Made by a program: the position numbers and the translations under genes. The notes beneath the pieces were generated by a model, which did no database searches, was not told the DNA's origin, and saw nothing but the letters and a program-made list of their open reading frames with translations. Shown here one piece after another: positions 1 to 64,000 of a DNA stretch of 64,000 nt. The DNA lies in the NCBI GenBank assembly GCA_963776275.1, contig CAVZMI010000018.1, positions 1 through 64,000 of the forward strand, given 5' to 3'. Each line of letters begins with the position of its first letter. The first letter of the stretch is position 1. This stretch comes from Ignavibacteriota bacterium (lineage in GTDB: Bacteria > Bacteroidota > Ignavibacteria > UBA10030 > CAVZMI01).

Positions 1-1
1 A

Positions 2-664
2 GGAAAAATCTCACGATATGCATGGGGAAATGATTATCATGAGGTTACTAAATCCATGGTCGACACCCTCGCTAATTTGCTTCATGAAAACTTCACGGGG
101 ATTGAAACGAAAGCGTATGTGGATACAGGCCCCGTAATGGAAAAAGCCTGGGCAGCAAGGGCGGGAATCGGCTGGCTCGGGAAGCATACAAACATCATCA
201 CGCGCGACGCCGGCTCGTGGATCTTTCTCGGTGAAATCATTACTTCGTTGGAGCTTGTTCCGGATACTCCCATGCAGGATTTTTGCGGTTCCTGTTCGAA
301 ATGCATTGAGGCATGCCCGACTCGGGCCATTATTGCACCCTATGTTGTTGATTCGTCGAAATGTTTATCATATCTTACTATTGAACATCGAGGAGAAATC
401 GATCCGCAGTATAGAGATAAATTCAACGGGTGGATCTATGGATGCGATATCTGCCAGGACGTCTGCCCGTGGAATGAGAGATTTTCTATTCCATCATTGA
501 TTGATGATTTTCGACCTCATGAAGAAAATCTGGCCCCGCAGTTAGATCAATGGAGGAAAATGACAAAGGAGGATTTTTCAAGAAAATTTTCAAAAAGCGC
601 CATAAAACGTGCAAAACACAAAGGATTGATGCGGAATATAGAGTACGCTGTGAATAAAGAATGA
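2..664 (+). CDS. queG: tRNA epoxyqueuosine reductase QueG (5' end outside window)
   Basis: Frame open from position 2 (GKISRYAWGNDYH); VDTGPVMEK motif; CxxCxxCxxxCP and GCDICQDVCPWN Fe-S motifs. Confidence 0.93.
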   Translation, partial: GKISRYAWGNDYHEVTKSMVDTLANLLHENFTGIETKAYVDTGPVMEKAWAARAGIGWLGKHTNIITRDAGSWIFLGEIITSLELVPDTPMQDFCGSCSKCIEACPTRAIIAPYVVDSSKCLSYLTIEHRGEIDPQYRDKFNGWIYGCDICQDVCPWNERFSIPSLIDDFRPHEENLAPQLDQWRKMTKEDFSRKFSKSAIKRAKHKGLMRNIEYAVNKE

Positions 665-807
665 TTCGAAAAGACTATAATGTGATGCATTACCGAGTGT
701 ACCTGCCAAACCGGAATATGTATCGAGGCAACCTCAACACGAATCTTTTATCATTTTTATGCATCAAATGAGTGATACGAATTTAATCTGCTTCCAGGAG
801 ATTTAGT

Positions 808-1761
808 ATGGCAGAAGAAAAACGATATAAAATTATAATTATTGGTTCAGGGCCGGCAGGATTGACGGCTGCATTATATGCTGCACGGGCAAACCTGAAA
901 CCGGCGGTTTTTGAGGGATTTCAGCCCGGCGGACAGCTGACGATTACCACTGATGTTGAGAATTATCCCGGATTCCCCGATGGAATTATGGGACCCGAGA
1001 TGATGGAACTTTTTAGAAAGCAGGCTCAGAAATTTGGAGCCGAAACGATGTTTAAAGATGTAACCGAAGTTGATTTCTCAAAACGGCCTTTCAAAATTGT
1101 GGCGGAAGATGAAATATATTACGGTGATTCGGTCATTATTGCATCAGGCGCATCGGCCAGACTATTAAATATTCCGTCTGAAAAGAAATATATGGGGTAT
1201 GGTGTATCGGCGTGTGCAACATGCGATGGTTTCTTCTTTAAAAATCTCAAGGTTGTTGTTGTCGGCGGCGGGGATACAGCAATGGAAGAGGCACTTTTTC
1301 TTACACGGTTTGCGTCGAAAGTAACTATTGTGCATCGGCGTGATGCCTTGAGGGCGTCGAAATTTATGCAGGAACGTGTTAAGAAAAATCCAAAGATCGT
1401 TTTCGTGTGGAATTCCGTCGTGGATGAAATAGTAGGCCGGGAGGAAAACAATAAAAAGAGTATCATGGGTGTCCGATTACGAAATGTGAAAACCGGAACA
1501 CTATCGGATCTGCAATGCGATGGTGTCTTTGTCGCTATCGGTCATCAACCGAATACCGGGATATTCAAGGGACAAGTCGAATTGGATCAAAAGGAGTATA
1601 TCGTACTTCGGGGAAGGAACACACAGACAAATATTCCGGGTGTGTTTGCCGCAGGCGACGTTGCTGACAGTTCTTATCGCCAGGCGGTTACGGCGGCAGG
1701 GAGCGGATGTATGGCAGCGATCGATGCAGAACGTTTCCTTGAAGCTCAGGAACAAGCGTAG
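808..1761 (+). CDS. trxB: Thioredoxin-disulfide reductase
   Basis: GSGPAG FAD motif, CATCDG active site, GGGDTA NADPH motif; AGGAG SD upstream. Confidence 0.97.
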   Translation: MAEEKRYKIIIIGSGPAGLTAALYAARANLKPAVFEGFQPGGQLTITTDVENYPGFPDGIMGPEMMELFRKQAQKFGAETMFKDVTEVDFSKRPFKIVAEDEIYYGDSVIIASGASARLLNIPSEKKYMGYGVSACATCDGFFFKNLKVVVVGGGDTAMEEALFLTRFASKVTIVHRRDALRASKFMQERVKKNPKIVFVWNSVVDEIVGREENNKKSIMGVRLRNVKTGTLSDLQCDGVFVAIGHQPNTGIFKGQVELDQKEYIVLRGRNTQTNIPGVFAAGDVADSSYRQAVTAAGSGCMAAIDAERFLEAQEQA

Positions 1762-1792
1762 GTACTGTCTAGTAATTGTATTACAAGTTTTT

Positions 1793-1829
1793 AAAAAGTC
1801 CGTCACATTGTGATGGACTTTTTCTTTTT
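1793..1829 (+). terminator. Intrinsic terminator after trxB
   Basis: AAAAAGTCCGTCAC-ATT-GTGATGGACTTTTT hairpin followed by a T-rich tail. Confidence 0.8.
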
Positions 1830-1971
1830 GTCTGTCATAATTTCATTCACTGATATTTCAAAATGTCATTATTCTCTGAAAAATTATCAGTGTTACTGTC
1901 ATTCTGACTGTTACAGTAATTTTCTTCTGACACATATGTCAAAAAAATAGTCAAATTTCATGAATTTAAAA

Positions 1972-1988
1972 TTGGCACATCATTTGAG
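1972..1988 (+). promoter_or_regulatory. Sigma54-like -24/-12 promoter upstream of the hsp20-hsp20-lon genes
   Basis: TTGGCAC-ATCAT-TTGAG; GG-N10-GA spacing (consensus GG-N10-GC); preceded by several TGTCA/TGACA boxes. Confidence 0.55.
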
Positions 1989-2020
1989 ATTTTATTGGTT
2001 AAAAAGACCAGGAGAAAACA

Positions 2021-2434
2021 ATGGAAGTGAAAGTAAATAGTCGCTCGCTTATCGACGAAGTATTGAATGACGGTATATTTGGAGATCTATTCAATACAAG
2101 ATATTATGTTCATCAATATTGTCCTGCTGTCGATATCGACGAAGCCGGGGATTCGTTCGAAGTTGTCGTTGAAGTTCCCGGTGTAGCAAAAGAGGATTTG
2201 AAAGTTTCGATTCATCAGAATATCCTGAGTGTATCCGGTAAGCGTTCCGCATCGTCGAATGATGGAAGACGGAGGATTGTTTCCGAGATATCACGGGGTG
2301 ATTTTTCCAGGAAGTTCAAACTCCCATCGACGGTAAACGTCGATGCGGTGACGACGGAATATACAAACGGTATACTAAGAATTAAACTGCCGAAACAGGA
2401 ACAGTCAAAAGTAAAAGAAATACCTATTAAATAA
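2021..2434 (+). CDS. Hsp20/alpha-crystallin small heat shock protein
   Basis: PAVDIDE...EVPGV...G.F.R.F.LP...NGIL.I.LPK and C-terminal IPI motif. Confidence 0.92.
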   Translation: MEVKVNSRSLIDEVLNDGIFGDLFNTRYYVHQYCPAVDIDEAGDSFEVVVEVPGVAKEDLKVSIHQNILSVSGKRSASSNDGRRRIVSEISRGDFSRKFKLPSTVNVDAVTTEYTNGILRIKLPKQEQSKVKEIPIK

Positions 2435-2487
2435 TATTAATTATCAATCAGTAAAAATCTATATACAAGAACAGGAGGGTTAACACT

Positions 2488-2977
2488 ATGGCACTCATTC
2501 GTTGGAAACCGACGTATGACATTGCATCGTGGACGCCGATGGCCGATCTTTCCACGGAACTGTTCTCGATGCAAGACGAAATCAATCGTGTTTTCGATCG
2601 GTTCTTCAACCGCGGGACAGCTGATGACAACAATCTTCGTATCAACAACTGGTATCCGAATGTTGAACGTCACTGAAAAAGAAGATGCATACGTCATGAA
2701 AGTTGAACTTCCCGGAGTCTCGAAGGACGATGTGAAAATCACACTGAAGGAAAATCTCTTGACGATTCACGGCGAGAAGAAGAGAGAGAAGGAAGAAAAA
2801 GATAAGAGCTACTTCCGCAGTGAACGTGTCTACGGTTCGTTCGAGAGGACGTTTACTCTTCCTTCATTAGTAAAAGGAGAAAAGATCGAGGCAAACTTTA
2901 AGGACGGTGTGCTGACGATCGAAATCCCCAAAGCTGAGGAAGTAAAACCGAAAGAGATCCAGATCAAGGCTGCCTGA
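2488..2977 (+). CDS. Second Hsp20 small heat shock protein, with one +1 frameshift near 2666 (probably a sequencing error)
   Basis: MALIRWKP..WYPNV(D)VTE joins to ELPGV..YGSFERTFTLP..DGVLTIEIPK..IQI after removing one A; AGGAGG SD. Confidence 0.88.
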
Positions 2978-2993
2978 ATTATAGAATGCCTAC

Positions 2994-3026
2994 AAGAGCG
3001 GGTACAAGGTGGGAGTACCCGCTCTT
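2994..3026 (+). terminator. Strong hairpin after the second hsp20 (terminator or mRNA-stabilising stem)
   Basis: AAGAGCGGGTAC ... GTACCCGCTCTT perfect 12-bp inverted repeat. Confidence 0.65.
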
Positions 3027-3230
3027 ATATATAAATTATTACTGCAATACTAAAAAATATCTGGAGGAGCCGGATTGTTATAGTCGATGACATCAAAAAG
3101 CAATATGTTTATAATAAAAAGATAAATCATTGAAATCCCTTATTTGTATGGAGATAAATCCGTATGAAAAAGTGGAACTTTGTGCGTTCCCGGTTGGTTA
3201 TCCGATGAGATAGGAAAGAAGGGTCGTGTG

Positions 3231-5621
3231 ATGTCAATGAAAACATCAGCTCCTGACAATATCAATGTACCGGAAGTTCTTCCGGTAATTCCCTTACGCA
3301 ACACTGTATTCTATCCCGGGCAGGTCATACCGCTATCGATCGGTCGTGAAAGTACGATCAAAGTCGTCGATGAAGCGGTTCACTCGAATTCGACAATCCT
3401 TCTTCTCGCCCAGAAGGATTCCTCAGTCGATGTCCCGATTCCGGCTGATGTCTATAACTTCGGTACTACGGCCAAAATCCTAAAAGTTTATGCCTTGCCT
3501 GACGGGACAAAGAGTGTCCTTGTGCAGGGAATGTACCGCGCTAAAGTGTTAAATTTCGTACAGACGGAACCGTACTTGCGTGCTCTTTCACAGCGTGTTG
3601 GCGATGAAGAAACAGCGGATGTTGAAGAAGAAGCCCTTGTCGCAAACATACGCTCTCTGTTTCGAAAAGTTGTCGACCTCTCGAATGATCTCACTTCGGA
3701 GCACCTCACAATCGTTATGAACATGCAGGAACAGGACCACTCGCTGATGTGATAATGTCGCTCGTAAATGCAAATATACAGGAAAAACAGGACGTCCTTG
3801 AAAGTCTCAAGGTGAAGGAACGTCTTGTAAAAACAAATCTTGCTTTGAATAAACTTGTCCAGCGGCTGGAACTTGGAAACAAGATCCAATCTGATGTCCA
3901 GGATGAAATAAGCAAGACTCAACGCGAATATTATCTCCGTGAGCAAATGAAAGCAATTCGGAAAGAACTCGGGGAAGATGAGGGAAATGTTGAAATCAAG
4001 GAACTCAGGAATAAAATAGATGAAACAAAATTCCCCCAGGAAGTGAAAACCATTGCCGATAAAGAACTCGATCGGCTTTCACGGATGAGTCCCGCCTCTG
4101 CCGAGTATACCGTATCGCGAACGTATCTCGACTGGCTCCTGGAACTTCCCTGGAGTGTAAGCACGGAAGATCGGCTTGACATCAAAAAGGCCGGGGAAGT
4201 GCTTAATGACGAGCATTACGGTCTGGATAAAGTGAAAAAGCGTATTCTGGAATATCTTGCCGTCCGGAAATTGAAAAAAGATATGAAGGGTCCGATTTTG
4301 TGTTTCGTGGGTCCTTCCGGGTGTAGGTAAAACCTCGCTGGGTCGATCGATTGCGAATGCCCTTGGGCGAAAATTTATTAGAATCTCGCTCGGCGGTGTG
4401 CATGATGAAGCCGAAATCAGGGGTCATCGACGGACTTATATCGGCGCTTTACCGGGACGGATAATTCAGGGATTGAAAAAAGCTGGATCGAATAATCCTG
4501 TCTTTATGCTCGATGAAGTGGATAAGATAGGAATGGATTTTCGGGGTGATCCATCCTCGGCCTTGCTTGAAGTCCTCGATCCGGAACAAAACTTTTCATT
4601 CAGCGATCATTATATTGAAGCGGCGTTTGATTTGTCGAATGTAATGTTTATCACTACCGGAAATATGCTGGAACCGATTCCTCCGGCACTGCGGGATCGA
4701 ATGGAGATCATTGAGATTCCCAGTTACACCGAAGAGGAAAAGCTGATGATCGCAAAACGCTTCCTCGTGCCTAAACAAATCAAAGAACACGGCTTGAAGG
4801 ATAAGAGTCTGGTATTCGAAGACGTTGCGCTGAAAAAAATCATCAACGCATATACCAAGGAAGCCGGTGTACGTTCGCTCGAGCGCAGGATTGCAGATGT
4901 CTGCCGCGGTGCTGCCCGGGACATCGTTGAAGGGAAAAAAGAGGAGCGGGTTATTGGGAGCGATGATGTTGTTGCGTTTCTTGGGAAAGATAAGTTTTAT
5001 TCGGAAGTGTCCGAGAGGATTTCCAAACCGGGGATTGCTACTGGGCTTGCATGGACTCCCGTCGGTGGTGATATTCTTTTCATCGAAGCGACGAAAATGA
5101 AGGGGAAGGGGGCTCTGATCATCACCGGTCAACTCGGTGATATTATGAAGGAATCTATTCAGGCGGCTGTGAGTTATATCGCTTCGAATAGCGGGGATCT
5201 GGGGATCGAGCAGAACTTCAAGGAAAAATACGATATACATGTTCATGTGCCAGCGGGAGCAATTCCAAAGGACGGTCCATCAGCGGGGGTGACGATGTTG
5301 ACGGCATTGGTGTCATTGCTTACCGATCGCCATGTTCGGAATGATCTTGCAATGACCGGAGAGATCACCTTACGCGGTGCTGTGTTACCTATCGGCGGCG
5401 TGAAAGAGAAAGTCCTGGCTGCCGCACGGGCGGGAATTACCACGATTGTTTTGCCTGATCGAAACCGTGCCGATGTCGAGGAAATTCCGGAGAACGTCCG
5501 GCAATCAATCAATTTTTCCTTTGTCAAGGAAATGGGAGAAGTGTTGAAGATCGCTTTGCAGCCGAAAAAAGCATCTCGCTTGAAATTGTCTAAGAAAAAC
5601 AAAACAAGGAAAAAACAATAA
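3231..5621 (+). CDS. lon: ATP-dependent protease La (Lon), split into three ORFs by two frameshifts (~3733, ~4315)
   Basis: LON N-domain LPVIPLRN; Walker A restored as VGPPGVGKT; LLDEVDK-type Walker B (MLDEVDK); PKDGPSAG catalytic Ser motif. Confidence 0.95.
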
Positions 5622-5679
5622 AAACATTGGGAAACTCTACGAACTCATCATATCCATTCAGAGAATGTCGAATCTTTTA

Positions 5680-5708
5680 TTGACTTTTTCTCCAACCTTT
5701 TGTATAAT
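5680..5708 (+). promoter_or_regulatory. Sigma70 promoter of sppA
   Basis: TTGACT-17bp-TATAAT. Confidence 0.7.
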
Positions 5709-5741
5709 ACATTCAAAATCAATAACTTATCGCATCCATCC

Positions 5742-6665
5742 ATGACAAAGAACACGAAGATTATCCTCTGGTTCCTCGGTATTTGTGGAGTCATATTGAT
5801 CGTCTTTTTCAGTTTTGGGATTATCTTCCTTAAAAACATATCTTCCTCTGATGAGACATATGAAGTGACAATGGGGAAATCATCCGGCGATAAACTTGCG
5901 GTTATTGAATTGAAGGAAGAAATCATTTCGTCGGAAGAAATCGTCCGCCAGTTTAAAAAATACGGTGACGATAAATCGATCAAGGGTATCGTATTCCGGG
6001 TTGAATCACCCGGCGGCGGGGTTGTCGCCAGCCAGGAAATTTATGAGGCGGTACGTAAAGTTCGTGATAAGGGGAAGCCGGTCGTCGTCTCGATGGGATC
6101 AGTTGCAGCGAGCGGTGGATATTATGTTTCATGCGGCGGCTCAAGAATAGTGGCAAATCGGGGGACGCTGACAGGCAGCATCGGTGTTATCATGGAATTT
6201 ATACATTTTAATAAATTAATGGATAAGATCGGTATTGACGCAACTACAGTCAAAACCGGGAAATTAAAAGATGCAGGATCACCCAAGCGTTCACCCACCG
6301 AAGAGGATAAAAAATATTTCAAAGCGATTACGAATGATGTGTATGAGCAGTTTATCAGAGTTGTGATCGAAGAAAGAGAGCTTTCGAGGGATACGGTACT
6401 TGCATTAGCCGATGGACGTGTGTTCACCGGTGAACAGGCGCTCCGAGTAGGACTGATCGATACATTGGGAACCTATGAGGACGCGGTGAGCATCGCTGCC
6501 GGACTTGCAAGGATTAAAGGTGAACCGCAGCTTGTGAAGGAACGAAAACGTCGTTACACAATTTATGAATCACTCTTTGGATCCGTCAAAGAGGAACTTG
6601 GTGATCTTAAGCAGAAATTTTTACAGCAGCCAATCCTGCAATACCGGCTTGCAGAACCTTTTTAA
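5742..6665 (+). CDS. sppA: Signal peptide peptidase SppA (short, 36K type)
   Basis: N-terminal TM helix; ESPGG, AASGGYY and GSIGV motifs. Confidence 0.93.
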   Translation: MTKNTKIILWFLGICGVILIVFFSFGIIFLKNISSSDETYEVTMGKSSGDKLAVIELKEEIISSEEIVRQFKKYGDDKSIKGIVFRVESPGGGVVASQEIYEAVRKVRDKGKPVVVSMGSVAASGGYYVSCGGSRIVANRGTLTGSIGVIMEFIHFNKLMDKIGIDATTVKTGKLKDAGSPKRSPTEEDKKYFKAITNDVYEQFIRVVIEERELSRDTVLALADGRVFTGEQALRVGLIDTLGTYEDAVSIAAGLARIKGEPQLVKERKRRYTIYESLFGSVKEELGDLKQKFLQQPILQYRLAEPF

Positions 6666-6749
6666 CTTGTGCCCCTCCAATTATTATAAGAAGGGGTATT
6701 GTGGACGTGGGTGAGTCCAATGTGATCCTACGAGAGAGGAGATACACAG

Positions 6750-7049
6750 GTGACAAAAGCAGACATCGTTGATGTGATCGCATCAGCAACGGGACTGACG
6801 AAGGTCGAGACCGAAGCGGTTGTCGACGGTTTCATTTCCACTGTAATCGACACACTTAAAGATGGAAAAAATATTGAAATTCGGGGGTTCGGAAGCTTCA
6901 AAGTGAAAAAGCGGAAGGGACGGATTGCACGTAATCCGCGGACGGGCGAACAGGTGAAGGTCGATGAACATTATGTTCCATTGTTCAAGGTTTCAAAGGA
7001 GCTGAAGAGCCTGGTGAATGTGAACCTTAAACAGCGTGAACAGCCATAA
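6750..7049 (+). CDS. HU/IHF-family histone-like DNA-binding protein
   Basis: MTKADIV..IEIRGFGSF..ARNPRTGE; GTG start after AGGAG. Confidence 0.95.
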   Translation: MTKADIVDVIASATGLTKVETEAVVDGFISTVIDTLKDGKNIEIRGFGSFKVKKRKGRIARNPRTGEQVKVDEHYVPLFKVSKELKSLVNVNLKQREQP

Positions 7050-7061
7050 GCGTAAGGAAAA

Positions 7062-7928
7062 GTGGGGAGGATGTCTGCTTTGAAATGTCATGCATGTGAA
7101 AATGAACTCCCCCTCAAGGCCCGATTCTGTCCGTCATGTGGCGTGAAAATAGAGCTGGAAGATATACCGGCAGCGGAGGGAGAACATCATGAAAAGCAGA
7201 AGGAAATAATTACATGCCGGAATTGTGGTTCGGGAAATGATGCAGAGCTGACATATTGTGAAAGTTGTGGTGCACGTCTCTCCAGAGCCCTTCAGAATGA
7301 AAATGATGTAATCACATACCAGAGGAAACAATCACAAGAAAAAATAAGAAAGGGGAAAAAGAGGGGGAAGATAGAAATTCGGCACATTGCGATTATCTTC
7401 GCAGTCTTTACAGTGATTATCATTGTGCTGTACTTCATAGTGAAAAATGAGAGTGAAACCTCCGTCACACAGGGACCGTCGGCCATGGCGGCTCCGCTTG
7501 AAGCAAAGATAAGTGCCAAAATTGATAGTCTTGAAATTGTGGTCAGGGAAAATCCAGAGGATCCTGCTGCACGATTGAAACTTGCCAATGCATTACACGA
7601 TGCTCAAAAATTTTTCGAGGCGATCGGAGAATATCAAAATTATCTTGTGCTCAATCCGCGCGATGTCGATGCAAGGGTAGACATGGGAATATGTTACTTC
7701 GAGCTCCGGGATTATTCATCGGCTCGTGCCGAGATGGAAAAAGGACTGTTGATCGACCCGAAGCACCAGCTTGCACATTTCAATCTCGGGATTGTAAGCC
7801 TGCAGGAACGGAATATTGAACAGGCCCGAGTATGGTTTGAAAAAACGATTGCGATTGATTCGACAAACAATATTGCGAAACGTTCGCGAATGATGATCCA
7901 ACAGCATTCATTTCCTGTGAAAAAATAA
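7062..7928 (+). CDS. Double zinc-ribbon / TM / TPR membrane protein
   Basis: CHAC, CPSC, CRNC and CESC pairs; one hydrophobic helix; C-terminal TPR repeats (AHFNLG). Confidence 0.75.
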   Translation: MGRMSALKCHACENELPLKARFCPSCGVKIELEDIPAAEGEHHEKQKEIITCRNCGSGNDAELTYCESCGARLSRALQNENDVITYQRKQSQEKIRKGKKRGKIEIRHIAIIFAVFTVIIIVLYFIVKNESETSVTQGPSAMAAPLEAKISAKIDSLEIVVRENPEDPAARLKLANALHDAQKFFEAIGEYQNYLVLNPRDVDARVDMGICYFELRDYSSARAEMEKGLLIDPKHQLAHFNLGIVSLQERNIEQARVWFEKTIAIDSTNNIAKRSRMMIQQHSFPVKK

Positions 7929-7957
7929 ATAGCGTCCTCAAAGGAGGTGAACACCAG

Positions 7958-8053
7958 ATGCCCAGCGGCAAAAAACGTAAACGTCATAAAATGGCGACCC
8001 ACAAGCGGAAGAAACGACTGAGAAAAATGCGGCATAAAAAGAAGATCCGCTAG
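7958..8053 (+). CDS. Small basic ribosomal protein bS22 (AURKAIP1/COX24 family), 31 aa; below the ORF-track cutoff
   Basis: MPSGKKRKRHKMATHKRKKRLRKMRHKKKIR*; full AAGGAGGTGA SD. Confidence 0.9.
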   Translation: MPSGKKRKRHKMATHKRKKRLRKMRHKKKIR

Positions 8054-8153
8054 TGTTGTTATGAAGAGAAAATAAATGTATTTGAAGCATCGTTGTTACC
8101 CGTTGATCTTAAGGTATGTTTTCATCGCCACGGCAACGGGTAAGAGGGGGTTC

Positions 8154-8182
8154 TTGCATTTTGTATCAACGCTTCTTATACT
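8154..8182 (+). promoter_or_regulatory. Sigma70-like promoter of the YtxH/DUF948 pair
   Basis: TTGCAT-17bp-TATACT. Confidence 0.55.
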
Positions 8183-8235
8183 GAAAAAGTCAAGCAATGA
8201 AGGAGTGCGTAGTGTTTTTTTAAAAGAGGATACCC

Positions 8236-8631
8236 ATGGAACAAGAAGATTCAGCAATAAAAGGATTCTTAATAGGATTTCTCGCGGGAGGTCTTATTGG
8301 CGCGGCGATTGCGCTTCTTTATGCACCTAAAAGCGGAAAAGAATTACGCGCAGATATAAAGAATAAAGCTGGTGAAATAGCCGACGATGCCGAGCAGTAT
8401 CTGACAGTGGCAAAACACAAGGCGGTTGATATCATCAATGAAGGTAAAAAAAAGTCTGATCAACTGATTTCAGACGCTCGGGAGAAGGCTCAGACACTTC
8501 TCACTGATGCCGAGCGGATCCTTACCGATGCCCGTGAGAAAGCAGGAGTTGTCGTTGAAGAGGGAAGCCGTATTAAAAGCGCGGTGAAAGCGGGTGTCCA
8601 TGCGTTTAAAGATGAACGTTCGCGTTCATAA
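8236..8631 (+). CDS. YtxH-domain protein
   Basis: GFL.G.L.GG..GAA.ALLYAPKSGKELR signature followed by a coiled coil. Confidence 0.9.
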   Translation: MEQEDSAIKGFLIGFLAGGLIGAAIALLYAPKSGKELRADIKNKAGEIADDAEQYLTVAKHKAVDIINEGKKKSDQLISDAREKAQTLLTDAERILTDAREKAGVVVEEGSRIKSAVKAGVHAFKDERSRS

Positions 8632-8662
8632 ATTTGTGTACTCGTGATTATAAGGAACTCCT

Positions 8663-9049
8663 GTGGAACTAATCCTTCGCATTGCCGAGATAGCAGCATT
8701 GTTTTCTGCCGTCGTGTTATCAATATACCTCATCATCGTTCTTGTAAAAGTGAAAGAAACGTTGATCTCGATCGAAAAGGACTTTAAGGAGATCAGCAAT
8801 AAAGCGGTTCCCGTCTTCGAGAATCTCGAATTCATCACTTCAAAATTCAAGAACGTCGCTGATTCAATCAATAGTGAGGTCGAGAATATCAAGGAATCGG
8901 TAAAGACGATGCGCGAGATCGCCGATAATATTGTGACGTTCGAACGCCGTCTCCAGGATCGCGTTGAAGTTCCGATCATGGAAGCAGCATCTTTTTTCTC
9001 TGCTGTCGTCCGAGGAATTAAAGTCTTCACCGAGCGACTCCGAAAGTGA
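8663..9049 (+). CDS. DUF948/YtxG-like membrane-anchored coiled-coil protein
   Basis: N-terminal TM helix plus amphipathic heptads; the usual partner of YtxH. Confidence 0.7.
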   Translation: MELILRIAEIAALFSAVVLSIYLIIVLVKVKETLISIEKDFKEISNKAVPVFENLEFITSKFKNVADSINSEVENIKESVKTMREIADNIVTFERRLQDRVEVPIMEAASFFSAVVRGIKVFTERLRK

Positions 9050-9183
9050 TATTCGCTCGAAGCCCTCAAGCGTGGACTATCCATCCCCTGGAAGGTGGAG
9101 TGTTTCCCTATCATCAACCGACGTATTGTACTAAGCTCGGTTGGAGTGTAGTATTACATCGTCAGAGAGAGGAGTAAAATATT

Positions 9184-11277
9184 GTGAAAGAATATTCATC
9201 GGATCATATCAGGAACCTCTGCCTCATTGGTCATGGCGGAGCGGGCAAGACGACACTCTCCGAAGCCTTGCTCCACTCCGCGAACGCTACAAGCAGACTT
9301 GGTAAAGTTGAAGAAGGAAACACGCTTTCCGATTTTCACCCCGACGAAATTGAACGCCAGATCTCCATCAATACTTCATTACTTTTTTGCGAATGGAACG
9401 CCTGCAAAATCAATATTCTGGATACACCTGGATATACAGATTTTACCGGTGAGGTAAAAGAAGCATTGAGTGTCGCCGATTCAGCCGTTATCGTCCTTAA
9501 GGCGGTTGAAGGTATCGAAGTGGGGACAGAGATTGTCTGGCGGTACACGGTCGAGAATGGGACACCTGTACTGTTCATCATCAATAAAATCGATCACGAA
9601 AATGCCGATTTCAATAGAGTTGTGGAACAAATTAAGGATCGATTCAGCCACGATGCGTGTATCCTTCAATTTCCGATCGGACACGCCCTGAACTTTAGCA
9701 GCGTCGTTGACATCATGCGCATGAAAATGCTGAAATTCTCACGAACGCCAAAAGGTACTTTTACCGAAGAGGAAATTCCGGAAGAGCATCATGCAAAAGC
9801 AAAGGCTCTTCATGAAGAGTTGATCGAGAAAATTGCTGAGTCCGATGAAAATCTCATGAATAAATTTTTCGAACAGGGAACTCTCGATGACGATGAGCTC
9901 CAGAAGGGGATCCGGTCTGCACTTCTTCAGCGAAAAGTATTTCCGATTTTCGCAGTCTCCGGAGCAGAAAACATCGGCCCCGCGGCACTTCTCGATGTTT
10001 TTGTTAATTATTGTCCTTCACCAATCGATCGCGGCCCGGTCATGGCAAAAGTCCCTGGATCGGATGACCCTGTGCCAATCAAAGCTGATCCGGCCTCACC
10101 GACCGCCCTGTTTGTGTTCAAAACTATGTCGGAACCGCATGTCGGCGAGTTATCATTCTTCCGGTTGCACTCCGGAACACTTTCGCCGGGTATGGATCTG
10201 GTGAACCAATCCAATGGTAAACCGGAGCGGATGGGACAAATCTTCGTGATGAACGGCAAGGAACGTAAAGATGTTACGAAAATATTTCCCGGTGATCTGG
10301 GAGCAGCAGTGAAATTGAAGGATACCCATACCAACAACACGCTATGCAATAAAGCAAATCCGATGTCCTTCAAACCTATCGTGTTTCCCGAGCCGGTGAT
10401 TTCGTCCGCAGTGGTTGCCAAGGCTAAAGGTGACGAGGATAAAATTGCCAATGGATTCCATTCTCTTCACGAAGAAGATCCAACATTGTTAATCACTGCC
10501 GATCCGGGACTGAACCAGACGCTCATCAGCGGGCAGGGAGAGCTTCATCTCCAGATCGTTGTGAAACGCCTGAAGGAAAAATTCGGCGTCGAAGTGGACA
10601 TGATCGAACCAAAGATACCATATCGTGAAACGATCAGAGGTTCGGCACCCGAAGTTGATTATAAGCATAAAAAACAGACAGGCGGACGGGGTCAGTACGG
10701 ACATGTTGTCATCAAGGTCGAGCCGCTTCCGCGCGGAAGCGGATTCGAGTTTGTCGATGCAATTGTCGGCGGCGTCGTTCCCGGCCGATTTATTCCCGCC
10801 GTCGAAAAAGGAATCATCGAGGCGATGCAGAACGGCGTTATCGCCGGCTGCCAGGTTGTGGATGTCAAGGTGACACTTTTTTATGGATCTTATCATTCGG
10901 TTGATTCTGACGAAAATTCTTTCAAGATTGCCGGTCGCATGGCGTTCAAGAAAGGTTTCAGGGAAGCGAAGCCGATCCTCCTGGAACCGATCTACGAGCT
11001 TGAAGTAACTGTGCCGGAGGAATATATGGGTGATGTGATGGGGGATATTTCAAGCCGTCGTGGAAAGATACTCGGCATGGAAACGGAAGGGCCATTCCAG
11101 AAAATCAAAGCCCTTGTTCCATTGAAAGAGTTGTACAGGTATTCCACTCTGTTACGCTCGATGACACAGGGACGCGGTATTCACCGCCATAAATTTAATC
11201 ACTATGAAGAAGTCCCGCGTGATGTAATGGAGAAGATCATCGCGGCAGCTGCGAAAGAAGAAGAGAAAGAAGAATAG
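9184..11277 (+). CDS. fusA: Elongation factor G paralogue (EF-G2 type)
   Basis: GHGGAGKT, ERQISI, DTPG and NKID G-motifs; KKQTGGRGQYGH domain IV; LLEPIY domain V; not in the str operon. Confidence 0.92.
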   Translation: MKEYSSDHIRNLCLIGHGGAGKTTLSEALLHSANATSRLGKVEEGNTLSDFHPDEIERQISINTSLLFCEWNACKINILDTPGYTDFTGEVKEALSVADSAVIVLKAVEGIEVGTEIVWRYTVENGTPVLFIINKIDHENADFNRVVEQIKDRFSHDACILQFPIGHALNFSSVVDIMRMKMLKFSRTPKGTFTEEEIPEEHHAKAKALHEELIEKIAESDENLMNKFFEQGTLDDDELQKGIRSALLQRKVFPIFAVSGAENIGPAALLDVFVNYCPSPIDRGPVMAKVPGSDDPVPIKADPASPTALFVFKTMSEPHVGELSFFRLHSGTLSPGMDLVNQSNGKPERMGQIFVMNGKERKDVTKIFPGDLGAAVKLKDTHTNNTLCNKANPMSFKPIVFPEPVISSAVVAKAKGDEDKIANGFHSLHEEDPTLLITADPGLNQTLISGQGELHLQIVVKRLKEKFGVEVDMIEPKIPYRETIRGSAPEVDYKHKKQTGGRGQYGHVVIKVEPLPRGSGFEFVDAIVGGVVPGRFIPAVEKGIIEAMQNGVIAGCQVVDVKVTLFYGSYHSVDSDENSFKIAGRMAFKKGFREAKPILLEPIYELEVTVPEEYMGDVMGDISSRRGKILGMETEGPFQKIKALVPLKELYRYSTLLRSMTQGRGIHRHKFNHYEEVPRDVMEKIIAAAAKEEEKEE

Positions 11278-11305
11278 TTACTTAAGTGAGGTGAACACCA
11301 GAAGA

Positions 11306-11342
11306 GAGCTCTGCATATCTACTGCGGGGCTCATCCTTTTTT
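11306..11342 (+). terminator. Probable intrinsic terminator after the EF-G2 gene
   Basis: GAGCTCTGCA-TATCTAC-TGCGGGGCTC stem (with G-U pairs) followed by CCTTTTTT. Confidence 0.6.
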
Positions 11343-11366
11343 CCAACAGACAATTGAGAGGATGCT

Positions 11367-11876
11367 ATGGATAGGCTCTGGTCGCCCTGGAGATCGAAAT
11401 ATATCGAATCGTTCGCCAATGAAACAAAAGCATCGAGGGATGCAGATCAATGCCTTTTCTGCCGCATCCTTTCCGCTCCGGAGAAAGACGAAGAAAATCT
11501 CGTCCTGTATCGAGGATCTTCCTGTTTCGTCGTGTTAAACCTTTTTCCGTATAACAGCGGTCACCTGATGATTGTTCCGCACACGCACACGGGCGAACTC
11601 TCGGGATTGTCTGAAAATGAATCGGCCGAGATTATGAGCTGTTCACAACAGTGTGTGAAGGCCCTGACAGAAGCACTTCATCCCCATGGATTCAACATCG
11701 GGATGAATATCGGCCGTGTCAGCGGTGCGGGAATTGACGGGCACATCCATATGCATATTGTCCCGCGGTGGAATGGAGACACGAACTTCATGCCGGTACT
11801 TGCGGACACCAGGATAATTTCAGAGGCACTTGAGGATACATATAAAAAAATAAAGGACGCATTAAGGAAGATATAA
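11367..11876 (+). CDS. HIT-family hydrolase (Ap4A phosphorylase-like)
   Basis: LWSPWR..YI, CLFC, NLFPYNSGH and HIHMHIVPRW. Confidence 0.92.
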   Translation: MDRLWSPWRSKYIESFANETKASRDADQCLFCRILSAPEKDEENLVLYRGSSCFVVLNLFPYNSGHLMIVPHTHTGELSGLSENESAEIMSCSQQCVKALTEALHPHGFNIGMNIGRVSGAGIDGHIHMHIVPRWNGDTNFMPVLADTRIISEALEDTYKKIKDALRKI

Positions 11877-11916
11877 GCACAACACCTGTAATTTTGTGAC
11901 TGCAAAAGGTTTTTCT

Positions 11917-14073
11917 CTACCGAAGCAATATCATTTTTTTTGTGGCTGTGAATCCTTCCATCGATAATCTATAATAATACACTCCGCTCGGCAGATTCTC
12001 ACCTGAAAACTCAGCCTCGTATTCTCCTATTGAAAGCTGCGTGTTAATAAGCGTAGCGACTTCATGTCCAAGGACATCATAAACACGTAGAGTCACATAT
12101 TTGGATCCCGGTATTTGAAATTTGATCTTTGTGGTGGGATTAAACGGATTCGGATAATTTTGTTCAAGTGAGATAGTCTTCGGCATTCGGTCGATATGTT
12201 GGATTAATTCGCTGGGAATCACCACGATAGTGTCGGAGAAGAAAGATTTTGTGTCCCAGAGGGCTATCAGCCGGAATCTGTCGATTGTATTATTAATGAC
12301 AGTTGCACTGTACGGGATCACTGTCCTGATAAATGCGGGTGACTCTGGGATAGCGACCGACCCGCTTTTATCTGATGTGACAATCACTTCGATCGGTGAT
12401 GAGAGAACATCAAGGTTATGATAACGGTCGAATCGCCGTACATAATATGGAAATTCAACTCCGAAAAAAACCGTATCGCATTGTCCGTCTGAACCGTTCC
12501 ATGTTGCGCCATGGACGCTTCCGCCCGTTTCATCATATGGAAAAATATCGAGAGTGACGATTGGACCGGGAATAACGTTGAAGGAAGGAGTTGTTCCGAC
12601 TACGCCGTTCGTATCGTAGAATGAAAAGCTTATAGGCATATTCTCGGCAAGCATCATGAATGTCCTGATTTGTGCGATGCCGTCCTGGAACACATTATCA
12701 CCCACGGTATTTTCTTTTATGTACACTCCATATTTATTTAGGTATCCTACTTTCCATTGCTCTTGGGTTGCGACCGAGTTATTCACCCAGAAGGGAAGAA
12801 CAGGATTGGCGTAATTTGCTAGGCGATTTCCTTTTGAATCTTTTGCTATGACTGTCCACTCCACACTATCGGTGGCCGCGACTCCATTTGGAGGGGGATT
12901 CCCGGTCACATCGAAGGATGCAACCAACGGTGTAGGATTATGCCAGTGGGCGATGTTGCTGCATGGTTTTCCTCCAGCCAGGGAAAAATTTCCAATGACA
13001 TACAGATCTAGGTTATTAGCCACAAATCCCCGGACGATCCCATTCACACCGCTGCCGAGAGGCTGCCACTGTATAACATCCCACTTTGCGATATTCGATA
13101 TTGGCTGTTGATCGACTTTTAGTAATTCGCCTCCGATATATACTTCTTTTCCATTCATTGCGATGGCATAAATGCTGGTTCCATCTATACTGTTGACGGC
13201 AGATTGCCAGGTCGTACCGTCCCATTTCGCAAGATATTTTGAAGGCTGACCATTCATCACCGTAAACTGGCCGCCTGCGTAGAGATTATTTCCACTTGCA
13301 GCCAGTGAATATACATAATCATTCGGTCCTGTTCCTAATGACTTCCATACACTTGCATCCCATTGTGCAATGTTATTTGCTGCAATTCCACCTGCTAGGG
13401 TAAACGAGCCGCTCACACATATCGATGTTTTATATACTGCAACTGAAAATACTGTCCCATTAACACCAGTTCCAAGTGCTTCCCAATGTGTGCCAGTCCA
13501 CTTTGCGATATTTGATGCAGGTTGCCCTCCTGCACTTCCGAATCTTCCCCCCACATAAACATCGGTTCCATTGATAGCGATCGCGTAAACTTCACCATCC
13601 ACTCCGGTTCCTAAAGGGTACCATGTTGTACCATCCCACCGGGCGATTGCGTTTACTTCCTTACCATCTGCATATCTGAAGGTTCCGCCCACATAGACAT
13701 ACGGACCATTCACAGCAATCGCACGCACCCATCCATCTATTCCGTTTCCCATTCGATTCCAGTGTGTGCCGTCCCACCGTGCAATGTTATTCAGGTTTGT
13801 CTGATCTCCCGCCTCATTAAAAGAGCCGCCAACATACAGATTGTTCCCGTCGGTTGCAATCGCATAGGGAGAGCCATATAATCCATTGGACACTCCGAAT
13901 GTATCGCGCCAGCTGCTATCTTCCGGAACGGATGCCAGATGTTGTTGGGAAAGAAGATTCTGGCTAGTAAAAAGTTGATTTTTATATAAAGGGAGTCTTG
14001 TGTCGGGTTGTCCGAATAGACTTAATGGAGCCAGAAAGAAAAAGCCTATGAGAAAAAAAAGAAATCTCTTCGT
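11917..14073 (-). CDS. Secreted 7-repeat beta-propeller protein with a T9SS type-A C-terminal sorting domain
   Basis: Seven ~46-aa repeats (AIA..G..VYVGG.F..AGG....IA.WDG..W); C-terminal LEQNYPNPFNPTT...KKMILLR; frame stays open 60 codons upstream of 13893, reaching the signal peptide (ACG)KRFLFFLIGFFFLAPLSLFG. Confidence 0.85.
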   Translation of the reverse strand, partial: TKRFLFFLIGFFFLAPLSLFGQPDTRLPLYKNQLFTSQNLLSQQHLASVPEDSSWRDTFGVSNGLYGSPYAIATDGNNLYVGGSFNEAGDQTNLNNIARWDGTHWNRMGNGIDGWVRAIAVNGPYVYVGGTFRYADGKEVNAIARWDGTTWYPLGTGVDGEVYAIAINGTDVYVGGRFGSAGGQPASNIAKWTGTHWEALGTGVNGTVFSVAVYKTSICVSGSFTLAGGIAANNIAQWDASVWKSLGTGPNDYVYSLAASGNNLYAGGQFTVMNGQPSKYLAKWDGTTWQSAVNSIDGTSIYAIAMNGKEVYIGGELLKVDQQPISNIAKWDVIQWQPLGSGVNGIVRGFVANNLDLYVIGNFSLAGGKPCSNIAHWHNPTPLVASFDVTGNPPPNGVAATDSVEWTVIAKDSKGNRLANYANPVLPFWVNNSVATQEQWKVGYLNKYGVYIKENTVGDNVFQDGIAQIRTFMMLAENMPISFSFYDTNGVVGTTPSFNVIPGPIVTLDIFPYDETGGSVHGATWNGSDGQCDTVFFGVEFPYYVRRFDRYHNLDVLSSPIEVIVTSDKSGSVAIPESPAFIRTVIPYSATVINNTIDRFRLIALWDTKSFFSDTIVVIPSELIQHIDRMPKTISLEQNYPNPFNPTTKIKFQIPGSKYVTLRVYDVLGHEVATLINTQLSIGEYEAEFSGENLPSGVYYYRLSMEGFTATKKMILLR

Positions 14074-14450
14074 GTGGAATGAATCGGTTGTTGAGGATAT
14101 TGAATACTGTCGTTTGTCATGAAATATTGTTGGATTATTGAAATCATCAATACTTAAAAGTACGGGGGGTAAGTTTTTGATGTGTGATATGACTCACGAT
14201 ATTTAATCCCCGGTCGTAAGTCTTTAATGAAATCTTAATCTAATATCATAAATATAGATTATCTTTCGTTGAAAATCAAGATTAGAGATATATCATCAAT
14301 TACTGCCGACAAATATCCCCTTTTTATCTGGGATAGTGTCATCGTCCGGGCTGAGAATAGCCGTTGGAAAATTACTACAAGGGTATCCCCTTAGAAGGAC
14401 ACAAATTGAAAAAAGAAGCGCACTACTTTCGTCAAATTGCAGATTTAATA

Positions 14451-15426
14451 TTACAGCCGACTTGATCTACCTTTCCGATCTTCACCAATCTGAATTTCAC
14501 CGCCGACAAGATTTAACTTTCCATTTACATGGACAGCAGGTATATCGATCCGATAAGTTCCATCGGGAAGTCGCTCAGCTACCGGGAGCCGATGACCTGT
14601 TGAATCCTGGATAAAGTGGCAACCCTGGCAATTCTGGATGAGAGAACCTCTGACATGGTCTTTAATGGGAAGAGGATTATCGGTTGCCGGATCGCCATGG
14701 CAGCTACCACACGGTGCCTGATTGCTTGCAGTCCAGATTACGACAGTATTCTGATTACCGCCAACAAATGATCCATGGCAATAAGTATCTGCGCATGAAC
14801 TGTTTGCCCGATCATATTTCGGATTTGGGAAATGACCTTCCCCCGATTCTCCGGATCTTGTGTATGCAAGCGAGTCACTAAATATGACTGCGGCACCCGG
14901 TGCTGTCAGATCAATATGATTCGGGTCCGAGAACGACTCTGGCGGCCGATGACATGTCGAACAGTGATAACCGCCGGATATCGTTGCCGCTTTAAGATGC
15001 TTTTGATGTGCGCCGACTCCTCGTGCACTTGTTATTGTGTCTCCCGCAAGATCTCTCGGTGGCGCAATACTGGCCGCGCTTCCATGGCATGTGGTACACG
15101 CTTCAGGACCTCTCTGGTGGCATGTGAAGCATGATATACTTGTTGCTCCGCCTTTGTAATCGATACCATGACAGCTCTGGCATTCCTTCATGCTGTACCC
15201 CTGCGCGGCAATGGCGTTTCCATGGAAACCGGAATCCGAGGGATCAGTCCAGCCGGTATTGTGAAACTCTGACTCAACCGGGTTCATCCTCTGTGAACTT
15301 TCTTCCAATTTACTGCAGCCGCTCAGTACGAGGAGTCGCACATACAATTCTACCGATACAAATACACCCAAACCCAAGGTTCCCGGTCAAATGCTCCAGC
15401 CGGCCAGCTCGTCTGTCTTTGTTCAT
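14451..15426 (-). CDS. Multiheme c-type cytochrome lipoprotein (6 CxxCH + 1 CxxxxCH); probable frameshift near 15335 in the signal peptide
   Basis: CQSCH, CFTCH, CTTCH, CSTCH, CADTYCH, CGSCH, CQGCH; LVLSGC lipobox; start uncertain (ATG 15426 with an indel, or TTG 15377). Confidence 0.85.
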
Positions 15427-15518
15427 TGAAGTTGGACGGGCTGAGCGTGCAGTTGCATACCTTTGGGATATATGTACAAACCACATAGTCTTCTCGTTAT
15501 CAGACGATGAATATTCAA

Positions 15519-16820
15519 TCAACCGTGACAATAGCCACAGAAGAATCGACCTTTGACGCCGCCCGGATGTGCATTTGGGTCGGTATGGCATATATAGCAG
15601 ATTGCTCCCGGATCATTATGCCAGTTACCATGTTCGGAATTGAGATATCCACCCTGATGCGTTTTGGGATCAGTTCCTCTGACGCCGTCGGGATCGTTAT
15701 GGCAGGTGATGCATATCGGATCCGACCCCTGCGTGTCATGACAGGCCTGGCAGGTTTCGATGTCGCGTCGTGCAAATTCCGCATGTCGTCCTCCGCCGGA
15801 TCCGGCCATTCTTCCAGTTGTAAAACCGACGCCGGAGTGCCAGACAGGTGCCGGTTGATTGCGGAGGGTAATGCCGCCGTCCTGTGCATGACATTGCACA
15901 CAGAATGAGCGTACTTCATGGCAACTCGAGCAGTCTGATGCCTTTCCTTTTGCCTCGATCCCGTGCGTGAAGCGGTAATTCAGCGAATGTACAAGTTCCA
16001 GTGTCATTGGTTTGCCCCGATCTGTTCCACTCCGGCTTGTCGGTGCACCAAAAGATGTATAGACATCACTTTTTTTTGCATCGGTTTTTCCGATTACTGC
16101 GTCGGTATGACAATCCTGACAGAACGTATCGGTGCGATGACACATCTGACAATTTTCATCTCTACCACCGAGACGTGCAAATTGCTTATGTTCCTTTTTA
16201 AAATCACTGACGCGATGGCTCGGTGGTAATAAGCCGACTGTCGTAATATGGCATGCTTCGCAAATATTCGTTGCAAGCCGGATCTTAAACTCTAAAGAAT
16301 CGTTGTTCGCCTTGATAATTTCCTGGGATTCTAGCGATTCAAGTCCGCCGTTGTGGCATTTATAACATATCGCCATTGTCGGGAGCGATGATGAACCGGA
16401 ATAGGCTACAGAGTCGAGTCTTTTGTGGCAGTTTTCACAGACTAATTCCAGTGTGTCGAGGTGGTACTCGTGGCTGAACATGATCGAGCGTTCCGGAGTG
16501 TTAAAAGGGACGTAAGGCTCGGCTCCAAGATGACAGTACTTACATTCTGTTGTCTTCTCATCGTGGCATTTATAACAGTCTGCCATTTTGGGTAAAATGT
16601 TATCGCGGGCGCCCTTGCTTTTTTGTGCTGTGGAATGACAATCGATACACGATGCACCCACATCTTTCAGATGGTATTGATGGGAAAATTTGATCGTCTG
16701 CGTTTGGTCTTCACCCCGATACCTCGCGGTAACTATAGGTAAACGGAGTGGGCCAATCTCAATAAGCAGTAAGAGAAGCCCGACACAACCGGTGAGAAAT
16801 ACAAATGACTTCACACTCAT
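15519..16820 (-). CDS. 14-heme c-type cytochrome (cytochrome c3/c7-like N-terminal repeats)
   Basis: 14 CxxCH motifs counted; FSH..H distal-His patterns; N-terminal hydrophobic leader. Confidence 0.92.
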   Translation of the reverse strand: MSVKSFVFLTGCVGLLLLLIEIGPLRLPIVTARYRGEDQTQTIKFSHQYHLKDVGASCIDCHSTAQKSKGARDNILPKMADCYKCHDEKTTECKYCHLGAEPYVPFNTPERSIMFSHEYHLDTLELVCENCHKRLDSVAYSGSSSLPTMAICYKCHNGGLESLESQEIIKANNDSLEFKIRLATNICEACHITTVGLLPPSHRVSDFKKEHKQFARLGGRDENCQMCHRTDTFCQDCHTDAVIGKTDAKKSDVYTSFGAPTSRSGTDRGKPMTLELVHSLNYRFTHGIEAKGKASDCSSCHEVRSFCVQCHAQDGGITLRNQPAPVWHSGVGFTTGRMAGSGGGRHAEFARRDIETCQACHDTQGSDPICITCHNDPDGVRGTDPKTHQGGYLNSEHGNWHNDPGAICYICHTDPNAHPGGVKGRFFCGYCHG

Positions 16821-16832
16821 AGTTATCCTATC

Positions 16833-18104
16833 CTATAGTTGATCGAAGAACCAGTAGTTGAGACGGAAAAATAATCTTCCATCGCTCTTATAAATTTTAT
16901 TATTGAAATATTGACCCTGGAGATCGAACGACAATGATGGGAAGGGACGGAATGAAATTCCGAGAAGCGCGGAAAGGCTCCTATCGGTTCCCGATTCATC
17001 AGAGAGCTTATAGCAAGCGTACTCAAGGCCGCAGGATCCGGTAATTTTTGATTCCACCAATGGAATTGCCGTATTCAACTGAATCCCGTCAAGTGCCCCC
17101 GCATAACCGAGATTTTTGAAATATCCTCCCTCGAAATACGACCAACGACCGCCGAGACTGAGGCGCTGCGTTTTTGCATCAGTGAATGAGACTTGTCCAA
17201 ATCGTGCGTGTACCTGCGTCGTTGGTGTAAAACTGTACACCATGCCTCCCTCGATCTCGTCGGAATTGCTGTAATTGAATACCGAGAAAATCGAATTGGC
17301 AGCTAAATGAGGGACACGGTGGATGAAATTTGCGATAATGCCAAGGTACTCTGTGACGCTCACCCGTCCGGCAAACTCAATTCGTCCGTTGCGATCCAGA
17401 TTGAGGTCATAATCATATCGTCCATAAACTGAGAAAAGCGTTTCGTATCTATAATTGATATCGCCACTGAGATATTGCTCGGCATTTGTCGTGAGATCGA
17501 CGGTGAACGGAATCGTATTCTGAATCGCACTCCGGGATGTGATATAGATTTCCGGTTTTGTCTGCCGGTTCATGTAGCTCAATCCAAAACGAAGTGCAGG
17601 CATGGGGTTGACGATGACCTGACCTCCCATCATCCTGTTTTTTGAAAAATCATTAATAATTTTCAATTCCTGATTGATGGGAAGAAGACCACCATAATAT
17701 GCCGTAACAGCGAACTTACCATCCCACAGTGCAGCTTTTGCGAGAGCTCCGTCGATTACGCCATTGCCGGCGCCGGCAAAGACAGGAAGTCGGCCCAGGT
17801 TGATCTCTCCGATACCGGCGATATTCTTCCACCGGATGTAAAGGTTAAGAAACCGGATGAGAGGATCTTCCGTGAGTCTATTGCTGAAATCCGTCGATGC
17901 CTGAAAGTAAGTATGGAGGGAAAGATTAGAATACCGAAAATCGAATTGTGCTCCCTGAAAACCTCGCCAGTGTGCGTACGATATTCCCGCACTGTCTTTC
18001 CGCTGCCACGAATACACGGATGTCGCCAAACGTCCGTTTATCGATTGTGCAACGAGCACTGCAGGAACAAGAATGGCGATGAAACAAAGCAATAATCGTT
18101 TCAT
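16833..18104 (-). CDS. Predicted outer-membrane beta-barrel protein (putative cytochrome-associated porin)
   Basis: Signal peptide ending VLVA-Q; alternating aromatic/Gly-rich strands throughout; C-terminal RLFFRLNYWF; flanked by cytochrome genes. Confidence 0.75.
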   Translation of the reverse strand: MKRLLLCFIAILVPAVLVAQSINGRLATSVYSWQRKDSAGISYAHWRGFQGAQFDFRYSNLSLHTYFQASTDFSNRLTEDPLIRFLNLYIRWKNIAGIGEINLGRLPVFAGAGNGVIDGALAKAALWDGKFAVTAYYGGLLPINQELKIINDFSKNRMMGGQVIVNPMPALRFGLSYMNRQTKPEIYITSRSAIQNTIPFTVDLTTNAEQYLSGDINYRYETLFSVYGRYDYDLNLDRNGRIEFAGRVSVTEYLGIIANFIHRVPHLAANSIFSVFNYSNSDEIEGGMVYSFTPTTQVHARFGQVSFTDAKTQRLSLGGRWSYFEGGYFKNLGYAGALDGIQLNTAIPLVESKITGSCGLEYACYKLSDESGTDRSLSALLGISFRPFPSLSFDLQGQYFNNKIYKSDGRLFFRLNYWFFDQL

Positions 18105-18381
18105 GAATTTCTGCTTGAGTAAGGGTGAACGAAAATGCTCTCCTGTTGAATTGCAGTATTAAAAATTTCACTCCGGTCTGTCTTTGTGGAAGACCGTGAT
18201 GATTTTACTAGTGCCCCTACAACTAATTAAATACCGCGAAGCGGTACTGTTTCACCGTATACAAACAAAGGGGCACAGTACCATCAAAGCTTATAGAAAA
18301 TAATTGCTGTAAGGGAAAACAACCATAGTTGAAGAAATATTGAGCAGGCACTGTTTAATCATTTAATTGGATGGGTACCAG

Positions 18382-18894
18382 TTATCCTTTCTTCGGCAGC
18401 GGATGCTTAATTTTTTCCCACGACGCTTTGTAATCGAACTTCTTGTAGCTGGGACTTTCCGGATTATGACACTTCTCGCACAACTTGGGATCATTTGACG
18501 CGATGATCAGACCGGCGGCAAGAGCTTTCCCGCGATCTTTCATCACAGCGATTGATTTATATTCTGAACCCGGGCCGTGGCAGGCTTCGCATGTCACACC
18601 ATCTTTTCCATTGCCAACAATGTGACATTTCAGACAGGCTGGGCTATCCTTTGCGGCGGTCTTAAGTCCTTTTTCTTTCGCAATCTTATCGGCTTCAGGG
18701 GTTTCGAGTGTTTTGTACGCTTTTGCATGACTGCTCTTTTCCCAGATTTCAGCCTGTGATCCCTTCGCTGCACCTCTATGACATGCTGCACATATCTTCT
18801 CGCCAACATATTTTGCAGTTCCCTGCGAATGTGTAAGAGATGCGAAAAAGATCATCGCACAGATGACTGTCACCACTGCCATGAATTTCTTCAT
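18382..18894 (-). CDS. Tetraheme cytochrome c554-family periplasmic protein
   Basis: Signal peptide; YVG..CAACH, W..S.HA, CLKCH, GV.CEACHGPG and CEKCH. Confidence 0.9.
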   Translation of the reverse strand: MKKFMAVVTVICAMIFFASLTHSQGTAKYVGEKICAACHRGAAKGSQAEIWEKSSHAKAYKTLETPEADKIAKEKGLKTAAKDSPACLKCHIVGNGKDGVTCEACHGPGSEYKSIAVMKDRGKALAAGLIIASNDPKLCEKCHNPESPSYKKFDYKASWEKIKHPLPKKG

Positions 18895-19057
18895 CGTGTT
18901 AAGGTTGCTCCCTTGTGTATAATCATGGTATCCAGGGGTTGAAATTGTCTTTACTCATGTCGTAATATTTTAGAGGAAACATCGTATAGAAAGGTCCTCC
19001 CTGCAATAATAATTCCCCTCTGATGTTTTCTGAAGAGTTCAACTGCATTCTCTATAT

Positions 19058-19086
19058 ATTGTAGCGACCTTTTGCCACATTGTCAA
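19058..19086 (-). promoter_or_regulatory. Sigma70 promoter for the cytochrome-porin cluster
   Basis: TTGACA-17bp-TACAAT on the minus strand, immediately after the OFOR stop codon. Confidence 0.7.
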
Positions 19087-19087
19087 G

Positions 19088-20452
19088 TTATCTCGGTGAT
19101 TTTAACAGTGAATCTGCAGCTTCCCGGAGCTGTGAAAAATCTTTCTCATATGCCGCTGATGCCTTGCCGAATCTTTCTTTGATTACTGCCTGAAGAGCCT
19201 CGGTCGGAACAAGATCAACGAGGAGCGAGGCCAGAAACACTCCGGCCATTGCGGCCCGAGATGGAGAGATTTTCTTCCTGAAATTATATCTCACGATCCT
19301 GGCGTTTGTTTCATGTAACGATAATTCTGCGTCTGCAAGTATTAAGGTCTTTTCAGATGCACGGCTGAAAGTTCCGTTTGATAGTAATTCTTCTAGTCCA
19401 TCAGTCGAGGTCACGACTATGACGTCCGGCTCGTCAATAGCCGTGTAATATATTTCGGTCGGACTGATGCATACTTCCGATAGCGAAAAACCCGATCCCT
19501 GCGTAACTGGATTATCGTTCTTTTGCGTACACTCCAGTCCCGACATAACTGCAGCGCGTGCGAGTAGATAGGCGGTCGACTGAACCCGCTCGCCCGCTGT
19601 CCCTGCAATGACAATACCCACCTGCTTTTGCAATGAGCCTGAAAAACGTTGGTCGATATATTCTAATGAAGTATTATCATGTTCCACCCGGGGTTCATAT
19701 TTCTCCTTGTACAAAACTCCGAATTCTTTTCGCACGGAAGAACGGCGGAGTATCCCCAGGGATAATTGGTGTCGGGCAAGAATTTCTTCGAGCGATTTTC
19801 CCGTTATCTCGTTGGGTCTTACTGCATATTCCGTACAAAGCTCGACGATTTCAACGAGCGCAAACCCCGGATGTGCGATTGCCTGTGCGATGACATGCGG
19901 GAGATTCTTGTCTGTTGCAAGAGTGCGTGCAACGAATCCTGCTCCGCATCCGTCGAGGATATTGCATATGTTGATCGGAGGGATCATGTTGCCGCGCGGT
20001 GTTGTCGGCGTGATGAATTCAAGCGGAGAGAAATTCGAATTCTGTCCGCCTGTCATCCCAAAAAGAAAGTTATTCGCGAGGATGACGGTAATATCCACAT
20101 TCATGAGAGCCGCGCTCACGAGATGAAGCAACCCGATCATTGCGCCGCCATCACCGATGATAACGATGGTTTTTAGTTCCGAAGTGCTCATAATAGCATC
20201 TGCGATCTCGACTCCTGTCGCAAACGCCGTCGAGCGTCCGTGCGTCGTATGCATCGTGTGAAGCTCGGGGAAGAGATTGTCGACCAGGCCGATACAACCA
20301 ATATCGCTGACGAGAAGAACCTTTGAGGGATCGATCTGGAGTTCGATTAGTGCATCATTCATGCGTTTGACAACGTGACAATGACCGCATCCCTTGCAGA
20401 ATGGAAATATGGCATCTTCAACGAGATAGTTCCGGTATTTCTGCTCAGGCAT
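19088..20452 (-). CDS. 2-oxoacid:ferredoxin oxidoreductase beta subunit fused to a gamma-like domain (set 2)
   Basis: FCKGCGH, DIGC, GDGG..NN..FGMTGGQ TPP motif; C-terminal IAGTAGERVQ gamma domain. Confidence 0.88.
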   Translation of the reverse strand: MPEQKYRNYLVEDAIFPFCKGCGHCHVVKRMNDALIELQIDPSKVLLVSDIGCIGLVDNLFPELHTMHTTHGRSTAFATGVEIADAIMSTSELKTIVIIGDGGAMIGLLHLVSAALMNVDITVILANNFLFGMTGGQNSNFSPLEFITPTTPRGNMIPPINICNILDGCGAGFVARTLATDKNLPHVIAQAIAHPGFALVEIVELCTEYAVRPNEITGKSLEEILARHQLSLGILRRSSVRKEFGVLYKEKYEPRVEHDNTSLEYIDQRFSGSLQKQVGIVIAGTAGERVQSTAYLLARAAVMSGLECTQKNDNPVTQGSGFSLSEVCISPTEIYYTAIDEPDVIVVTSTDGLEELLSNGTFSRASEKTLILADAELSLHETNARIVRYNFRKKISPSRAAMAGVFLASLLVDLVPTEALQAVIKERFGKASAAYEKDFSQLREAADSLLKSPR

Positions 20453-20454
20453 TA

Positions 20455-21651
20455 TTACGCACCTCCGTCCCCGATAGGTGAATCCTGAGAGATTGCTGTA
20501 AGAATATCATCGGGTGTGATCATTCGTCCGATGGTATTAACTCCGATCACAGTCCGATCCGCGAATAGGTGATTGATGACTCCGCGATATAACCCGGTAA
20601 GATTTTCTTCGGCGACGATCACTCTTTTCACACCATCCAAAGCGTGTGCAATTTTCTTTTCAGGTAGAGGAAAAAGTGACAGAACGTTGAGCAAGGATAT
20701 TTTCTGGCCCTGAAGCCGTGCCCGGCTGACAGCCTCGCGTGCTGTTCGGGCAGTAATCCCGTAGCTTATGACGAGCGTTTCGGCATTCTCCTGCGCGTCG
20801 AATTTCACTACGGACATATCGAATGTGCGATTGACGATTTTTTCCTGTAGATGCCGGAGGACTTCGATTGTTTCGGGTGAATTTTTTTGGAGAATGCCAT
20901 TCTTATCATGCGCTGAGCCTGTCATCGTTACTTTATACTCACTGCCGACGGTGAAAAATTTCGGAACTTCCTCCAGCTTTGAAAAACCGTATGTCGGAAC
21001 GTGTCGCTCCATGGCCGAGTAATTGGATGGAAGAGCCTGGAGACCTGTTCGGTTGACAACTTCAATATCCCGGAGTGCCAGATAGTCGACACTTTCCGAG
21101 GTCATTCCGACTTCCTTGTCTGAAAGTATAATCACCGGTGTCCGCAGGACTTCCGACCATGAGAATGCAAGCATCGTCAATTCATAGCATTCTGCAGCGG
21201 TACTTGGGGCAAAGATAGGGATGGTGTATCCGCCGGACGTACAGAATTCTGCGAGCAGGACGTCACCCTGGCCACCCTGAGTTGCTCCACCGGTACTCGG
21301 GCCCAAACGTTGGACAAGGACAAGAACGAGAGGTATCTCGGTAATTATTGCATACTGGAGAGTTTCGATCATCAGAGCAAATCCTGGTTCGGATGTCGCA
21401 GTCATTGCTTTGCATCCACGGGCTGAGGCACCGACACAATAGGCAAGAGCTGAGATCTCATCGGGCGCGCTGAGTGCAATGTCGCCACGTTTCGGGAGAC
21501 CTTCGATCATTGATTTAAAAATTCCTGATGCAGGGGTAATCGGATATCCGCTGAAGAAATTGCATCCTGACCTTATTGCCCCTTCAGCAATCATCTGATT
21601 TCCGGAGCGTATTTTCCGATGTTGATGACCACTCTGAGGAGTCATGAACAC
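20455..21651 (-). CDS. 2-oxoacid:ferredoxin oxidoreductase alpha subunit (set 2)
   Basis: GNQMIAEGA, GYPITP, TATS(E)PG and QRLGPSTG motifs. Confidence 0.9.
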   Translation of the reverse strand: MFMTPQSGHQHRKIRSGNQMIAEGAIRSGCNFFSGYPITPASGIFKSMIEGLPKRGDIALSAPDEISALAYCVGASARGCKAMTATSEPGFALMIETLQYAIITEIPLVLVLVQRLGPSTGGATQGGQGDVLLAEFCTSGGYTIPIFAPSTAAECYELTMLAFSWSEVLRTPVIILSDKEVGMTSESVDYLALRDIEVVNRTGLQALPSNYSAMERHVPTYGFSKLEEVPKFFTVGSEYKVTMTGSAHDKNGILQKNSPETIEVLRHLQEKIVNRTFDMSVVKFDAQENAETLVISYGITARTAREAVSRARLQGQKISLLNVLSLFPLPEKKIAHALDGVKRVIVAEENLTGLYRGVINHLFADRTVIGVNTIGRMITPDDILTAISQDSPIGDGGA

Positions 21652-21667
21652 TTGCGTCGATGTTATA

Positions 21668-21916
21668 TTATGTAAGACTTGATCCGATCTGGTCGGTGAT
21701 ATCGCGTTCGACCTGCACCTCTTCTATTTTCTGTTGAAGAGAAGCAATCAATGCTTCCCGTCCGACGATCAAGCGCTGGAAGTAGATCCGTATTTCCGGG
21801 AAATCGCATTCGGTAATGACACTCCTGTAATACTCGAGAGTTGCCGATTCACGATGCAATGATTCTTCCAGTGCACTGCAAAACTTCGCGCATTGATGGT
21901 CGCATTGAGGTTCCAT
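21668..21916 (-). CDS. Small hypothetical protein with a Cys-rich N-terminus and a ferritin-like helix pair
   Basis: 82 aa; AGGAGG SD; CDHQCAKFC then EESLHRE....YY....ECD.PEIR..F. Confidence 0.6.
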   Translation of the reverse strand: MEPQCDHQCAKFCSALEESLHRESATLEYYRSVITECDFPEIRIYFQRLIVGREALIASLQQKIEEVQVERDITDQIGSSLT

Positions 21917-21939
21917 TGATCCCTCCTGTCGATAAATCT

Positions 21940-22479
21940 TCATTTCCCTACTAGCTCGGCACCGCGCCTGAGTGCTTTTTCGTTCAACGGAATAAGGTGA
22001 TGATGACGTTCAGGGAGAACTTTTTTCAGGGCGACGCGGATAGCCTCAAGTCCCACAACCTGCCGGCAGCGCAGGAGCGCTCCGAGCACAATCATATTCA
22101 TCACTTTCGTGTTATTCAATTTTATTGCTTCTTCACTTGCCGGGATCGGTACGATAGTGATGTCGGTCCGTACCGGTTTGTTAATGATGTTCGTGCTGTC
22201 ATAGAGCAGCAGACCGCCGGGTTTCACCGATTTTTCGAATTTATCGAGCGACGGCTGGTTTAATGCTACAACGGCGTCGAAGCGTGAAATAATGGGTGAA
22301 CTGATCGGCTCGTCGGCTATGATTGTAATACAATTCGCAGTGCCGCCTCGCATTTCCGGTCCATACGACGGCATCCAGCAGACTTCGCGGTTTTCAGTGA
22401 TTCCGGCGTATGCGAGAACTTGTCCCATCGAAAGAATACCCTGACCGCCAAAGCCCGCAAAGATAAGCTCATGTGTCAT
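21940..22479 (-). CDS. 2-oxoacid:ferredoxin oxidoreductase gamma subunit (set 1)
   Basis: AGFGGQG, PSYGPEMRGG and NMIVLGA. Confidence 0.93.
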   Translation of the reverse strand: MTHELIFAGFGGQGILSMGQVLAYAGITENREVCWMPSYGPEMRGGTANCITIIADEPISSPIISRFDAVVALNQPSLDKFEKSVKPGGLLLYDSTNIINKPVRTDITIVPIPASEEAIKLNNTKVMNMIVLGALLRCRQVVGLEAIRVALKKVLPERHHHLIPLNEKALRRGAELVGK

Positions 22480-23258
22480 GCGCGTTTCACCTCGCCTTCC
22501 GGTACTTTTAGGTCACCCAGAGGATAGATAGGAAGCATGTTTTTTTCAAGCCAATCGTTTGCTTCGAGTGGCGTCATTTTCCATCCTGAGGGACAGTTCG
22601 ATACGATTTCGATCAGACATGTCCCGCGTTTTTCTTTTTGATAACCGAACGCACGAACAAGAGATTTTTTTAGTTGTCTGACATGGTTCGGCGTGAAGAC
22701 TGCCTGCCGTGTGACATAGGCCGATCCCGGTAACATAGCTATGAGGTCGGCAATCTTCAGTGGAAATCCCTGCAGCTTGATATCGCGGCCGAAGGGAGAT
22801 GTGCTGGTCTTCATCCCCTCAATTGTTGTCGGGGCCATCTGGCCGCCTGTCATGCCGTAAATTCCATTGTTGATAAAAACGACGAGGATGTTCTCCCCGC
22901 GGTTTGCTGTGTGGATGGTTTCGGCTGTACCAATCGCTGCGAGGTCACCGTCGCCCTGATAGGTGAATACATATTTATCGGGGAGAACCCGTTTGATGCC
23001 GGTTGCTACTGCACATGCTCGTCCGTGTGCGGCTTCCTGCATGTCGATGTCTAAATAAAAATACGCGAATACCGCACAACCCACCGGAGCAATGCCGATG
23101 ACATTCTCCTGAATACCTAATTCATCTATCACTTCCATCACGACTCTATGAGCAACCCCGTGTCCGCAACCGGGGCAATAACGCGTTTGTGTATCGACCA
23201 GTGTCCCGGGTTTCAGGTATACACATTCGAGATTTTCAAGATCGATTATTGGTTCCAT
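22476..23258 (-). CDS. 2-oxoacid:ferredoxin oxidoreductase beta (TPP-binding) subunit (set 1, VOR/KOR-like)
   Basis: YCPGCGHG, APVGC and QGDGD..NNGIYGMTGGQ. Confidence 0.93.
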   Translation of the reverse strand: MEPIIDLENLECVYLKPGTLVDTQTRYCPGCGHGVAHRVVMEVIDELGIQENVIGIAPVGCAVFAYFYLDIDMQEAAHGRACAVATGIKRVLPDKYVFTYQGDGDLAAIGTAETIHTANRGENILVVFINNGIYGMTGGQMAPTTIEGMKTSTSPFGRDIKLQGFPLKIADLIAMLPGSAYVTRQAVFTPNHVRQLKKSLVRAFGYQKEKRGTCLIEIVSNCPSGWKMTPLEANDWLEKNMLPIYPLGDLKVPEGEVKRA

Positions 23259-23266
23259 TATAATAT

Positions 23267-24358
23267 TTACTCCTGTACGACAACACGAAATTCATGTTTC
23301 TGTGAGAGTGCAAGCATCTCATCGAGAACTTCTTCAGGACTCGGAATCATTCCACCCATGCGGCCGTGAAAATAGACGGGGACCTGCCCGTCGACGGCAA
23401 GCCGTACATCTTCCACCATCTGGCCGGAATTCATTTCGACCACTAGCATTGCTTTAACTTTTTTTGCGAGCAGGTTTATGACGGTGGTTGGGAAAGGATA
23501 CAGCGTAATCGGTCGAATCAGACCGGCGTTGATTCCTTGGTCTTTTGCAAGGTCAATTGCCTTATGGGCGATCCGTGCTGAAAGACCGAACGCAACCAGA
23601 ATAAGGTCTGCATCTTCAGTATTGATGAGCTCGAATCGGACCTCCTCTTCACAAATCTTTTTATATTTTTTCTGGAGATGGATGTTGAAATCTTCCATCT
23701 GTTCCGGTTCGAGATGTATCGATGTGATTATATTTCGTTCACGCCCTTTTGTCTTTCCTGTTGTAGCCCACGGCTTTGGAATGCGTTGAGATTTATCGTA
23801 CGGCCGGAATTCAACTTTTTCCATCATTTGGCCGAGTGCACCATCGGTAAGAATCATAACAGGAATCCGCCATTTGTCCGCAAGGTCGAATCCATCGTAA
23901 ACAAAATCGGCCATTTCCTGCACGGTCGCAGGTGCAAGCACGATGAGATGATAATCGCCATGTCCGCCTCCTTTGACAGCCTGAAAGTAGTCGCCCTGTG
24001 ACGGCTGGATGGTTCCGAGTCCCGGCCCCCCACGGTTCACATTAACAATAAGAAATGGAAGTTCGGCGCAGGCACTGTAGGAAAGTCCTTCCTGCATCAA
24101 ACTGATTCCCGGGCTAGAGGATGAGGTCATCACCCGAGCACCGGCTCCGGATGCGCCATAGATCATGTTGATTGCCGCAAGTTCGCTCTCTGCTTGAAGG
24201 ACAATCCCTCCTTTTGGGGCAAACTCCGATGAAAGATATTCTAAAATTTCCGATTGAGGCGTAATGGGATAACCAAAATAGGCGTCAAGTCCTGCCCGTA
24301 TGGCAGCTTCGGCAAGAGCTTCGTTGCCTTTCATGAGACTAATGTCGTGCACGGTCAT
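23267..24358 (-). CDS. vorB: 2-oxoacid:ferredoxin oxidoreductase alpha subunit (VorB-like, set 1)
   Basis: LMKGNEA, GYPITPQSE, SSSPGISL and RGGPGLGTIQPSQGDY; AAAGGAG SD. Confidence 0.88.
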   Translation of the reverse strand: MTVHDISLMKGNEALAEAAIRAGLDAYFGYPITPQSEILEYLSSEFAPKGGIVLQAESELAAINMIYGASGAGARVMTSSSSPGISLMQEGLSYSACAELPFLIVNVNRGGPGLGTIQPSQGDYFQAVKGGGHGDYHLIVLAPATVQEMADFVYDGFDLADKWRIPVMILTDGALGQMMEKVEFRPYDKSQRIPKPWATTGKTKGRERNIITSIHLEPEQMEDFNIHLQKKYKKICEEEVRFELINTEDADLILVAFGLSARIAHKAIDLAKDQGINAGLIRPITLYPFPTTVINLLAKKVKAMLVVEMNSGQMVEDVRLAVDGQVPVYFHGRMGGMIPSPEEVLDEMLALSQKHEFRVVVQE

Positions 24359-24378
24359 ATCTCCTTTGAACATGTGTG

Positions 24379-24627
24379 CTATGGAGTAACGATGGTACTG
24401 GTCTGGGCTGACTTCTTCTTCGCGCGATATACCGCAAACACCGCATCAGGACAGACTAATGCACAGTTAATACAGCCGGTACAATTATCCAGAACAAGTT
24501 CGACATAATGATATCCCTGACTGTTGATCTCGTTCGACAGAGCCAGAGAATTTTGTTTGCATGCAGGAATGCACAGTGAACATCCCTTACAATTTTCTTT
24601 ATTTATTATTACTGTTCCTCGGATCAT
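24379..24627 (-). CDS. 2[4Fe-4S] ferredoxin / OFOR delta subunit
   Basis: CKGCSLCIPAC and CTGCINCALVCP. Confidence 0.93.
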   Translation of the reverse strand: MIRGTVIINKENCKGCSLCIPACKQNSLALSNEINSQGYHYVELVLDNCTGCINCALVCPDAVFAVYRAKKKSAQTSTIVTP

Positions 24628-25299
24628 CGATAACTCCTTTTTTCCGTACAAACATTTGACGATCTGGTTGTGTTCCGGGCATCGTCAAAAAGCGTCACGA
24701 ATGTGCGAATAATACATTTCGTGAGATATAATATACCTAAGAAATAATTATTAAACCAGAAAATTGTTCCGTCTATTGCCATCTGCAAGTACCCCGGACA
24801 AGCACCCGATATTTGCTATTTCAATATAGTTGAAATGCCAGAATTCTGGTTTGGTTTGACTCAATCCATTACTACATTTCAACTCTCATTTGACACCTGG
24901 GGGAGGTCTACAAATTTATAGAAGTTCGATCATATTGGAATTTAATGCCTTCTCTAGAATTTCACCTTCTGATCTGGGGATAATGTTATAAAACGGGATT
25001 TCGCTCACCTCATCGAGGAATATAGATGATTTATTAGCTGAGAAAGCTTCTCACTTTTCAAGACGTTCGGTTCACAACTCTGAATTGGAAATCGAAAATC
25101 AACTTGAAATCAATTTTTAAGGTGAATAGAGGCCAGAATGAATTTCTTATTTTTTCAATCGTGTTCCTCAGAACTTATAATTTAGACCTTATCGAACCAT
25201 AAGAAATGAATGCATTGCTCGGTAGGGAAGAATCGATATTAAGTATTTTTGACTCATAAATTAAAAATCCCGAAGGGTCGTAGACAGAAATCATCGATA

Positions 25300-26247
25300 T
25301 CAAAGGATTTGTTTCTTGAAATATTCGATGGTTCTTATCAATCCTTCCCGCCGTGACACGACAGGCTGCCAACCGAAGAGATTCTTTGCCCGGGAAATAT
25401 CGGGTTGGCGGATTTTCGGATCGTCTTCTGGGAGGTCTTTAAAAATGATCGTGCTGCGGCTTCCTGTCAGTTCGATGCATTCTTTGGCAAGATCCAGCAT
25501 TGATATTTCTTCGGGATTACCAATATTGAGAGGTTCATAATATTTCACGCCCAGCAGGCGGTAAATTCCCTCGATGAGATCTGTCACATAACAAACGCTT
25601 CGGGTCTGTGACCCATCACCGAATACTGTTACCGCTTCATTACGTAAAGATTGAGACAGAAAGGCTGGTATAGCCCGACCATCGTTAAGGCGCATCCGCG
25701 GTCCAAATGTATTGAAGATCCGAACGATGCGGGTATCGACACCGTGATAGCGGTGATACGCCATGGTCATTGCCTCGGCAAAACGTTTTGCCTCATCGTA
25801 GACTCCGCGGATGCCTATGGGGTTGACATTTCCCCAGTAGCTTTCTTCCTGGGGGTGTACGATTGGATCACCGTACACCTCGGAAGTTGAGGCGAGTAAG
25901 AAACATGCCCCTTTGTTTCTTGCCAGTCCGAGTGCTTTATGTGTCCCCAGTGATCCGACTTTAAGTGTCTGAATCGGATATTTCAGATAATCGAACGGGC
26001 TTGCTGGAGATGCAAAATGCAGGATGTTATCTACCCGACCTTCCACATAGATATAATCTGTGATATCATAGTGGACAAATCGGAAATTTTCATTCCCCAG
26101 AAGGTGTACAATGTTATCCATGGAACCGGTGAGAAGGTTGTCGATACAAATCACCATATGTCCCTCGCTGAGGAGTCGTTCACAGAGATGGGAACCAAGA
26201 AATCCGGCGCCTCCGGTCACTACACTCACTATCTGATCAGTTTTCAT
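25300..26247 (-). CDS. UDP-glucuronate decarboxylase (UDP-xylose synthase)-like SDR
   Basis: [26 protein letters not shown] and YDEAKR. Confidence 0.9.
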
Positions 26248-26271
26248 AAAGCTCCAGAGAATCAATTATTA

Positions 26272-27573
26272 TTATCGTCGTCCGACTCCATAATAGGCAA
26301 AACCTTTTGACCGAAGTTGTTGCACATTAAGAATATTCCGTCCGTCAAAAATTACAAGGCCCCGCATAATCTCTTTTATTTCTTCATAATCGGGTTCACG
26401 GAATTCGTTCCATTCAGTGACTATAATGAGTGCATCGGCTCGTCGGAGCGCTTCATAGGGTGTTGCGCATAGTTTTATTTTCGTGCCGAAAACTTTTTTG
26501 GCCTCAGGCATAGCGGCCGGGTCGTGGGCCTGGATTTTTGCACCGAGTTTGAGCAGTTCCTGGATAATGACAACGGATGGCGCTTCTCTGATATCGTTGG
26601 TTTTTGGCTTGAATGCAAGTCCCCAGATTGCGAATGTTTTTCCTTCGACCGAATGTGCAAAATGCCGTTTAATTTTCGGGATCAGGGAACGTTTTTGTCG
26701 GTTATTAACCTCTTCGACGGCTTTGAGGATTTTAAAATCCTGCCCCATGCGTTCTCCGATTTTAATCAGTGCTTTCACATCTTTCGGGAAACACGAACCG
26801 CCATACCCGACGCCTGGAAAGAGAAACGATTTCCCGATGCGTGGGTCGGAGCCGATGCCAATGCGGACTTTGTCGACATCCGCACCGACGCTTTCCGCAA
26901 GATTTGCGATTTCGTTCATGAACGAAATTCTTGTGGCCAGAAGCGAGTTTGCGGCATATTTCGTCAGTTCGGCACTTGCTTCATCCATCACGATAAAAGG
27001 ATTGCCTGTACGGATGAACGGCTCATATAGCTGCCTCATAACGGCTATGGCCTTCTCTGAGCTCGATCCGATCACAATCCGATCGGGTTTCATGAAATCC
27101 TCAACAGCGCTTCCTTCCTTGAGAAATTCCGGATTGGAAACTACGTCAAACGGCACTCGTGTTTTCGAGCGGATGATTTCTCTGATACGCGCAACAGTTC
27201 CTACGGGAACAGTGCTCTTATTCACAATAACCTTATAGTCTTTTATTAAGCGTCCAGTCTGTTCAACCACCGCCAGAACGTGCCGGAGATCAGCCGCTCC
27301 ATCTTCATTCGGCGGTGTCGGGAGTGCAAGAAGAATCACCTGGGAATGCTTGATTCCTTCACGGAGTTGCGTTGTGAAGGAGAGGCGTTTTTCTCGTATA
27401 TTTTTTCGAACAAGCTCATCCAGCCCCGGTTCATAAATCGGGATTTCTCCTTTTTTCAGAAGTGTGATTTTTCTTCGGTCGACATCAACGCAGGCGACCG
27501 TGTTCCCCATCTCGGCAAAACATGCACCGGCAACGAGTCCCACATAGCCGATACCGACAACGGCGATTCTCAT
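26272..27573 (-). CDS. ugd: UDP-glucose 6-dehydrogenase
   Basis: GIGYVG, KSTVPVG, SNPEFL and GYGGSCFPKD. Confidence 0.95.
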   Translation of the reverse strand: MRIAVVGIGYVGLVAGACFAEMGNTVACVDVDRRKITLLKKGEIPIYEPGLDELVRKNIREKRLSFTTQLREGIKHSQVILLALPTPPNEDGAADLRHVLAVVEQTGRLIKDYKVIVNKSTVPVGTVARIREIIRSKTRVPFDVVSNPEFLKEGSAVEDFMKPDRIVIGSSSEKAIAVMRQLYEPFIRTGNPFIVMDEASAELTKYAANSLLATRISFMNEIANLAESVGADVDKVRIGIGSDPRIGKSFLFPGVGYGGSCFPKDVKALIKIGERMGQDFKILKAVEEVNNRQKRSLIPKIKRHFAHSVEGKTFAIWGLAFKPKTNDIREAPSVVIIQELLKLGAKIQAHDPAAMPEAKKVFGTKIKLCATPYEALRRADALIIVTEWNEFREPDYEEIKEIMRGLVIFDGRNILNVQQLRSKGFAYYGVGRR

Positions 27574-27582
27574 TTATGCACC

Positions 27583-29564
<1,982 letters not shown>

Positions 29565-29631
29565 GAAATGAAATTATCATATAAATATACGAAGGTGCTC
29601 CAAGAAATACAACGAATAATATAACATTAAC

Positions 29632-29660
29632 TTGCAAATCTCGACGTTTCTCTCTATAAT
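29632..29660 (+). promoter_or_regulatory. Sigma70 promoter of the tsaD operon (nearly leaderless)
   Basis: TTGCAA-17bp-TATAAT, 12 nt before the ATG. Confidence 0.6.
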
Positions 29661-29672
29661 AAAAATGTTTAT

Positions 29673-30692
29673 ATGAATATTCTGGGAATCGAAACCTCAT
29701 GTGATGAAACATCGGCAGCAGTGCTAAATGACGGGGTGCTGCTCTCGAATGTTATTTCTTCTCAGGTTGTTCATTCGGTCTATGGTGGTATTGTTCCTGA
29801 ACTCGCATCGCGGGCGCACCAGAAGCTGATAATCCCGGTAATCGATGAAACTTTGAGAAAAGCCGGTATTTCCCGTGCCGATCTTCAGGGAATTGCCGTG
29901 ACGTATGGACCGGGATTGGTAGGTTCGCTTTTGATTGGTCTGAGTTTCGGAAAGGCACTCGCTCTTGGGCTTCAGATTCCCTTTGTCGGGGTCAACCACC
30001 TGGAAGGGCATGTTTATTCAAATTTCTTGAGTTCACAATATGGAAAACCGCCTGAATATCCATTCGTCTGTCTGATTGTCTCCGGCGGACATACACAGGT
30101 TCTCTTTGTGCGTGCTCCTTTCGACCATCTTTTACTCGGACAGACGAACGATGATGCAGCGGGTGAGGCGTATGATAAAGTCGCTAAAATGCTCGGACTT
30201 GAGTACCCCGGTGGGCCGGTGATTGATGAACTTGCAGCTGAAGGAGATAAGAATTATATCCGATTTCCCCGCTCTTATCTTCATGAAGATAATTTTGATT
30301 TCAGTTTTAGTGGGTTGAAAACTGCGGTTCTCTATTACTTGCGTGACACGAAACTGCTGCACAACGATACGCTGAAAAAAAATCGTATTCTTCTTGCGAA
30401 CATCTGTGCGAGTTTTCAGTCTGCAGTCCTTGATGTCCTTGTGTCAAAAACGATTCGCGCTGCACAGCGATTTAAAGTCCGTGATATCGCCGTTGCCGGA
30501 GGTGTTTCAGCCAATAAAGGACTTCGGAGTGCAATGCTTTTGAAATCTGAAGAACTCGGGTTCAGGATTCATGCTCCACAAATGGAGTACTGTACCGACA
30601 ACGGGGCAATGGTCGCATACGTCGGTTGGATGAAAATTTCAAGAGGAATAACATCACCGTTGAATCTCACTGCTGTCGCACATATTGAATGA
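29673..30692 (+). CDS. tsaD: tRNA N6-adenosine threonylcarbamoyltransferase TsaD
   Basis: GIETSCDET, HLEGH, SGGHT, FSFSGLKT and CTDNG. Confidence 0.97.
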   Translation: MNILGIETSCDETSAAVLNDGVLLSNVISSQVVHSVYGGIVPELASRAHQKLIIPVIDETLRKAGISRADLQGIAVTYGPGLVGSLLIGLSFGKALALGLQIPFVGVNHLEGHVYSNFLSSQYGKPPEYPFVCLIVSGGHTQVLFVRAPFDHLLLGQTNDDAAGEAYDKVAKMLGLEYPGGPVIDELAAEGDKNYIRFPRSYLHEDNFDFSFSGLKTAVLYYLRDTKLLHNDTLKKNRILLANICASFQSAVLDVLVSKTIRAAQRFKVRDIAVAGGVSANKGLRSAMLLKSEELGFRIHAPQMEYCTDNGAMVAYVGWMKISRGITSPLNLTAVAHIE

Positions 30693-31536
30693 TAATCAAG
30701 AATTCCACTTGCATAATCGAATAGCAAAAATATTTCTGGAATTACATAATACCGGACGGAAAGCCCTCATTCCCTACATGACTCCGGAGTATCCACTAAA
30801 GGGATGCACTCTCCCGATACTCCGGGCATTGGATGGGGCAGGGGCTGATCTGATCGAAGTGGGAATTCCCTTTTCTGATCCTCTTGCCGATGGTCCAATC
30901 ATTCAGCATTCATCAATGGTTGCCATCGGAAACGGTGTCACACTTCAAAGAATTCTGACATCTGTGAAGGAATTTCGAAAAGAAAGCGACGTCCCGGTTA
31001 TTTTAATGGGGTATAGTAATCCTATAATGCGATACGGGATTGAAAATTTTTGTCGCGATACGATTGCGGCCGGCGTCGACGGAATTATTGTGCCGGATTT
31101 ACCGCCGGAAGAAGCGGGGGCTCTTCGCACACAAACATACGCGTCAGGATTGAGTATGATCTTCCTCATCGCACCGACATCCACACCGGAACGAATTCGC
31201 GCTCTCGATGCACTTTCAAGTGATTTCACTTATTGTGTATCGATAACCGGAGTCACAGGGAGTTATCACGATTTCGAACAGGATCAGAAATTCCGCGGTT
31301 TCATGGAAAATGTCCGACACAATACAACGAAACCCTTTGTCGTAGGATTTGGAATTTCGTCATGTGATGATGTCGAGCGGGTGTGGCAGTACGCCGATGG
31401 AGCTGTTGTTGGTTCGGCTTTGATTAAAGCGCTGGGTAATTGTCAGTCGATTGAAGAAACTGCGGTACGCGCGGGTGTATTCTTAACGTCACTCAGACCA
31501 GATACCACTCCCCCAAAGGAGGGATCAGCCACGTGA
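30685..31536 (+). CDS. trpA: Tryptophan synthase alpha chain
   Basis: EVGIPFSDPLADGP, PDLPPEE, GVTG, GFGIS and DGAVVGSA. Confidence 0.95.
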   Translation: MNDNQEFHLHNRIAKIFLELHNTGRKALIPYMTPEYPLKGCTLPILRALDGAGADLIEVGIPFSDPLADGPIIQHSSMVAIGNGVTLQRILTSVKEFRKESDVPVILMGYSNPIMRYGIENFCRDTIAAGVDGIIVPDLPPEEAGALRTQTYASGLSMIFLIAPTSTPERIRALDALSSDFTYCVSITGVTGSYHDFEQDQKFRGFMENVRHNTTKPFVVGFGISSCDDVERVWQYADGAVVGSALIKALGNCQSIEETAVRAGVFLTSLRPDTTPPKEGSAT

Positions 31537-31840
31537 GCACAATAGACGATTGGCGGCAAAAAATCGATGAAGTGGACAAGGATCTCGTCCGGCTCCTCAA
31601 CAAACGTGCGACCTATGCGATTGAAATAGGAAAAATAAAAGAGAAATTGGGGCTGGATGCTTATTCACCGAGACGCGAGGAAGAGGTGGTGCAGAATGTT
31701 CTGCGATGGAATACGGGCCGCTCACTTCTGAAGCGCTTCGACGACTTTTTGAGCGCATCGTTGATGAATCTCGCCGGCTTGAACGTGAAGCGATGGTTCA
31801 GCGGCAGTCTACATCGTCGCAGTCGGAGGGAAAGAAGTAA
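31533..31840 (+). CDS. Chorismate mutase (AroQ/CM_2), one -1 frameshift near 31716
   Basis: R.KIDEVD..LV.LLNKRA..IG..K..P.REEEV; restored C-terminus N.GPL.SEALRRLFERIVDESR ends at a TAA overlapping the mltG ATG. Confidence 0.85.
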
Positions 31841-32877
31841 TGTGGTGGCCTCCCGAAAAATCCAGGATAACAAAAATCATCGTCGTTGGTATTGTCATTA
31901 TATTGAGTGTTGGGATCTATAAGATTTTCTACGTTCACCATTTTTTCTATGGGAAAAACGAAATCGTTATTACCATTCCGCGCGGTGTCCCGTTCAGCAC
32001 AATAGTAGATTCGTTACGCTCGGCCGGTGTGATTGATCACGGTTTATCACTGCTCATTGCCGGTCACCTTCTGGGGTGGGCCGAGACAATTCAAACGGGG
32101 AAATATCTCTTCAGGAGCGGGGTCAGCACCATGGAAATTCTTACCGATCTCCACGAGGGGAGATCAAGACTCATTATTGACGTAACGATTCCCGAAGGCT
32201 CGCGCACAACTTGTATCGCTGATATTTTCCAGAAACATCTCGGAATCAATCGTGAACGATTCCTGGCAGCCTGCACCGATACCGAGTTCATCCACTCTCT
32301 CGGCATCAGCGCAAATACATTGGAAGGATACCTTTTTCCCGAAACCTATCGATTCTACTGGGAGGTTGATGAGCGCGAGATCATTACCCGGCTCGTCGAG
32401 GAATTCAGGCAGTTCTATAATGACACGCTTCAAGAACGTGCCGCTGAATTGCATCGAACAATGAACGAGATTCTTACATTAGCCTCGATTGTCGAATGGG
32501 AAGCCGTACTTGATGATGAACGTCCCATAATTGCCGGGTTGTACTATAATAGGCTGCGAAGGCATATGCGACTCGAAGCAGATCCGACAGTGCGATATCT
32601 TCTCGATTCGGATCAACGGATATTGTATCGGGATCTGAGGATTGATTCTCCGTACAATACATACCGGAATTTCGGTTTACCGCCGGCACCAATCAACAAT
32701 CCCGGTAGTAAATCTATTCTTGCTTCATTATACCCTTCAGAGCACAATTATATTTATTTTGTGGCCAACGGAGCACAAGGGCATGTGTTTTCCAAGAGTT
32801 ATGCCGAACACCAGCGTGCTGTGCAGCGATATCACCGCTTCCGTTCGCAGTATAGAATATCAAGTCGTAGACAATGA
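31840..32877 (+). CDS. mltG: Endolytic transglycosylase MltG
   Basis: VTIPEG, EGYLFPETY, LASIVE.E, ADPTV and SPYNTY..GLPP.PINNPG. Confidence 0.95.
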   Translation: MWWPPEKSRITKIIVVGIVIILSVGIYKIFYVHHFFYGKNEIVITIPRGVPFSTIVDSLRSAGVIDHGLSLLIAGHLLGWAETIQTGKYLFRSGVSTMEILTDLHEGRSRLIIDVTIPEGSRTTCIADIFQKHLGINRERFLAACTDTEFIHSLGISANTLEGYLFPETYRFYWEVDEREIITRLVEEFRQFYNDTLQERAAELHRTMNEILTLASIVEWEAVLDDERPIIAGLYYNRLRRHMRLEADPTVRYLLDSDQRILYRDLRIDSPYNTYRNFGLPPAPINNPGSKSILASLYPSEHNYIYFVANGAQGHVFSKSYAEHQRAVQRYHRFRSQYRISSRRQ

Positions 32878-32916
32878 TTGGTTATACGTAAATCGGAAGT
32901 TGATTATTATTCCGGG

Positions 32917-34607
32917 ATGAGAATGAAATATATTCTGAATTTCGTGTCTATTCTCTGCCTGATTTTAATCGGGTGCGCCGGTATTGTCCCGCCTGCAGGG
33001 GGCCTCTGGATACAGTGCCACCGACGATTATCGGCACGTTTCCCACTCAGAACGCAACTTGCGTACGACCGGGGAAAATTACACTGGAGTTCAGTGAGTA
33101 TGTCGATCGAAACTCCGTTCAGGATGCAATCTTCATTTCCCCCTATGTCGGGTCGTTGGAATATTCATGGAGCGGTACGGAAGTCGACATCACGTTTTCT
33201 GATTCACTTCGTGCAAACACGACCTATGTTGTGACTGTCGGTACTGATGTGGTTGATCTCAATAATCAAAATCGGATGGCACAGGCATACACACTGGCTT
33301 TCTCTACGGGTGACAGCATCGACCATGGCATCATTGCCGGAAAAGTCGTTAATCCGAAGCCGGAGGGGATTCTCCTCTTCGCATATCGGCTCGATAGTAT
33401 TCAGATCGATACGCTCAATCCAATTCATACGCGTCCTGATTTTATCACACAGACGGGAAAGGGTGGCAACTTTTCACTCCAGAATATCCCCAATGGGTCC
33501 TATCGCCTGCTTGCGGTCCGCGATGAGATTAGAAATTACCTCTATGATCCGGGAATGGACGAATATGGTGTCCCATTTAAGGATATTCACCTTGATAAAC
33601 AGAATCGATTGATAGGTAATGTTCTTCTTCAGATGTCAAAAGAGGATACGACGCATCTTGGACTGATGTTTGCACAATCACGGGATAATCGCCATGTATC
33701 GCTTCGATTTAATAAAGCGCTTAATCGTTTCAGTGTCCATACCGGCGCTTTCGAAATTATCGATTCACTTTCAAATGAAATGGTGACCGTACGCGACTGG
33801 TTTTCGCAATCACAACAACTATCATCTCTTATCCTTGTCACCGATACCCTTCGTGCCGGGGCAAAGTACATGGTCGGAGTGTCGGCTCTCAGAGCAGAAG
33901 CGGGTGATTCACTTTTCGCCCCACAGAGGGACATCTTTTTTGAGGCATCTGCAGGACGGGACACTCTCCGGCCTCGAATCCAGCATTTCATGCCCGGCGA
34001 TAGCACACGTAATGTTCCATTTTCTCTATCGCTTGAACTGCAGTTTGATGATGCGGTGTTACGCGATTCGCTTGAAAAGGGATTCACGCTTCTGGATTCA
34101 AACAAGGTGCGGGTCGAAGGGGCTTTCGAATGGTTGCACGGCGCAACTGTGAGTTACAAACCTCTCCGGCCATTACGGAGTGCTGAATGGTACACCGCAG
34201 AACTTCGGGGGAAGTCGGTGATCGATTATGCAGGGAACGTCATGCGTGATTCCGTAGTAAGACACCGTTTCAGAACGGTCAACGCCTTACAGCTTTCGAG
34301 TATCTCTGGAGTCGTCGTCGATTCAACAAATGAAAAAGGAGACTTTGTAATCCTGGCGACGGAGGTGAGTGTATCCGTCGCGCCGACATATATGGCCGTC
34401 GCCGATGCGACAGGGGCATTCATTATCCAGAATCTTCCCGAAGGAAAATATCTCCTTCAAACATTCCGTGATCGCGAGGGCAAGCGAATATACTCGCCCG
34501 GGAAACCATACCCATACCAGCCGGCTGCCCGGTTTGCCGTGTATCCAGACACTGTGAAACTGCGTGCACGATGGCCGCTCGAAGGTATGAAAATTGAGTT
34601 GAAATAA
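32917..34607 (+). CDS. Lipoprotein with Ig-like (Big_5) domains, one frameshift near 33002
   Basis: LIGCA lipobox, then P.GGP.DT.PP, F.EYV...TYVV..G....D..N and FSTGDSID, typical of FCB Big_5 lipoproteins. Confidence 0.8.
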
Positions 34608-34614
34608 AACCTCC

Positions 34615-35145
34615 TCATTTTATTTCAGGAGGAGGGAGTGGCTTCGATGGATTTTTCTGAACCCTGTCCTGTACGATCCACGATTGTACATACCCTTTAT
34701 CAAGCAGAATTTTCAGCGCTTGTGCCGCATTGCTGCGTTCCTGGTAGTCGCCTACACGAACCTTGTAATAGGGTGAGTCATAGAGCATATACACCATATC
34801 AATGGGAAAAAGGGAAGCGACCTCACTCTTAACTTTAGTGGCTTCATCAATGCTGTTTGAAAACATTACCTGGACGCGAAAGCCCGGCACAAGTTCCGCT
34901 GCCGAGTTTGCCGTTTGATCTGCCGTGTCCGATCCTTTGAAGGTGTATCGTTGTGACGATGACTCGACCTCGGCAATGGCGACATCATAACGTGACGGAC
35001 TAAAATCGCGTTCAAAAACATCGAGCGGCGCGCTTTTTTGAGTCTTTGGACGCTGTGCACGTTGCGGCGGCTCGGGGCTTGATGCAGCGCATCCGATGAG
35101 AAATGCACAGCACAGAAACGACAGAAATCGTGTATTGATATTCAT
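34615..35145 (-). CDS. SPOR-domain lipoprotein
   Basis: LIGC lipobox; GFRVQV..PYYKVRVGD..A. Confidence 0.85.
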   Translation of the reverse strand: MNINTRFLSFLCCAFLIGCAASSPEPPQRAQRPKTQKSAPLDVFERDFSPSRYDVAIAEVESSSQRYTFKGSDTADQTANSAAELVPGFRVQVMFSNSIDEATKVKSEVASLFPIDMVYMLYDSPYYKVRVGDYQERSNAAQALKILLDKGYVQSWIVQDRVQKNPSKPLPPPEIK

Positions 35146-35633
35146 CAGTTGGTCCTCAACGATTCGATTACCCATGCGTCGCGATACATTGTCGGATATC
35201 GCTGGCGGATATCGCGGGCTATTTCCGCAGCTTGTTCACGTGATATGAAAGTACCGATGGTAACCCGGTAAATATTAATACGGCGATCGTATTCAATATA
35301 CGTCGGCATTTTGAGGATTTCTTTTGTTTGTTCTTCCCAACGACGGGCATTAATTTCATTTCCGAATGCTCCGACCTGAATTGTGAAAACGGCAGAACTT
35401 GTCGTATCCTTCTGCTCAGCCTGCGCAGAAGGAGATGGAACGTTACGTGCCGTATCGACCTTTGCAGGAGGAACAACTTTCGCAACAACAGTATCGCGTT
35501 TTGTCACAAAGCGTTCGCGTCTAGCCCCCGGCGGAATGTAGAGATCGTCGGCGTTCGATTCTTCTGATGATCCACATCCCCAGAAAATCCCGAGGATTGC
35601 GGTCAGGGCGTACAATAGAACGGCATTTTTCAT
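35145..35633 (-). CDS. SPOR-domain lipoprotein
   Basis: FWGC lipobox; FTIQVGAF..NA..YRVTIG.F..DAWV. Confidence 0.85.
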   Translation of the reverse strand: MKNAVLLYALTAILGIFWGCGSSEESNADDLYIPPGARRERFVTKRDTVVAKVVPPAKVDTARNVPSPSAQAEQKDTTSSAVFTIQVGAFGNEINARRWEEQTKEILKMPTYIEYDRRINIYRVTIGTFISREQAAEIARDIRQRYPTMYRDAWVIESLRTN

Positions 35634-35667
35634 CGCTGGCTCCTTTACATTCGTGTGATCGATTTTC

Positions 35668-38409
35668 CTACCGGCTGCCGAGCAGCTCTGTAAGATTTGC
35701 ATTTAATTTTTCAAGTGTTTGCCGGAAATTATGCTTTTTCTCATTTTCTTTTGCTATGATTTCGGTCGGTGCACGGTCGACAAAACTCTTATTTTGCAGT
35801 TTCTCGTCGGTCATTCGAAGCAGATTTTGCACCCGGGCAATTTCTTTTTCGAGGCGATTCATTTCAACGTTGATATCGATAATCCCTTTCAACGGCAGAA
35901 AGATTTCACAACCCGCAACCACAGCTGTTGCTGCGTACGAAGGCTTGGGTACATCCGGCCCTACCGTCAGCGAAGTAACCTTTGTGAGCCGGCGGAAATA
36001 ATCCTCATTGTTTTTCAGGATATCGATCTTCTCGGCTTCACTGCATTTTATCACGACATCAATCGTGCGAGCCGGTGGAATATTCATCTCGCCGCGGATA
36101 TTCCGTAGAGCACCGATTACATCCTGAATGAACGTCATTTCTCTTGATGATCGCTCATCGATCCACCTGTCGTCATGCTCCGGCCAGGTCTGCCTCATGA
36201 TACTGTCGCCTTTTATCCGCTGATGAAGAGCGTGCCAGAGCCCCTCGGTCAGGAACGGCATAAAAGGATGGAGAAGCTTGAGTGTTTGTCCATAAATCCA
36301 TAATACACGCGAAAGCACCGCTTTTTTTACTGCCGGATCCCCGCTTTCGTACAGGCGCGACTTAATGAGTTCCACATACCAATCGCAGAAATCATGCCAT
36401 AGAAAATCATATATATTCTTTGCGCTCTCGTTGAGGCTGAATCCGTCGAGAGCGAGTGTCATGGTAAGAACGGTCTGATGATACCGGCTCAGGATCCATC
36501 GATCGGCAAGGTCGAGCTCACGTGTGATCGATGACGGATCATTCTCCGGAATTTCTTCGCGACCGAACTGTTCGACATTCATCAGGAGGAAGCGTCCGGC
36601 GTTCCAGATTTTATTGGCAAAATTCCGGCCGATCTCGCACTTTTCGTTCGAGTAAAGTACATCCTGTCCCAGCGGTGCAAGATAGATGATGGTAAACCGT
36701 AATGCATCGGCACCGTACTCCTGGATGACGTCCAGAGGATCGGGTGAGTTGCCGAGGGATTTTGACATTTTTCTCCCTTTCACGTCACGGATGATGCTCG
36801 TGAAATAAACATCGCTGAAGGGGATATCATCCATGAATTCGAGTCCTGCCATAATCATCCGTGCAACCCAGAAGAAAATAATATCCGGAGCTGTGACCAG
36901 AGTCGATGTCGGATAAAAATAGTCCAGGTCTTCACCCTTTTGCGGCCAGTTCAGGATCGAGAAGGGCCAGAGCCACGAAGAGAACCACGTGTCGAGAACA
37001 TCGTCGTCCTGTCGATAGGATACAGTCCCGCATTTCGGACAGGGGGTTGTGGGCATCGAGCGGGCAACGATCATATGCTGGCATCCTTCGCTTATGCAAT
37101 AGTACACCGGAATACGATGTCCCCACCAGAGTTGGCGTGAGATGCACCAATCGCGGATATTGGTCATCCAGTGTTCGTATACCTTAACCCACCGATCAGG
37201 GTAAAAACGAATCGTCCCATCCTGTACAACCTTCAACGCCTTTTCGGCGAGAGGTTTCATTTTCACGAACCACTGATCGGAAAGATATGGTTCGATCACC
37301 GTGTCGCATCGATAGCAATGGCCGATACTGTGGACATAATCCTCGGTTTTGAGAATGAGTCCTGCCGCTTCAAGATTCAGGAGGAGTTTTCTTCTACATT
37401 CATATCGATCGAGTTTTTGGTATCGTTGAGGAACCTGATCGTTCATTCGTCCTGCAGTATCCATGATCAGAATCATCGGGAGGTTGTGCCGGATACCCAT
37501 CGTGTAATCGTTCGGATCGTGGGCCGGAGTTACTTTAACCATTCCTGTTCCAAATTTCTGATCGACAAAATCGTCGGCTATGACATGTATGCATCGGTCG
37601 GTCATCGGTATGAGAACCTTCTTCCCGATATATTGGCTGTACCGTTCGTCGGACGGGTTGACTGCAATTGCAGTATCACCGAGCATTGTTTCGGGACGTG
37701 TTGTCGCAACAGTAATAAACTGCCGCGTCGACGGTGAACTGGTTGTTTCATCCCAGAACGGATATCGGATGTACCAGAGATGTCCTTGTGATTCGGAATA
37801 GTTAACTTCATCATCACTAAGTGCCGTGCGATCTTTCGGACACCAATTGACGATATACTTGCCGCGATAGATCAGATCTTTTTCGTACAGTCGGATGAAT
37901 ACTTCGACCACAGCATTCGAGAGCCCTTCATCCATTGTAAAGCGTTCACGGTTCCAATCACACGAAGTGCCGAGTTTTCTGAGCTGCTTGATGATGGTCC
38001 CACCGTACTGTTCTTTCCACTCCCAGACCCGTTTGAGAAATTTTTCTCTGCCAATATCGCGTCGATTCTGACCTTCCTTAACTAGTTGCTTCTCGACGAC
38101 ATGCTGCGTCGCAATACCGGCATGGTCGGTTCCAGGAATCCAGCAAGCTTCGAATCCCTGCATGCGTTTCCATCGAATAATAATATCCTGAATTGTATTA
38201 TTCAGGACATGTCCCATGGTAAGGCTGCCGGTAATATTTGGAGGAGGAATGACGATGGTGTAAGGTTTCTTCTGCGGATTCACACGTGCATGAAAAAGAT
38301 CATACTCTTCCCAGTATGCATACCATTTATCTTCAACATCGCGGGGCGAATATGCTTTTGCGATGGCGTTCGTCGATAATTCTTCGTTCTCGTTAAGTTG
38401 TGCTGACAT
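35668..38409 (-). CDS. valS: Valine-tRNA ligase
   Basis: IPPPNITG.L.MGH, WCISRQLWWGH, DVLDTWFSS and KMSKS; C-terminal coiled coil. Confidence 0.97.
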   Translation of the reverse strand: MSAQLNENEELSTNAIAKAYSPRDVEDKWYAYWEEYDLFHARVNPQKKPYTIVIPPPNITGSLTMGHVLNNTIQDIIIRWKRMQGFEACWIPGTDHAGIATQHVVEKQLVKEGQNRRDIGREKFLKRVWEWKEQYGGTIIKQLRKLGTSCDWNRERFTMDEGLSNAVVEVFIRLYEKDLIYRGKYIVNWCPKDRTALSDDEVNYSESQGHLWYIRYPFWDETTSSPSTRQFITVATTRPETMLGDTAIAVNPSDERYSQYIGKKVLIPMTDRCIHVIADDFVDQKFGTGMVKVTPAHDPNDYTMGIRHNLPMILIMDTAGRMNDQVPQRYQKLDRYECRRKLLLNLEAAGLILKTEDYVHSIGHCYRCDTVIEPYLSDQWFVKMKPLAEKALKVVQDGTIRFYPDRWVKVYEHWMTNIRDWCISRQLWWGHRIPVYYCISEGCQHMIVARSMPTTPCPKCGTVSYRQDDDVLDTWFSSWLWPFSILNWPQKGEDLDYFYPTSTLVTAPDIIFFWVARMIMAGLEFMDDIPFSDVYFTSIIRDVKGRKMSKSLGNSPDPLDVIQEYGADALRFTIIYLAPLGQDVLYSNEKCEIGRNFANKIWNAGRFLLMNVEQFGREEIPENDPSSITRELDLADRWILSRYHQTVLTMTLALDGFSLNESAKNIYDFLWHDFCDWYVELIKSRLYESGDPAVKKAVLSRVLWIYGQTLKLLHPFMPFLTEGLWHALHQRIKGDSIMRQTWPEHDDRWIDERSSREMTFIQDVIGALRNIRGEMNIPPARTIDVVIKCSEAEKIDILKNNEDYFRRLTKVTSLTVGPDVPKPSYAATAVVAGCEIFLPLKGIIDINVEMNRLEKEIARVQNLLRMTDEKLQNKSFVDRAPTEIIAKENEKKHNFRQTLEKLNANLTELLGSR

Positions 38410-38435
38410 AATGTCGTGAAAAAATATTGTGAGTC

Positions 38436-39092
38436 CTATTGAACGTTGACTGATAATAAACCTATCGATTCAATATCTGCATGAATGACGTCACCGTGTG
38501 TGACGGTGCCAACACCCTCTGGTGTGCCGGTGTATATGAGATCACCACGTTCGAGTGTAAAAATTGAAGAGAGATATGAGATGACCTCATCAATGGAGAA
38601 AATCATATCGCGCGTATTCGCTCGCTGCCGTTCCTTTCCGTTGACGGTAAGTCGTATGGTCAATGAATGCGGATCGGGGATCGACATTCGTGGGACAAAT
38701 TCTGAAAGCGGAGCCGAGGTATCGAATCCTTTAGCCACAGCCCAGGGCTCTCCTGCGCTTCTCGCTTCCCTCTGGATATCTCTCAGCGTCATATCTAGTC
38801 CGATCCCGTACCCTTCAATATAGTCATATGCTATTTCACGTGTAATATTTTTTCCATTTTTTCCGATGAGAACGACCAGTTCCACCTCATAATGTACCTC
38901 GTGTGAAATCGGAGGAATCACAACGCTCTCCCCCTCGCTGATAATTGCACTTGAAGGTTTCAAGAAAACGATGGGTTTTATCGGGATATTAGAATTCATC
39001 TCCTTGGCGTGGGCAGCATAATTTTGCCCCAGACAAAGGATTTTTCCCACGGATATAGGTTCCTTGGAACCGCGCAGGCGGACGTAATGCAT
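38436..39092 (-). CDS. Fumarylacetoacetate hydrolase family protein
   Basis: G.NYAAHAKE, HYEVEL, DMTLRD, AKGFDT and TGTPEGVG. Confidence 0.92.
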   Translation of the reverse strand: MHYVRLRGSKEPISVGKILCLGQNYAAHAKEMNSNIPIKPIVFLKPSSAIISEGESVVIPPISHEVHYEVELVVLIGKNGKNITREIAYDYIEGYGIGLDMTLRDIQREARSAGEPWAVAKGFDTSAPLSEFVPRMSIPDPHSLTIRLTVNGKERQRANTRDMIFSIDEVISYLSSIFTLERGDLIYTGTPEGVGTVTHGDVIHADIESIGLLSVNVQ

Positions 39093-39293
39093 AGAAGCTT
39101 TCCTTAATAAAAAAGAATAAAATAATATAGAAATATAAGGTTATTTTATCAATAAGTACTTGAAACTTCGTTATATAGCCATATGTTGTTTTTTACAGAT
39201 AATTCGCCACTTAAAAAAAAGTGATGTGACCTATTGCATTTCCTTCAAAAAAAATTTTAATTTGGAAGGGGAGATGTATACTTTACCTCTTTC

Positions 39294-40323
39294 ATGAAAC
39301 GGTGCAAGGGGAATCATTTGAGAACAACATATAAAGAGGCGGGAGTAGATATTGCAGCGGGGGAGGAAGTCGTTAAGAGAATAAAAAGAAGCGTCCGGTC
39401 AACGTTCACAAGAAATGTGTTGACCGATATAGGTTTGTTTGGAGCTTTTTTCGACGCAAAGTTTAAAGGCTATACGCATCCGGTTCTTGTCTCCAGTGTC
39501 GACGGCGTTGGTACAAAATTAAAAGTAGCATTTATGGCCAACAGACACGACACGGTCGGTCAGGATCTGGTAAATCATTGTGTGAATGATATTCTCGTCT
39601 GTGGAGCGACGCCTCTGTATTTCATGGATTACTTCGCGACGGGAAAGTTAAAACCGGAAATCACCGAGAAAGTATTGAGCGGATTTATCCGGGCCTGTCG
39701 GGAGAATGGCTGCTCTCTTATCGGCGGCGAAACAGCTGAGATGCCCGGCTTCTACTCTGCGGTTGAATATGATATCGCTGGAATGATTGTCGGCGTTGTC
39801 GAGAAGAAGCGCATTATAAAAGGAGAACATGTGAAGAAGGGAGATGTGCTCATCGGACTCCCTTCGAACGGTTTACATACAAACGGATATTCTCTTGCCC
39901 GGAGCGTGCTCTTTGAAAAATATGATGTCGATTCATATGTCGATGAACTCGGTGCAACGGTCGGTGAGGTATTACTTGCCGGTCCATCGGTCGTACCTGC
40001 GTCCGGTCAGAAAAGTGTTCGAGCGATATCCGGTACAGGCGTTATCTCATATCACTGGTGGCGGAATTATCGGCAACACCTCACGGGTGATACCACGAGC
40101 GCTGACGCTTTCGATCGATTGGGATGCCTGGAAGAGACCCCCGATATTTACTCTGATACAACGGCAGGGTGAAGTACCGGAAGATGATATGCGGAAGACG
40201 TTCAACCTTGGAATTGGATTGGTGGTGATTGTACGAAAGGCCATTGTTGATGAAGTGCTCCGGTTGTTTCATCGTTGTCACGAACACCCGGTTGTTATAG
40301 GAGAAGTAGTGCAGCAAAAATAA
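39294..40323 (+). CDS. purM: Phosphoribosylformylglycinamidine cyclo-ligase PurM, one +1 frameshift near 39980
   Basis: [31 protein letters not shown]; second frame gives HITGGG and TFNLGIG. Confidence 0.93.
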
Positions 40324-40536
40324 ATTGTAACGGCTGTATGATTTTTGATCATTGTCTGCTGTTACAGTACCTTATGGATTATATTATGTCAATGTTAGTG
40401 ATTGCTTAGGTAAGATATTGTAGCTTGTTGTAAAATAAAAGAAATTCTCTCTGTCACGGGGCATCCCTAAGTTGCATATAGGGGAGTGCACCGGTCGCGC
40501 TCACCAAAATTCAAGCGAGGAACCTTGGGAAAATTT

Positions 40537-42336
40537 ATGGGTTTAGAATGGCAGCTTCCTGACCACCTCGAGCTATCGCCGGAGGAAATGCGCGCCAGGA
40601 TTATCGAAGCTCAGGGTTTCTCGGCGAGAGTCGGGACTCTCAGTGAAATCGCCCTCGAGATAGATGCTGCCGATTCTAAAGAAAGTATGCTGCGCGTTTT
40701 ACGCGAAGATGCGAAGTGGCTTATCGATCACGAATGCTGTTTTCTCTGCCTGGTTAATACAAACAGAACACATTATACGGTCAACACGCTTTCAGCGATT
40801 GCTGATTCGCTCGAGCTGAATCACAAGGTGTTTTCGCTTGAAATCGGAATGCCCGGGTGGGTTATAGCCAATCAAACCCCGATCATCGTCGATATCGAGT
40901 CAAGTCCTGCTTTCACACCTTCACTTGAAGGAAAGCTTGTCGCTGCTGGAATTAAGAGTCTCCTTATTGTACCTATGAAAACCGGCAGGGAGACCATTGG
41001 TTCCATCTGCTTTGGATCGGCCCGTCAGAATGCATACCTCGAACCCGATCTGTGGATCGCACAGCTTCTGAGTCTTCAGGCCGCGGTGTCTCTAGAAAAT
41101 CTCATGAAGATCGATCGTGCGAAGAAACGAATCTCACAGATCGAGCTGGTCAATAAAGTCGCGGCGTCACTTACTGCCACGCTCGAACTGGATGAGATGC
41201 TCACTTCGGCTGCTACGATTATACAAAAAAGCTTCAGTTATTTCGACGTTTCCATCTTTCTCCTGAACAGCGATGCCAATGAACTTGAACTCATTGCACA
41301 TGCCGGCAACTTCATCGATTTTCTCCCGCATGGGTTTCGTCAAAAAATAACGCAGGGAATCATCGGCTGGGTCGCTCAGCATGGAGAGCGTATTCTTGCG
41401 AACGATACATCGCAGGAACCCCGCTATCTTGCCTTTGGATATCACAACACAAATTCCGAGCTGGCTCTGCCGATAAAAATGAACGATGCTATCGTCGGCG
41501 TCCTTAATGTCGAGGATGTAAAGCTTCATGCATTCGATGAAACCGATGCAATCGTTCTCCAGAACCTCTGCGACCAGATCGCCAGCGTCATTCGCAATGC
41601 ACGCCTGTTCGAAGAGGTTCGCAAGGTCAACACGCGGCTGACGGAGATGGATAAGTTAAAATCGGAATTTGTCGGCATCGTTTCCCACGATTTCCGGACA
41701 CCACTGTCGAGCATCATGCTCGCGGCGCGTTCGCTCATCAAACGAGAGCCGTTTACGACAAATGAAAACCTTAAAGAATATCTCTCCATAATCATAGACC
41801 AGACCCAGAAGCTCAGTCAACTCGCCGAGGATACACTCTCGATAACGAAGATCGAATCGGGACAGCTCAGCTATTACTTCAAGATTGTAAATGTCGAACG
41901 GCTTATTAAAGATGCAATATCGCTAGTGCGGTTTTCACCACGCCACAACATCGAAATCGCCATCGACCCCAATGTACCGTATGTCAAAGGGGATCAAAAT
42001 AAGCTGCGGCAGGTGGTGCAAAATCTTATTTCCAATGCGGTGAAATACTCGCCAAGGGGAGGAAAGGTGACCGTCCGTGTCGAAGATCAATCGGACGAGC
42101 ATGTGCTATTCTCGATTGGCGACGAAGGGATTGGAATTGCACCAGAGAACATCGATAGACTCTTTAAGAAGTTCTCACGGATCGAAACGGCCGAGACCAG
42201 CGATATTAAAGGATCAGGACTGGGGCTCTGGATTTGCCATGAAATCGTCCGTGCCCACGGCGGCCGCATCTGGGTTGATAGTAAACCGGCCAAGGGAAGT
42301 ATTTTCTGCTTCACTCTTAAGAAGGCGGGAAACTAA
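40537..42336 (+). CDS. Cytoplasmic sensor histidine kinase with two GAF domains
   Basis: Two GAF-like segments (SLLIVPM, SELALPI); SHDFRTPL H-box; NLISNAVKYS, DEGIGI and GSGLGL. Confidence 0.92.
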   Translation: MGLEWQLPDHLELSPEEMRARIIEAQGFSARVGTLSEIALEIDAADSKESMLRVLREDAKWLIDHECCFLCLVNTNRTHYTVNTLSAIADSLELNHKVFSLEIGMPGWVIANQTPIIVDIESSPAFTPSLEGKLVAAGIKSLLIVPMKTGRETIGSICFGSARQNAYLEPDLWIAQLLSLQAAVSLENLMKIDRAKKRISQIELVNKVAASLTATLELDEMLTSAATIIQKSFSYFDVSIFLLNSDANELELIAHAGNFIDFLPHGFRQKITQGIIGWVAQHGERILANDTSQEPRYLAFGYHNTNSELALPIKMNDAIVGVLNVEDVKLHAFDETDAIVLQNLCDQIASVIRNARLFEEVRKVNTRLTEMDKLKSEFVGIVSHDFRTPLSSIMLAARSLIKREPFTTNENLKEYLSIIIDQTQKLSQLAEDTLSITKIESGQLSYYFKIVNVERLIKDAISLVRFSPRHNIEIAIDPNVPYVKGDQNKLRQVVQNLISNAVKYSPRGGKVTVRVEDQSDEHVLFSIGDEGIGIAPENIDRLFKKFSRIETAETSDIKGSGLGLWICHEIVRAHGGRIWVDSKPAKGSIFCFTLKKAGN

Positions 42337-42536
42337 AACATAGTCTTTCTGTCCCACATTATTTTTCTACGTTATACCCCCCACAACAAATTACTGAATT
42401 AGTCATTCTCGACCTTTTCCATGTGTATTGCACAACAACTGTTTTAATGCTTGATTTTCATAATTGCGATAAAGAATAAATATCTACGAAATATATAAAT
42501 TATCGCGTAATAAATTTTTATAAATCCCTTTCCGAT

Positions 42537-42866
42537 CTACTTTGACCCTACTCGCAGGCTATCGAGTTCTTGACCCGCCATCCGAAGTATTTCTTTCCAC
42601 TCCTCCGGTGTATTATGATAGAAAGATACCAGATCGCGAAAATCTTTCTCTGTTATCCCCCAGGCTGTAAAGAGCGAATCTATCTTTTGCCGCCTTATAT
42701 GAGCCAGAGAATCTGTGGTGGCGGGATATGTTACGGAGGTAAGCATTAAATGGGCGTAAAGTCTCGAAAAAGCCTCCTTGCTCATTTTTTCAGGCGGGTT
42801 TTTCTTGCATGAGGTGAATCCTATGCAAATAACGATTATGATGAGAATGGAAATACTGATTTTCAT
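42537..42866 (-). CDS. Small lipoprotein (DUF4296-like)
   Basis: FTSC lipobox; helical body with F......Y...PE.W. Confidence 0.6.
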   Translation of the reverse strand: MKISISILIIIVICIGFTSCKKNPPEKMSKEAFSRLYAHLMLTSVTYPATTDSLAHIRRQKIDSLFTAWGITEKDFRDLVSFYHNTPEEWKEILRMAGQELDSLRVGSK

Positions 42867-42957
42867 AAATTATGCAATTTTGATCAATTTTTAATGAAAA
42901 TATGGATAAAAATGACTAGAATCAACTAAAAAATACCATTTTTTGAAAAACTTTCTC

Positions 42958-42986
42958 TTGACTTTCGATACCGTTCTAAGTATATT
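42958..42986 (+). promoter_or_regulatory. Sigma70 promoter of the efp-accB-accC operon
   Basis: TTGACT-17bp-TATATT. Confidence 0.6.
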
Positions 42987-43061
42987 TTTAGCCCAACTTT
43001 GAGCTATCCAAATATCTGTCTTTTTTCCCTTAAATACGAGATAGAAATATTCTGAGGAGCC

Positions 43062-43628
43062 ATGGCAACAACATCCGATTTTCATTCAGGCATGACAATT
43101 CGCTATAAAAATGATCTGTTCACCGTCGTTGAATTCCAACATGTAAACCCGGGTAACTGGCGGGCGTTCGTACGGGTGAAGCTTAAAAACCTTAAATCCG
43201 GGAAGGTTTTTGAAGACCGTCTGCGCGCCGGTGAAACCATTGATGAAGTTCGTGTAGAACGAAAAGAATATCAATATCTGTATCATGACGGACAGGTATT
43301 ACAGTTTATGGATAAGGAAACTTATGATCAGATACCGGTTGAAGAAAAGATCATCGGTGAAGGGGCAAAATTTTTAAAAGATGGCGAGACAATTGAGCTG
43401 CTGATGAATGGATCGGATATCGTCGGCGTCGAATTGCCTATCACAGTAGAACTCAAAGTCGTCGAAACTGTACCCGGTGTAAAAGGCGATTCGGCAACTG
43501 GTGGAACAAAACCGGCAAAGGTAGAAAGCGGTGCGACCGTGAATGTCCCTTTATTCATCAACGAAGGCGACATAATCAAAGTCGATACACGGTCCGGAAA
43601 TTATATTGAACGTGTGAAGGCTGCATAA
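43062..43628 (+). CDS. efp: Elongation factor P (PGNWR loop)
   Basis: FQHVNPGNWRAFVR, PGVKGDSA..KPA and VPLFI..G..IKVDTR.G.Y..R. Confidence 0.96.
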   Translation: MATTSDFHSGMTIRYKNDLFTVVEFQHVNPGNWRAFVRVKLKNLKSGKVFEDRLRAGETIDEVRVERKEYQYLYHDGQVLQFMDKETYDQIPVEEKIIGEGAKFLKDGETIELLMNGSDIVGVELPITVELKVVETVPGVKGDSATGGTKPAKVESGATVNVPLFINEGDIIKVDTRSGNYIERVKAA

Positions 43629-43665
43629 TAATTTAACTGCAGTGTAACCACCATCAGGAGTTGGA

Positions 43666-44157
43666 ATGGATCTATCTTATCTGAAGAAGCTTATCAAACT
43701 CGTCGAGACGAGCGGCATCGGGGAATTAGAATTGGAAGAAGAGGGATCGAAAATCCGCATTGCAAAACCTCCGCACAATTCTTCTCCGGCGCCGGTACAA
43801 TCGCTCCCGGTTTCCACAGCATTTCATCAGAGCCCGCCGGTCATGCCGGCCGCCGCAACCCCGCACATATCAGCGGCGCCCGAAGAACCGATTCAACCCC
43901 CCGAAACCCAGGCAAACATTCATGAAGTAAAATCCCCGATTGTCGGCACATTCTACCGTGCACCCGCTCCCGACGCCGATCCCTATGTTCAGATAGGGCA
44001 GATCGTGGATGTTGGAACAGTACTATGCATCGTAGAAGCGATGAAGCTCATGAATGAAATCGAATCCGATATTGCCGGCCGCATTGTGAAGATTTGTGTC
44101 GAGAATGGCCAGCCGGTTGAGTACAATCAGACCCTTTTCCACATCGAGAAGGGGTAA
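43666..44157 (+). CDS. accB: Acetyl-CoA carboxylase biotin carboxyl carrier protein
   Basis: SPIVGTFY and EAMKLMNEI biotinylation motif; Pro/Ala linker. Confidence 0.96.
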
Positions 44158-44161
44158 TCGT

Positions 44162-45502
44162 TTGTTTAAAAAAATTCTTATTGCCAACAGAGGCGAGATT
44201 GCACTTCGGATACTTCGAGCCTGTCATGAGTTGGGTATTAGAACTGTAGCAATCTACTCGGAAGCAGATCGATATTCGCTCCATGTCCGGTTTGCCGATG
44301 AAGCGGTCTGTATCGGCCCTCCGCCGATCAAAGAGAGTTACCTTAATGTGCCCCGGATTATCGCAGCGGCAGAAATCACGAATGCCGACGCAATCCATCC
44401 CGGTTATGGCTTCCTTTCCGAGAATGCCGCTTTTGCTGAAATTTGCAATTCGTCGGGACTTACCTTTATTGAGCCGAAGCCCGAAATGATTACTGCAATG
44501 GGTGATAAGGCACTCGCACGGGAGACTATGAAAAAAGCCGGCGTTCCGGTTATCCCGGGAAGCGACGGTGTAATAGGTGATTCCAAATCCGGATATGATC
44601 TTGCACATACAATAGGTTTCCCGGTTATCATCAAAGCATCGGCAGGCGGTGGCGGCCGGGGGATGCGTGTTGTTGGGACCGAGGCTGAATTCGAACGGGC
44701 GTTCCAGATGGCCAGCGCTGAGGCGGAATCGGTTTTTGGCAATCCTGCAGTATATATAGAAAAATATGTTGAAGAACCGCATCACGTCGAAATCCAAGTG
44801 CTGGGAGACAGGTTCGGGAATGTAGTTCATCTGGGTGAACGTGACTGCTCGATCCAGCGGCGTCATCAAAAGCTTATCGAAGAGTCGCCTTCCCCCGCCA
44901 TCGATGCTGCTTTACGTGGAATGATGGGCGCTGCGGCGATCAAAGGTGCGAAGAGTGTAAAATATCTCGGTGCCGGCACGATCGAATTTCTTGTCGATAA
45001 GTACAAGAATTTCTATTTTATGGAAATGAATACACGAATTCAGGTGGAACACCCCGTGACCGAGATGGTGACCGGCGTGGATTTAATTAAAGCGCAGATC
45101 GGTATTGCGGCAGGACAAAGGGTGTCATCGATAAAGTTTAAACAACATGGACATGCAATCGAGTGCCGGATCAATGCCGAAGATATTGCGCACGATTTTC
45201 GACCGACACCGGGACGGATTCAAAGTCTGCATCTTCCAGGCGGCTTTGGAGTTCGCGTCGACACCCATATCTATGACGGTTATGAGATTCCATCGTATTA
45301 TGATTCACTTGTAGCAAAATTAATAGTTCACGGCCGCGATCGTGAAGAGGCGCTGAATAAAATGGCAACTGCGCTCGATGAATTTATCGTCGAGGGAATT
45401 CCAACAACAATTCAGTTCCACCAGAAATTGCTACATGAGGAAGAATTTCGTAAAGGAAAATTCGACACATCGTTTCTGACACGCTTCTCATTCAAAGACT
45501 AA
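44162..45502 (+). CDS. accC: Biotin carboxylase
   Basis: [27 protein letters not shown] and [10 protein letters not shown]; TTG start at 44162. Confidence 0.96.
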
Positions 45503-45512
45503 GGAGACTGCA

Positions 45513-45894
45513 ATGAATTTCCCGGCAGACCTGTATTACACAAAGGACCATGAATGGCTTCGTGTCGACGGTCCGATCAGCTTATATAGGCGTTACAGAT
45601 TATGCCCAGAGTGAACTCGGTAACGTCGTGTTCGTTCAGCTTCCCCCTGTTGGTACGACATTGAAACAACGACAGAGTTTCGGGACCATCGAAGCAGTGA
45701 AAGCAGTGACTGATATTTATGCCCCCGCATCGGGACCAATCATCGAAATCAACAAGAACCTGGAAAAATCGCCCGAGAGCGTCAATAAGGATCCTTATGG
45801 AGCCGGATGGATGTTGAAGATTACGCTGAACGATCCCGGTGAGTTGAAAAATCTTCTGACCGTTGAGCAATACAAAGCGTTAATAGGAAAGTAA
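45513..45894 (+). CDS. gcvH: Glycine cleavage system H protein, one +1 frameshift near 45575
   Basis: [15 protein letters not shown] joined to [18 protein letters not shown] (lipoyl Lys)..N.DPYG.GW; AAGGAG SD. Confidence 0.93.
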
Positions 45895-45896
45895 TA

Positions 45897-47231
45897 ATGA
45901 CATATTTTTCGAATACCGATCAGGATAGGAAAGAAATGCTCGAATCGATCGGTGTGCGATCGTTCGAAGAACTCCTCCGAAACATTCCTCCTGAAGCTCG
46001 TTTGAAAACCGGACTCCGGCTCCCCGCGGCACTCTCTGAATTTGAAATCACGAAAGAATTGAAACTACTTGGGGAAAAGAACCGTGATACCGGTGAATGG
46101 TTGACATTCCTTGGAGGCGGCGCGTACGATCATTACATTCCTGCGGCAATAGCTGCAATTACAAGTCGATCGGAGTTCTACACAGCGTACACGCCGTATC
46201 AAGCCGAAGTAAGTCAGGGAACACTCCAGGCTATCTACGAGTATCAGACGATGATCTGCCGACTTACAGGCATGGACGTCGCCAACGCTTCGATGTATGA
46301 CGGCGGAAGCGCGCTCTCCGAAGCCGTCCTTCTAGCGCTTGGACATACCGGACGCAGTGAAGTAGTAATGGCCGGTAAGATACATCCGCACTATCTCAAA
46401 GTCGTTCGTACATACACTGCAGCAAGAGACGCGCACATCGTTTTGTCGAACGTTGTCGACGGCGGCGCTGCGCTCGATTCGCTTGCAGAAATCGTATCGG
46501 CAAATACCGCATGCGTCGTTGTACAGCAGCCGAATTTCTATGGCATCCTGGAAGAAGTGCATGAAATCGAGAAAATTGCGCATAAATCCGGTGCGCTTTT
46601 CATAGTGGTCGCCGATCCAATCTCGCTCGGCATGCTCGAAGCTCCCGGTAATTACAATGCCGACGTTGTTGTGGGCGAGGGGCAGGGATTGGGAATTGCG
46701 CTCCAGTTTGGCGGGCCGTACCTCGGAATTTTTGCCGTGAAGGAATCTCTCCTGCGCAAACTCCCCGGACGACTATCGGGTATCACGGTTGATGCCGATG
46801 GAAGACGTGGATTTACACTTACTATACAGACGCGTGAACAACATATACGCCGGGAAAAAGCGACATCAAACATCTGTACAAACGAGGGTTTGATGATGTT
46901 GTGCGCAACGGTATATATGGCGTTGATGGGGAAGGAAGGCATATGCGACGTAGCGAGACAATCGGTTCAGAAAAGTCATTACCTGGCTGAAAAGATTGCA
47001 GCTGTGAAGGGGTACCGTATGAAATTCACAAGGCCGTTTTTCAAAGAGTTTGCCGTTGAGACTCCACGTCCGGCGTCGGAGATTGTGCATACGCTTTCCG
47101 AGCGTGGTATTCTGGCAGGAATCGATCTTGCCCGATTCGTCGACGGCGAGACCGGATTACTCATTGCTGTCACCGAAAAACGGACCAGAGAAGAGATGGA
47201 TAGGTTTGTGAACGAGCTCGCCTCGTTTTAG
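45897..47231 (+). CDS. gcvPA: Glycine dehydrogenase subunit 1
   Basis: [26 protein letters not shown] and [18 protein letters not shown]. Confidence 0.95.
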
Positions 47232-47242
47232 GGAAAGAAGCC

Positions 47243-48787
47243 ATGCAGCATCCGGAAACGATACTGATTCTTGATTACGGATCTCAATATACGCAGCTGA
47301 TCGCACGTCGTGTACGTGAGTGCGGCGTATATTCCGAGATTCATCCTTTCAATATCACGTCCGATGAAATACGCCGTATTGATCCCTGCGGGATGATACT
47401 TTCGGGAAGGACCAGTCTAGTGTATACGGGCCGGATGCCCCGATTTCTACCGAAAAGATTTATTCTCTCGGCGTTCCGATTCTCGGTATCTGCTACGGTT
47501 TGCAGCTGATTGCCTATCAACTGGGAGGTGAAGTCGACCGGTCCGCGAAGCGCGAGTATGGAAAAGCGGAGATCGAGATCGACAATCATGAAGATCTGTT
47601 TGCCGGTCTGAGCGATCGTCTCACCGTCTGGATGAGTCACGGAGACGCGCTGACGAAGCTTCCGATTGGATTTAATCCGATCGGGCATTCGTCGAATTCG
47701 CCGATCTGCGCCATTAGGAATGCCGAACTGAAAATTTTCGGTGTTCAATTTCACCCTGAAGTTGTACATACGCCCAAAGGTCGCGATATCTTGATGAATT
47801 TTCTTTATAAAATCTGTGGCTGCAAGGGAGGGTGGAACGCGCGCTCGTTCATCGAGAGTGCAATTAGTGAAATTCGTTCCACGGTGGGTGAAGGACAGGT
47901 CATCTGTGCTCTGAGCGGCGGTGTCGACTCGTCGGTGGCGGCAGTATTGCTTCAAAAGGCGGTCAATGATCGCCTCCATTGCATTCACATCGATAACGGG
48001 CTGATGCGGAAGGGGGAAAGCGAGACCGTAGTGAAACTTTTCCGCGATACTTTTCATATCAATCTCATCTACGTTAACGCAACCGATCTCTTCCTCAGCC
48101 GTTTAGCGGGAATAATCGATCCCGAAAAGAAACGGAAAATCATCGGAAGTACTTTCATAGAAATTTTTGAAACGGAAGCGAAAAAAATCGGTTCCGTGCA
48201 TTTCCTCGCTCAAGGAACGCTATATCCTGATGTGATCGAATCGGTGTCGTTTAAAGGGCCTTCGGTTACGATCAAAACCCATCATAATGTCGGCGGACTG
48301 CCCGATATCATGAACTTGAAATTGATCGAACCTTTCAGGGAATTGTTCAAAGACGAAGTCCGGACAGTCGGGAGACAGCTTGCGCTTCCGGAAGAATTTC
48401 TAAAACGACATCCGTTTCCTGAACGGGACTAGCCGTAAGGATTCTCGGAGAGATTACAAAGGATCGTCTCGCAATTCTCCGTGAGGCAGAGGAAATCTTA
48501 ATTGAAGAAATTCGGAAAGCAAATCTGTATGATATTATCTGGCAGGCCTTCGCTGTGTTGTTGCCGGTCCGCTCGGTCGGTGTAATGGGGGACGAACGGG
48601 CAGCTACGATTATACGATCGCCCTGCGTGCTGTGTACAGCGTCGACGGCATGACGGCCGATTGGGCCCGGATACCCGACGATGTGCTGGCTAAGATATCA
48701 AACCGTATTTCAAATGAAGTCCGCGGTGTGAACCGTGTTGTATACGATATCAGCTCAAAACCTCCGGCGACGATCGAATGGGAATGA
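47243..48787 (+). CDS. guaA: GMP synthase (glutamine-hydrolysing), three apparent frameshifts (~47410, ~48422, ~48600)
   Basis: [37 protein letters not shown](GPG)LA, VGVMGD and KPPATIEWE* (stop 48785-48787). Confidence 0.95.
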
Positions 48788-49506
48788 TTCTTCTTTCACG
48801 GCTGACAAAAAAGTTTCAGGATCTGGTTGCCGTCGATGCACTCGATCTGCAGATCCAGCAGGGTGAATTCTTCGGATTCCTCGGTCCGAATGGCGCAGGA
48901 AAAACTACCACCATTAAAATGATGACCGGTTTGTTCGCTCCGACAAGCGGGAGTATTACGATCAATGGCTTCGATGTCCAGAAGGAGCCCCTGAAGGCAA
49001 AAATGAATATCGGTTATGTGCCGGATCAACCGTTCCTGTATGATAAACTGACGGGACGGGAGTTTCTATACTTCATGGGTGGTCTGTTTTCGATGTCGAA
49101 GACCGATATTGAGCGAAGAATTGCACAATTGATCGAACTGTTTGAAATCAATTCATGGATCGATAAAAGGACAGAAGATTATTCTCAGGGGATGCGTCAA
49201 CGGATAACGATCGGTTCGGCGCTTCTTCACGATCCGAAGGTCATCATTATTGACGAGCCGATGATCGGTCTGGATCCGCGGAGTGCAAAAATTGTAAAAG
49301 AGACATTAAAACGAAAGACGGTTGAAGAAGGATTAACGGTCTTCATGTCGACGCACAGTCTCCCGACTGTAGAAGAATTGTGTACTCGCGTTGGGATTAT
49401 TAATAATGGGCGATTGATTTTCGACAATTCGATTGATCAGATTCGCGCGCGCAAACTGGAAATCGGCGGCAAATTTGAGGATATCTTCCTCGCACTCACA
49501 AAATGA
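48784..49506 (+). CDS. ABC transporter ATP-binding protein
   Basis: [22 protein letters not shown] and STH. Confidence 0.95.
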
Positions 49507-49507
49507 T

Positions 49508-51196
49508 ATGCATCAGTTTCTCCTCATCCTGTATTATAAAGCTAAATCTTCCCTCCATGGTATTCTTGAGGGAAAAAGGGGCGGCACAACCAAGAACATC
49601 TCATCATTGATCATCTATGCCAGTTTTACAGTTGCCACCTTCCATTTTTCCCATTTCATCACTCATTACCTGCTCGATGTCTGGAGAATCGGTCTTTACC
49701 TTTTTCATCAATTTATGATAATGGGACTGTTTGTATTTTTCATGACCATCAGCCTGGGAAACATGATTGTATCGTATGCCACACTCTATCGATCGTACGA
49801 AGTAAATTTTTTAATGACCCAACCTATTTCCCATCAAAAAGTGTTTCTATTGAAATTCTTGGATAATTTTTTTTACAGTTCATCGACGCTCATTCTCATC
49901 GGTTGTGCGGTTCTTGGAGGATATGGTTCATATTTCGGGTTTCAGTGGTCGACGTTCGTCTTCTTAATGGTCGCAGTGCTGTTTCCATTCATGGTGATAG
50001 CCGCATGCATCGGTGTATCTCTTTTGCTCATGCTGCTGCTGTGGACACGGTACATCAACCCGCGGAAACTCATCGGGATCGTCATTTGTGGATATCTTCT
50101 CTGTGTCTATATCTACTTTCGGACCAATAATCCCTTCACGTTGGTTAATGAAGTGATGAAATATTATCCCAATATCGATCAATATTTTTTCCAAATCCAA
50201 CGTCCGTCATTATTGCTGTTACCGAATCAATGGGTCGGAGAGATTTTTTATTTTTGCGCGTACCGGTCCTTCTACGGCGCCATCCCGTTTCTTGTGTTGC
50301 TTATCGGGGTCTCCATTGGAATGGTCATCGGGGTATTTTTCATTGCGCGGAAATATTATTATCGAAGCTGGCTCCTTGCCATTGAACTCAGGGCTCATAC
50401 ACCGGGGCGTATTGCACGGTTGATTACTTTTTTTGGTTTCCGGTCGCGATCGTTCTGGGGGGCACAGACTGAGGTGATGTTGAAAAAAGAATGCTGGACA
50501 TTTTTACGTGAACCAAGCCAGTGGCTTCATCTCTTAATTCTTCTCTTCCTCACGTTCGTTTTTATATTTGGAGTAAGCGGAGCGCGCTATCGGGCGGGAA
50601 ATCCAACGTTACAGACCGTCTCGTATCTGACGATTTATCTTTTTAACGGCTTTCTGATTTCGTCCATGGCGCTGCGGTTTCTCTTTCCGTCGATCAGCCT
50701 TGAAGGGGAAATGCTCTGGACACTCCGTTCATCTCCGCTCCGGATGAACAAAGTGCTCTGGATGAAATTCGGGATCGGTTTAATTGGTGTGCTTGCTCTT
50801 GCGATTCCTCTCTCGTATCTCAGTATGTATCCATGGCGCTTATTTCCGCCTTTAGTGTGGTTTGCTGTCGGGAATGCAATCATCATGTCAGTCGGATTTG
50901 TCGGACTGAATTTAGGGATGGGGGGAGTGTTTGCAGATTTTCGCGAGAAAAATCCAGTTCGTATAGCTTCATCGCGAGGTGCTTCGTTGTCTTTCCTTTT
51001 GAGTCTCGGGTACCTCGCTGTTATTGTCATTGTAGCGATCGTTCCGATACGGGAATTCTATTTCCATGTTCTTCTCGGAACGCATCCATCTTCTATGAAT
51101 CTGGCGATCGGTAGCGGATTCACGGTTTTTATCACATATGTTATCATCGGGGGTGCCCTGAAAGCTGCACGGAGCGCTCTCCGCCGCGATGTGTGA
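49508..51196 (+). CDS. ABC-2-type exporter permease (many TM helices)
   Basis: Two hydrophobic halves; FLMTQP and SISLEGEMLW.LRSSP motifs; follows the ATPase gene. Confidence 0.8.
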   Translation: MHQFLLILYYKAKSSLHGILEGKRGGTTKNISSLIIYASFTVATFHFSHFITHYLLDVWRIGLYLFHQFMIMGLFVFFMTISLGNMIVSYATLYRSYEVNFLMTQPISHQKVFLLKFLDNFFYSSSTLILIGCAVLGGYGSYFGFQWSTFVFLMVAVLFPFMVIAACIGVSLLLMLLLWTRYINPRKLIGIVICGYLLCVYIYFRTNNPFTLVNEVMKYYPNIDQYFFQIQRPSLLLLPNQWVGEIFYFCAYRSFYGAIPFLVLLIGVSIGMVIGVFFIARKYYYRSWLLAIELRAHTPGRIARLITFFGFRSRSFWGAQTEVMLKKECWTFLREPSQWLHLLILLFLTFVFIFGVSGARYRAGNPTLQTVSYLTIYLFNGFLISSMALRFLFPSISLEGEMLWTLRSSPLRMNKVLWMKFGIGLIGVLALAIPLSYLSMYPWRLFPPLVWFAVGNAIIMSVGFVGLNLGMGGVFADFREKNPVRIASSRGASLSFLLSLGYLAVIVIVAIVPIREFYFHVLLGTHPSSMNLAIGSGFTVFITYVIIGGALKAARSALRRDV

Positions 51197-51259
51197 TATA
51201 CGCGGTTGCTTCTGAAATATAAATGTGTATTTTGTGTGCGAAACTGTTATTTCATTGCC

Positions 51260-52138
51260 ATGGATGACCTGTACCTTCAACCACTCTTCGACCGCGCCCG
51301 GGCCTGTGTAACGGAAGAAAAATTTCTTCATGCAGTCCAATTTTATCGCCGTATTCTCTCCGCAGATCGACGTAATGAAGATGCATATTTCGAGCTCTCC
51401 GCTCTTTTTGTGAAAATGAAAAATCCTTCTGCAGCTGCGCTGGTTCTCGAAGAAGCACTCTATAATTGCGGTGAAAATGCCGAGATTTTGTTCGCAATCG
51501 GCACATTTCATCTACAACAGGGAAACTCATCGAAAGCGCTGGAATTTTTCAAAAAATTGGAAGCTGCAAGAAAACCGGACGTATTTTTCAACATGGGACT
51601 TGCATACTCCAATCAGAACAATCCACGCTACGCCGAAAAGTACTTCCGCCTTGCGTATCACTATGATCCCACATTTCCTAAAATTCATGAAATTCTCGGC
51701 GAGTTGCTTCTCCAGCGAAAAGCGTACGCTGAAGCCATATCGTTTCTTCATAGGGCTCTTGAGGTGGATCAATACAGCTGGATGGCGCATTACCTTGTCG
51801 GTCAGTGTTACGCCGGAATCTACAACTGGAAGGCGGCGTTTGAGGAATTTACTATAGCAATCGATATGGGCGGGAATGAAGCTCAAATCTGGCAGCGGTG
51901 CGGACAATGCCTTCTTCAACTGCGACGATATGATGAGGCGGAACAGTATCTGAACAAAGCTCTCGGCCTCGATCCGCATCTGGCAGCTACCTACGCGGAT
52001 GTCGGGTTCCTCCATCTGTATCGCGGAGAAATAGATACCGCAATCATCAATTTTGAAACAGCACTTGCTCTTCAACCTGGATTCCCGCCGGCACTTGAAG
52101 GGAAACGCACTGCTTCTGTCATTCAACAACGTCAATGA
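51260..52138 (+). CDS. Tetratricopeptide-repeat protein
   Basis: Tandem TPR helices (A..F..A...P..., FFNMGLAY). Confidence 0.85.
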   Translation: MDDLYLQPLFDRARACVTEEKFLHAVQFYRRILSADRRNEDAYFELSALFVKMKNPSAAALVLEEALYNCGENAEILFAIGTFHLQQGNSSKALEFFKKLEAARKPDVFFNMGLAYSNQNNPRYAEKYFRLAYHYDPTFPKIHEILGELLLQRKAYAEAISFLHRALEVDQYSWMAHYLVGQCYAGIYNWKAAFEEFTIAIDMGGNEAQIWQRCGQCLLQLRRYDEAEQYLNKALGLDPHLAATYADVGFLHLYRGEIDTAIINFETALALQPGFPPALEGKRTASVIQQRQ

Positions 52139-54129
52139 TGAAATCCGTTTATATTTGTATTGTCCTTCTACTCTCTCCTATGGCAAGACTGGGTGCACAG
52201 GAGACTATTCCGTATAATCAACAGGCGGAAATTTATTTTATACAGGCGTTGACGAATTTTGAACAACAGAATTTCATCGCAGCCGCAATGATGTTTCAGC
52301 AGGTAGAGAAGGATTTTCCGCTTCATCAGCGCACAACGGCTGCCATCATCATGGAGGCAAAGTCGCTGTTTCATCTCGAGAGATACGACTCATCGATTCA
52401 GGTGCTTGGCGGTTTTCTCCGCCGATTTCCAAACAGCTCTTATGTTGATGACGCTCGCTTCACTCTCGCCCAGAATTACTATATTCAACGTCGGTATCGC
52501 GACATCGTTCCTGAAATGCTTTCTATCATCGAGAGTTCAGATGATTCTGTTCTGATCGACCATGCCGAGGATCTATTAACGACGACAGGTGTATTTCACC
52601 TGCCAATGGATGAGATTAACGATCTCACTTCGCAGGCCAGGAATCAACCGGCCATTGTCGTCACAGGAAAAATCCTCGCGCAAAAATATGCTCTTGAAGG
52701 AGAATTCACAAAAGCAAGCGAGGTAATCAGGCACCATCATCAGACAATATCCACATGAACCCCGACGTCAGCGTCTGGACTCGCTGCTGACAATCTATCA
52801 GCGGGGAACAAAAATTAAAATTGGACTACTTCTTCCTTTTCTCGGCGGAATTTCACAGGCTTCCGATCACGCGTTATCCTCTGAAATTCTCGAGGGTTCA
52901 AAATATGCTGCTGAAGAATTCAACCGTTCCTCTACTGTACATGTCAGCCTTGAAACCCGGGATACCCGGAGTGATCTTGTTAAAATAGCGAAAGAAATCG
53001 AGGAGCTTGCCGCAGATTCTGAGGTGATAGGAGTGATCGGACGGTTTTCAGTGACGAAGTGGAAGTGGCGGCACGGGTCGCCGTTCTCAACTCGCTACCA
53101 CTGGTGACCCCCACGGCGACTGCGATCGGTCTTACACGGTGGGGGAGAGAGATATTTCAGGCAAACCCAGATTATATAATTCGCGGTGCATTGATGGCAC
53201 AATTTGCCGTTGAACAATTGGGTTTGAGGACCTTTGCCGTGCTCAATTCGACAGAGGAGTTCAGCACACAGATGGCGGATGCGTTCATCGATGAAGTGCG
53301 GCGGCGAGGGGCACAGGTCGTTGTACGCAAAAGTTATGAACACGGAGGCGAGGATCTGCAGAAACAGATGACCGCGATACGCGAAGAGAGTTTCTTAATG
53401 CAGTATCAGCCGACGATTACTTTCTCGTCAAAGATGAAAAAGAACGAGATCATGAAATTCCTGAAAGCGGGAATATCGCAGATGTCGATTGATTCGCTCA
53501 TCGATCGTAACGCTACCGTTACCGCCGGAGAGCTTCTCGGTCCGAAATGGAAGGCTCTTATTGATTCACTTCGCCTCCCCGTAACCCGTCCTGTCATGGA
53601 TACTATAGAACTGCAAACGCCCGTATCGGGTATTGAGGCGCTCTATGCACCGATAGCCTCTCCTGATGAAATTGGCATCATCGGCGCACAGCTCACTTAT
53701 TATAATATACATACGCAGCTTCTGGGATCTGGTGATTGGTATCGGCTTGAGGAACTTGATGCCAACAGCCGGTACGTCAATGGTGTCTATTTTGATGCCG
53801 ACAACTATACATCGAGAGATGATCCTGAGTACAATCAATTTGCCCCCTCATTTCAGAAAGCTACCGGAAAACAACCGACAAAAAATAATATCATCGGCTA
53901 CGATATAATGAAAATGATCCTCTCATTGATTGATGAGAGGAATCTCAATCGTGCCGAGTTCCTCCATCGACTCTCGACACTCACTCAGTATCGCTCTTTG
54001 CATTCCATCATCTCGTTTACCAAAGAGCGCGTCAACGGATCATTGACCATTCTTCAGTATAAGAATGGACAGATTAAAGAAGTGATACACGAGTTCTGGA
54101 AAGGAGAATCGCAAAACGAGTCGAAATAA
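52135..54129 (+). CDS. Exported TPR (BamD-like) protein fused to a type I periplasmic-binding-protein fold (LppC/LpoA-like); frameshifts near 52732 and 53042
   Basis: Signal peptide; FPNSSYVDDA TPR; restored middle KIGLLLPF..G...IGPVFS; P.VTPTA, LLGSGDW and GYD. Confidence 0.7.
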
Positions 54130-54835
54130 ATCCTCCGGATCCAAACAGCCACTATATCACACTCGTATTAAAGATTGGCCGTCGGGTGAGAGACCAAGGG
54201 AGAAGCTTCTCAAACGCGGGGTCGAATCGCTTTCTGATGCCGAGCTCCTGGCGATCATAATCGGATCGGGGAGCCGGGGAGTGACGGCCCTCGACCTTGC
54301 GCAAACGCTGCTCAGGGAGGTAGGAGGTTTGCAGGCGTTGGGCGAGAAAGACCATCAATTACTTCAAAAGTACAAGGGGATCGGTCAAACACGCTCAATA
54401 ACGCTTGCGGCGCTTTTCGAGCTTTCACGCCGCATTCAATCGTCTGGCACTCAGGAATTTCCCACGATCAATTCGCCCGAGGAGGTAGCGGCCATGTTTA
54501 TTCCGCGATTTCGCGGCATCCAACAGGAACGGTTCTATGTCCTTCATTTGAATAGCGCCAATCTGGTTGTACGTGAAGTTGAAATCAGTCGCGGGATATT
54601 GAATACAAGTCTTGTGCACCCGCGGGAGGTTTTTAGTTCGGCGGTCATCGATCGGGCGGCATCGCTGATTTTAGTCCATAATCATCCCAGTGGGAATCCG
54701 GAACCGAGTGAAGAAGACCGTTCTGTAACCGCGCAAATTGTGGAATCGGGACGGATTCTTGGAATTCCCGTCCATGATCATGTGATAATTGCCGGGAACG
54801 GATATATGAGTTTTCGTAGTCGTAATTTAATGTAA
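54116..54835 (+). CDS. radC: RadC/JAB-domain protein
   Basis: Frame open upstream of 54281 with IKDWP..ERPREKL..G..SLSDAELLAII; VHPREVF and HNHPSG..EPS..D; the only plausible start is ACG 54116 after AAGGAG. Confidence 0.9.
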   Translation, partial: TSRNKSSGSKQPLYHTRIKDWPSGERPREKLLKRGVESLSDAELLAIIIGSGSRGVTALDLAQTLLREVGGLQALGEKDHQLLQKYKGIGQTRSITLAALFELSRRIQSSGTQEFPTINSPEEVAAMFIPRFRGIQQERFYVLHLNSANLVVREVEISRGILNTSLVHPREVFSSAVIDRAASLILVHNHPSGNPEPSEEDRSVTAQIVESGRILGIPVHDHVIIAGNGYMSFRSRNLM

Positions 54836-54882
54836 TTTCATTATGTAATCAGCTATATTGGGTTTATCTATTAAGATTTTGC

Positions 54883-54911
54883 TTGACAAAGAAGCACTCT
54901 TTTCTTATAAT
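54883..54911 (+). promoter_or_regulatory. Perfect-consensus sigma70 promoter
   Basis: TTGACA-17bp-TATAAT. Confidence 0.85.
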
Positions 54912-54988
54912 ATCTTCACATAAAAATGAAGTGGCATTTTTTGTGAGATACATTATCTTCACCATAACCCACAATTAGGAGGGGCTAT

Positions 54989-55264
54989 ATGCAAAAACTG
55001 TTGAACTTGTCAACGACATTTCTCATCATGGGGCTGTTGGCAGGCTCGTTACTGGTATCAGGATGTACCAGCCGGGCCAGTGAAGAGGAGATGAAGACGC
55101 TGAGCGATACAAAGGCCGAAGTCGCTTCTCTGAATAAGGAAATGAGTCAGAAAGAACGCGACAAAGCGGCATTGGATCGTGAAGTTGCCGAGAAAGATGG
55201 AAAGTGTCAGCAATGTGCAAAAGATCAAGAAGCGGTAAAAGCTCGTCTGCAAAACTGGAAATAA
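54989..55264 (+). CDS. Small coiled-coil lipoprotein with a C-terminal Lys (Lpp/OprI-like architecture)
   Basis: VSGC lipobox (Cys26); heptad repeats; ends NWK; AGGAGG SD. Confidence 0.75.
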   Translation: MQKLLNLSTTFLIMGLLAGSLLVSGCTSRASEEEMKTLSDTKAEVASLNKEMSQKERDKAALDREVAEKDGKCQQCAKDQEAVKARLQNWK

Positions 55265-55303
55265 GTAACCAGACCAACGAAAAATCAAACAGGAGTTTAA
55301 AGA

Positions 55304-56080
55304 ATGAAAAAGATGATGGTTGTACTCGTTGCTCTCGTGGTTACACTCGGTTTTACAGTGAGTGCGTTCGCACAAGAGGAACGATTGGAAAAAGAAGTTT
55401 GGCAGAAGCAGATGAATGAACAGGCGTCGCTTCGAAACGATGCAAAAGCCAAACTCGAAAAATTGAATGCCGATATCGCCGCTCTGAAACAGCAATCGGT
55501 GCAAAAAGATGTCGATATGAAGAAATGCGCAGGAGAGCTTCTTGCTCTCGTCGATGCGACACAGGCCGATGTCGATGCCTATGAAGTAAAAGTTGCGGCT
55601 CTCGAAGGAAAAGTCAACGACCTCTCCCGGGTTTCAAATGAGGATCTCCTCAGCCGGAAAGCGGAGCTCGACGATGCACAGAAAGCACTTAATGAATTAA
55701 AAGCAAGCAAACTGAGCCTTCTCCCGGCATTCTACGATCGGCTTGCTGCACTGCAGCAGAAGGTCGACGGTTTGAAGGGTACATTGTCTTCAATGGAAAA
55801 GTTCTATACCGTCGGTACATGGGCGAAAGATCGCGATTGCCTCTGGAACATTTCCAAGAAGAAAGATATTTATGCAAATCCCTTCATGTGGCCAAAGATC
55901 TGGCAGGGAAATCGCGACAAGATTAAAGATCCCGATGTGATCCACAAAGGTCAGAAGTTAAAAATCCCGAATGCTGCACCTATGAGCGCCGATGAAAAGA
56001 AAGCCGCGAACAAATATTATCGTTCGAAAGCTGCGGCAGCAGCCCCAGCTCCGGCTCCGGCAAAGAAAGAAGGGAAATAG
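55304..56080 (+). CDS. Exported coiled-coil protein with a LysM peptidoglycan-binding domain
   Basis: AFA-Q signal peptide; long coiled coil; YTV......DCLWNIS...Y.NP..WPKIW..N...IKDPD.I..GQKLKIP. Confidence 0.88.
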   Translation: MKKMMVVLVALVVTLGFTVSAFAQEERLEKEVWQKQMNEQASLRNDAKAKLEKLNADIAALKQQSVQKDVDMKKCAGELLALVDATQADVDAYEVKVAALEGKVNDLSRVSNEDLLSRKAELDDAQKALNELKASKLSLLPAFYDRLAALQQKVDGLKGTLSSMEKFYTVGTWAKDRDCLWNISKKKDIYANPFMWPKIWQGNRDKIKDPDVIHKGQKLKIPNAAPMSADEKKAANKYYRSKAAAAAPAPAPAKKEGK

Positions 56081-56109
56081 GCTTCGACGGTTTTTAAACC
56101 TTTGAATGT

Positions 56110-56177
56110 AGAGCCCTTACGATTCCTTAGGAATGCACGAAGTCTCCTGAGGTGATCGAAGGGCTTTATTATTTTTT
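56110..56177 (+). terminator. Long hairpin with a T-rich tail after the LysM gene
   Basis: AGAGCCCTT.CGAT..CCTTAGGA / TCCTGAGG..ATCG.AAGGGCTTT then ATTATTTTTT. Confidence 0.6.
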
Positions 56178-56202
56178 CACTATATAACAGGAGGATGACA
56201 CT

Positions 56203-57213
56203 ACGGTCACAGAAAAAAAAATCCGGTTGGAAGGTGTCGATACGATGATGCTGCTGGGGATGAACGATAGTAATCTCCAGATCATCGAAGATAGATTTTC
56301 AACAGGGATCATTGTCAGGGGAGATAATATCACATTACGGGGGGAACAGCAGGAGGTTAATCAGCTCGAACGGATATTCAAGGAGCTGATTTTTATATTA
56401 AACAAAAACGGCAATCTCACGCCTAATGATATTGATACCGTCATTGACCTTGTATCGCTCTCGAACGGTGACGGCGCACAACTCCCCTCAACACTGAATA
56501 AAGACGAGATTGATTCCGTTGTCCTATTTACGAAGAACGACGTAATCCGCGCGAAGACTCCGGGACAGAAAGAATATGTCAAACAGGTGAAAAAGAACGA
56601 CATCGTTTTTGCAATCGGCCCCGCCGGAACCGGAAAGACCTATCTTGCAGTGGCGATAGCCGTTGCCAGCTTGAAGAACCGAGAGGTGGAGAGGATTATT
56701 CTCGCGCGGCCCGCAGTCGAAGCGGGCGAGAGCCTAGGATTCCTTCCCGGCGATCTGAAAGAGAAGATTGACCCGTACCTGCGCCCGCTCTATGATGCCC
56801 TCGACGATATGCTGCCGGCTGAAAAGCTCAGAACATACATAGAGAAACGCATCATCGAAATAGCGCCGCTTGCATACATGCGCGGGCGTACGCTGAATAA
56901 TTCGTTCGTCATCCTCGACGAGGCACAGAATGCAATCGGGATGCAGATGAAGATGTTTTTGACACGCCTCGGAGTGAATTCAAAAGCAATCATAACCGGC
57001 GATATTACCCAGATCGATCTTCCGCAGAAATCGGTCTCGGGCCTGGTTCAGATTCAGGATATTCTGAAAGAAATCGACGGAGTTGCTTTCGTCTATTTCG
57101 ACCGTAACAACGTCGTACGCCATAAGTTGGTGAAAGATATCATCGATGCGTATGATAAATATCACAACGGTGATAAGCCGGGAAATATCACGGAGGGAAG
57201 CGGCGGAAAATAA
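56203..57213 (+). CDS. phoH: PhoH-family ATPase
   Basis: GPAGTGKTYLA, RPAVEAGE.LGFLPGD, AYMRGRTL and DEAQN; in-frame ACG at 56203, 8 nt after AGGAGG. Confidence 0.93.
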   Translation, partial: TVTEKKIRLEGVDTMMLLGMNDSNLQIIEDRFSTGIIVRGDNITLRGEQQEVNQLERIFKELIFILNKNGNLTPNDIDTVIDLVSLSNGDGAQLPSTLNKDEIDSVVLFTKNDVIRAKTPGQKEYVKQVKKNDIVFAIGPAGTGKTYLAVAIAVASLKNREVERIILARPAVEAGESLGFLPGDLKEKIDPYLRPLYDALDDMLPAEKLRTYIEKRIIEIAPLAYMRGRTLNNSFVILDEAQNAIGMQMKMFLTRLGVNSKAIITGDITQIDLPQKSVSGLVQIQDILKEIDGVAFVYFDRNNVVRHKLVKDIIDAYDKYHNGDKPGNITEGSGGK

Positions 57214-57529
57214 AGGAATTGTGAGTGATCGAAATGCAATTTACAATACGGTGGACAAGCCTTGGATTGAGCGACTCGGGGTTGACTCAGGGTAAGTATC
57301 GAGGTTACCGGTTTTAGCGATAATTTTTTTAAAGGTTACCTCTGAGTGGTAGGCTCATAAGCCTTTGGCTTAGATATGGCTATATGAATTGCTGATTATG
57401 GTTCGACAAGCTCACCACGAGACTCGGTAACCCGGCTCTATCTTCCTGCGTCTATAGATAAAGACGTTTCAACAAAATCCCGCCTCCCGATTTTTGGGAT
57501 AACTTTTATTTTGACTCAGAGGAGGAATT

Positions 57530-58774
57530 ATGAATGCTCGACTACGACTACTCGCTCTGATCATCCTCGGATGCTGTTTTTGGGGATGCAGAAATTCATC
57601 CGGACCGTCGGATGTACAAAATCCCGTTCGTGATCTAAACGGACTCGAAAAGCAGGTTGTCTCGGCTGATAATTCGTTCGGGATCTCGTTATTCAACAGA
57701 ATCAACCAGACAGAGACCGGGAAGAATGTTATTGTCTCTCCTCTGAGCGTTTCGATGGCATTCGGTATGGCGCTGAACGGCGCCGATGGTTCTACGAAAA
57801 CAGCCATTCAAAATACACTGGGCTATCAGGGATTCAGCGACCAGGATATCAACCAATCCTACCGCAACATCATCGACATTTTTACGCAGCTCGATCCGAA
57901 GGTTCAATTCCAGATTGCAAATTCCATCTGGTACAGGACGGGTTTGCAGGTCGAATCGACGTTCGTGAATGTAAACCGCATGTATTTTGACGCCGAGGTT
58001 CAGGCGTTGAATTTCAGCGATCCTCAGGCGAAGACGATTATAAACGACTGGGTGAATCAAAAGACGCACGGACTTATCGATAAGATTCTCGAGAATGATA
58101 TTCCCCCATATATGATCATGTATCTCATCAACGCCCTCTATTTCAAAGGGACATGGACCACGTCTTTTGATTCAACAAAGACAGTTGATTCCTACTTTAC
58201 GACCGACGGTGGGGTGCAGGAGCAGTGCCGATTAATGACCGCCGGAGGAGAGCTGCTCTGCCTTGAAGATCAATCGATTCAGGCGGTCGATCTTCCATAT
58301 GGAAATGGTGCGTATGAGATGATCGTGATCCTGCCGAAACATGGAATAAACATAGACGACTTTGTTACCGGATTGACCAAAAGCGGATGGGAGCAAATGC
58401 TGGCCAAGCTGGCAAAGCGTGAGGGGACGCTCTATATGCCTCGGTTTAAACTTAGCGACCGCCGCAAGCTTAATGAATATCTTAAAGCTATGGGGATGAG
58501 TGTGGCGTTCAGTCAGGATTCTGCGGATTTTACAAGGATTTGCCACAATATCGCCGGGAGAATTTATATCGACGAAGTGCTGCATAAAACATGCATCGAG
58601 GTGAACGAAGAGGGGACGGTGGCTGCAGCAGTAACGTCTATCGGTTTTGGAGTGACGAGTGTCGGTCCGAGTGAGTTTGTCATGACCGTCGATCACCCAT
58701 TTATCTCTTGTATACGGGAGAGTTCTTCGGGATCCTTGCTATTTATTGGCAAGGTGGTAACGTTACAGGAATGA
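57530..58774 (+). CDS. Serpin-family lipoprotein
   Basis: FWGC lipobox; NVIVSPLS, IN.WV..KT.G.I, NALYFKG.W, EEGTVAAAVT hinge and VDHPF. Confidence 0.95.
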   Translation: MNARLRLLALIILGCCFWGCRNSSGPSDVQNPVRDLNGLEKQVVSADNSFGISLFNRINQTETGKNVIVSPLSVSMAFGMALNGADGSTKTAIQNTLGYQGFSDQDINQSYRNIIDIFTQLDPKVQFQIANSIWYRTGLQVESTFVNVNRMYFDAEVQALNFSDPQAKTIINDWVNQKTHGLIDKILENDIPPYMIMYLINALYFKGTWTTSFDSTKTVDSYFTTDGGVQEQCRLMTAGGELLCLEDQSIQAVDLPYGNGAYEMIVILPKHGINIDDFVTGLTKSGWEQMLAKLAKREGTLYMPRFKLSDRRKLNEYLKAMGMSVAFSQDSADFTRICHNIAGRIYIDEVLHKTCIEVNEEGTVAAAVTSIGFGVTSVGPSEFVMTVDHPFISCIRESSSGSLLFIGKVVTLQE

Positions 58775-58863
58775 TCGAGCTTGAACTGTGAATTGTCCTG
58801 GTGCAGGTTCACAGAAAGAAGAGTAACTCATGGCAGAGAGGAACAATCAACATACTTAATAAA

Positions 58864-58895
58864 GCAAAGGAGGCTCGAAAGAGCCTCCTTTGTTA
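58864..58895. terminator. Intrinsic terminator hairpin after the serpin
   Basis: GCAAAGGAGGCTC-GAAA-GAGCCTCCTTTGT. Confidence 0.85.
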
Positions 58896-59012
58896 TCTCC
58901 TATAGCCTTTAAGTGATGGATATTTTAATGGCTTTTGTCAAATTAGTGCAGTATGATTTAATACTACTACAATCCGGGTAATTTCCAACAACTGACACGG
59001 TGATGGATTGAT

Positions 59013-61625
59013 ATGGAGATACTTACTATATGCTCGAAGAACATAATCAGAGTCATTGTACTCTTAGTCCTTTTAGGCTTACTACCATCAGAGATACTCC
59101 GTGCCCAGCCGACATGTCAGCCCACATCGAGCGGATCGAATTCGATAGAGTTTGATTCAGTGACGAATGAGTATTTGTTCAAAGTTGACGGTAAGACTTT
59201 ATACAAATACTCGATCAACGATGGGCCATTCTGTTATCAAACTGGAGCCACTTTATTTGGATTGAAAGCAGTATCAGTAAATAACCATGATTTTTGGCCA
59301 AGCTATGTTGGAGGAATACAAGCATTATATGAGAGGGATACTATATCTCCAGGTGATAATCTTCATGTGAGATATAAACGATTGGAATATTCCGATAATG
59401 GCCAGATTGTTACCACACGATGGCGGATGAAATACTTTAAGTATAACACCGATATAACGAATCCAGCCCCGACAGAACCTACAGATTCGATCGATTACAC
59501 ATATCATTTGCGAGTATCGGGTAAGACATTAATAATACAGGTTGAGGTCGATTCACAATATATAAAAGCTCAAGCATTTTCCTACAATTTTAATCAAAGT
59601 GAGTGTGAGAACAATTATGGATTAGAAGCACGACGGATACCAGTTCCATACTTGACGTTGTTTAATCTGCTTTATTATGATGCTACATATACATCCTTAT
59701 TTGTAGATTGGGAAACTACTAATGCCTCAAAACTAGTGACATCTAATGGTTTGCGGGTAAAATATCAGGGAATATAGTTACCAACGTCAGTGGTATACAC
59801 CAGTTCACCGGTATATCTACCATTGACAAACGGAAAAAGGAATCGAATGCAGGAGACTATTTATCTTACCGTTTCTCCTGATATTCATGAGGTCCTACCA
59901 AATCTTCCCATTGGAAAGGCCCCAAGAATGAATATAATAACGAACAAGAATATACTTTCTTTTGCACCTCCATTTCCATGGTTGGTATATCCTTCTAACG
60001 GTTATACCTATAAATACCTAGATAGTCTCAAGAACCTTGGTGTGAACGATCTCAATGTTATCATTAAAAATTATCAACAGGCTGGTTTCGACCACGAAAA
60101 TCCGGATGGACTAGACACCAGCGGTGAATGTAACAAGTTTACATTTTGGTATGATGGGGATTGTAATCAAATACAAGATGCAGGTCTTGGTGGAAACGCA
60201 ACACTCCAAATGTTAAAAAATTTAGTAGTCGATACTCTTCAATACGGTTTTGCCCTTCACGAACAATATGTCGATTACTATACAAATTCTAAAACTTATA
60301 TTGATCATGGCCTCAGTTACGCTGCTATATATTCGAATGGTAATCCCGCCCTGAACTGGATTAATGGTTGTCACGATACAGCGCGTGTAATAAAGCCATC
60401 CTTAGCCCCATCGATCGCTTCGGATTGGTCATCAAGATTGGGTAATCTTTTTCATCCCACATGGAGTTATCTTGATGTTCATTCAGGTGTTAATCCTTCT
60501 GATATGGTCGACTATGAACCAAGTCAAACAGGTGCCGGCCTATTTAGATATGTTGTGGCGCAATATCGTGATGTGGCAAATACCATCAGAACTAATTATG
60601 ATGGGCCTGTTCAGGGAGAGGGTGGCAACCATTTTTTATATGCAGGTTATATGGATGATTTCGAAGCCCGGTTGATGACAGGTGATTATCGTGTTTTTGG
60701 ATATAATGCCCCACTCTTTGTCGATTTTGATATTTATAAGTTTCACAATAAATCGGCTTTACATGGAGTTGGACATTATTCCATTTTCTTTAGCCATTTA
60801 GAAAAAAATAGTGAAGGGGTTGATATTAGTATACCGGCCGAGAACATTGGGAGAGACTCCATGTTGACGCTCATTGCTACAGAACTTGCGTTTGGGCATG
60901 GTGGATTGGTGACCAAAGCCTGCGTTGTTGATAATTCCATGGAACAGGCGATTATCGAATACCAGTATGTATTGCCCGTTTATAAAAAGATTGCCAACCT
61001 GAATTTAAATCCTACTAATACGGAAATCTTATACTCCGACAATGGTGGTACTCACTGGCAAACTGCATCAGAATATATTAGAGATCATCCACACTGGGAT
61101 AATAGTAAAGACTCATCAGATTTCATGTCACAAGTGAAAGTCAGATACCCCGGTGGAATCACGATCATCGTGAACAGGCATCCAACGAGATCGTTAGATG
61201 TTCCATCGCCGGGCAGACGTAATAGCTGGTACGCCTATCATGCGAATGGCTCGTTGGGAACAGGCAGGGTAAATGTCGATTCATTCGCTTTACCTCCGAT
61301 GAATGGTTGGGTTGTCTGCGATTCCAGCATGAATGGCAATCCCGATCAACCTCTACTTTTGTCGCCGGATAACGGTGCAAAGAACATTTCGGGACCGACA
61401 GTACTCAGGTGGGAAGTATCGGAAAGGGCGACGCGATACACGATTCATATTCGTACAACAAATGGAGATATCGAGGTGACCACTCCGGTAACTTGGTATA
61501 CTATCGGGAATCTCTCTCCCGGCAGCGTCGTCATATGGTCTGTAACAGCGATCAATGATGGAGGAAAGAGTATACCTTCTATGCCCCGGTCATTTATTAC
61601 AATCCCGGATTATTCACCACATTGA
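59013..61625 (+). pseudogene. Large secreted protein (glycoside-hydrolase-like barrel plus C-terminal FN3-like domain) interrupted by a single in-frame TAG at 59775-59777
   Basis: ORFs 59013-59777 and 59790-61625 are in the same frame; signal peptide ending ILRA-Q; FALHEQYVD, YLDVHS and GEGG.H..YAGYMD motifs; P.LLSP.NG..L.W FN3-like tail. Confidence 0.55.
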
Positions 61626-61633
61626 TCGTTGAT

Positions 61634-63802
61634 CTATCTGATATCGAGCTCCCTCAGGATATTCGTCGCGCCTGAAAATTTATCGAGGATGAATAAGATA
61701 TATCGCGCATCGACCGAAATTGTCCGGTTGAGTTTAGGATCGAATTCGAAGTCGCCTGTTAAAGCTTCATAATTCCCGTCAAAGGCAGCTCCGATAAATT
61801 CTCCGTTGCCATTGATAACCGGACTCCCGGAATTCCCGCCAGTGACATCGAGATTCGATAGGAAACATGTAACAACATCCTCCGATTTTTTGTCTACATA
61901 CGGACCAAAATCCTTCTGTTTCTCCAACTCTATAAGCTTTTTCGGAAGGTCGAAGGGCTCGCTGTCAGTCGCTTTTTCCACAGCTCCGGTAAGATGCGTC
62001 GTCGACTTGTATGATACCCCATCTCGCGGGTCATAACCGATGACCGTTCCATAGGTCAGACGCATCGTGCGGTTTGCGTCGGGATAAATATTACCGCCTT
62101 TCCAAAAAATCCACCCTTCGGTAAGTTTAGTACGAAGTGTGGAAAGAACCGCATTCAGCGGAACGTTGAATCTCCTCAGCTGTGCATTTTCCACATTGAA
62201 TTCTGATGCAAGTCGAACCAAAGGATCGGCTGCAATTGTGGTAGAGTCTTTCTCGAGAAAATCCTCTGCCGATTGAAGCGTTGCCAACATTGTGTGTGAA
62301 TACAGACTATCGATATACCGTCCGAGTGCGGCGTTATCACTTATACCGTTGGTCTGTTTGAGGATATTTTCGGTAACGGAAATCCTCTGTTCAGCTGGGA
62401 GATCATGACTCTTAATAAACAGATCTGTGAGAATTTCCTTATCTGCATTTGCATCGTAATCTTTGAAAGTCTGCCGGATGAACGGTAAAAGTTGTCTGAG
62501 TCTGTCATTAATAGAAAGCGATATAGAGCCGGATTGGCCGAATTGTGTCCGTCCTGTCAGCACCGTATCAATCCGGATTGCGATCTGAAGGAGATCGACG
62601 CCCGCCGAAATATTGTTGAGATAGATCTGCTTTTTATTAAAAGCACGAAGTTGGGCGGAGGCTGTCGAGAGTTGTTGCAGGACCGTCCCATATCTCTCGT
62701 TGAGTTCAGGATTTTTTGAGAGCCACTTCTGAAATTCCGCCTCTTCGTTTTGCTTTCGCTGGATCAGGTCGTATTTCGAAAAACCTTCGATCGCGCCCAG
62801 ACGATTTTTATACGTATTGGCAAGATCTTTGATTTTGTTTGCAAGTTTCAACGCTGTCCGGCGATCACGATCGGACCATTTTTGAAGAATATCCATCCGT
62901 ATTTTGTAGAGATCGACCGTAAGGGGGAACGTCTCTTCTTTCAGGAGAGCCACTGCAAATGAATCGTTGTATCGGTATGTCTTTCCGGGATATCCCATGA
63001 TCATGACAAATGAACCGTCATGGTATCCTTTTGTCGAGATGGGTAGATACCGGGCTGGTTTGTACGGAACATTATTCCTTGAATACCGCGCCGGTCTTCC
63101 ATCCCGGTCTGCGTATACGCGGAAAATCGAAAAATCACCGGTATGGCGGGGCCATATCCAGTTATCAATTTCACCGCCAAAATTTCCAATCGAACTTGGA
63201 GGAGCATAGACGAGCCGAACGTCTGTGTATCTCTCGGAGATAAAGAGATAATATTTCACTCCGCTATATGTTTCGACAACCTGGCACACATCGTTCGATA
63301 TTCCTTTTGCCTGACGTTCAATCTCGCGTGATTTCTCTTCGATTGCCTGTGTGCGTTCGATCTCGGACATCGTTGGTGTAACAACGCCAAGAACTTCAAT
63401 AGTGACATCCTGCATTGATTTCAGCAGCGTAGCAGTAGATGTCGGAGCAGGAAGTTCCTCTTCTCGAGTTTTTGCCCAGAAGCCATCACGGATATAATCG
63501 TGTTCCGGAGTGCTCAGGTATTGAATTGCCCGGAACGCCACATGGTGATTTGTCATGACGAGTCCTTCGGACGAGACGAACGATCCCGTTCCCCCTCCTA
63601 TAAGAACGATGGCATCTTTCAAACTCGGTTTTGTAGCGCTGTAGATTTTATCAGGCGTAAGTACCAGGCCGTCCGATTTTAATTCTTTGAGAGGGAGCTT
63701 TCCAACTCCGTCAAGGAGCCACATTCCTTCATCAGAGGAGGACCTTGTAATGGTAAGAAACACACCTATGGAGATGATAAGGAAGCACCGTAATGGTTTC
63801 AT
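61634..63802 (-). CDS. S46-family dipeptidyl peptidase (DPP7-like)
   Basis: DEGMW N-terminus, TNHH, NWIWPRHTGDF and DVTGGNSGSP; AFDGN (Gly at the S1 position as in DPP7, where DPP11 has Arg). Confidence 0.93.
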   Translation of the reverse strand: MKPLRCFLIISIGVFLTITRSSSDEGMWLLDGVGKLPLKELKSDGLVLTPDKIYSATKPSLKDAIVLIGGGTGSFVSSEGLVMTNHHVAFRAIQYLSTPEHDYIRDGFWAKTREEELPAPTSTATLLKSMQDVTIEVLGVVTPTMSEIERTQAIEEKSREIERQAKGISNDVCQVVETYSGVKYYLFISERYTDVRLVYAPPSSIGNFGGEIDNWIWPRHTGDFSIFRVYADRDGRPARYSRNNVPYKPARYLPISTKGYHDGSFVMIMGYPGKTYRYNDSFAVALLKEETFPLTVDLYKIRMDILQKWSDRDRRTALKLANKIKDLANTYKNRLGAIEGFSKYDLIQRKQNEEAEFQKWLSKNPELNERYGTVLQQLSTASAQLRAFNKKQIYLNNISAGVDLLQIAIRIDTVLTGRTQFGQSGSISLSINDRLRQLLPFIRQTFKDYDANADKEILTDLFIKSHDLPAEQRISVTENILKQTNGISDNAALGRYIDSLYSHTMLATLQSAEDFLEKDSTTIAADPLVRLASEFNVENAQLRRFNVPLNAVLSTLRTKLTEGWIFWKGGNIYPDANRTMRLTYGTVIGYDPRDGVSYKSTTHLTGAVEKATDSEPFDLPKKLIELEKQKDFGPYVDKKSEDVVTCFLSNLDVTGGNSGSPVINGNGEFIGAAFDGNYEALTGDFEFDPKLNRTISVDARYILFILDKFSGATNILRELDIR

Positions 63803-64000
63803 TTTTATTCTCCCAAATCCAATGCAATATTTCTATATATCGTGATTAATTTAATAAATATTAAATGTATAAAAAAATGAAACGAACAATATGTCCATAC
63901 AAAAGTGGGGGCGGCATTATATATCATTCCCCTCGTACGATTCGGGGGAATGAAGAGGTCAAGACTGAATGGAATTCTTTTTTTTCGCGGCGTGTTCGTG

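Follow-up and report, generated by a model that had tools for sequence, protein, structure and literature searches.

A porin-cytochrome (Pcc) gene cluster, IALB_1837-1840, was described from the genome of Ignavibacterium album in 2014 (Shi, Fredrickson & Zachara, PMC4245776). According to the available text of that paper, IALB_1839 is the porin, IALB_1838 a periplasmic cytochrome of 400 aa with 14 hemes, IALB_1837 an outer-membrane cytochrome that bears the atypical motif CX3-15CH, and IALB_1840 an associated periplasmic cytochrome; IALB_1839 and IALB_1838 are placed outside all five phylogenetic groups and called "distantly related" to the others. The same text gives the Geobacter porins 18-22 predicted strands, together with periplasmic and outer lipoprotein multiheme cytochromes. 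Geobacter/OmbB-like PCCs have also been reported in Ignavibacteria genomes and MAGs (Arbour 2020, PMC7399161; Fortney 2018, PMC6137239; He 2019, PMC6344600), and, in the accessible portions of these papers, BLAST or HMM searches based on OmbB retrieved Ignavibacteria clusters (PMC7399161, PMC4245776, PMC6137239, PMC6344600).

We analyzed a four-gene cluster in a 64,000-nt stretch of DNA from an Ignavibacteriota bacterium (the window). An earlier note on this DNA had proposed the cluster as a "candidate novel", "lineage-specific" electron conduit, in the sense of an undescribed one. That part of the proposal does not stand: the genes agree with I. album IALB_1837-1840 in gene content and features, as matched through the available part of the published description, and because this layout was described in 2014 the cluster is not novel; later MAG papers also report such clusters. 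As to whether it is a straightforward orthologue of a characterized system, its relatives have been described bioinformatically but are uncharacterized biochemically, and our literature searches found no biochemical or genetic study of any member of the barrel/14-heme family. The window cluster is thus a further example of a conduit kind described from genomes and experimentally uncharacterized. We conclude, with a probability of roughly 0.7, that genes A-D encode an Ignavibacteria-type porin-cytochrome conduit that moves electrons across the outer membrane.

Organization of the locus

The four genes are co-oriented on the minus strand in the order A-B-C-D (Table 1), and a recount of ORFs and motifs agrees with the earlier tally of 25 heme sites (4 + 14 + 7) and with the start of C 12 nt after B. 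The other intergenic gaps measure 277 nt (A-B) and 141 nt (C-D). No further ORF of at least 60 aa with more than one CxxCH was found in the rest of the window. A Pfam scan of 53 neighboring ORFs (35 + 18) identified 2-oxoacid:ferredoxin oxidoreductase subunits and a T9SS-tail propeller protein as the genes flanking the cluster; ccm/ccs, NrfD and cytochrome b genes were missing among these ORFs, in agreement with the earlier statement that heme-maturation and quinol dehydrogenase genes lie outside the window. We count the lack of quinol oxidase and heme-maturation genes in the window against the conduit reading.

Table 1. Positions of the cluster genes and associated sequence features in the window.
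Feature	Position	Strand	Details
Gene A, tetraheme c554-like cytochrome	18382..18894	-	170 aa, 4 CxxCH
Gene B, predicted outer-membrane beta-barrel	16833..18104	-	423 aa, no heme motifs
Gene C, 14-heme cytochrome	15519..16820	-	433 aa, 14 CxxCH
Gene D, 7-heme lipoprotein-type cytochrome	14451..15377	-	308 aa from TTG start, 6 CxxCH + 1 CX4CH
Disrupted signal-peptide region of D	15337..15426	-	extra G at 15337; alignments with L001 and P0377
Sigma-70-like promoter match TTGACA-17-TACAAT	19058..19086	-	11/12 matches, 164 nt upstream of gene A start
Weak terminator-like hairpin	14378..14393	-	58 nt past D stop; 6 pairs, 3 G-C
171-nt insertion	18211..18381	-	directly 3' of A stop codon; alignment with L001

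The barrel and its 14-heme partner

In the AF2 model (pLDDT 84.3, pTM 0.73), B folds as an outer-membrane barrel of 22 long strands, with residues 2-18 forming an N-terminal signal helix; this barrel would sheathe the conduit. The loops are short: every second one is longer, reaching 24 aa at most, and the turns between these measure 2-4 aa. The lumen contains no domain, neither a plug nor a constriction loop. Foldseek matched B to generic outer-membrane barrels only, and no Pfam or NCBIfam family matched it at E ≤ 1, so that no curated model links B to Geobacter OmbB. The aromatic C-terminus ascribed to B is indeed aromatic-rich (...YWFFDQL), but its final residue is Leu. Sequence relatives of B number 589, MROS_1564 among them, and occur at at least 430 genome loci or species genomes.

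All 14 CxxCH motifs of C are unchanged across an alignment of 26 orthologues, in which, besides the heme motifs, 11 His are invariant and H401 is nearly so. With 28 His in all for 14 hemes, C fits a protein with bis-His electron-transfer hemes and shows no sign of a catalytic site; judged from its sequence, all of its hemes are probably bis-His. Neither CxxCK nor any other catalytic-type motif was found in the cluster cytochromes, and none of the four proteins matched a reductase or oxidase family in Pfam or NCBIfam. The N-terminal part of C resembles, in a profile search, the c7-type domains of 3ov0 (E 7e-25) and of ACIII ActA, and an insertion of ~22 aa after heme 5 is fully shared, among the 26 orthologues, by L001 only. 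The AF2 model of C alone was unusable (pLDDT 48.6), and prediction of the B-C complex, which had been suggested earlier, scored 0.57 versus 0.00 for the best control, support that we grade as weak. C is a probable heme wire inside and below barrel B.

The pairing of the barrel with the 14-heme protein is conserved across Ignavibacteriota and is almost invariant. The neighborhood survey called for by the earlier note covered synteny in 80 related loci, with most misses at contig ends: an ORF of about 400 aa with 13 or 14 CxxCH is present in 74, and the barrel lies immediately upstream of the 14-heme gene in 73, mostly at a distance of 1-10 nt (commonest 1, 6, 9 and 10 nt). Together with the 22-strand model, this pairing upholds the porin-cytochrome reading. 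A 3-4-heme ORF precedes the barrel in 58 of the 80 loci, a multiheme ORF follows downstream in 70, and the complete set is found in 56; the four-gene set is genuine, and it is very common among Ignavibacteria. Isolate genomes recorded as Melioribacter sp. and Stygiobacter electus hold the cluster (L043, L065, L075). In loci recorded as Ignavibacterium (L030, L040, L056, L069), the barrel is followed by 14-heme ORFs of 397-411 aa, but the barrels themselves are just 37-38% identical to B of the window. Cluster neighbors in other genomes include an NrfH-like membrane cytochrome, Rieske plus cytochrome b, a 16-heme protein fused to an FdnI-like cytochrome b, and a CcmF/NrfE-type heme lyase. L040 adjoins an NrfH-like cytochrome, Rieske/cytochrome b and an 11-heme gene, whereas the cluster of the window lacks quinol-oxidase neighbors.

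Cytochromes A and D

Gene A passes the cut-off of the Pfam cytochrome c554 domain (PF13435, E 6.7e-13, 49.8 bits, cut-off 20.8), and its residues 27-114 match the structure of the likewise tetraheme cytochrome c554 of Nitrosomonas europaea (PDB 1bvb; phmmer, E 3.3e-7). It differs in scoring 43.4 bits against the c554 equivalog NF043010, for which the cut-off is 400, and in length (170 aa versus 211 aa in the solved chain); moreover, the Pfam scan of neighboring ORFs found none of the hydroxylamine-oxidation genes of the c554 pathway near the cluster. Gene A encodes a secreted tetraheme cytochrome of c554-type fold that probably acts as a periplasmic electron shuttle; its I. album counterpart is IALB_1840.

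D matches the CxxxxCH/CxxCH domain TIGR01904 (E 1e-11, 44.5 bits, cut-off 27), first defined in Geobacter, and some of its homologues bear the MtrC/MtrF domain II/IV family PF22113. The N-termini of D-type proteins are lipoprotein-type: Cys-[S/G/A] comes after a hydrophobic stretch in 71 of 71, with Ser at +2 in 68 and at least one Asp/Glu within +2..+7 in every case. Heme number in these downstream cytochromes ranges from 5 to 36, a variability expected of an exposed terminal component. D is a probable lipoprotein-type terminal reductase of the outer face. For the window's own copy, the lipoprotein reading hinges on the TTG start.

Comparison with Geobacter and Shewanella conduits

OmbB-OmaB-OmcB and OmbC-OmaC-OmcC of Geobacter sulfurreducens, likened here by layout and descriptions, show the same three-part logic in adjacent genes, but the heme counts of OmbB-OmaB-OmcB are 8 and 12, versus 14 and 7 in the window. 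With Shewanella MtrCAB and with MtoAB/PioAB the working principle is common, a multiheme wire sheathed by a barrel and a surface lipoprotein cytochrome. The earlier judgment that the parts do not fit MtrA or MtrB is borne out by family models (Pfam, NCBIfam), which give no qualifying match: membership in MtrCAB was rejected on the lack of an MtrB_PioB match for B (Pfam, E ≤ 1), and identity of C with MtrA on the DmsE/MtrA decaheme model, where C scores 13.1 bits and the cut-off is 192.2. Among solved structures, the profile of C retrieves MtrC and not MtrA. For MtrB, 28 predicted strands are quoted in the available text of PMC4245776, versus 22 in the 423 aa of B.

Path and direction of electron flow

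We infer a path in which periplasmic A would receive electrons from a quinol oxidase of the inner membrane, whose gene lies elsewhere in the genome, and would hand them to C. Held inside the plug-less 22-strand B, C would span the outer membrane, and lipoprotein D would collect the electrons on the outer face and use them to reduce acceptors that are insoluble or large, for instance Fe(III)/Mn(IV) minerals, humics, electrodes or partner cells.

Direction cannot be read from sequence, and the conduit might run mainly inwards, with uptake from Fe(II), reduced humics, a cathode or a partner cell, as has reportedly been proposed for MtoAB/PioAB; bis-His multiheme wires, as in the Mtr/Mto systems, are reversible in principle. 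I. album, though it bears the cluster, reportedly cannot use Fe(III) or Mn(IV) oxides for growth, and other substrates were suggested by Shi et al. (PMC4245776, available text). However, cultured cluster-bearing relatives are reported as Fe(III) respirers, with iron respiration in a Melioribacteraceae isolate of a new genus (PMC11708057, available text) and Fe(III) reduction in Melioribacter (PMC6137239). Furthermore, an outer lipoprotein cytochrome is present, the absence of which is described as the mark of oxidizing, mto-like systems (PMC6137239, PMC6344600), and the cluster is adjoined in other genomes by NrfH-like and CbcL-like quinol-oxidase-type modules, themselves bidirectional in principle. 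We consider mainly inward flow unlikely.

A second alternative is that the conduit of the window's genome lacks a working outer cytochrome. What is newly seen in the window is an extra G in the signal-peptide region of D, relative to both near-identical relatives (L001 and P0377). Upstream, the conserved ATG at 15426-15424 and the Arg-rich n-region that goes with it do not share a frame with mature D, and their frame closes at a stop (ORF 15310-15591); the TTG start yields a poor signal peptide, with Glu and Arg within the hydrophobic stretch. A genuine frameshift could keep D from the outer face, leaving B and C (with A) as a two-part conduit, or a decaying cluster. The available text of PMC4245776 describes pcc clusters of just two genes, lacking an outer cytochrome, in Anaeromyxobacter and Kuenenia, and notes that the membrane could be crossed by larger periplasmic cytochromes on their own. 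On the other side, mature D reads through without interruption and does not differ from that of P0377, which keeps an in-frame N-terminus, and so shows no sign of decay. Because the Lon protease of the window is also frameshifted twice, with one break inside the Walker A region, the extra base may be an assembly error rather than a real mutation, and we regard a non-working D as decidedly unlikely.

Very improbable is a purely periplasmic redox module (acting, for example, on a soluble nitrogen, sulfur or selenium compound) in which the barrel merely shares the operon and serves as an ordinary channel for substrates: the c554 likeness of A to the nitrifier hydroxylamine pathway, the unassigned family of B and the weak B-C prediction would suit it, but the lack of catalytic-type motifs and of reductase or oxidase families, the His count of C, the nature of the flanking genes, the structural-pair pattern of 1-10-nt spacing in 73/80 loci, the lipoprotein N-termini of D-type proteins and the open, short-looped barrel model all argue against it.

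Noncoding sequence

The cluster had been assigned its own TTGACA/TACAAT promoter. The site is the top-scoring one within 14000-19300, but it is a match to a sigma-70-like consensus only, which may not be the host's, and promoter-like sites in the region are at chance overall (14 versus 9.5 +/- 2.7 in shuffles). Terminator-like hairpins are likewise at chance level (5 versus 4.7 in shuffles). In the A-B gap of 277 nt, 171 nt are an insertion missing from the closest relative, L001 (96% identical). The insertion has no Rfam match, is single-copy in the window and across the 80 related loci, and has a fold z-score of -1.98.

Organization of the cluster and its surroundings

Four genes are arranged head to tail on the minus strand: A, a tetraheme c554-like protein; B, the barrel; C, the 14-heme cytochrome; and D, a 7-heme lipoprotein-type cytochrome. 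The intergenic gaps are 277 nt (A-B), 12 nt (B-C) and 141 nt (C-D). The ORFs and motif counts agree with the layout described in an earlier note on this DNA, including the B-C spacing and the 25 heme sites. Two 2-oxoacid:ferredoxin oxidoreductase gene sets lie upstream and a beta-propeller protein with a T9SS tail lies downstream of the cluster, while the remainder of the window consists of housekeeping genes. No further multiheme ORF was found elsewhere in the window and no tRNA within it, and an Rfam scan of positions 14000-19300 gave 0 matches. In a scan of the region, promoter-like sites of the kind found ahead of A occur as a class at chance level (14 observed vs 9.5 ± 2.7).

Features of the cluster and its surroundings, in window coordinates
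Feature	Position	Strand	Description
Lon protease	3180-5621		split across three frames: 3180-3752, 3749-4330, 4398-5621
Gene D	14451-15377	-	308 aa counted from a TTG start; 6 CxxCH + 1 CX4CH
Extra G	15337		in the signal-peptide coding region of D
Gene C	15519-16820	-	433 aa; 14 CxxCH
Gene B	16833-18104	-	423 aa; no heme motifs
171-nt insertion	18211-18381	-	directly 3' of the A stop codon; missing in the closest related locus
Gene A	18382-18894	-	170 aa; 4 CxxCH
Promoter-like match	19086-19058	-	TTGACA-17-TACAAT; 11/12 consensus positions, top-scoring in region
2-oxoacid:ferredoxin oxidoreductase sets	19088-24373	-	consecutive; directly upstream of the cluster

The barrel and the 14-heme cytochrome

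The AlphaFold2 model of B, built with 30 homologues, is a confident 22-strand barrel preceded by an N-terminal signal helix (pLDDT 84.3, pTM 0.73), in line with the earlier reading of this 423-aa protein as a barrel. The connections between strands alternate, one set having 2-4 residues and the other being longer, with a maximum of 24, and thus follow the common pattern of periplasmic turns and outer loops. The model contains neither a plug nor a long constriction loop; as modelled, B looks like an open sheath. In Foldseek the only matches, at TM 0.3-0.5, were to generic barrels of the outer membrane, namely FimD/PapC ushers, AlgE, Occ and OmpF. B fell into none of the Pfam or NCBIfam families at E ≤ 1, and its profile found nothing meaningful among PDB sequences (best E 0.9).

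C contains 28 His for its 14 hemes. When 26 orthologues were aligned, all 14 motifs and 11 additional His were invariant, and a twelfth, H401, nearly so; the count and the invariant residues fit bis-His electron-transfer hemes. Residues 1 to ~170 resemble c7-type domains, as in the Geobacter dodecaheme protein 3ov0 (E 7e-25) and in ActA of alternative complex III. A catalytic reading of the nitrite/hydroxylamine type was rejected, because CxxCK and other catalytic-type motifs are absent and the number of His agrees with bis-His ligation of every heme.

The orthologues are 392-435 aa long, and the length of C in the window includes an insertion of ~22 aa. This insertion (residues ~157-178, window 16140-16210) follows the fifth heme motif; it is also found in L001, the closest related locus (96% identical), and partly in one further locus (L016); the remaining 23 orthologues in the alignment lack it. 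At its N-terminus (16785-16820) C has a further peculiarity common to the window and L001: a hydrophobic segment is added, with a lipobox-like Leu-Thr-Gly-Cys only 11 residues from the start, which may be cleaved, be lipidated or serve as an anchor. Signal peptides of the ordinary Sec type are found in the remaining orthologues.

AlphaFold2 modelling of C alone, with 26 sequences, gave an unusable result (pLDDT 48.6, pTM 0.32), as expected for a model without hemes. Joint prediction of B (residues 21-423) and C (residues 34-433) scored 0.57 (runs 0.58, 0.48 and 0.57), against 0.00 for the best of three controls, with a partner pLDDT of at least 61 and an inter-run contact agreement of at least 59%; the verdict was weak support, and no interface was given. 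In the calibration of this method, 116 of 157 solved complexes attained the mark, as did 2 of 215 mismatched pairs; scores up to 0.60 comprise just 18 of the 157 solved complexes, but both mismatched pairs that reached the mark. We count the predicted score as "weak" and, beyond that, as evidence in neither direction.

The flanking cytochromes

A has a Sec-type N-terminus and belongs with the c554-like cytochromes: it scores 49.8 bits (E 6.7e-13) against Pfam Cytochrome_C554, above the gathering score of 20.8, and matches the solved cytochrome c554 (1bvb) at E 3.3e-7. It is not the Nitrosomonas equivalog NF043010 (43.4 bits, cut-off 400).

D exceeds the cut-off of the CxxxxCH/CxxCH domain TIGR01904 (E 1e-11), and had no match among PDB sequences (best E 0.13). 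Its lipobox is Leu-Ser-Gly-Cys. In each of the 71 D-type proteins a Cys comes after a hydrophobic stretch, with Ser at +2 in 68; at least one Asp or Glu lies within +2 to +7 in 71/71, and at least two in 58. This arrangement resembles the acidic surface-export signal of Bacteroidota lipoproteins.

Compared with two near relatives, the signal region of D is frameshifted in the window. Alignment with L001 reveals the single extra G listed in the table: in L001 and in P0377, a relative whose mature part is identical to that of D, an upstream ATG with an Arg-rich n-region is in frame through to the lipobox, whereas the corresponding ATG in the window (15426-15424) is out of frame and its reading frame terminates at a stop. 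This leaves D with a TTG start only, and the resulting signal peptide is poor. The N-termini of more distant relatives (P0380-P0385) are likewise in frame and contain the customary hydrophobic stretch with its Cys. The window also contains a Lon protease gene split across three frames, the second break falling within the Walker A region, which suggests assembly indel errors, or pseudogenes. Since Lon is frame-split as well, a real mutation at the extra G is no more probable than an assembly indel.

Conservation of the gene arrangement

Relatives of the barrel are numerous: 589 were found at E ≤ 0.001 (90% clusters), nearly all unnamed or "hypothetical", and those with names stem from Ignavibacteriales, Melioribacteraceae or "Bacteroidota" MAGs. 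B aligns with MROS_1564 of Melioribacter roseus at E 9.6e-84 and 40% identity, and is homologous to the barrels of loci titled Ignavibacterium. A profile search of 1.84 billion representatives returned 659 clusters at E ≤ 0.001, 171 of them at E ≤ 1e-30, and at least 430 of 598 pattern matches among species-representative genomes encode a barrel relative. A homologue search with the barrel of L040, another of the related loci, and an Atlas search returned only unnamed or "hypothetical" Ignavibacteriota/Bacteroidota clusters, with no I. album locus tag among the rows.

We compared gene order in 80 loci, among them L001, two Melioribacter sp. isolates (L043, L065) and Stygiobacter electus 09-Me (L075). 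In 74 of them an ORF encodes ~400 aa and contains 13 or 14 CxxCH motifs, and in 73 the barrel gene lies immediately 5' of it, most often at a gap of 1, 6, 9 or 10 nt. A 3-4-heme ORF precedes the barrel in 58/80, a multiheme ORF follows the 14-heme gene in 70/80, and the complete four-gene set is found in 56; missing genes mostly reflect short contigs or ORF-calling overlaps.

The last gene is the most variable: 32 of 70 loci have 6+1 hemes there, and the rest range from 5 to 36. In two Melioribacteraceae MAGs the 7-heme lipoprotein is replaced by very large lipoprotein cytochromes with 28 (L020:8489-11113) and 36 CxxCH motifs (L049:8491-11775).

In many genomes additional genes adjoin the cluster; their products are sigma-54 regulators, a CcmF/NrfE-type lyase, an NrfH-like membrane cytochrome, a Rieske protein with cytochrome b, and a fusion of a 16-heme protein with an FdnI-like cytochrome b. 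At L040, an NrfH-like 6+1-heme membrane cytochrome, a Rieske protein with cytochrome b and an 11-heme protein stand ahead of the cluster (478-4983) and a CcmF/NrfE-type lyase after it; at L075, the 16-heme fusion stands ahead (2864-5308). The preceding genes at both loci are candidate quinol-oxidising modules. Neither modules of these types nor a CcmF/NrfE-type lyase occur in the window, and 10 of 48 fully flanked loci likewise have no further multiheme gene.

Comparison with described systems

The components of the window differ from those of the MtrCAB, MtoAB and PioAB systems, as the earlier note had stated for MtrA and MtrB. The barrels of those systems form the MtrB_PioB family (Pfam PF11854), whereas B falls in no Pfam family at E ≤ 1; C scores 13.1 bits against the DmsE/MtrA decaheme model TIGR03508, whose cut-off is 192.2, and has 14 hemes, not 10. 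By these sequence comparisons the cluster is outside the Mtr family.

B and C do correspond to components of the operational Pcc definition of Shi et al. (2014): B is a secreted porin-like barrel in the range of about 18-22 strands, and C is encoded by an adjoining periplasmic multiheme gene in the range of 5-14 CxxCH. For the outer lipoprotein cytochrome, which some such clusters lack, D is a candidate, with 6+1 motifs and a lipobox but a signal region frameshifted relative to L001 and P0377. The definition also includes similarity in sequence to G. sulfurreducens OmbB/OmaB/OmcB (BLAST E < 0.01 in that paper) and a complex by which electrons cross a membrane. Passages of that paper (PMC4245776) place Ignavibacterium album among the bacteria with pcc clusters. 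They describe IALB_1839 as the porin, IALB_1838 as the largest Pcc periplasmic cytochrome (400 aa, 14 motifs), IALB_1837 as an outer cytochrome carrying the atypical motif CX3-15CH, and IALB_1840 as an associated periplasmic cytochrome; IALB_1839 and IALB_1838 fall outside all five of the phylogenetic groups defined there. The window matches this description feature by feature: C (433 aa with its insertion) resembles the ~400-aa 14-heme cytochrome beside the porin, D with its CX4CH the outer atypical-motif cytochrome, and A with its 4 CxxCH the extra periplasmic cytochrome across the porin. The cluster, set beside IALB_1837-1840 by published description, is therefore another member of the I. 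album type and no new kind. The novelty claimed in the earlier note is not supported: clusters of this kind are already described bioinformatically in PMC4245776, and the window holds one more instance.

Arbour et al. (2020; PMC7399161) describe OmbB-like PCCs in two genomes of Ignavibacteria and refer to previous findings of this kind in I. album and M. roseus. Fortney et al. (2018; PMC6137239) likewise report Geobacter/OmbB-like PCCs in this class, and He et al. (2019; PMC6344600) identified OmbB-OmaB-OmcB homologues in Ignavibacteriaceae MAGs. Iron reduction by Melioribacter is reported in passages of PMC6137239, and iron respiration by a Melioribacteraceae isolate of a new genus in passages of PMC11708057. 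The passages found in two M. roseus genome/omics papers do not discuss the cluster. Our literature search found nothing on MROS_1564 or Stygiobacter electus, and no experimental study of this cluster type.

A probable porin-cytochrome conduit

A barrel without a plug is closely and consistently paired with a 14-heme protein whose hemes are probably all bis-His, and this pair stands between a periplasmic tetraheme protein and a lipoprotein cytochrome that varies; the whole suggests that the genes encode a porin-cytochrome conduit. We regard this as the best explanation of A-D, with a probability of roughly 70%. Electrons would pass from A to C held within B, then to D and on to an external acceptor.

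Would such a conduit be a diverged OmbB/OmaB system, or does the Ignavibacteria pair of barrel and 14-heme cytochrome form an independent structural class of trans-outer-membrane conduit? We consider the latter less likely than not, though a third kind of barrel-plus-wire conduit beside Mtr and Geobacter Pcc would be at stake if it were true. Such a class would combine a minimal 22-strand sheath that has no plug with a 14-heme wire, bis-His throughout and much longer, that also bridges much of the periplasm. Its surface cytochrome would be exported by way of an acidic lipoprotein signal like that of Bacteroidota, in which Asp/Glu come after Cys-Ser. The pair would be conserved as a core respiratory module in hundreds of Ignavibacteriota species, including some that are not known metal reducers.

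Members of the Ignavibacteriota occur frequently in sediments, peat and aquifers, as well as in bioreactors and anode biofilms. With its barrel in at least 430 species genomes, the porin-cytochrome cluster is their most conserved candidate path for electrons to minerals, humics or electrodes. It bears on a puzzle: I. album has the cluster, yet passages of PMC4245776 record no growth on Fe(III) or Mn(IV) oxides. Taken by itself, the window offers an ordinary instance of the cluster; the family as a whole would be the more rewarding object for an initial structure and knockout.

Minor features of the window

The 171-nt insertion behind A is single-copy and modestly structured (z -1.98). Within it a short G+C hairpin precedes a T-rich stretch, a combination unflagged by the terminator scan; a reading as a repeat element was dropped because a second copy was not found. 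Upstream, the end of the nearest 2-oxoacid:ferredoxin oxidoreductase gene overlaps the promoter-like site, and in one of the two subunit sets the beta subunit is fused to a gamma-like domain (454 aa).
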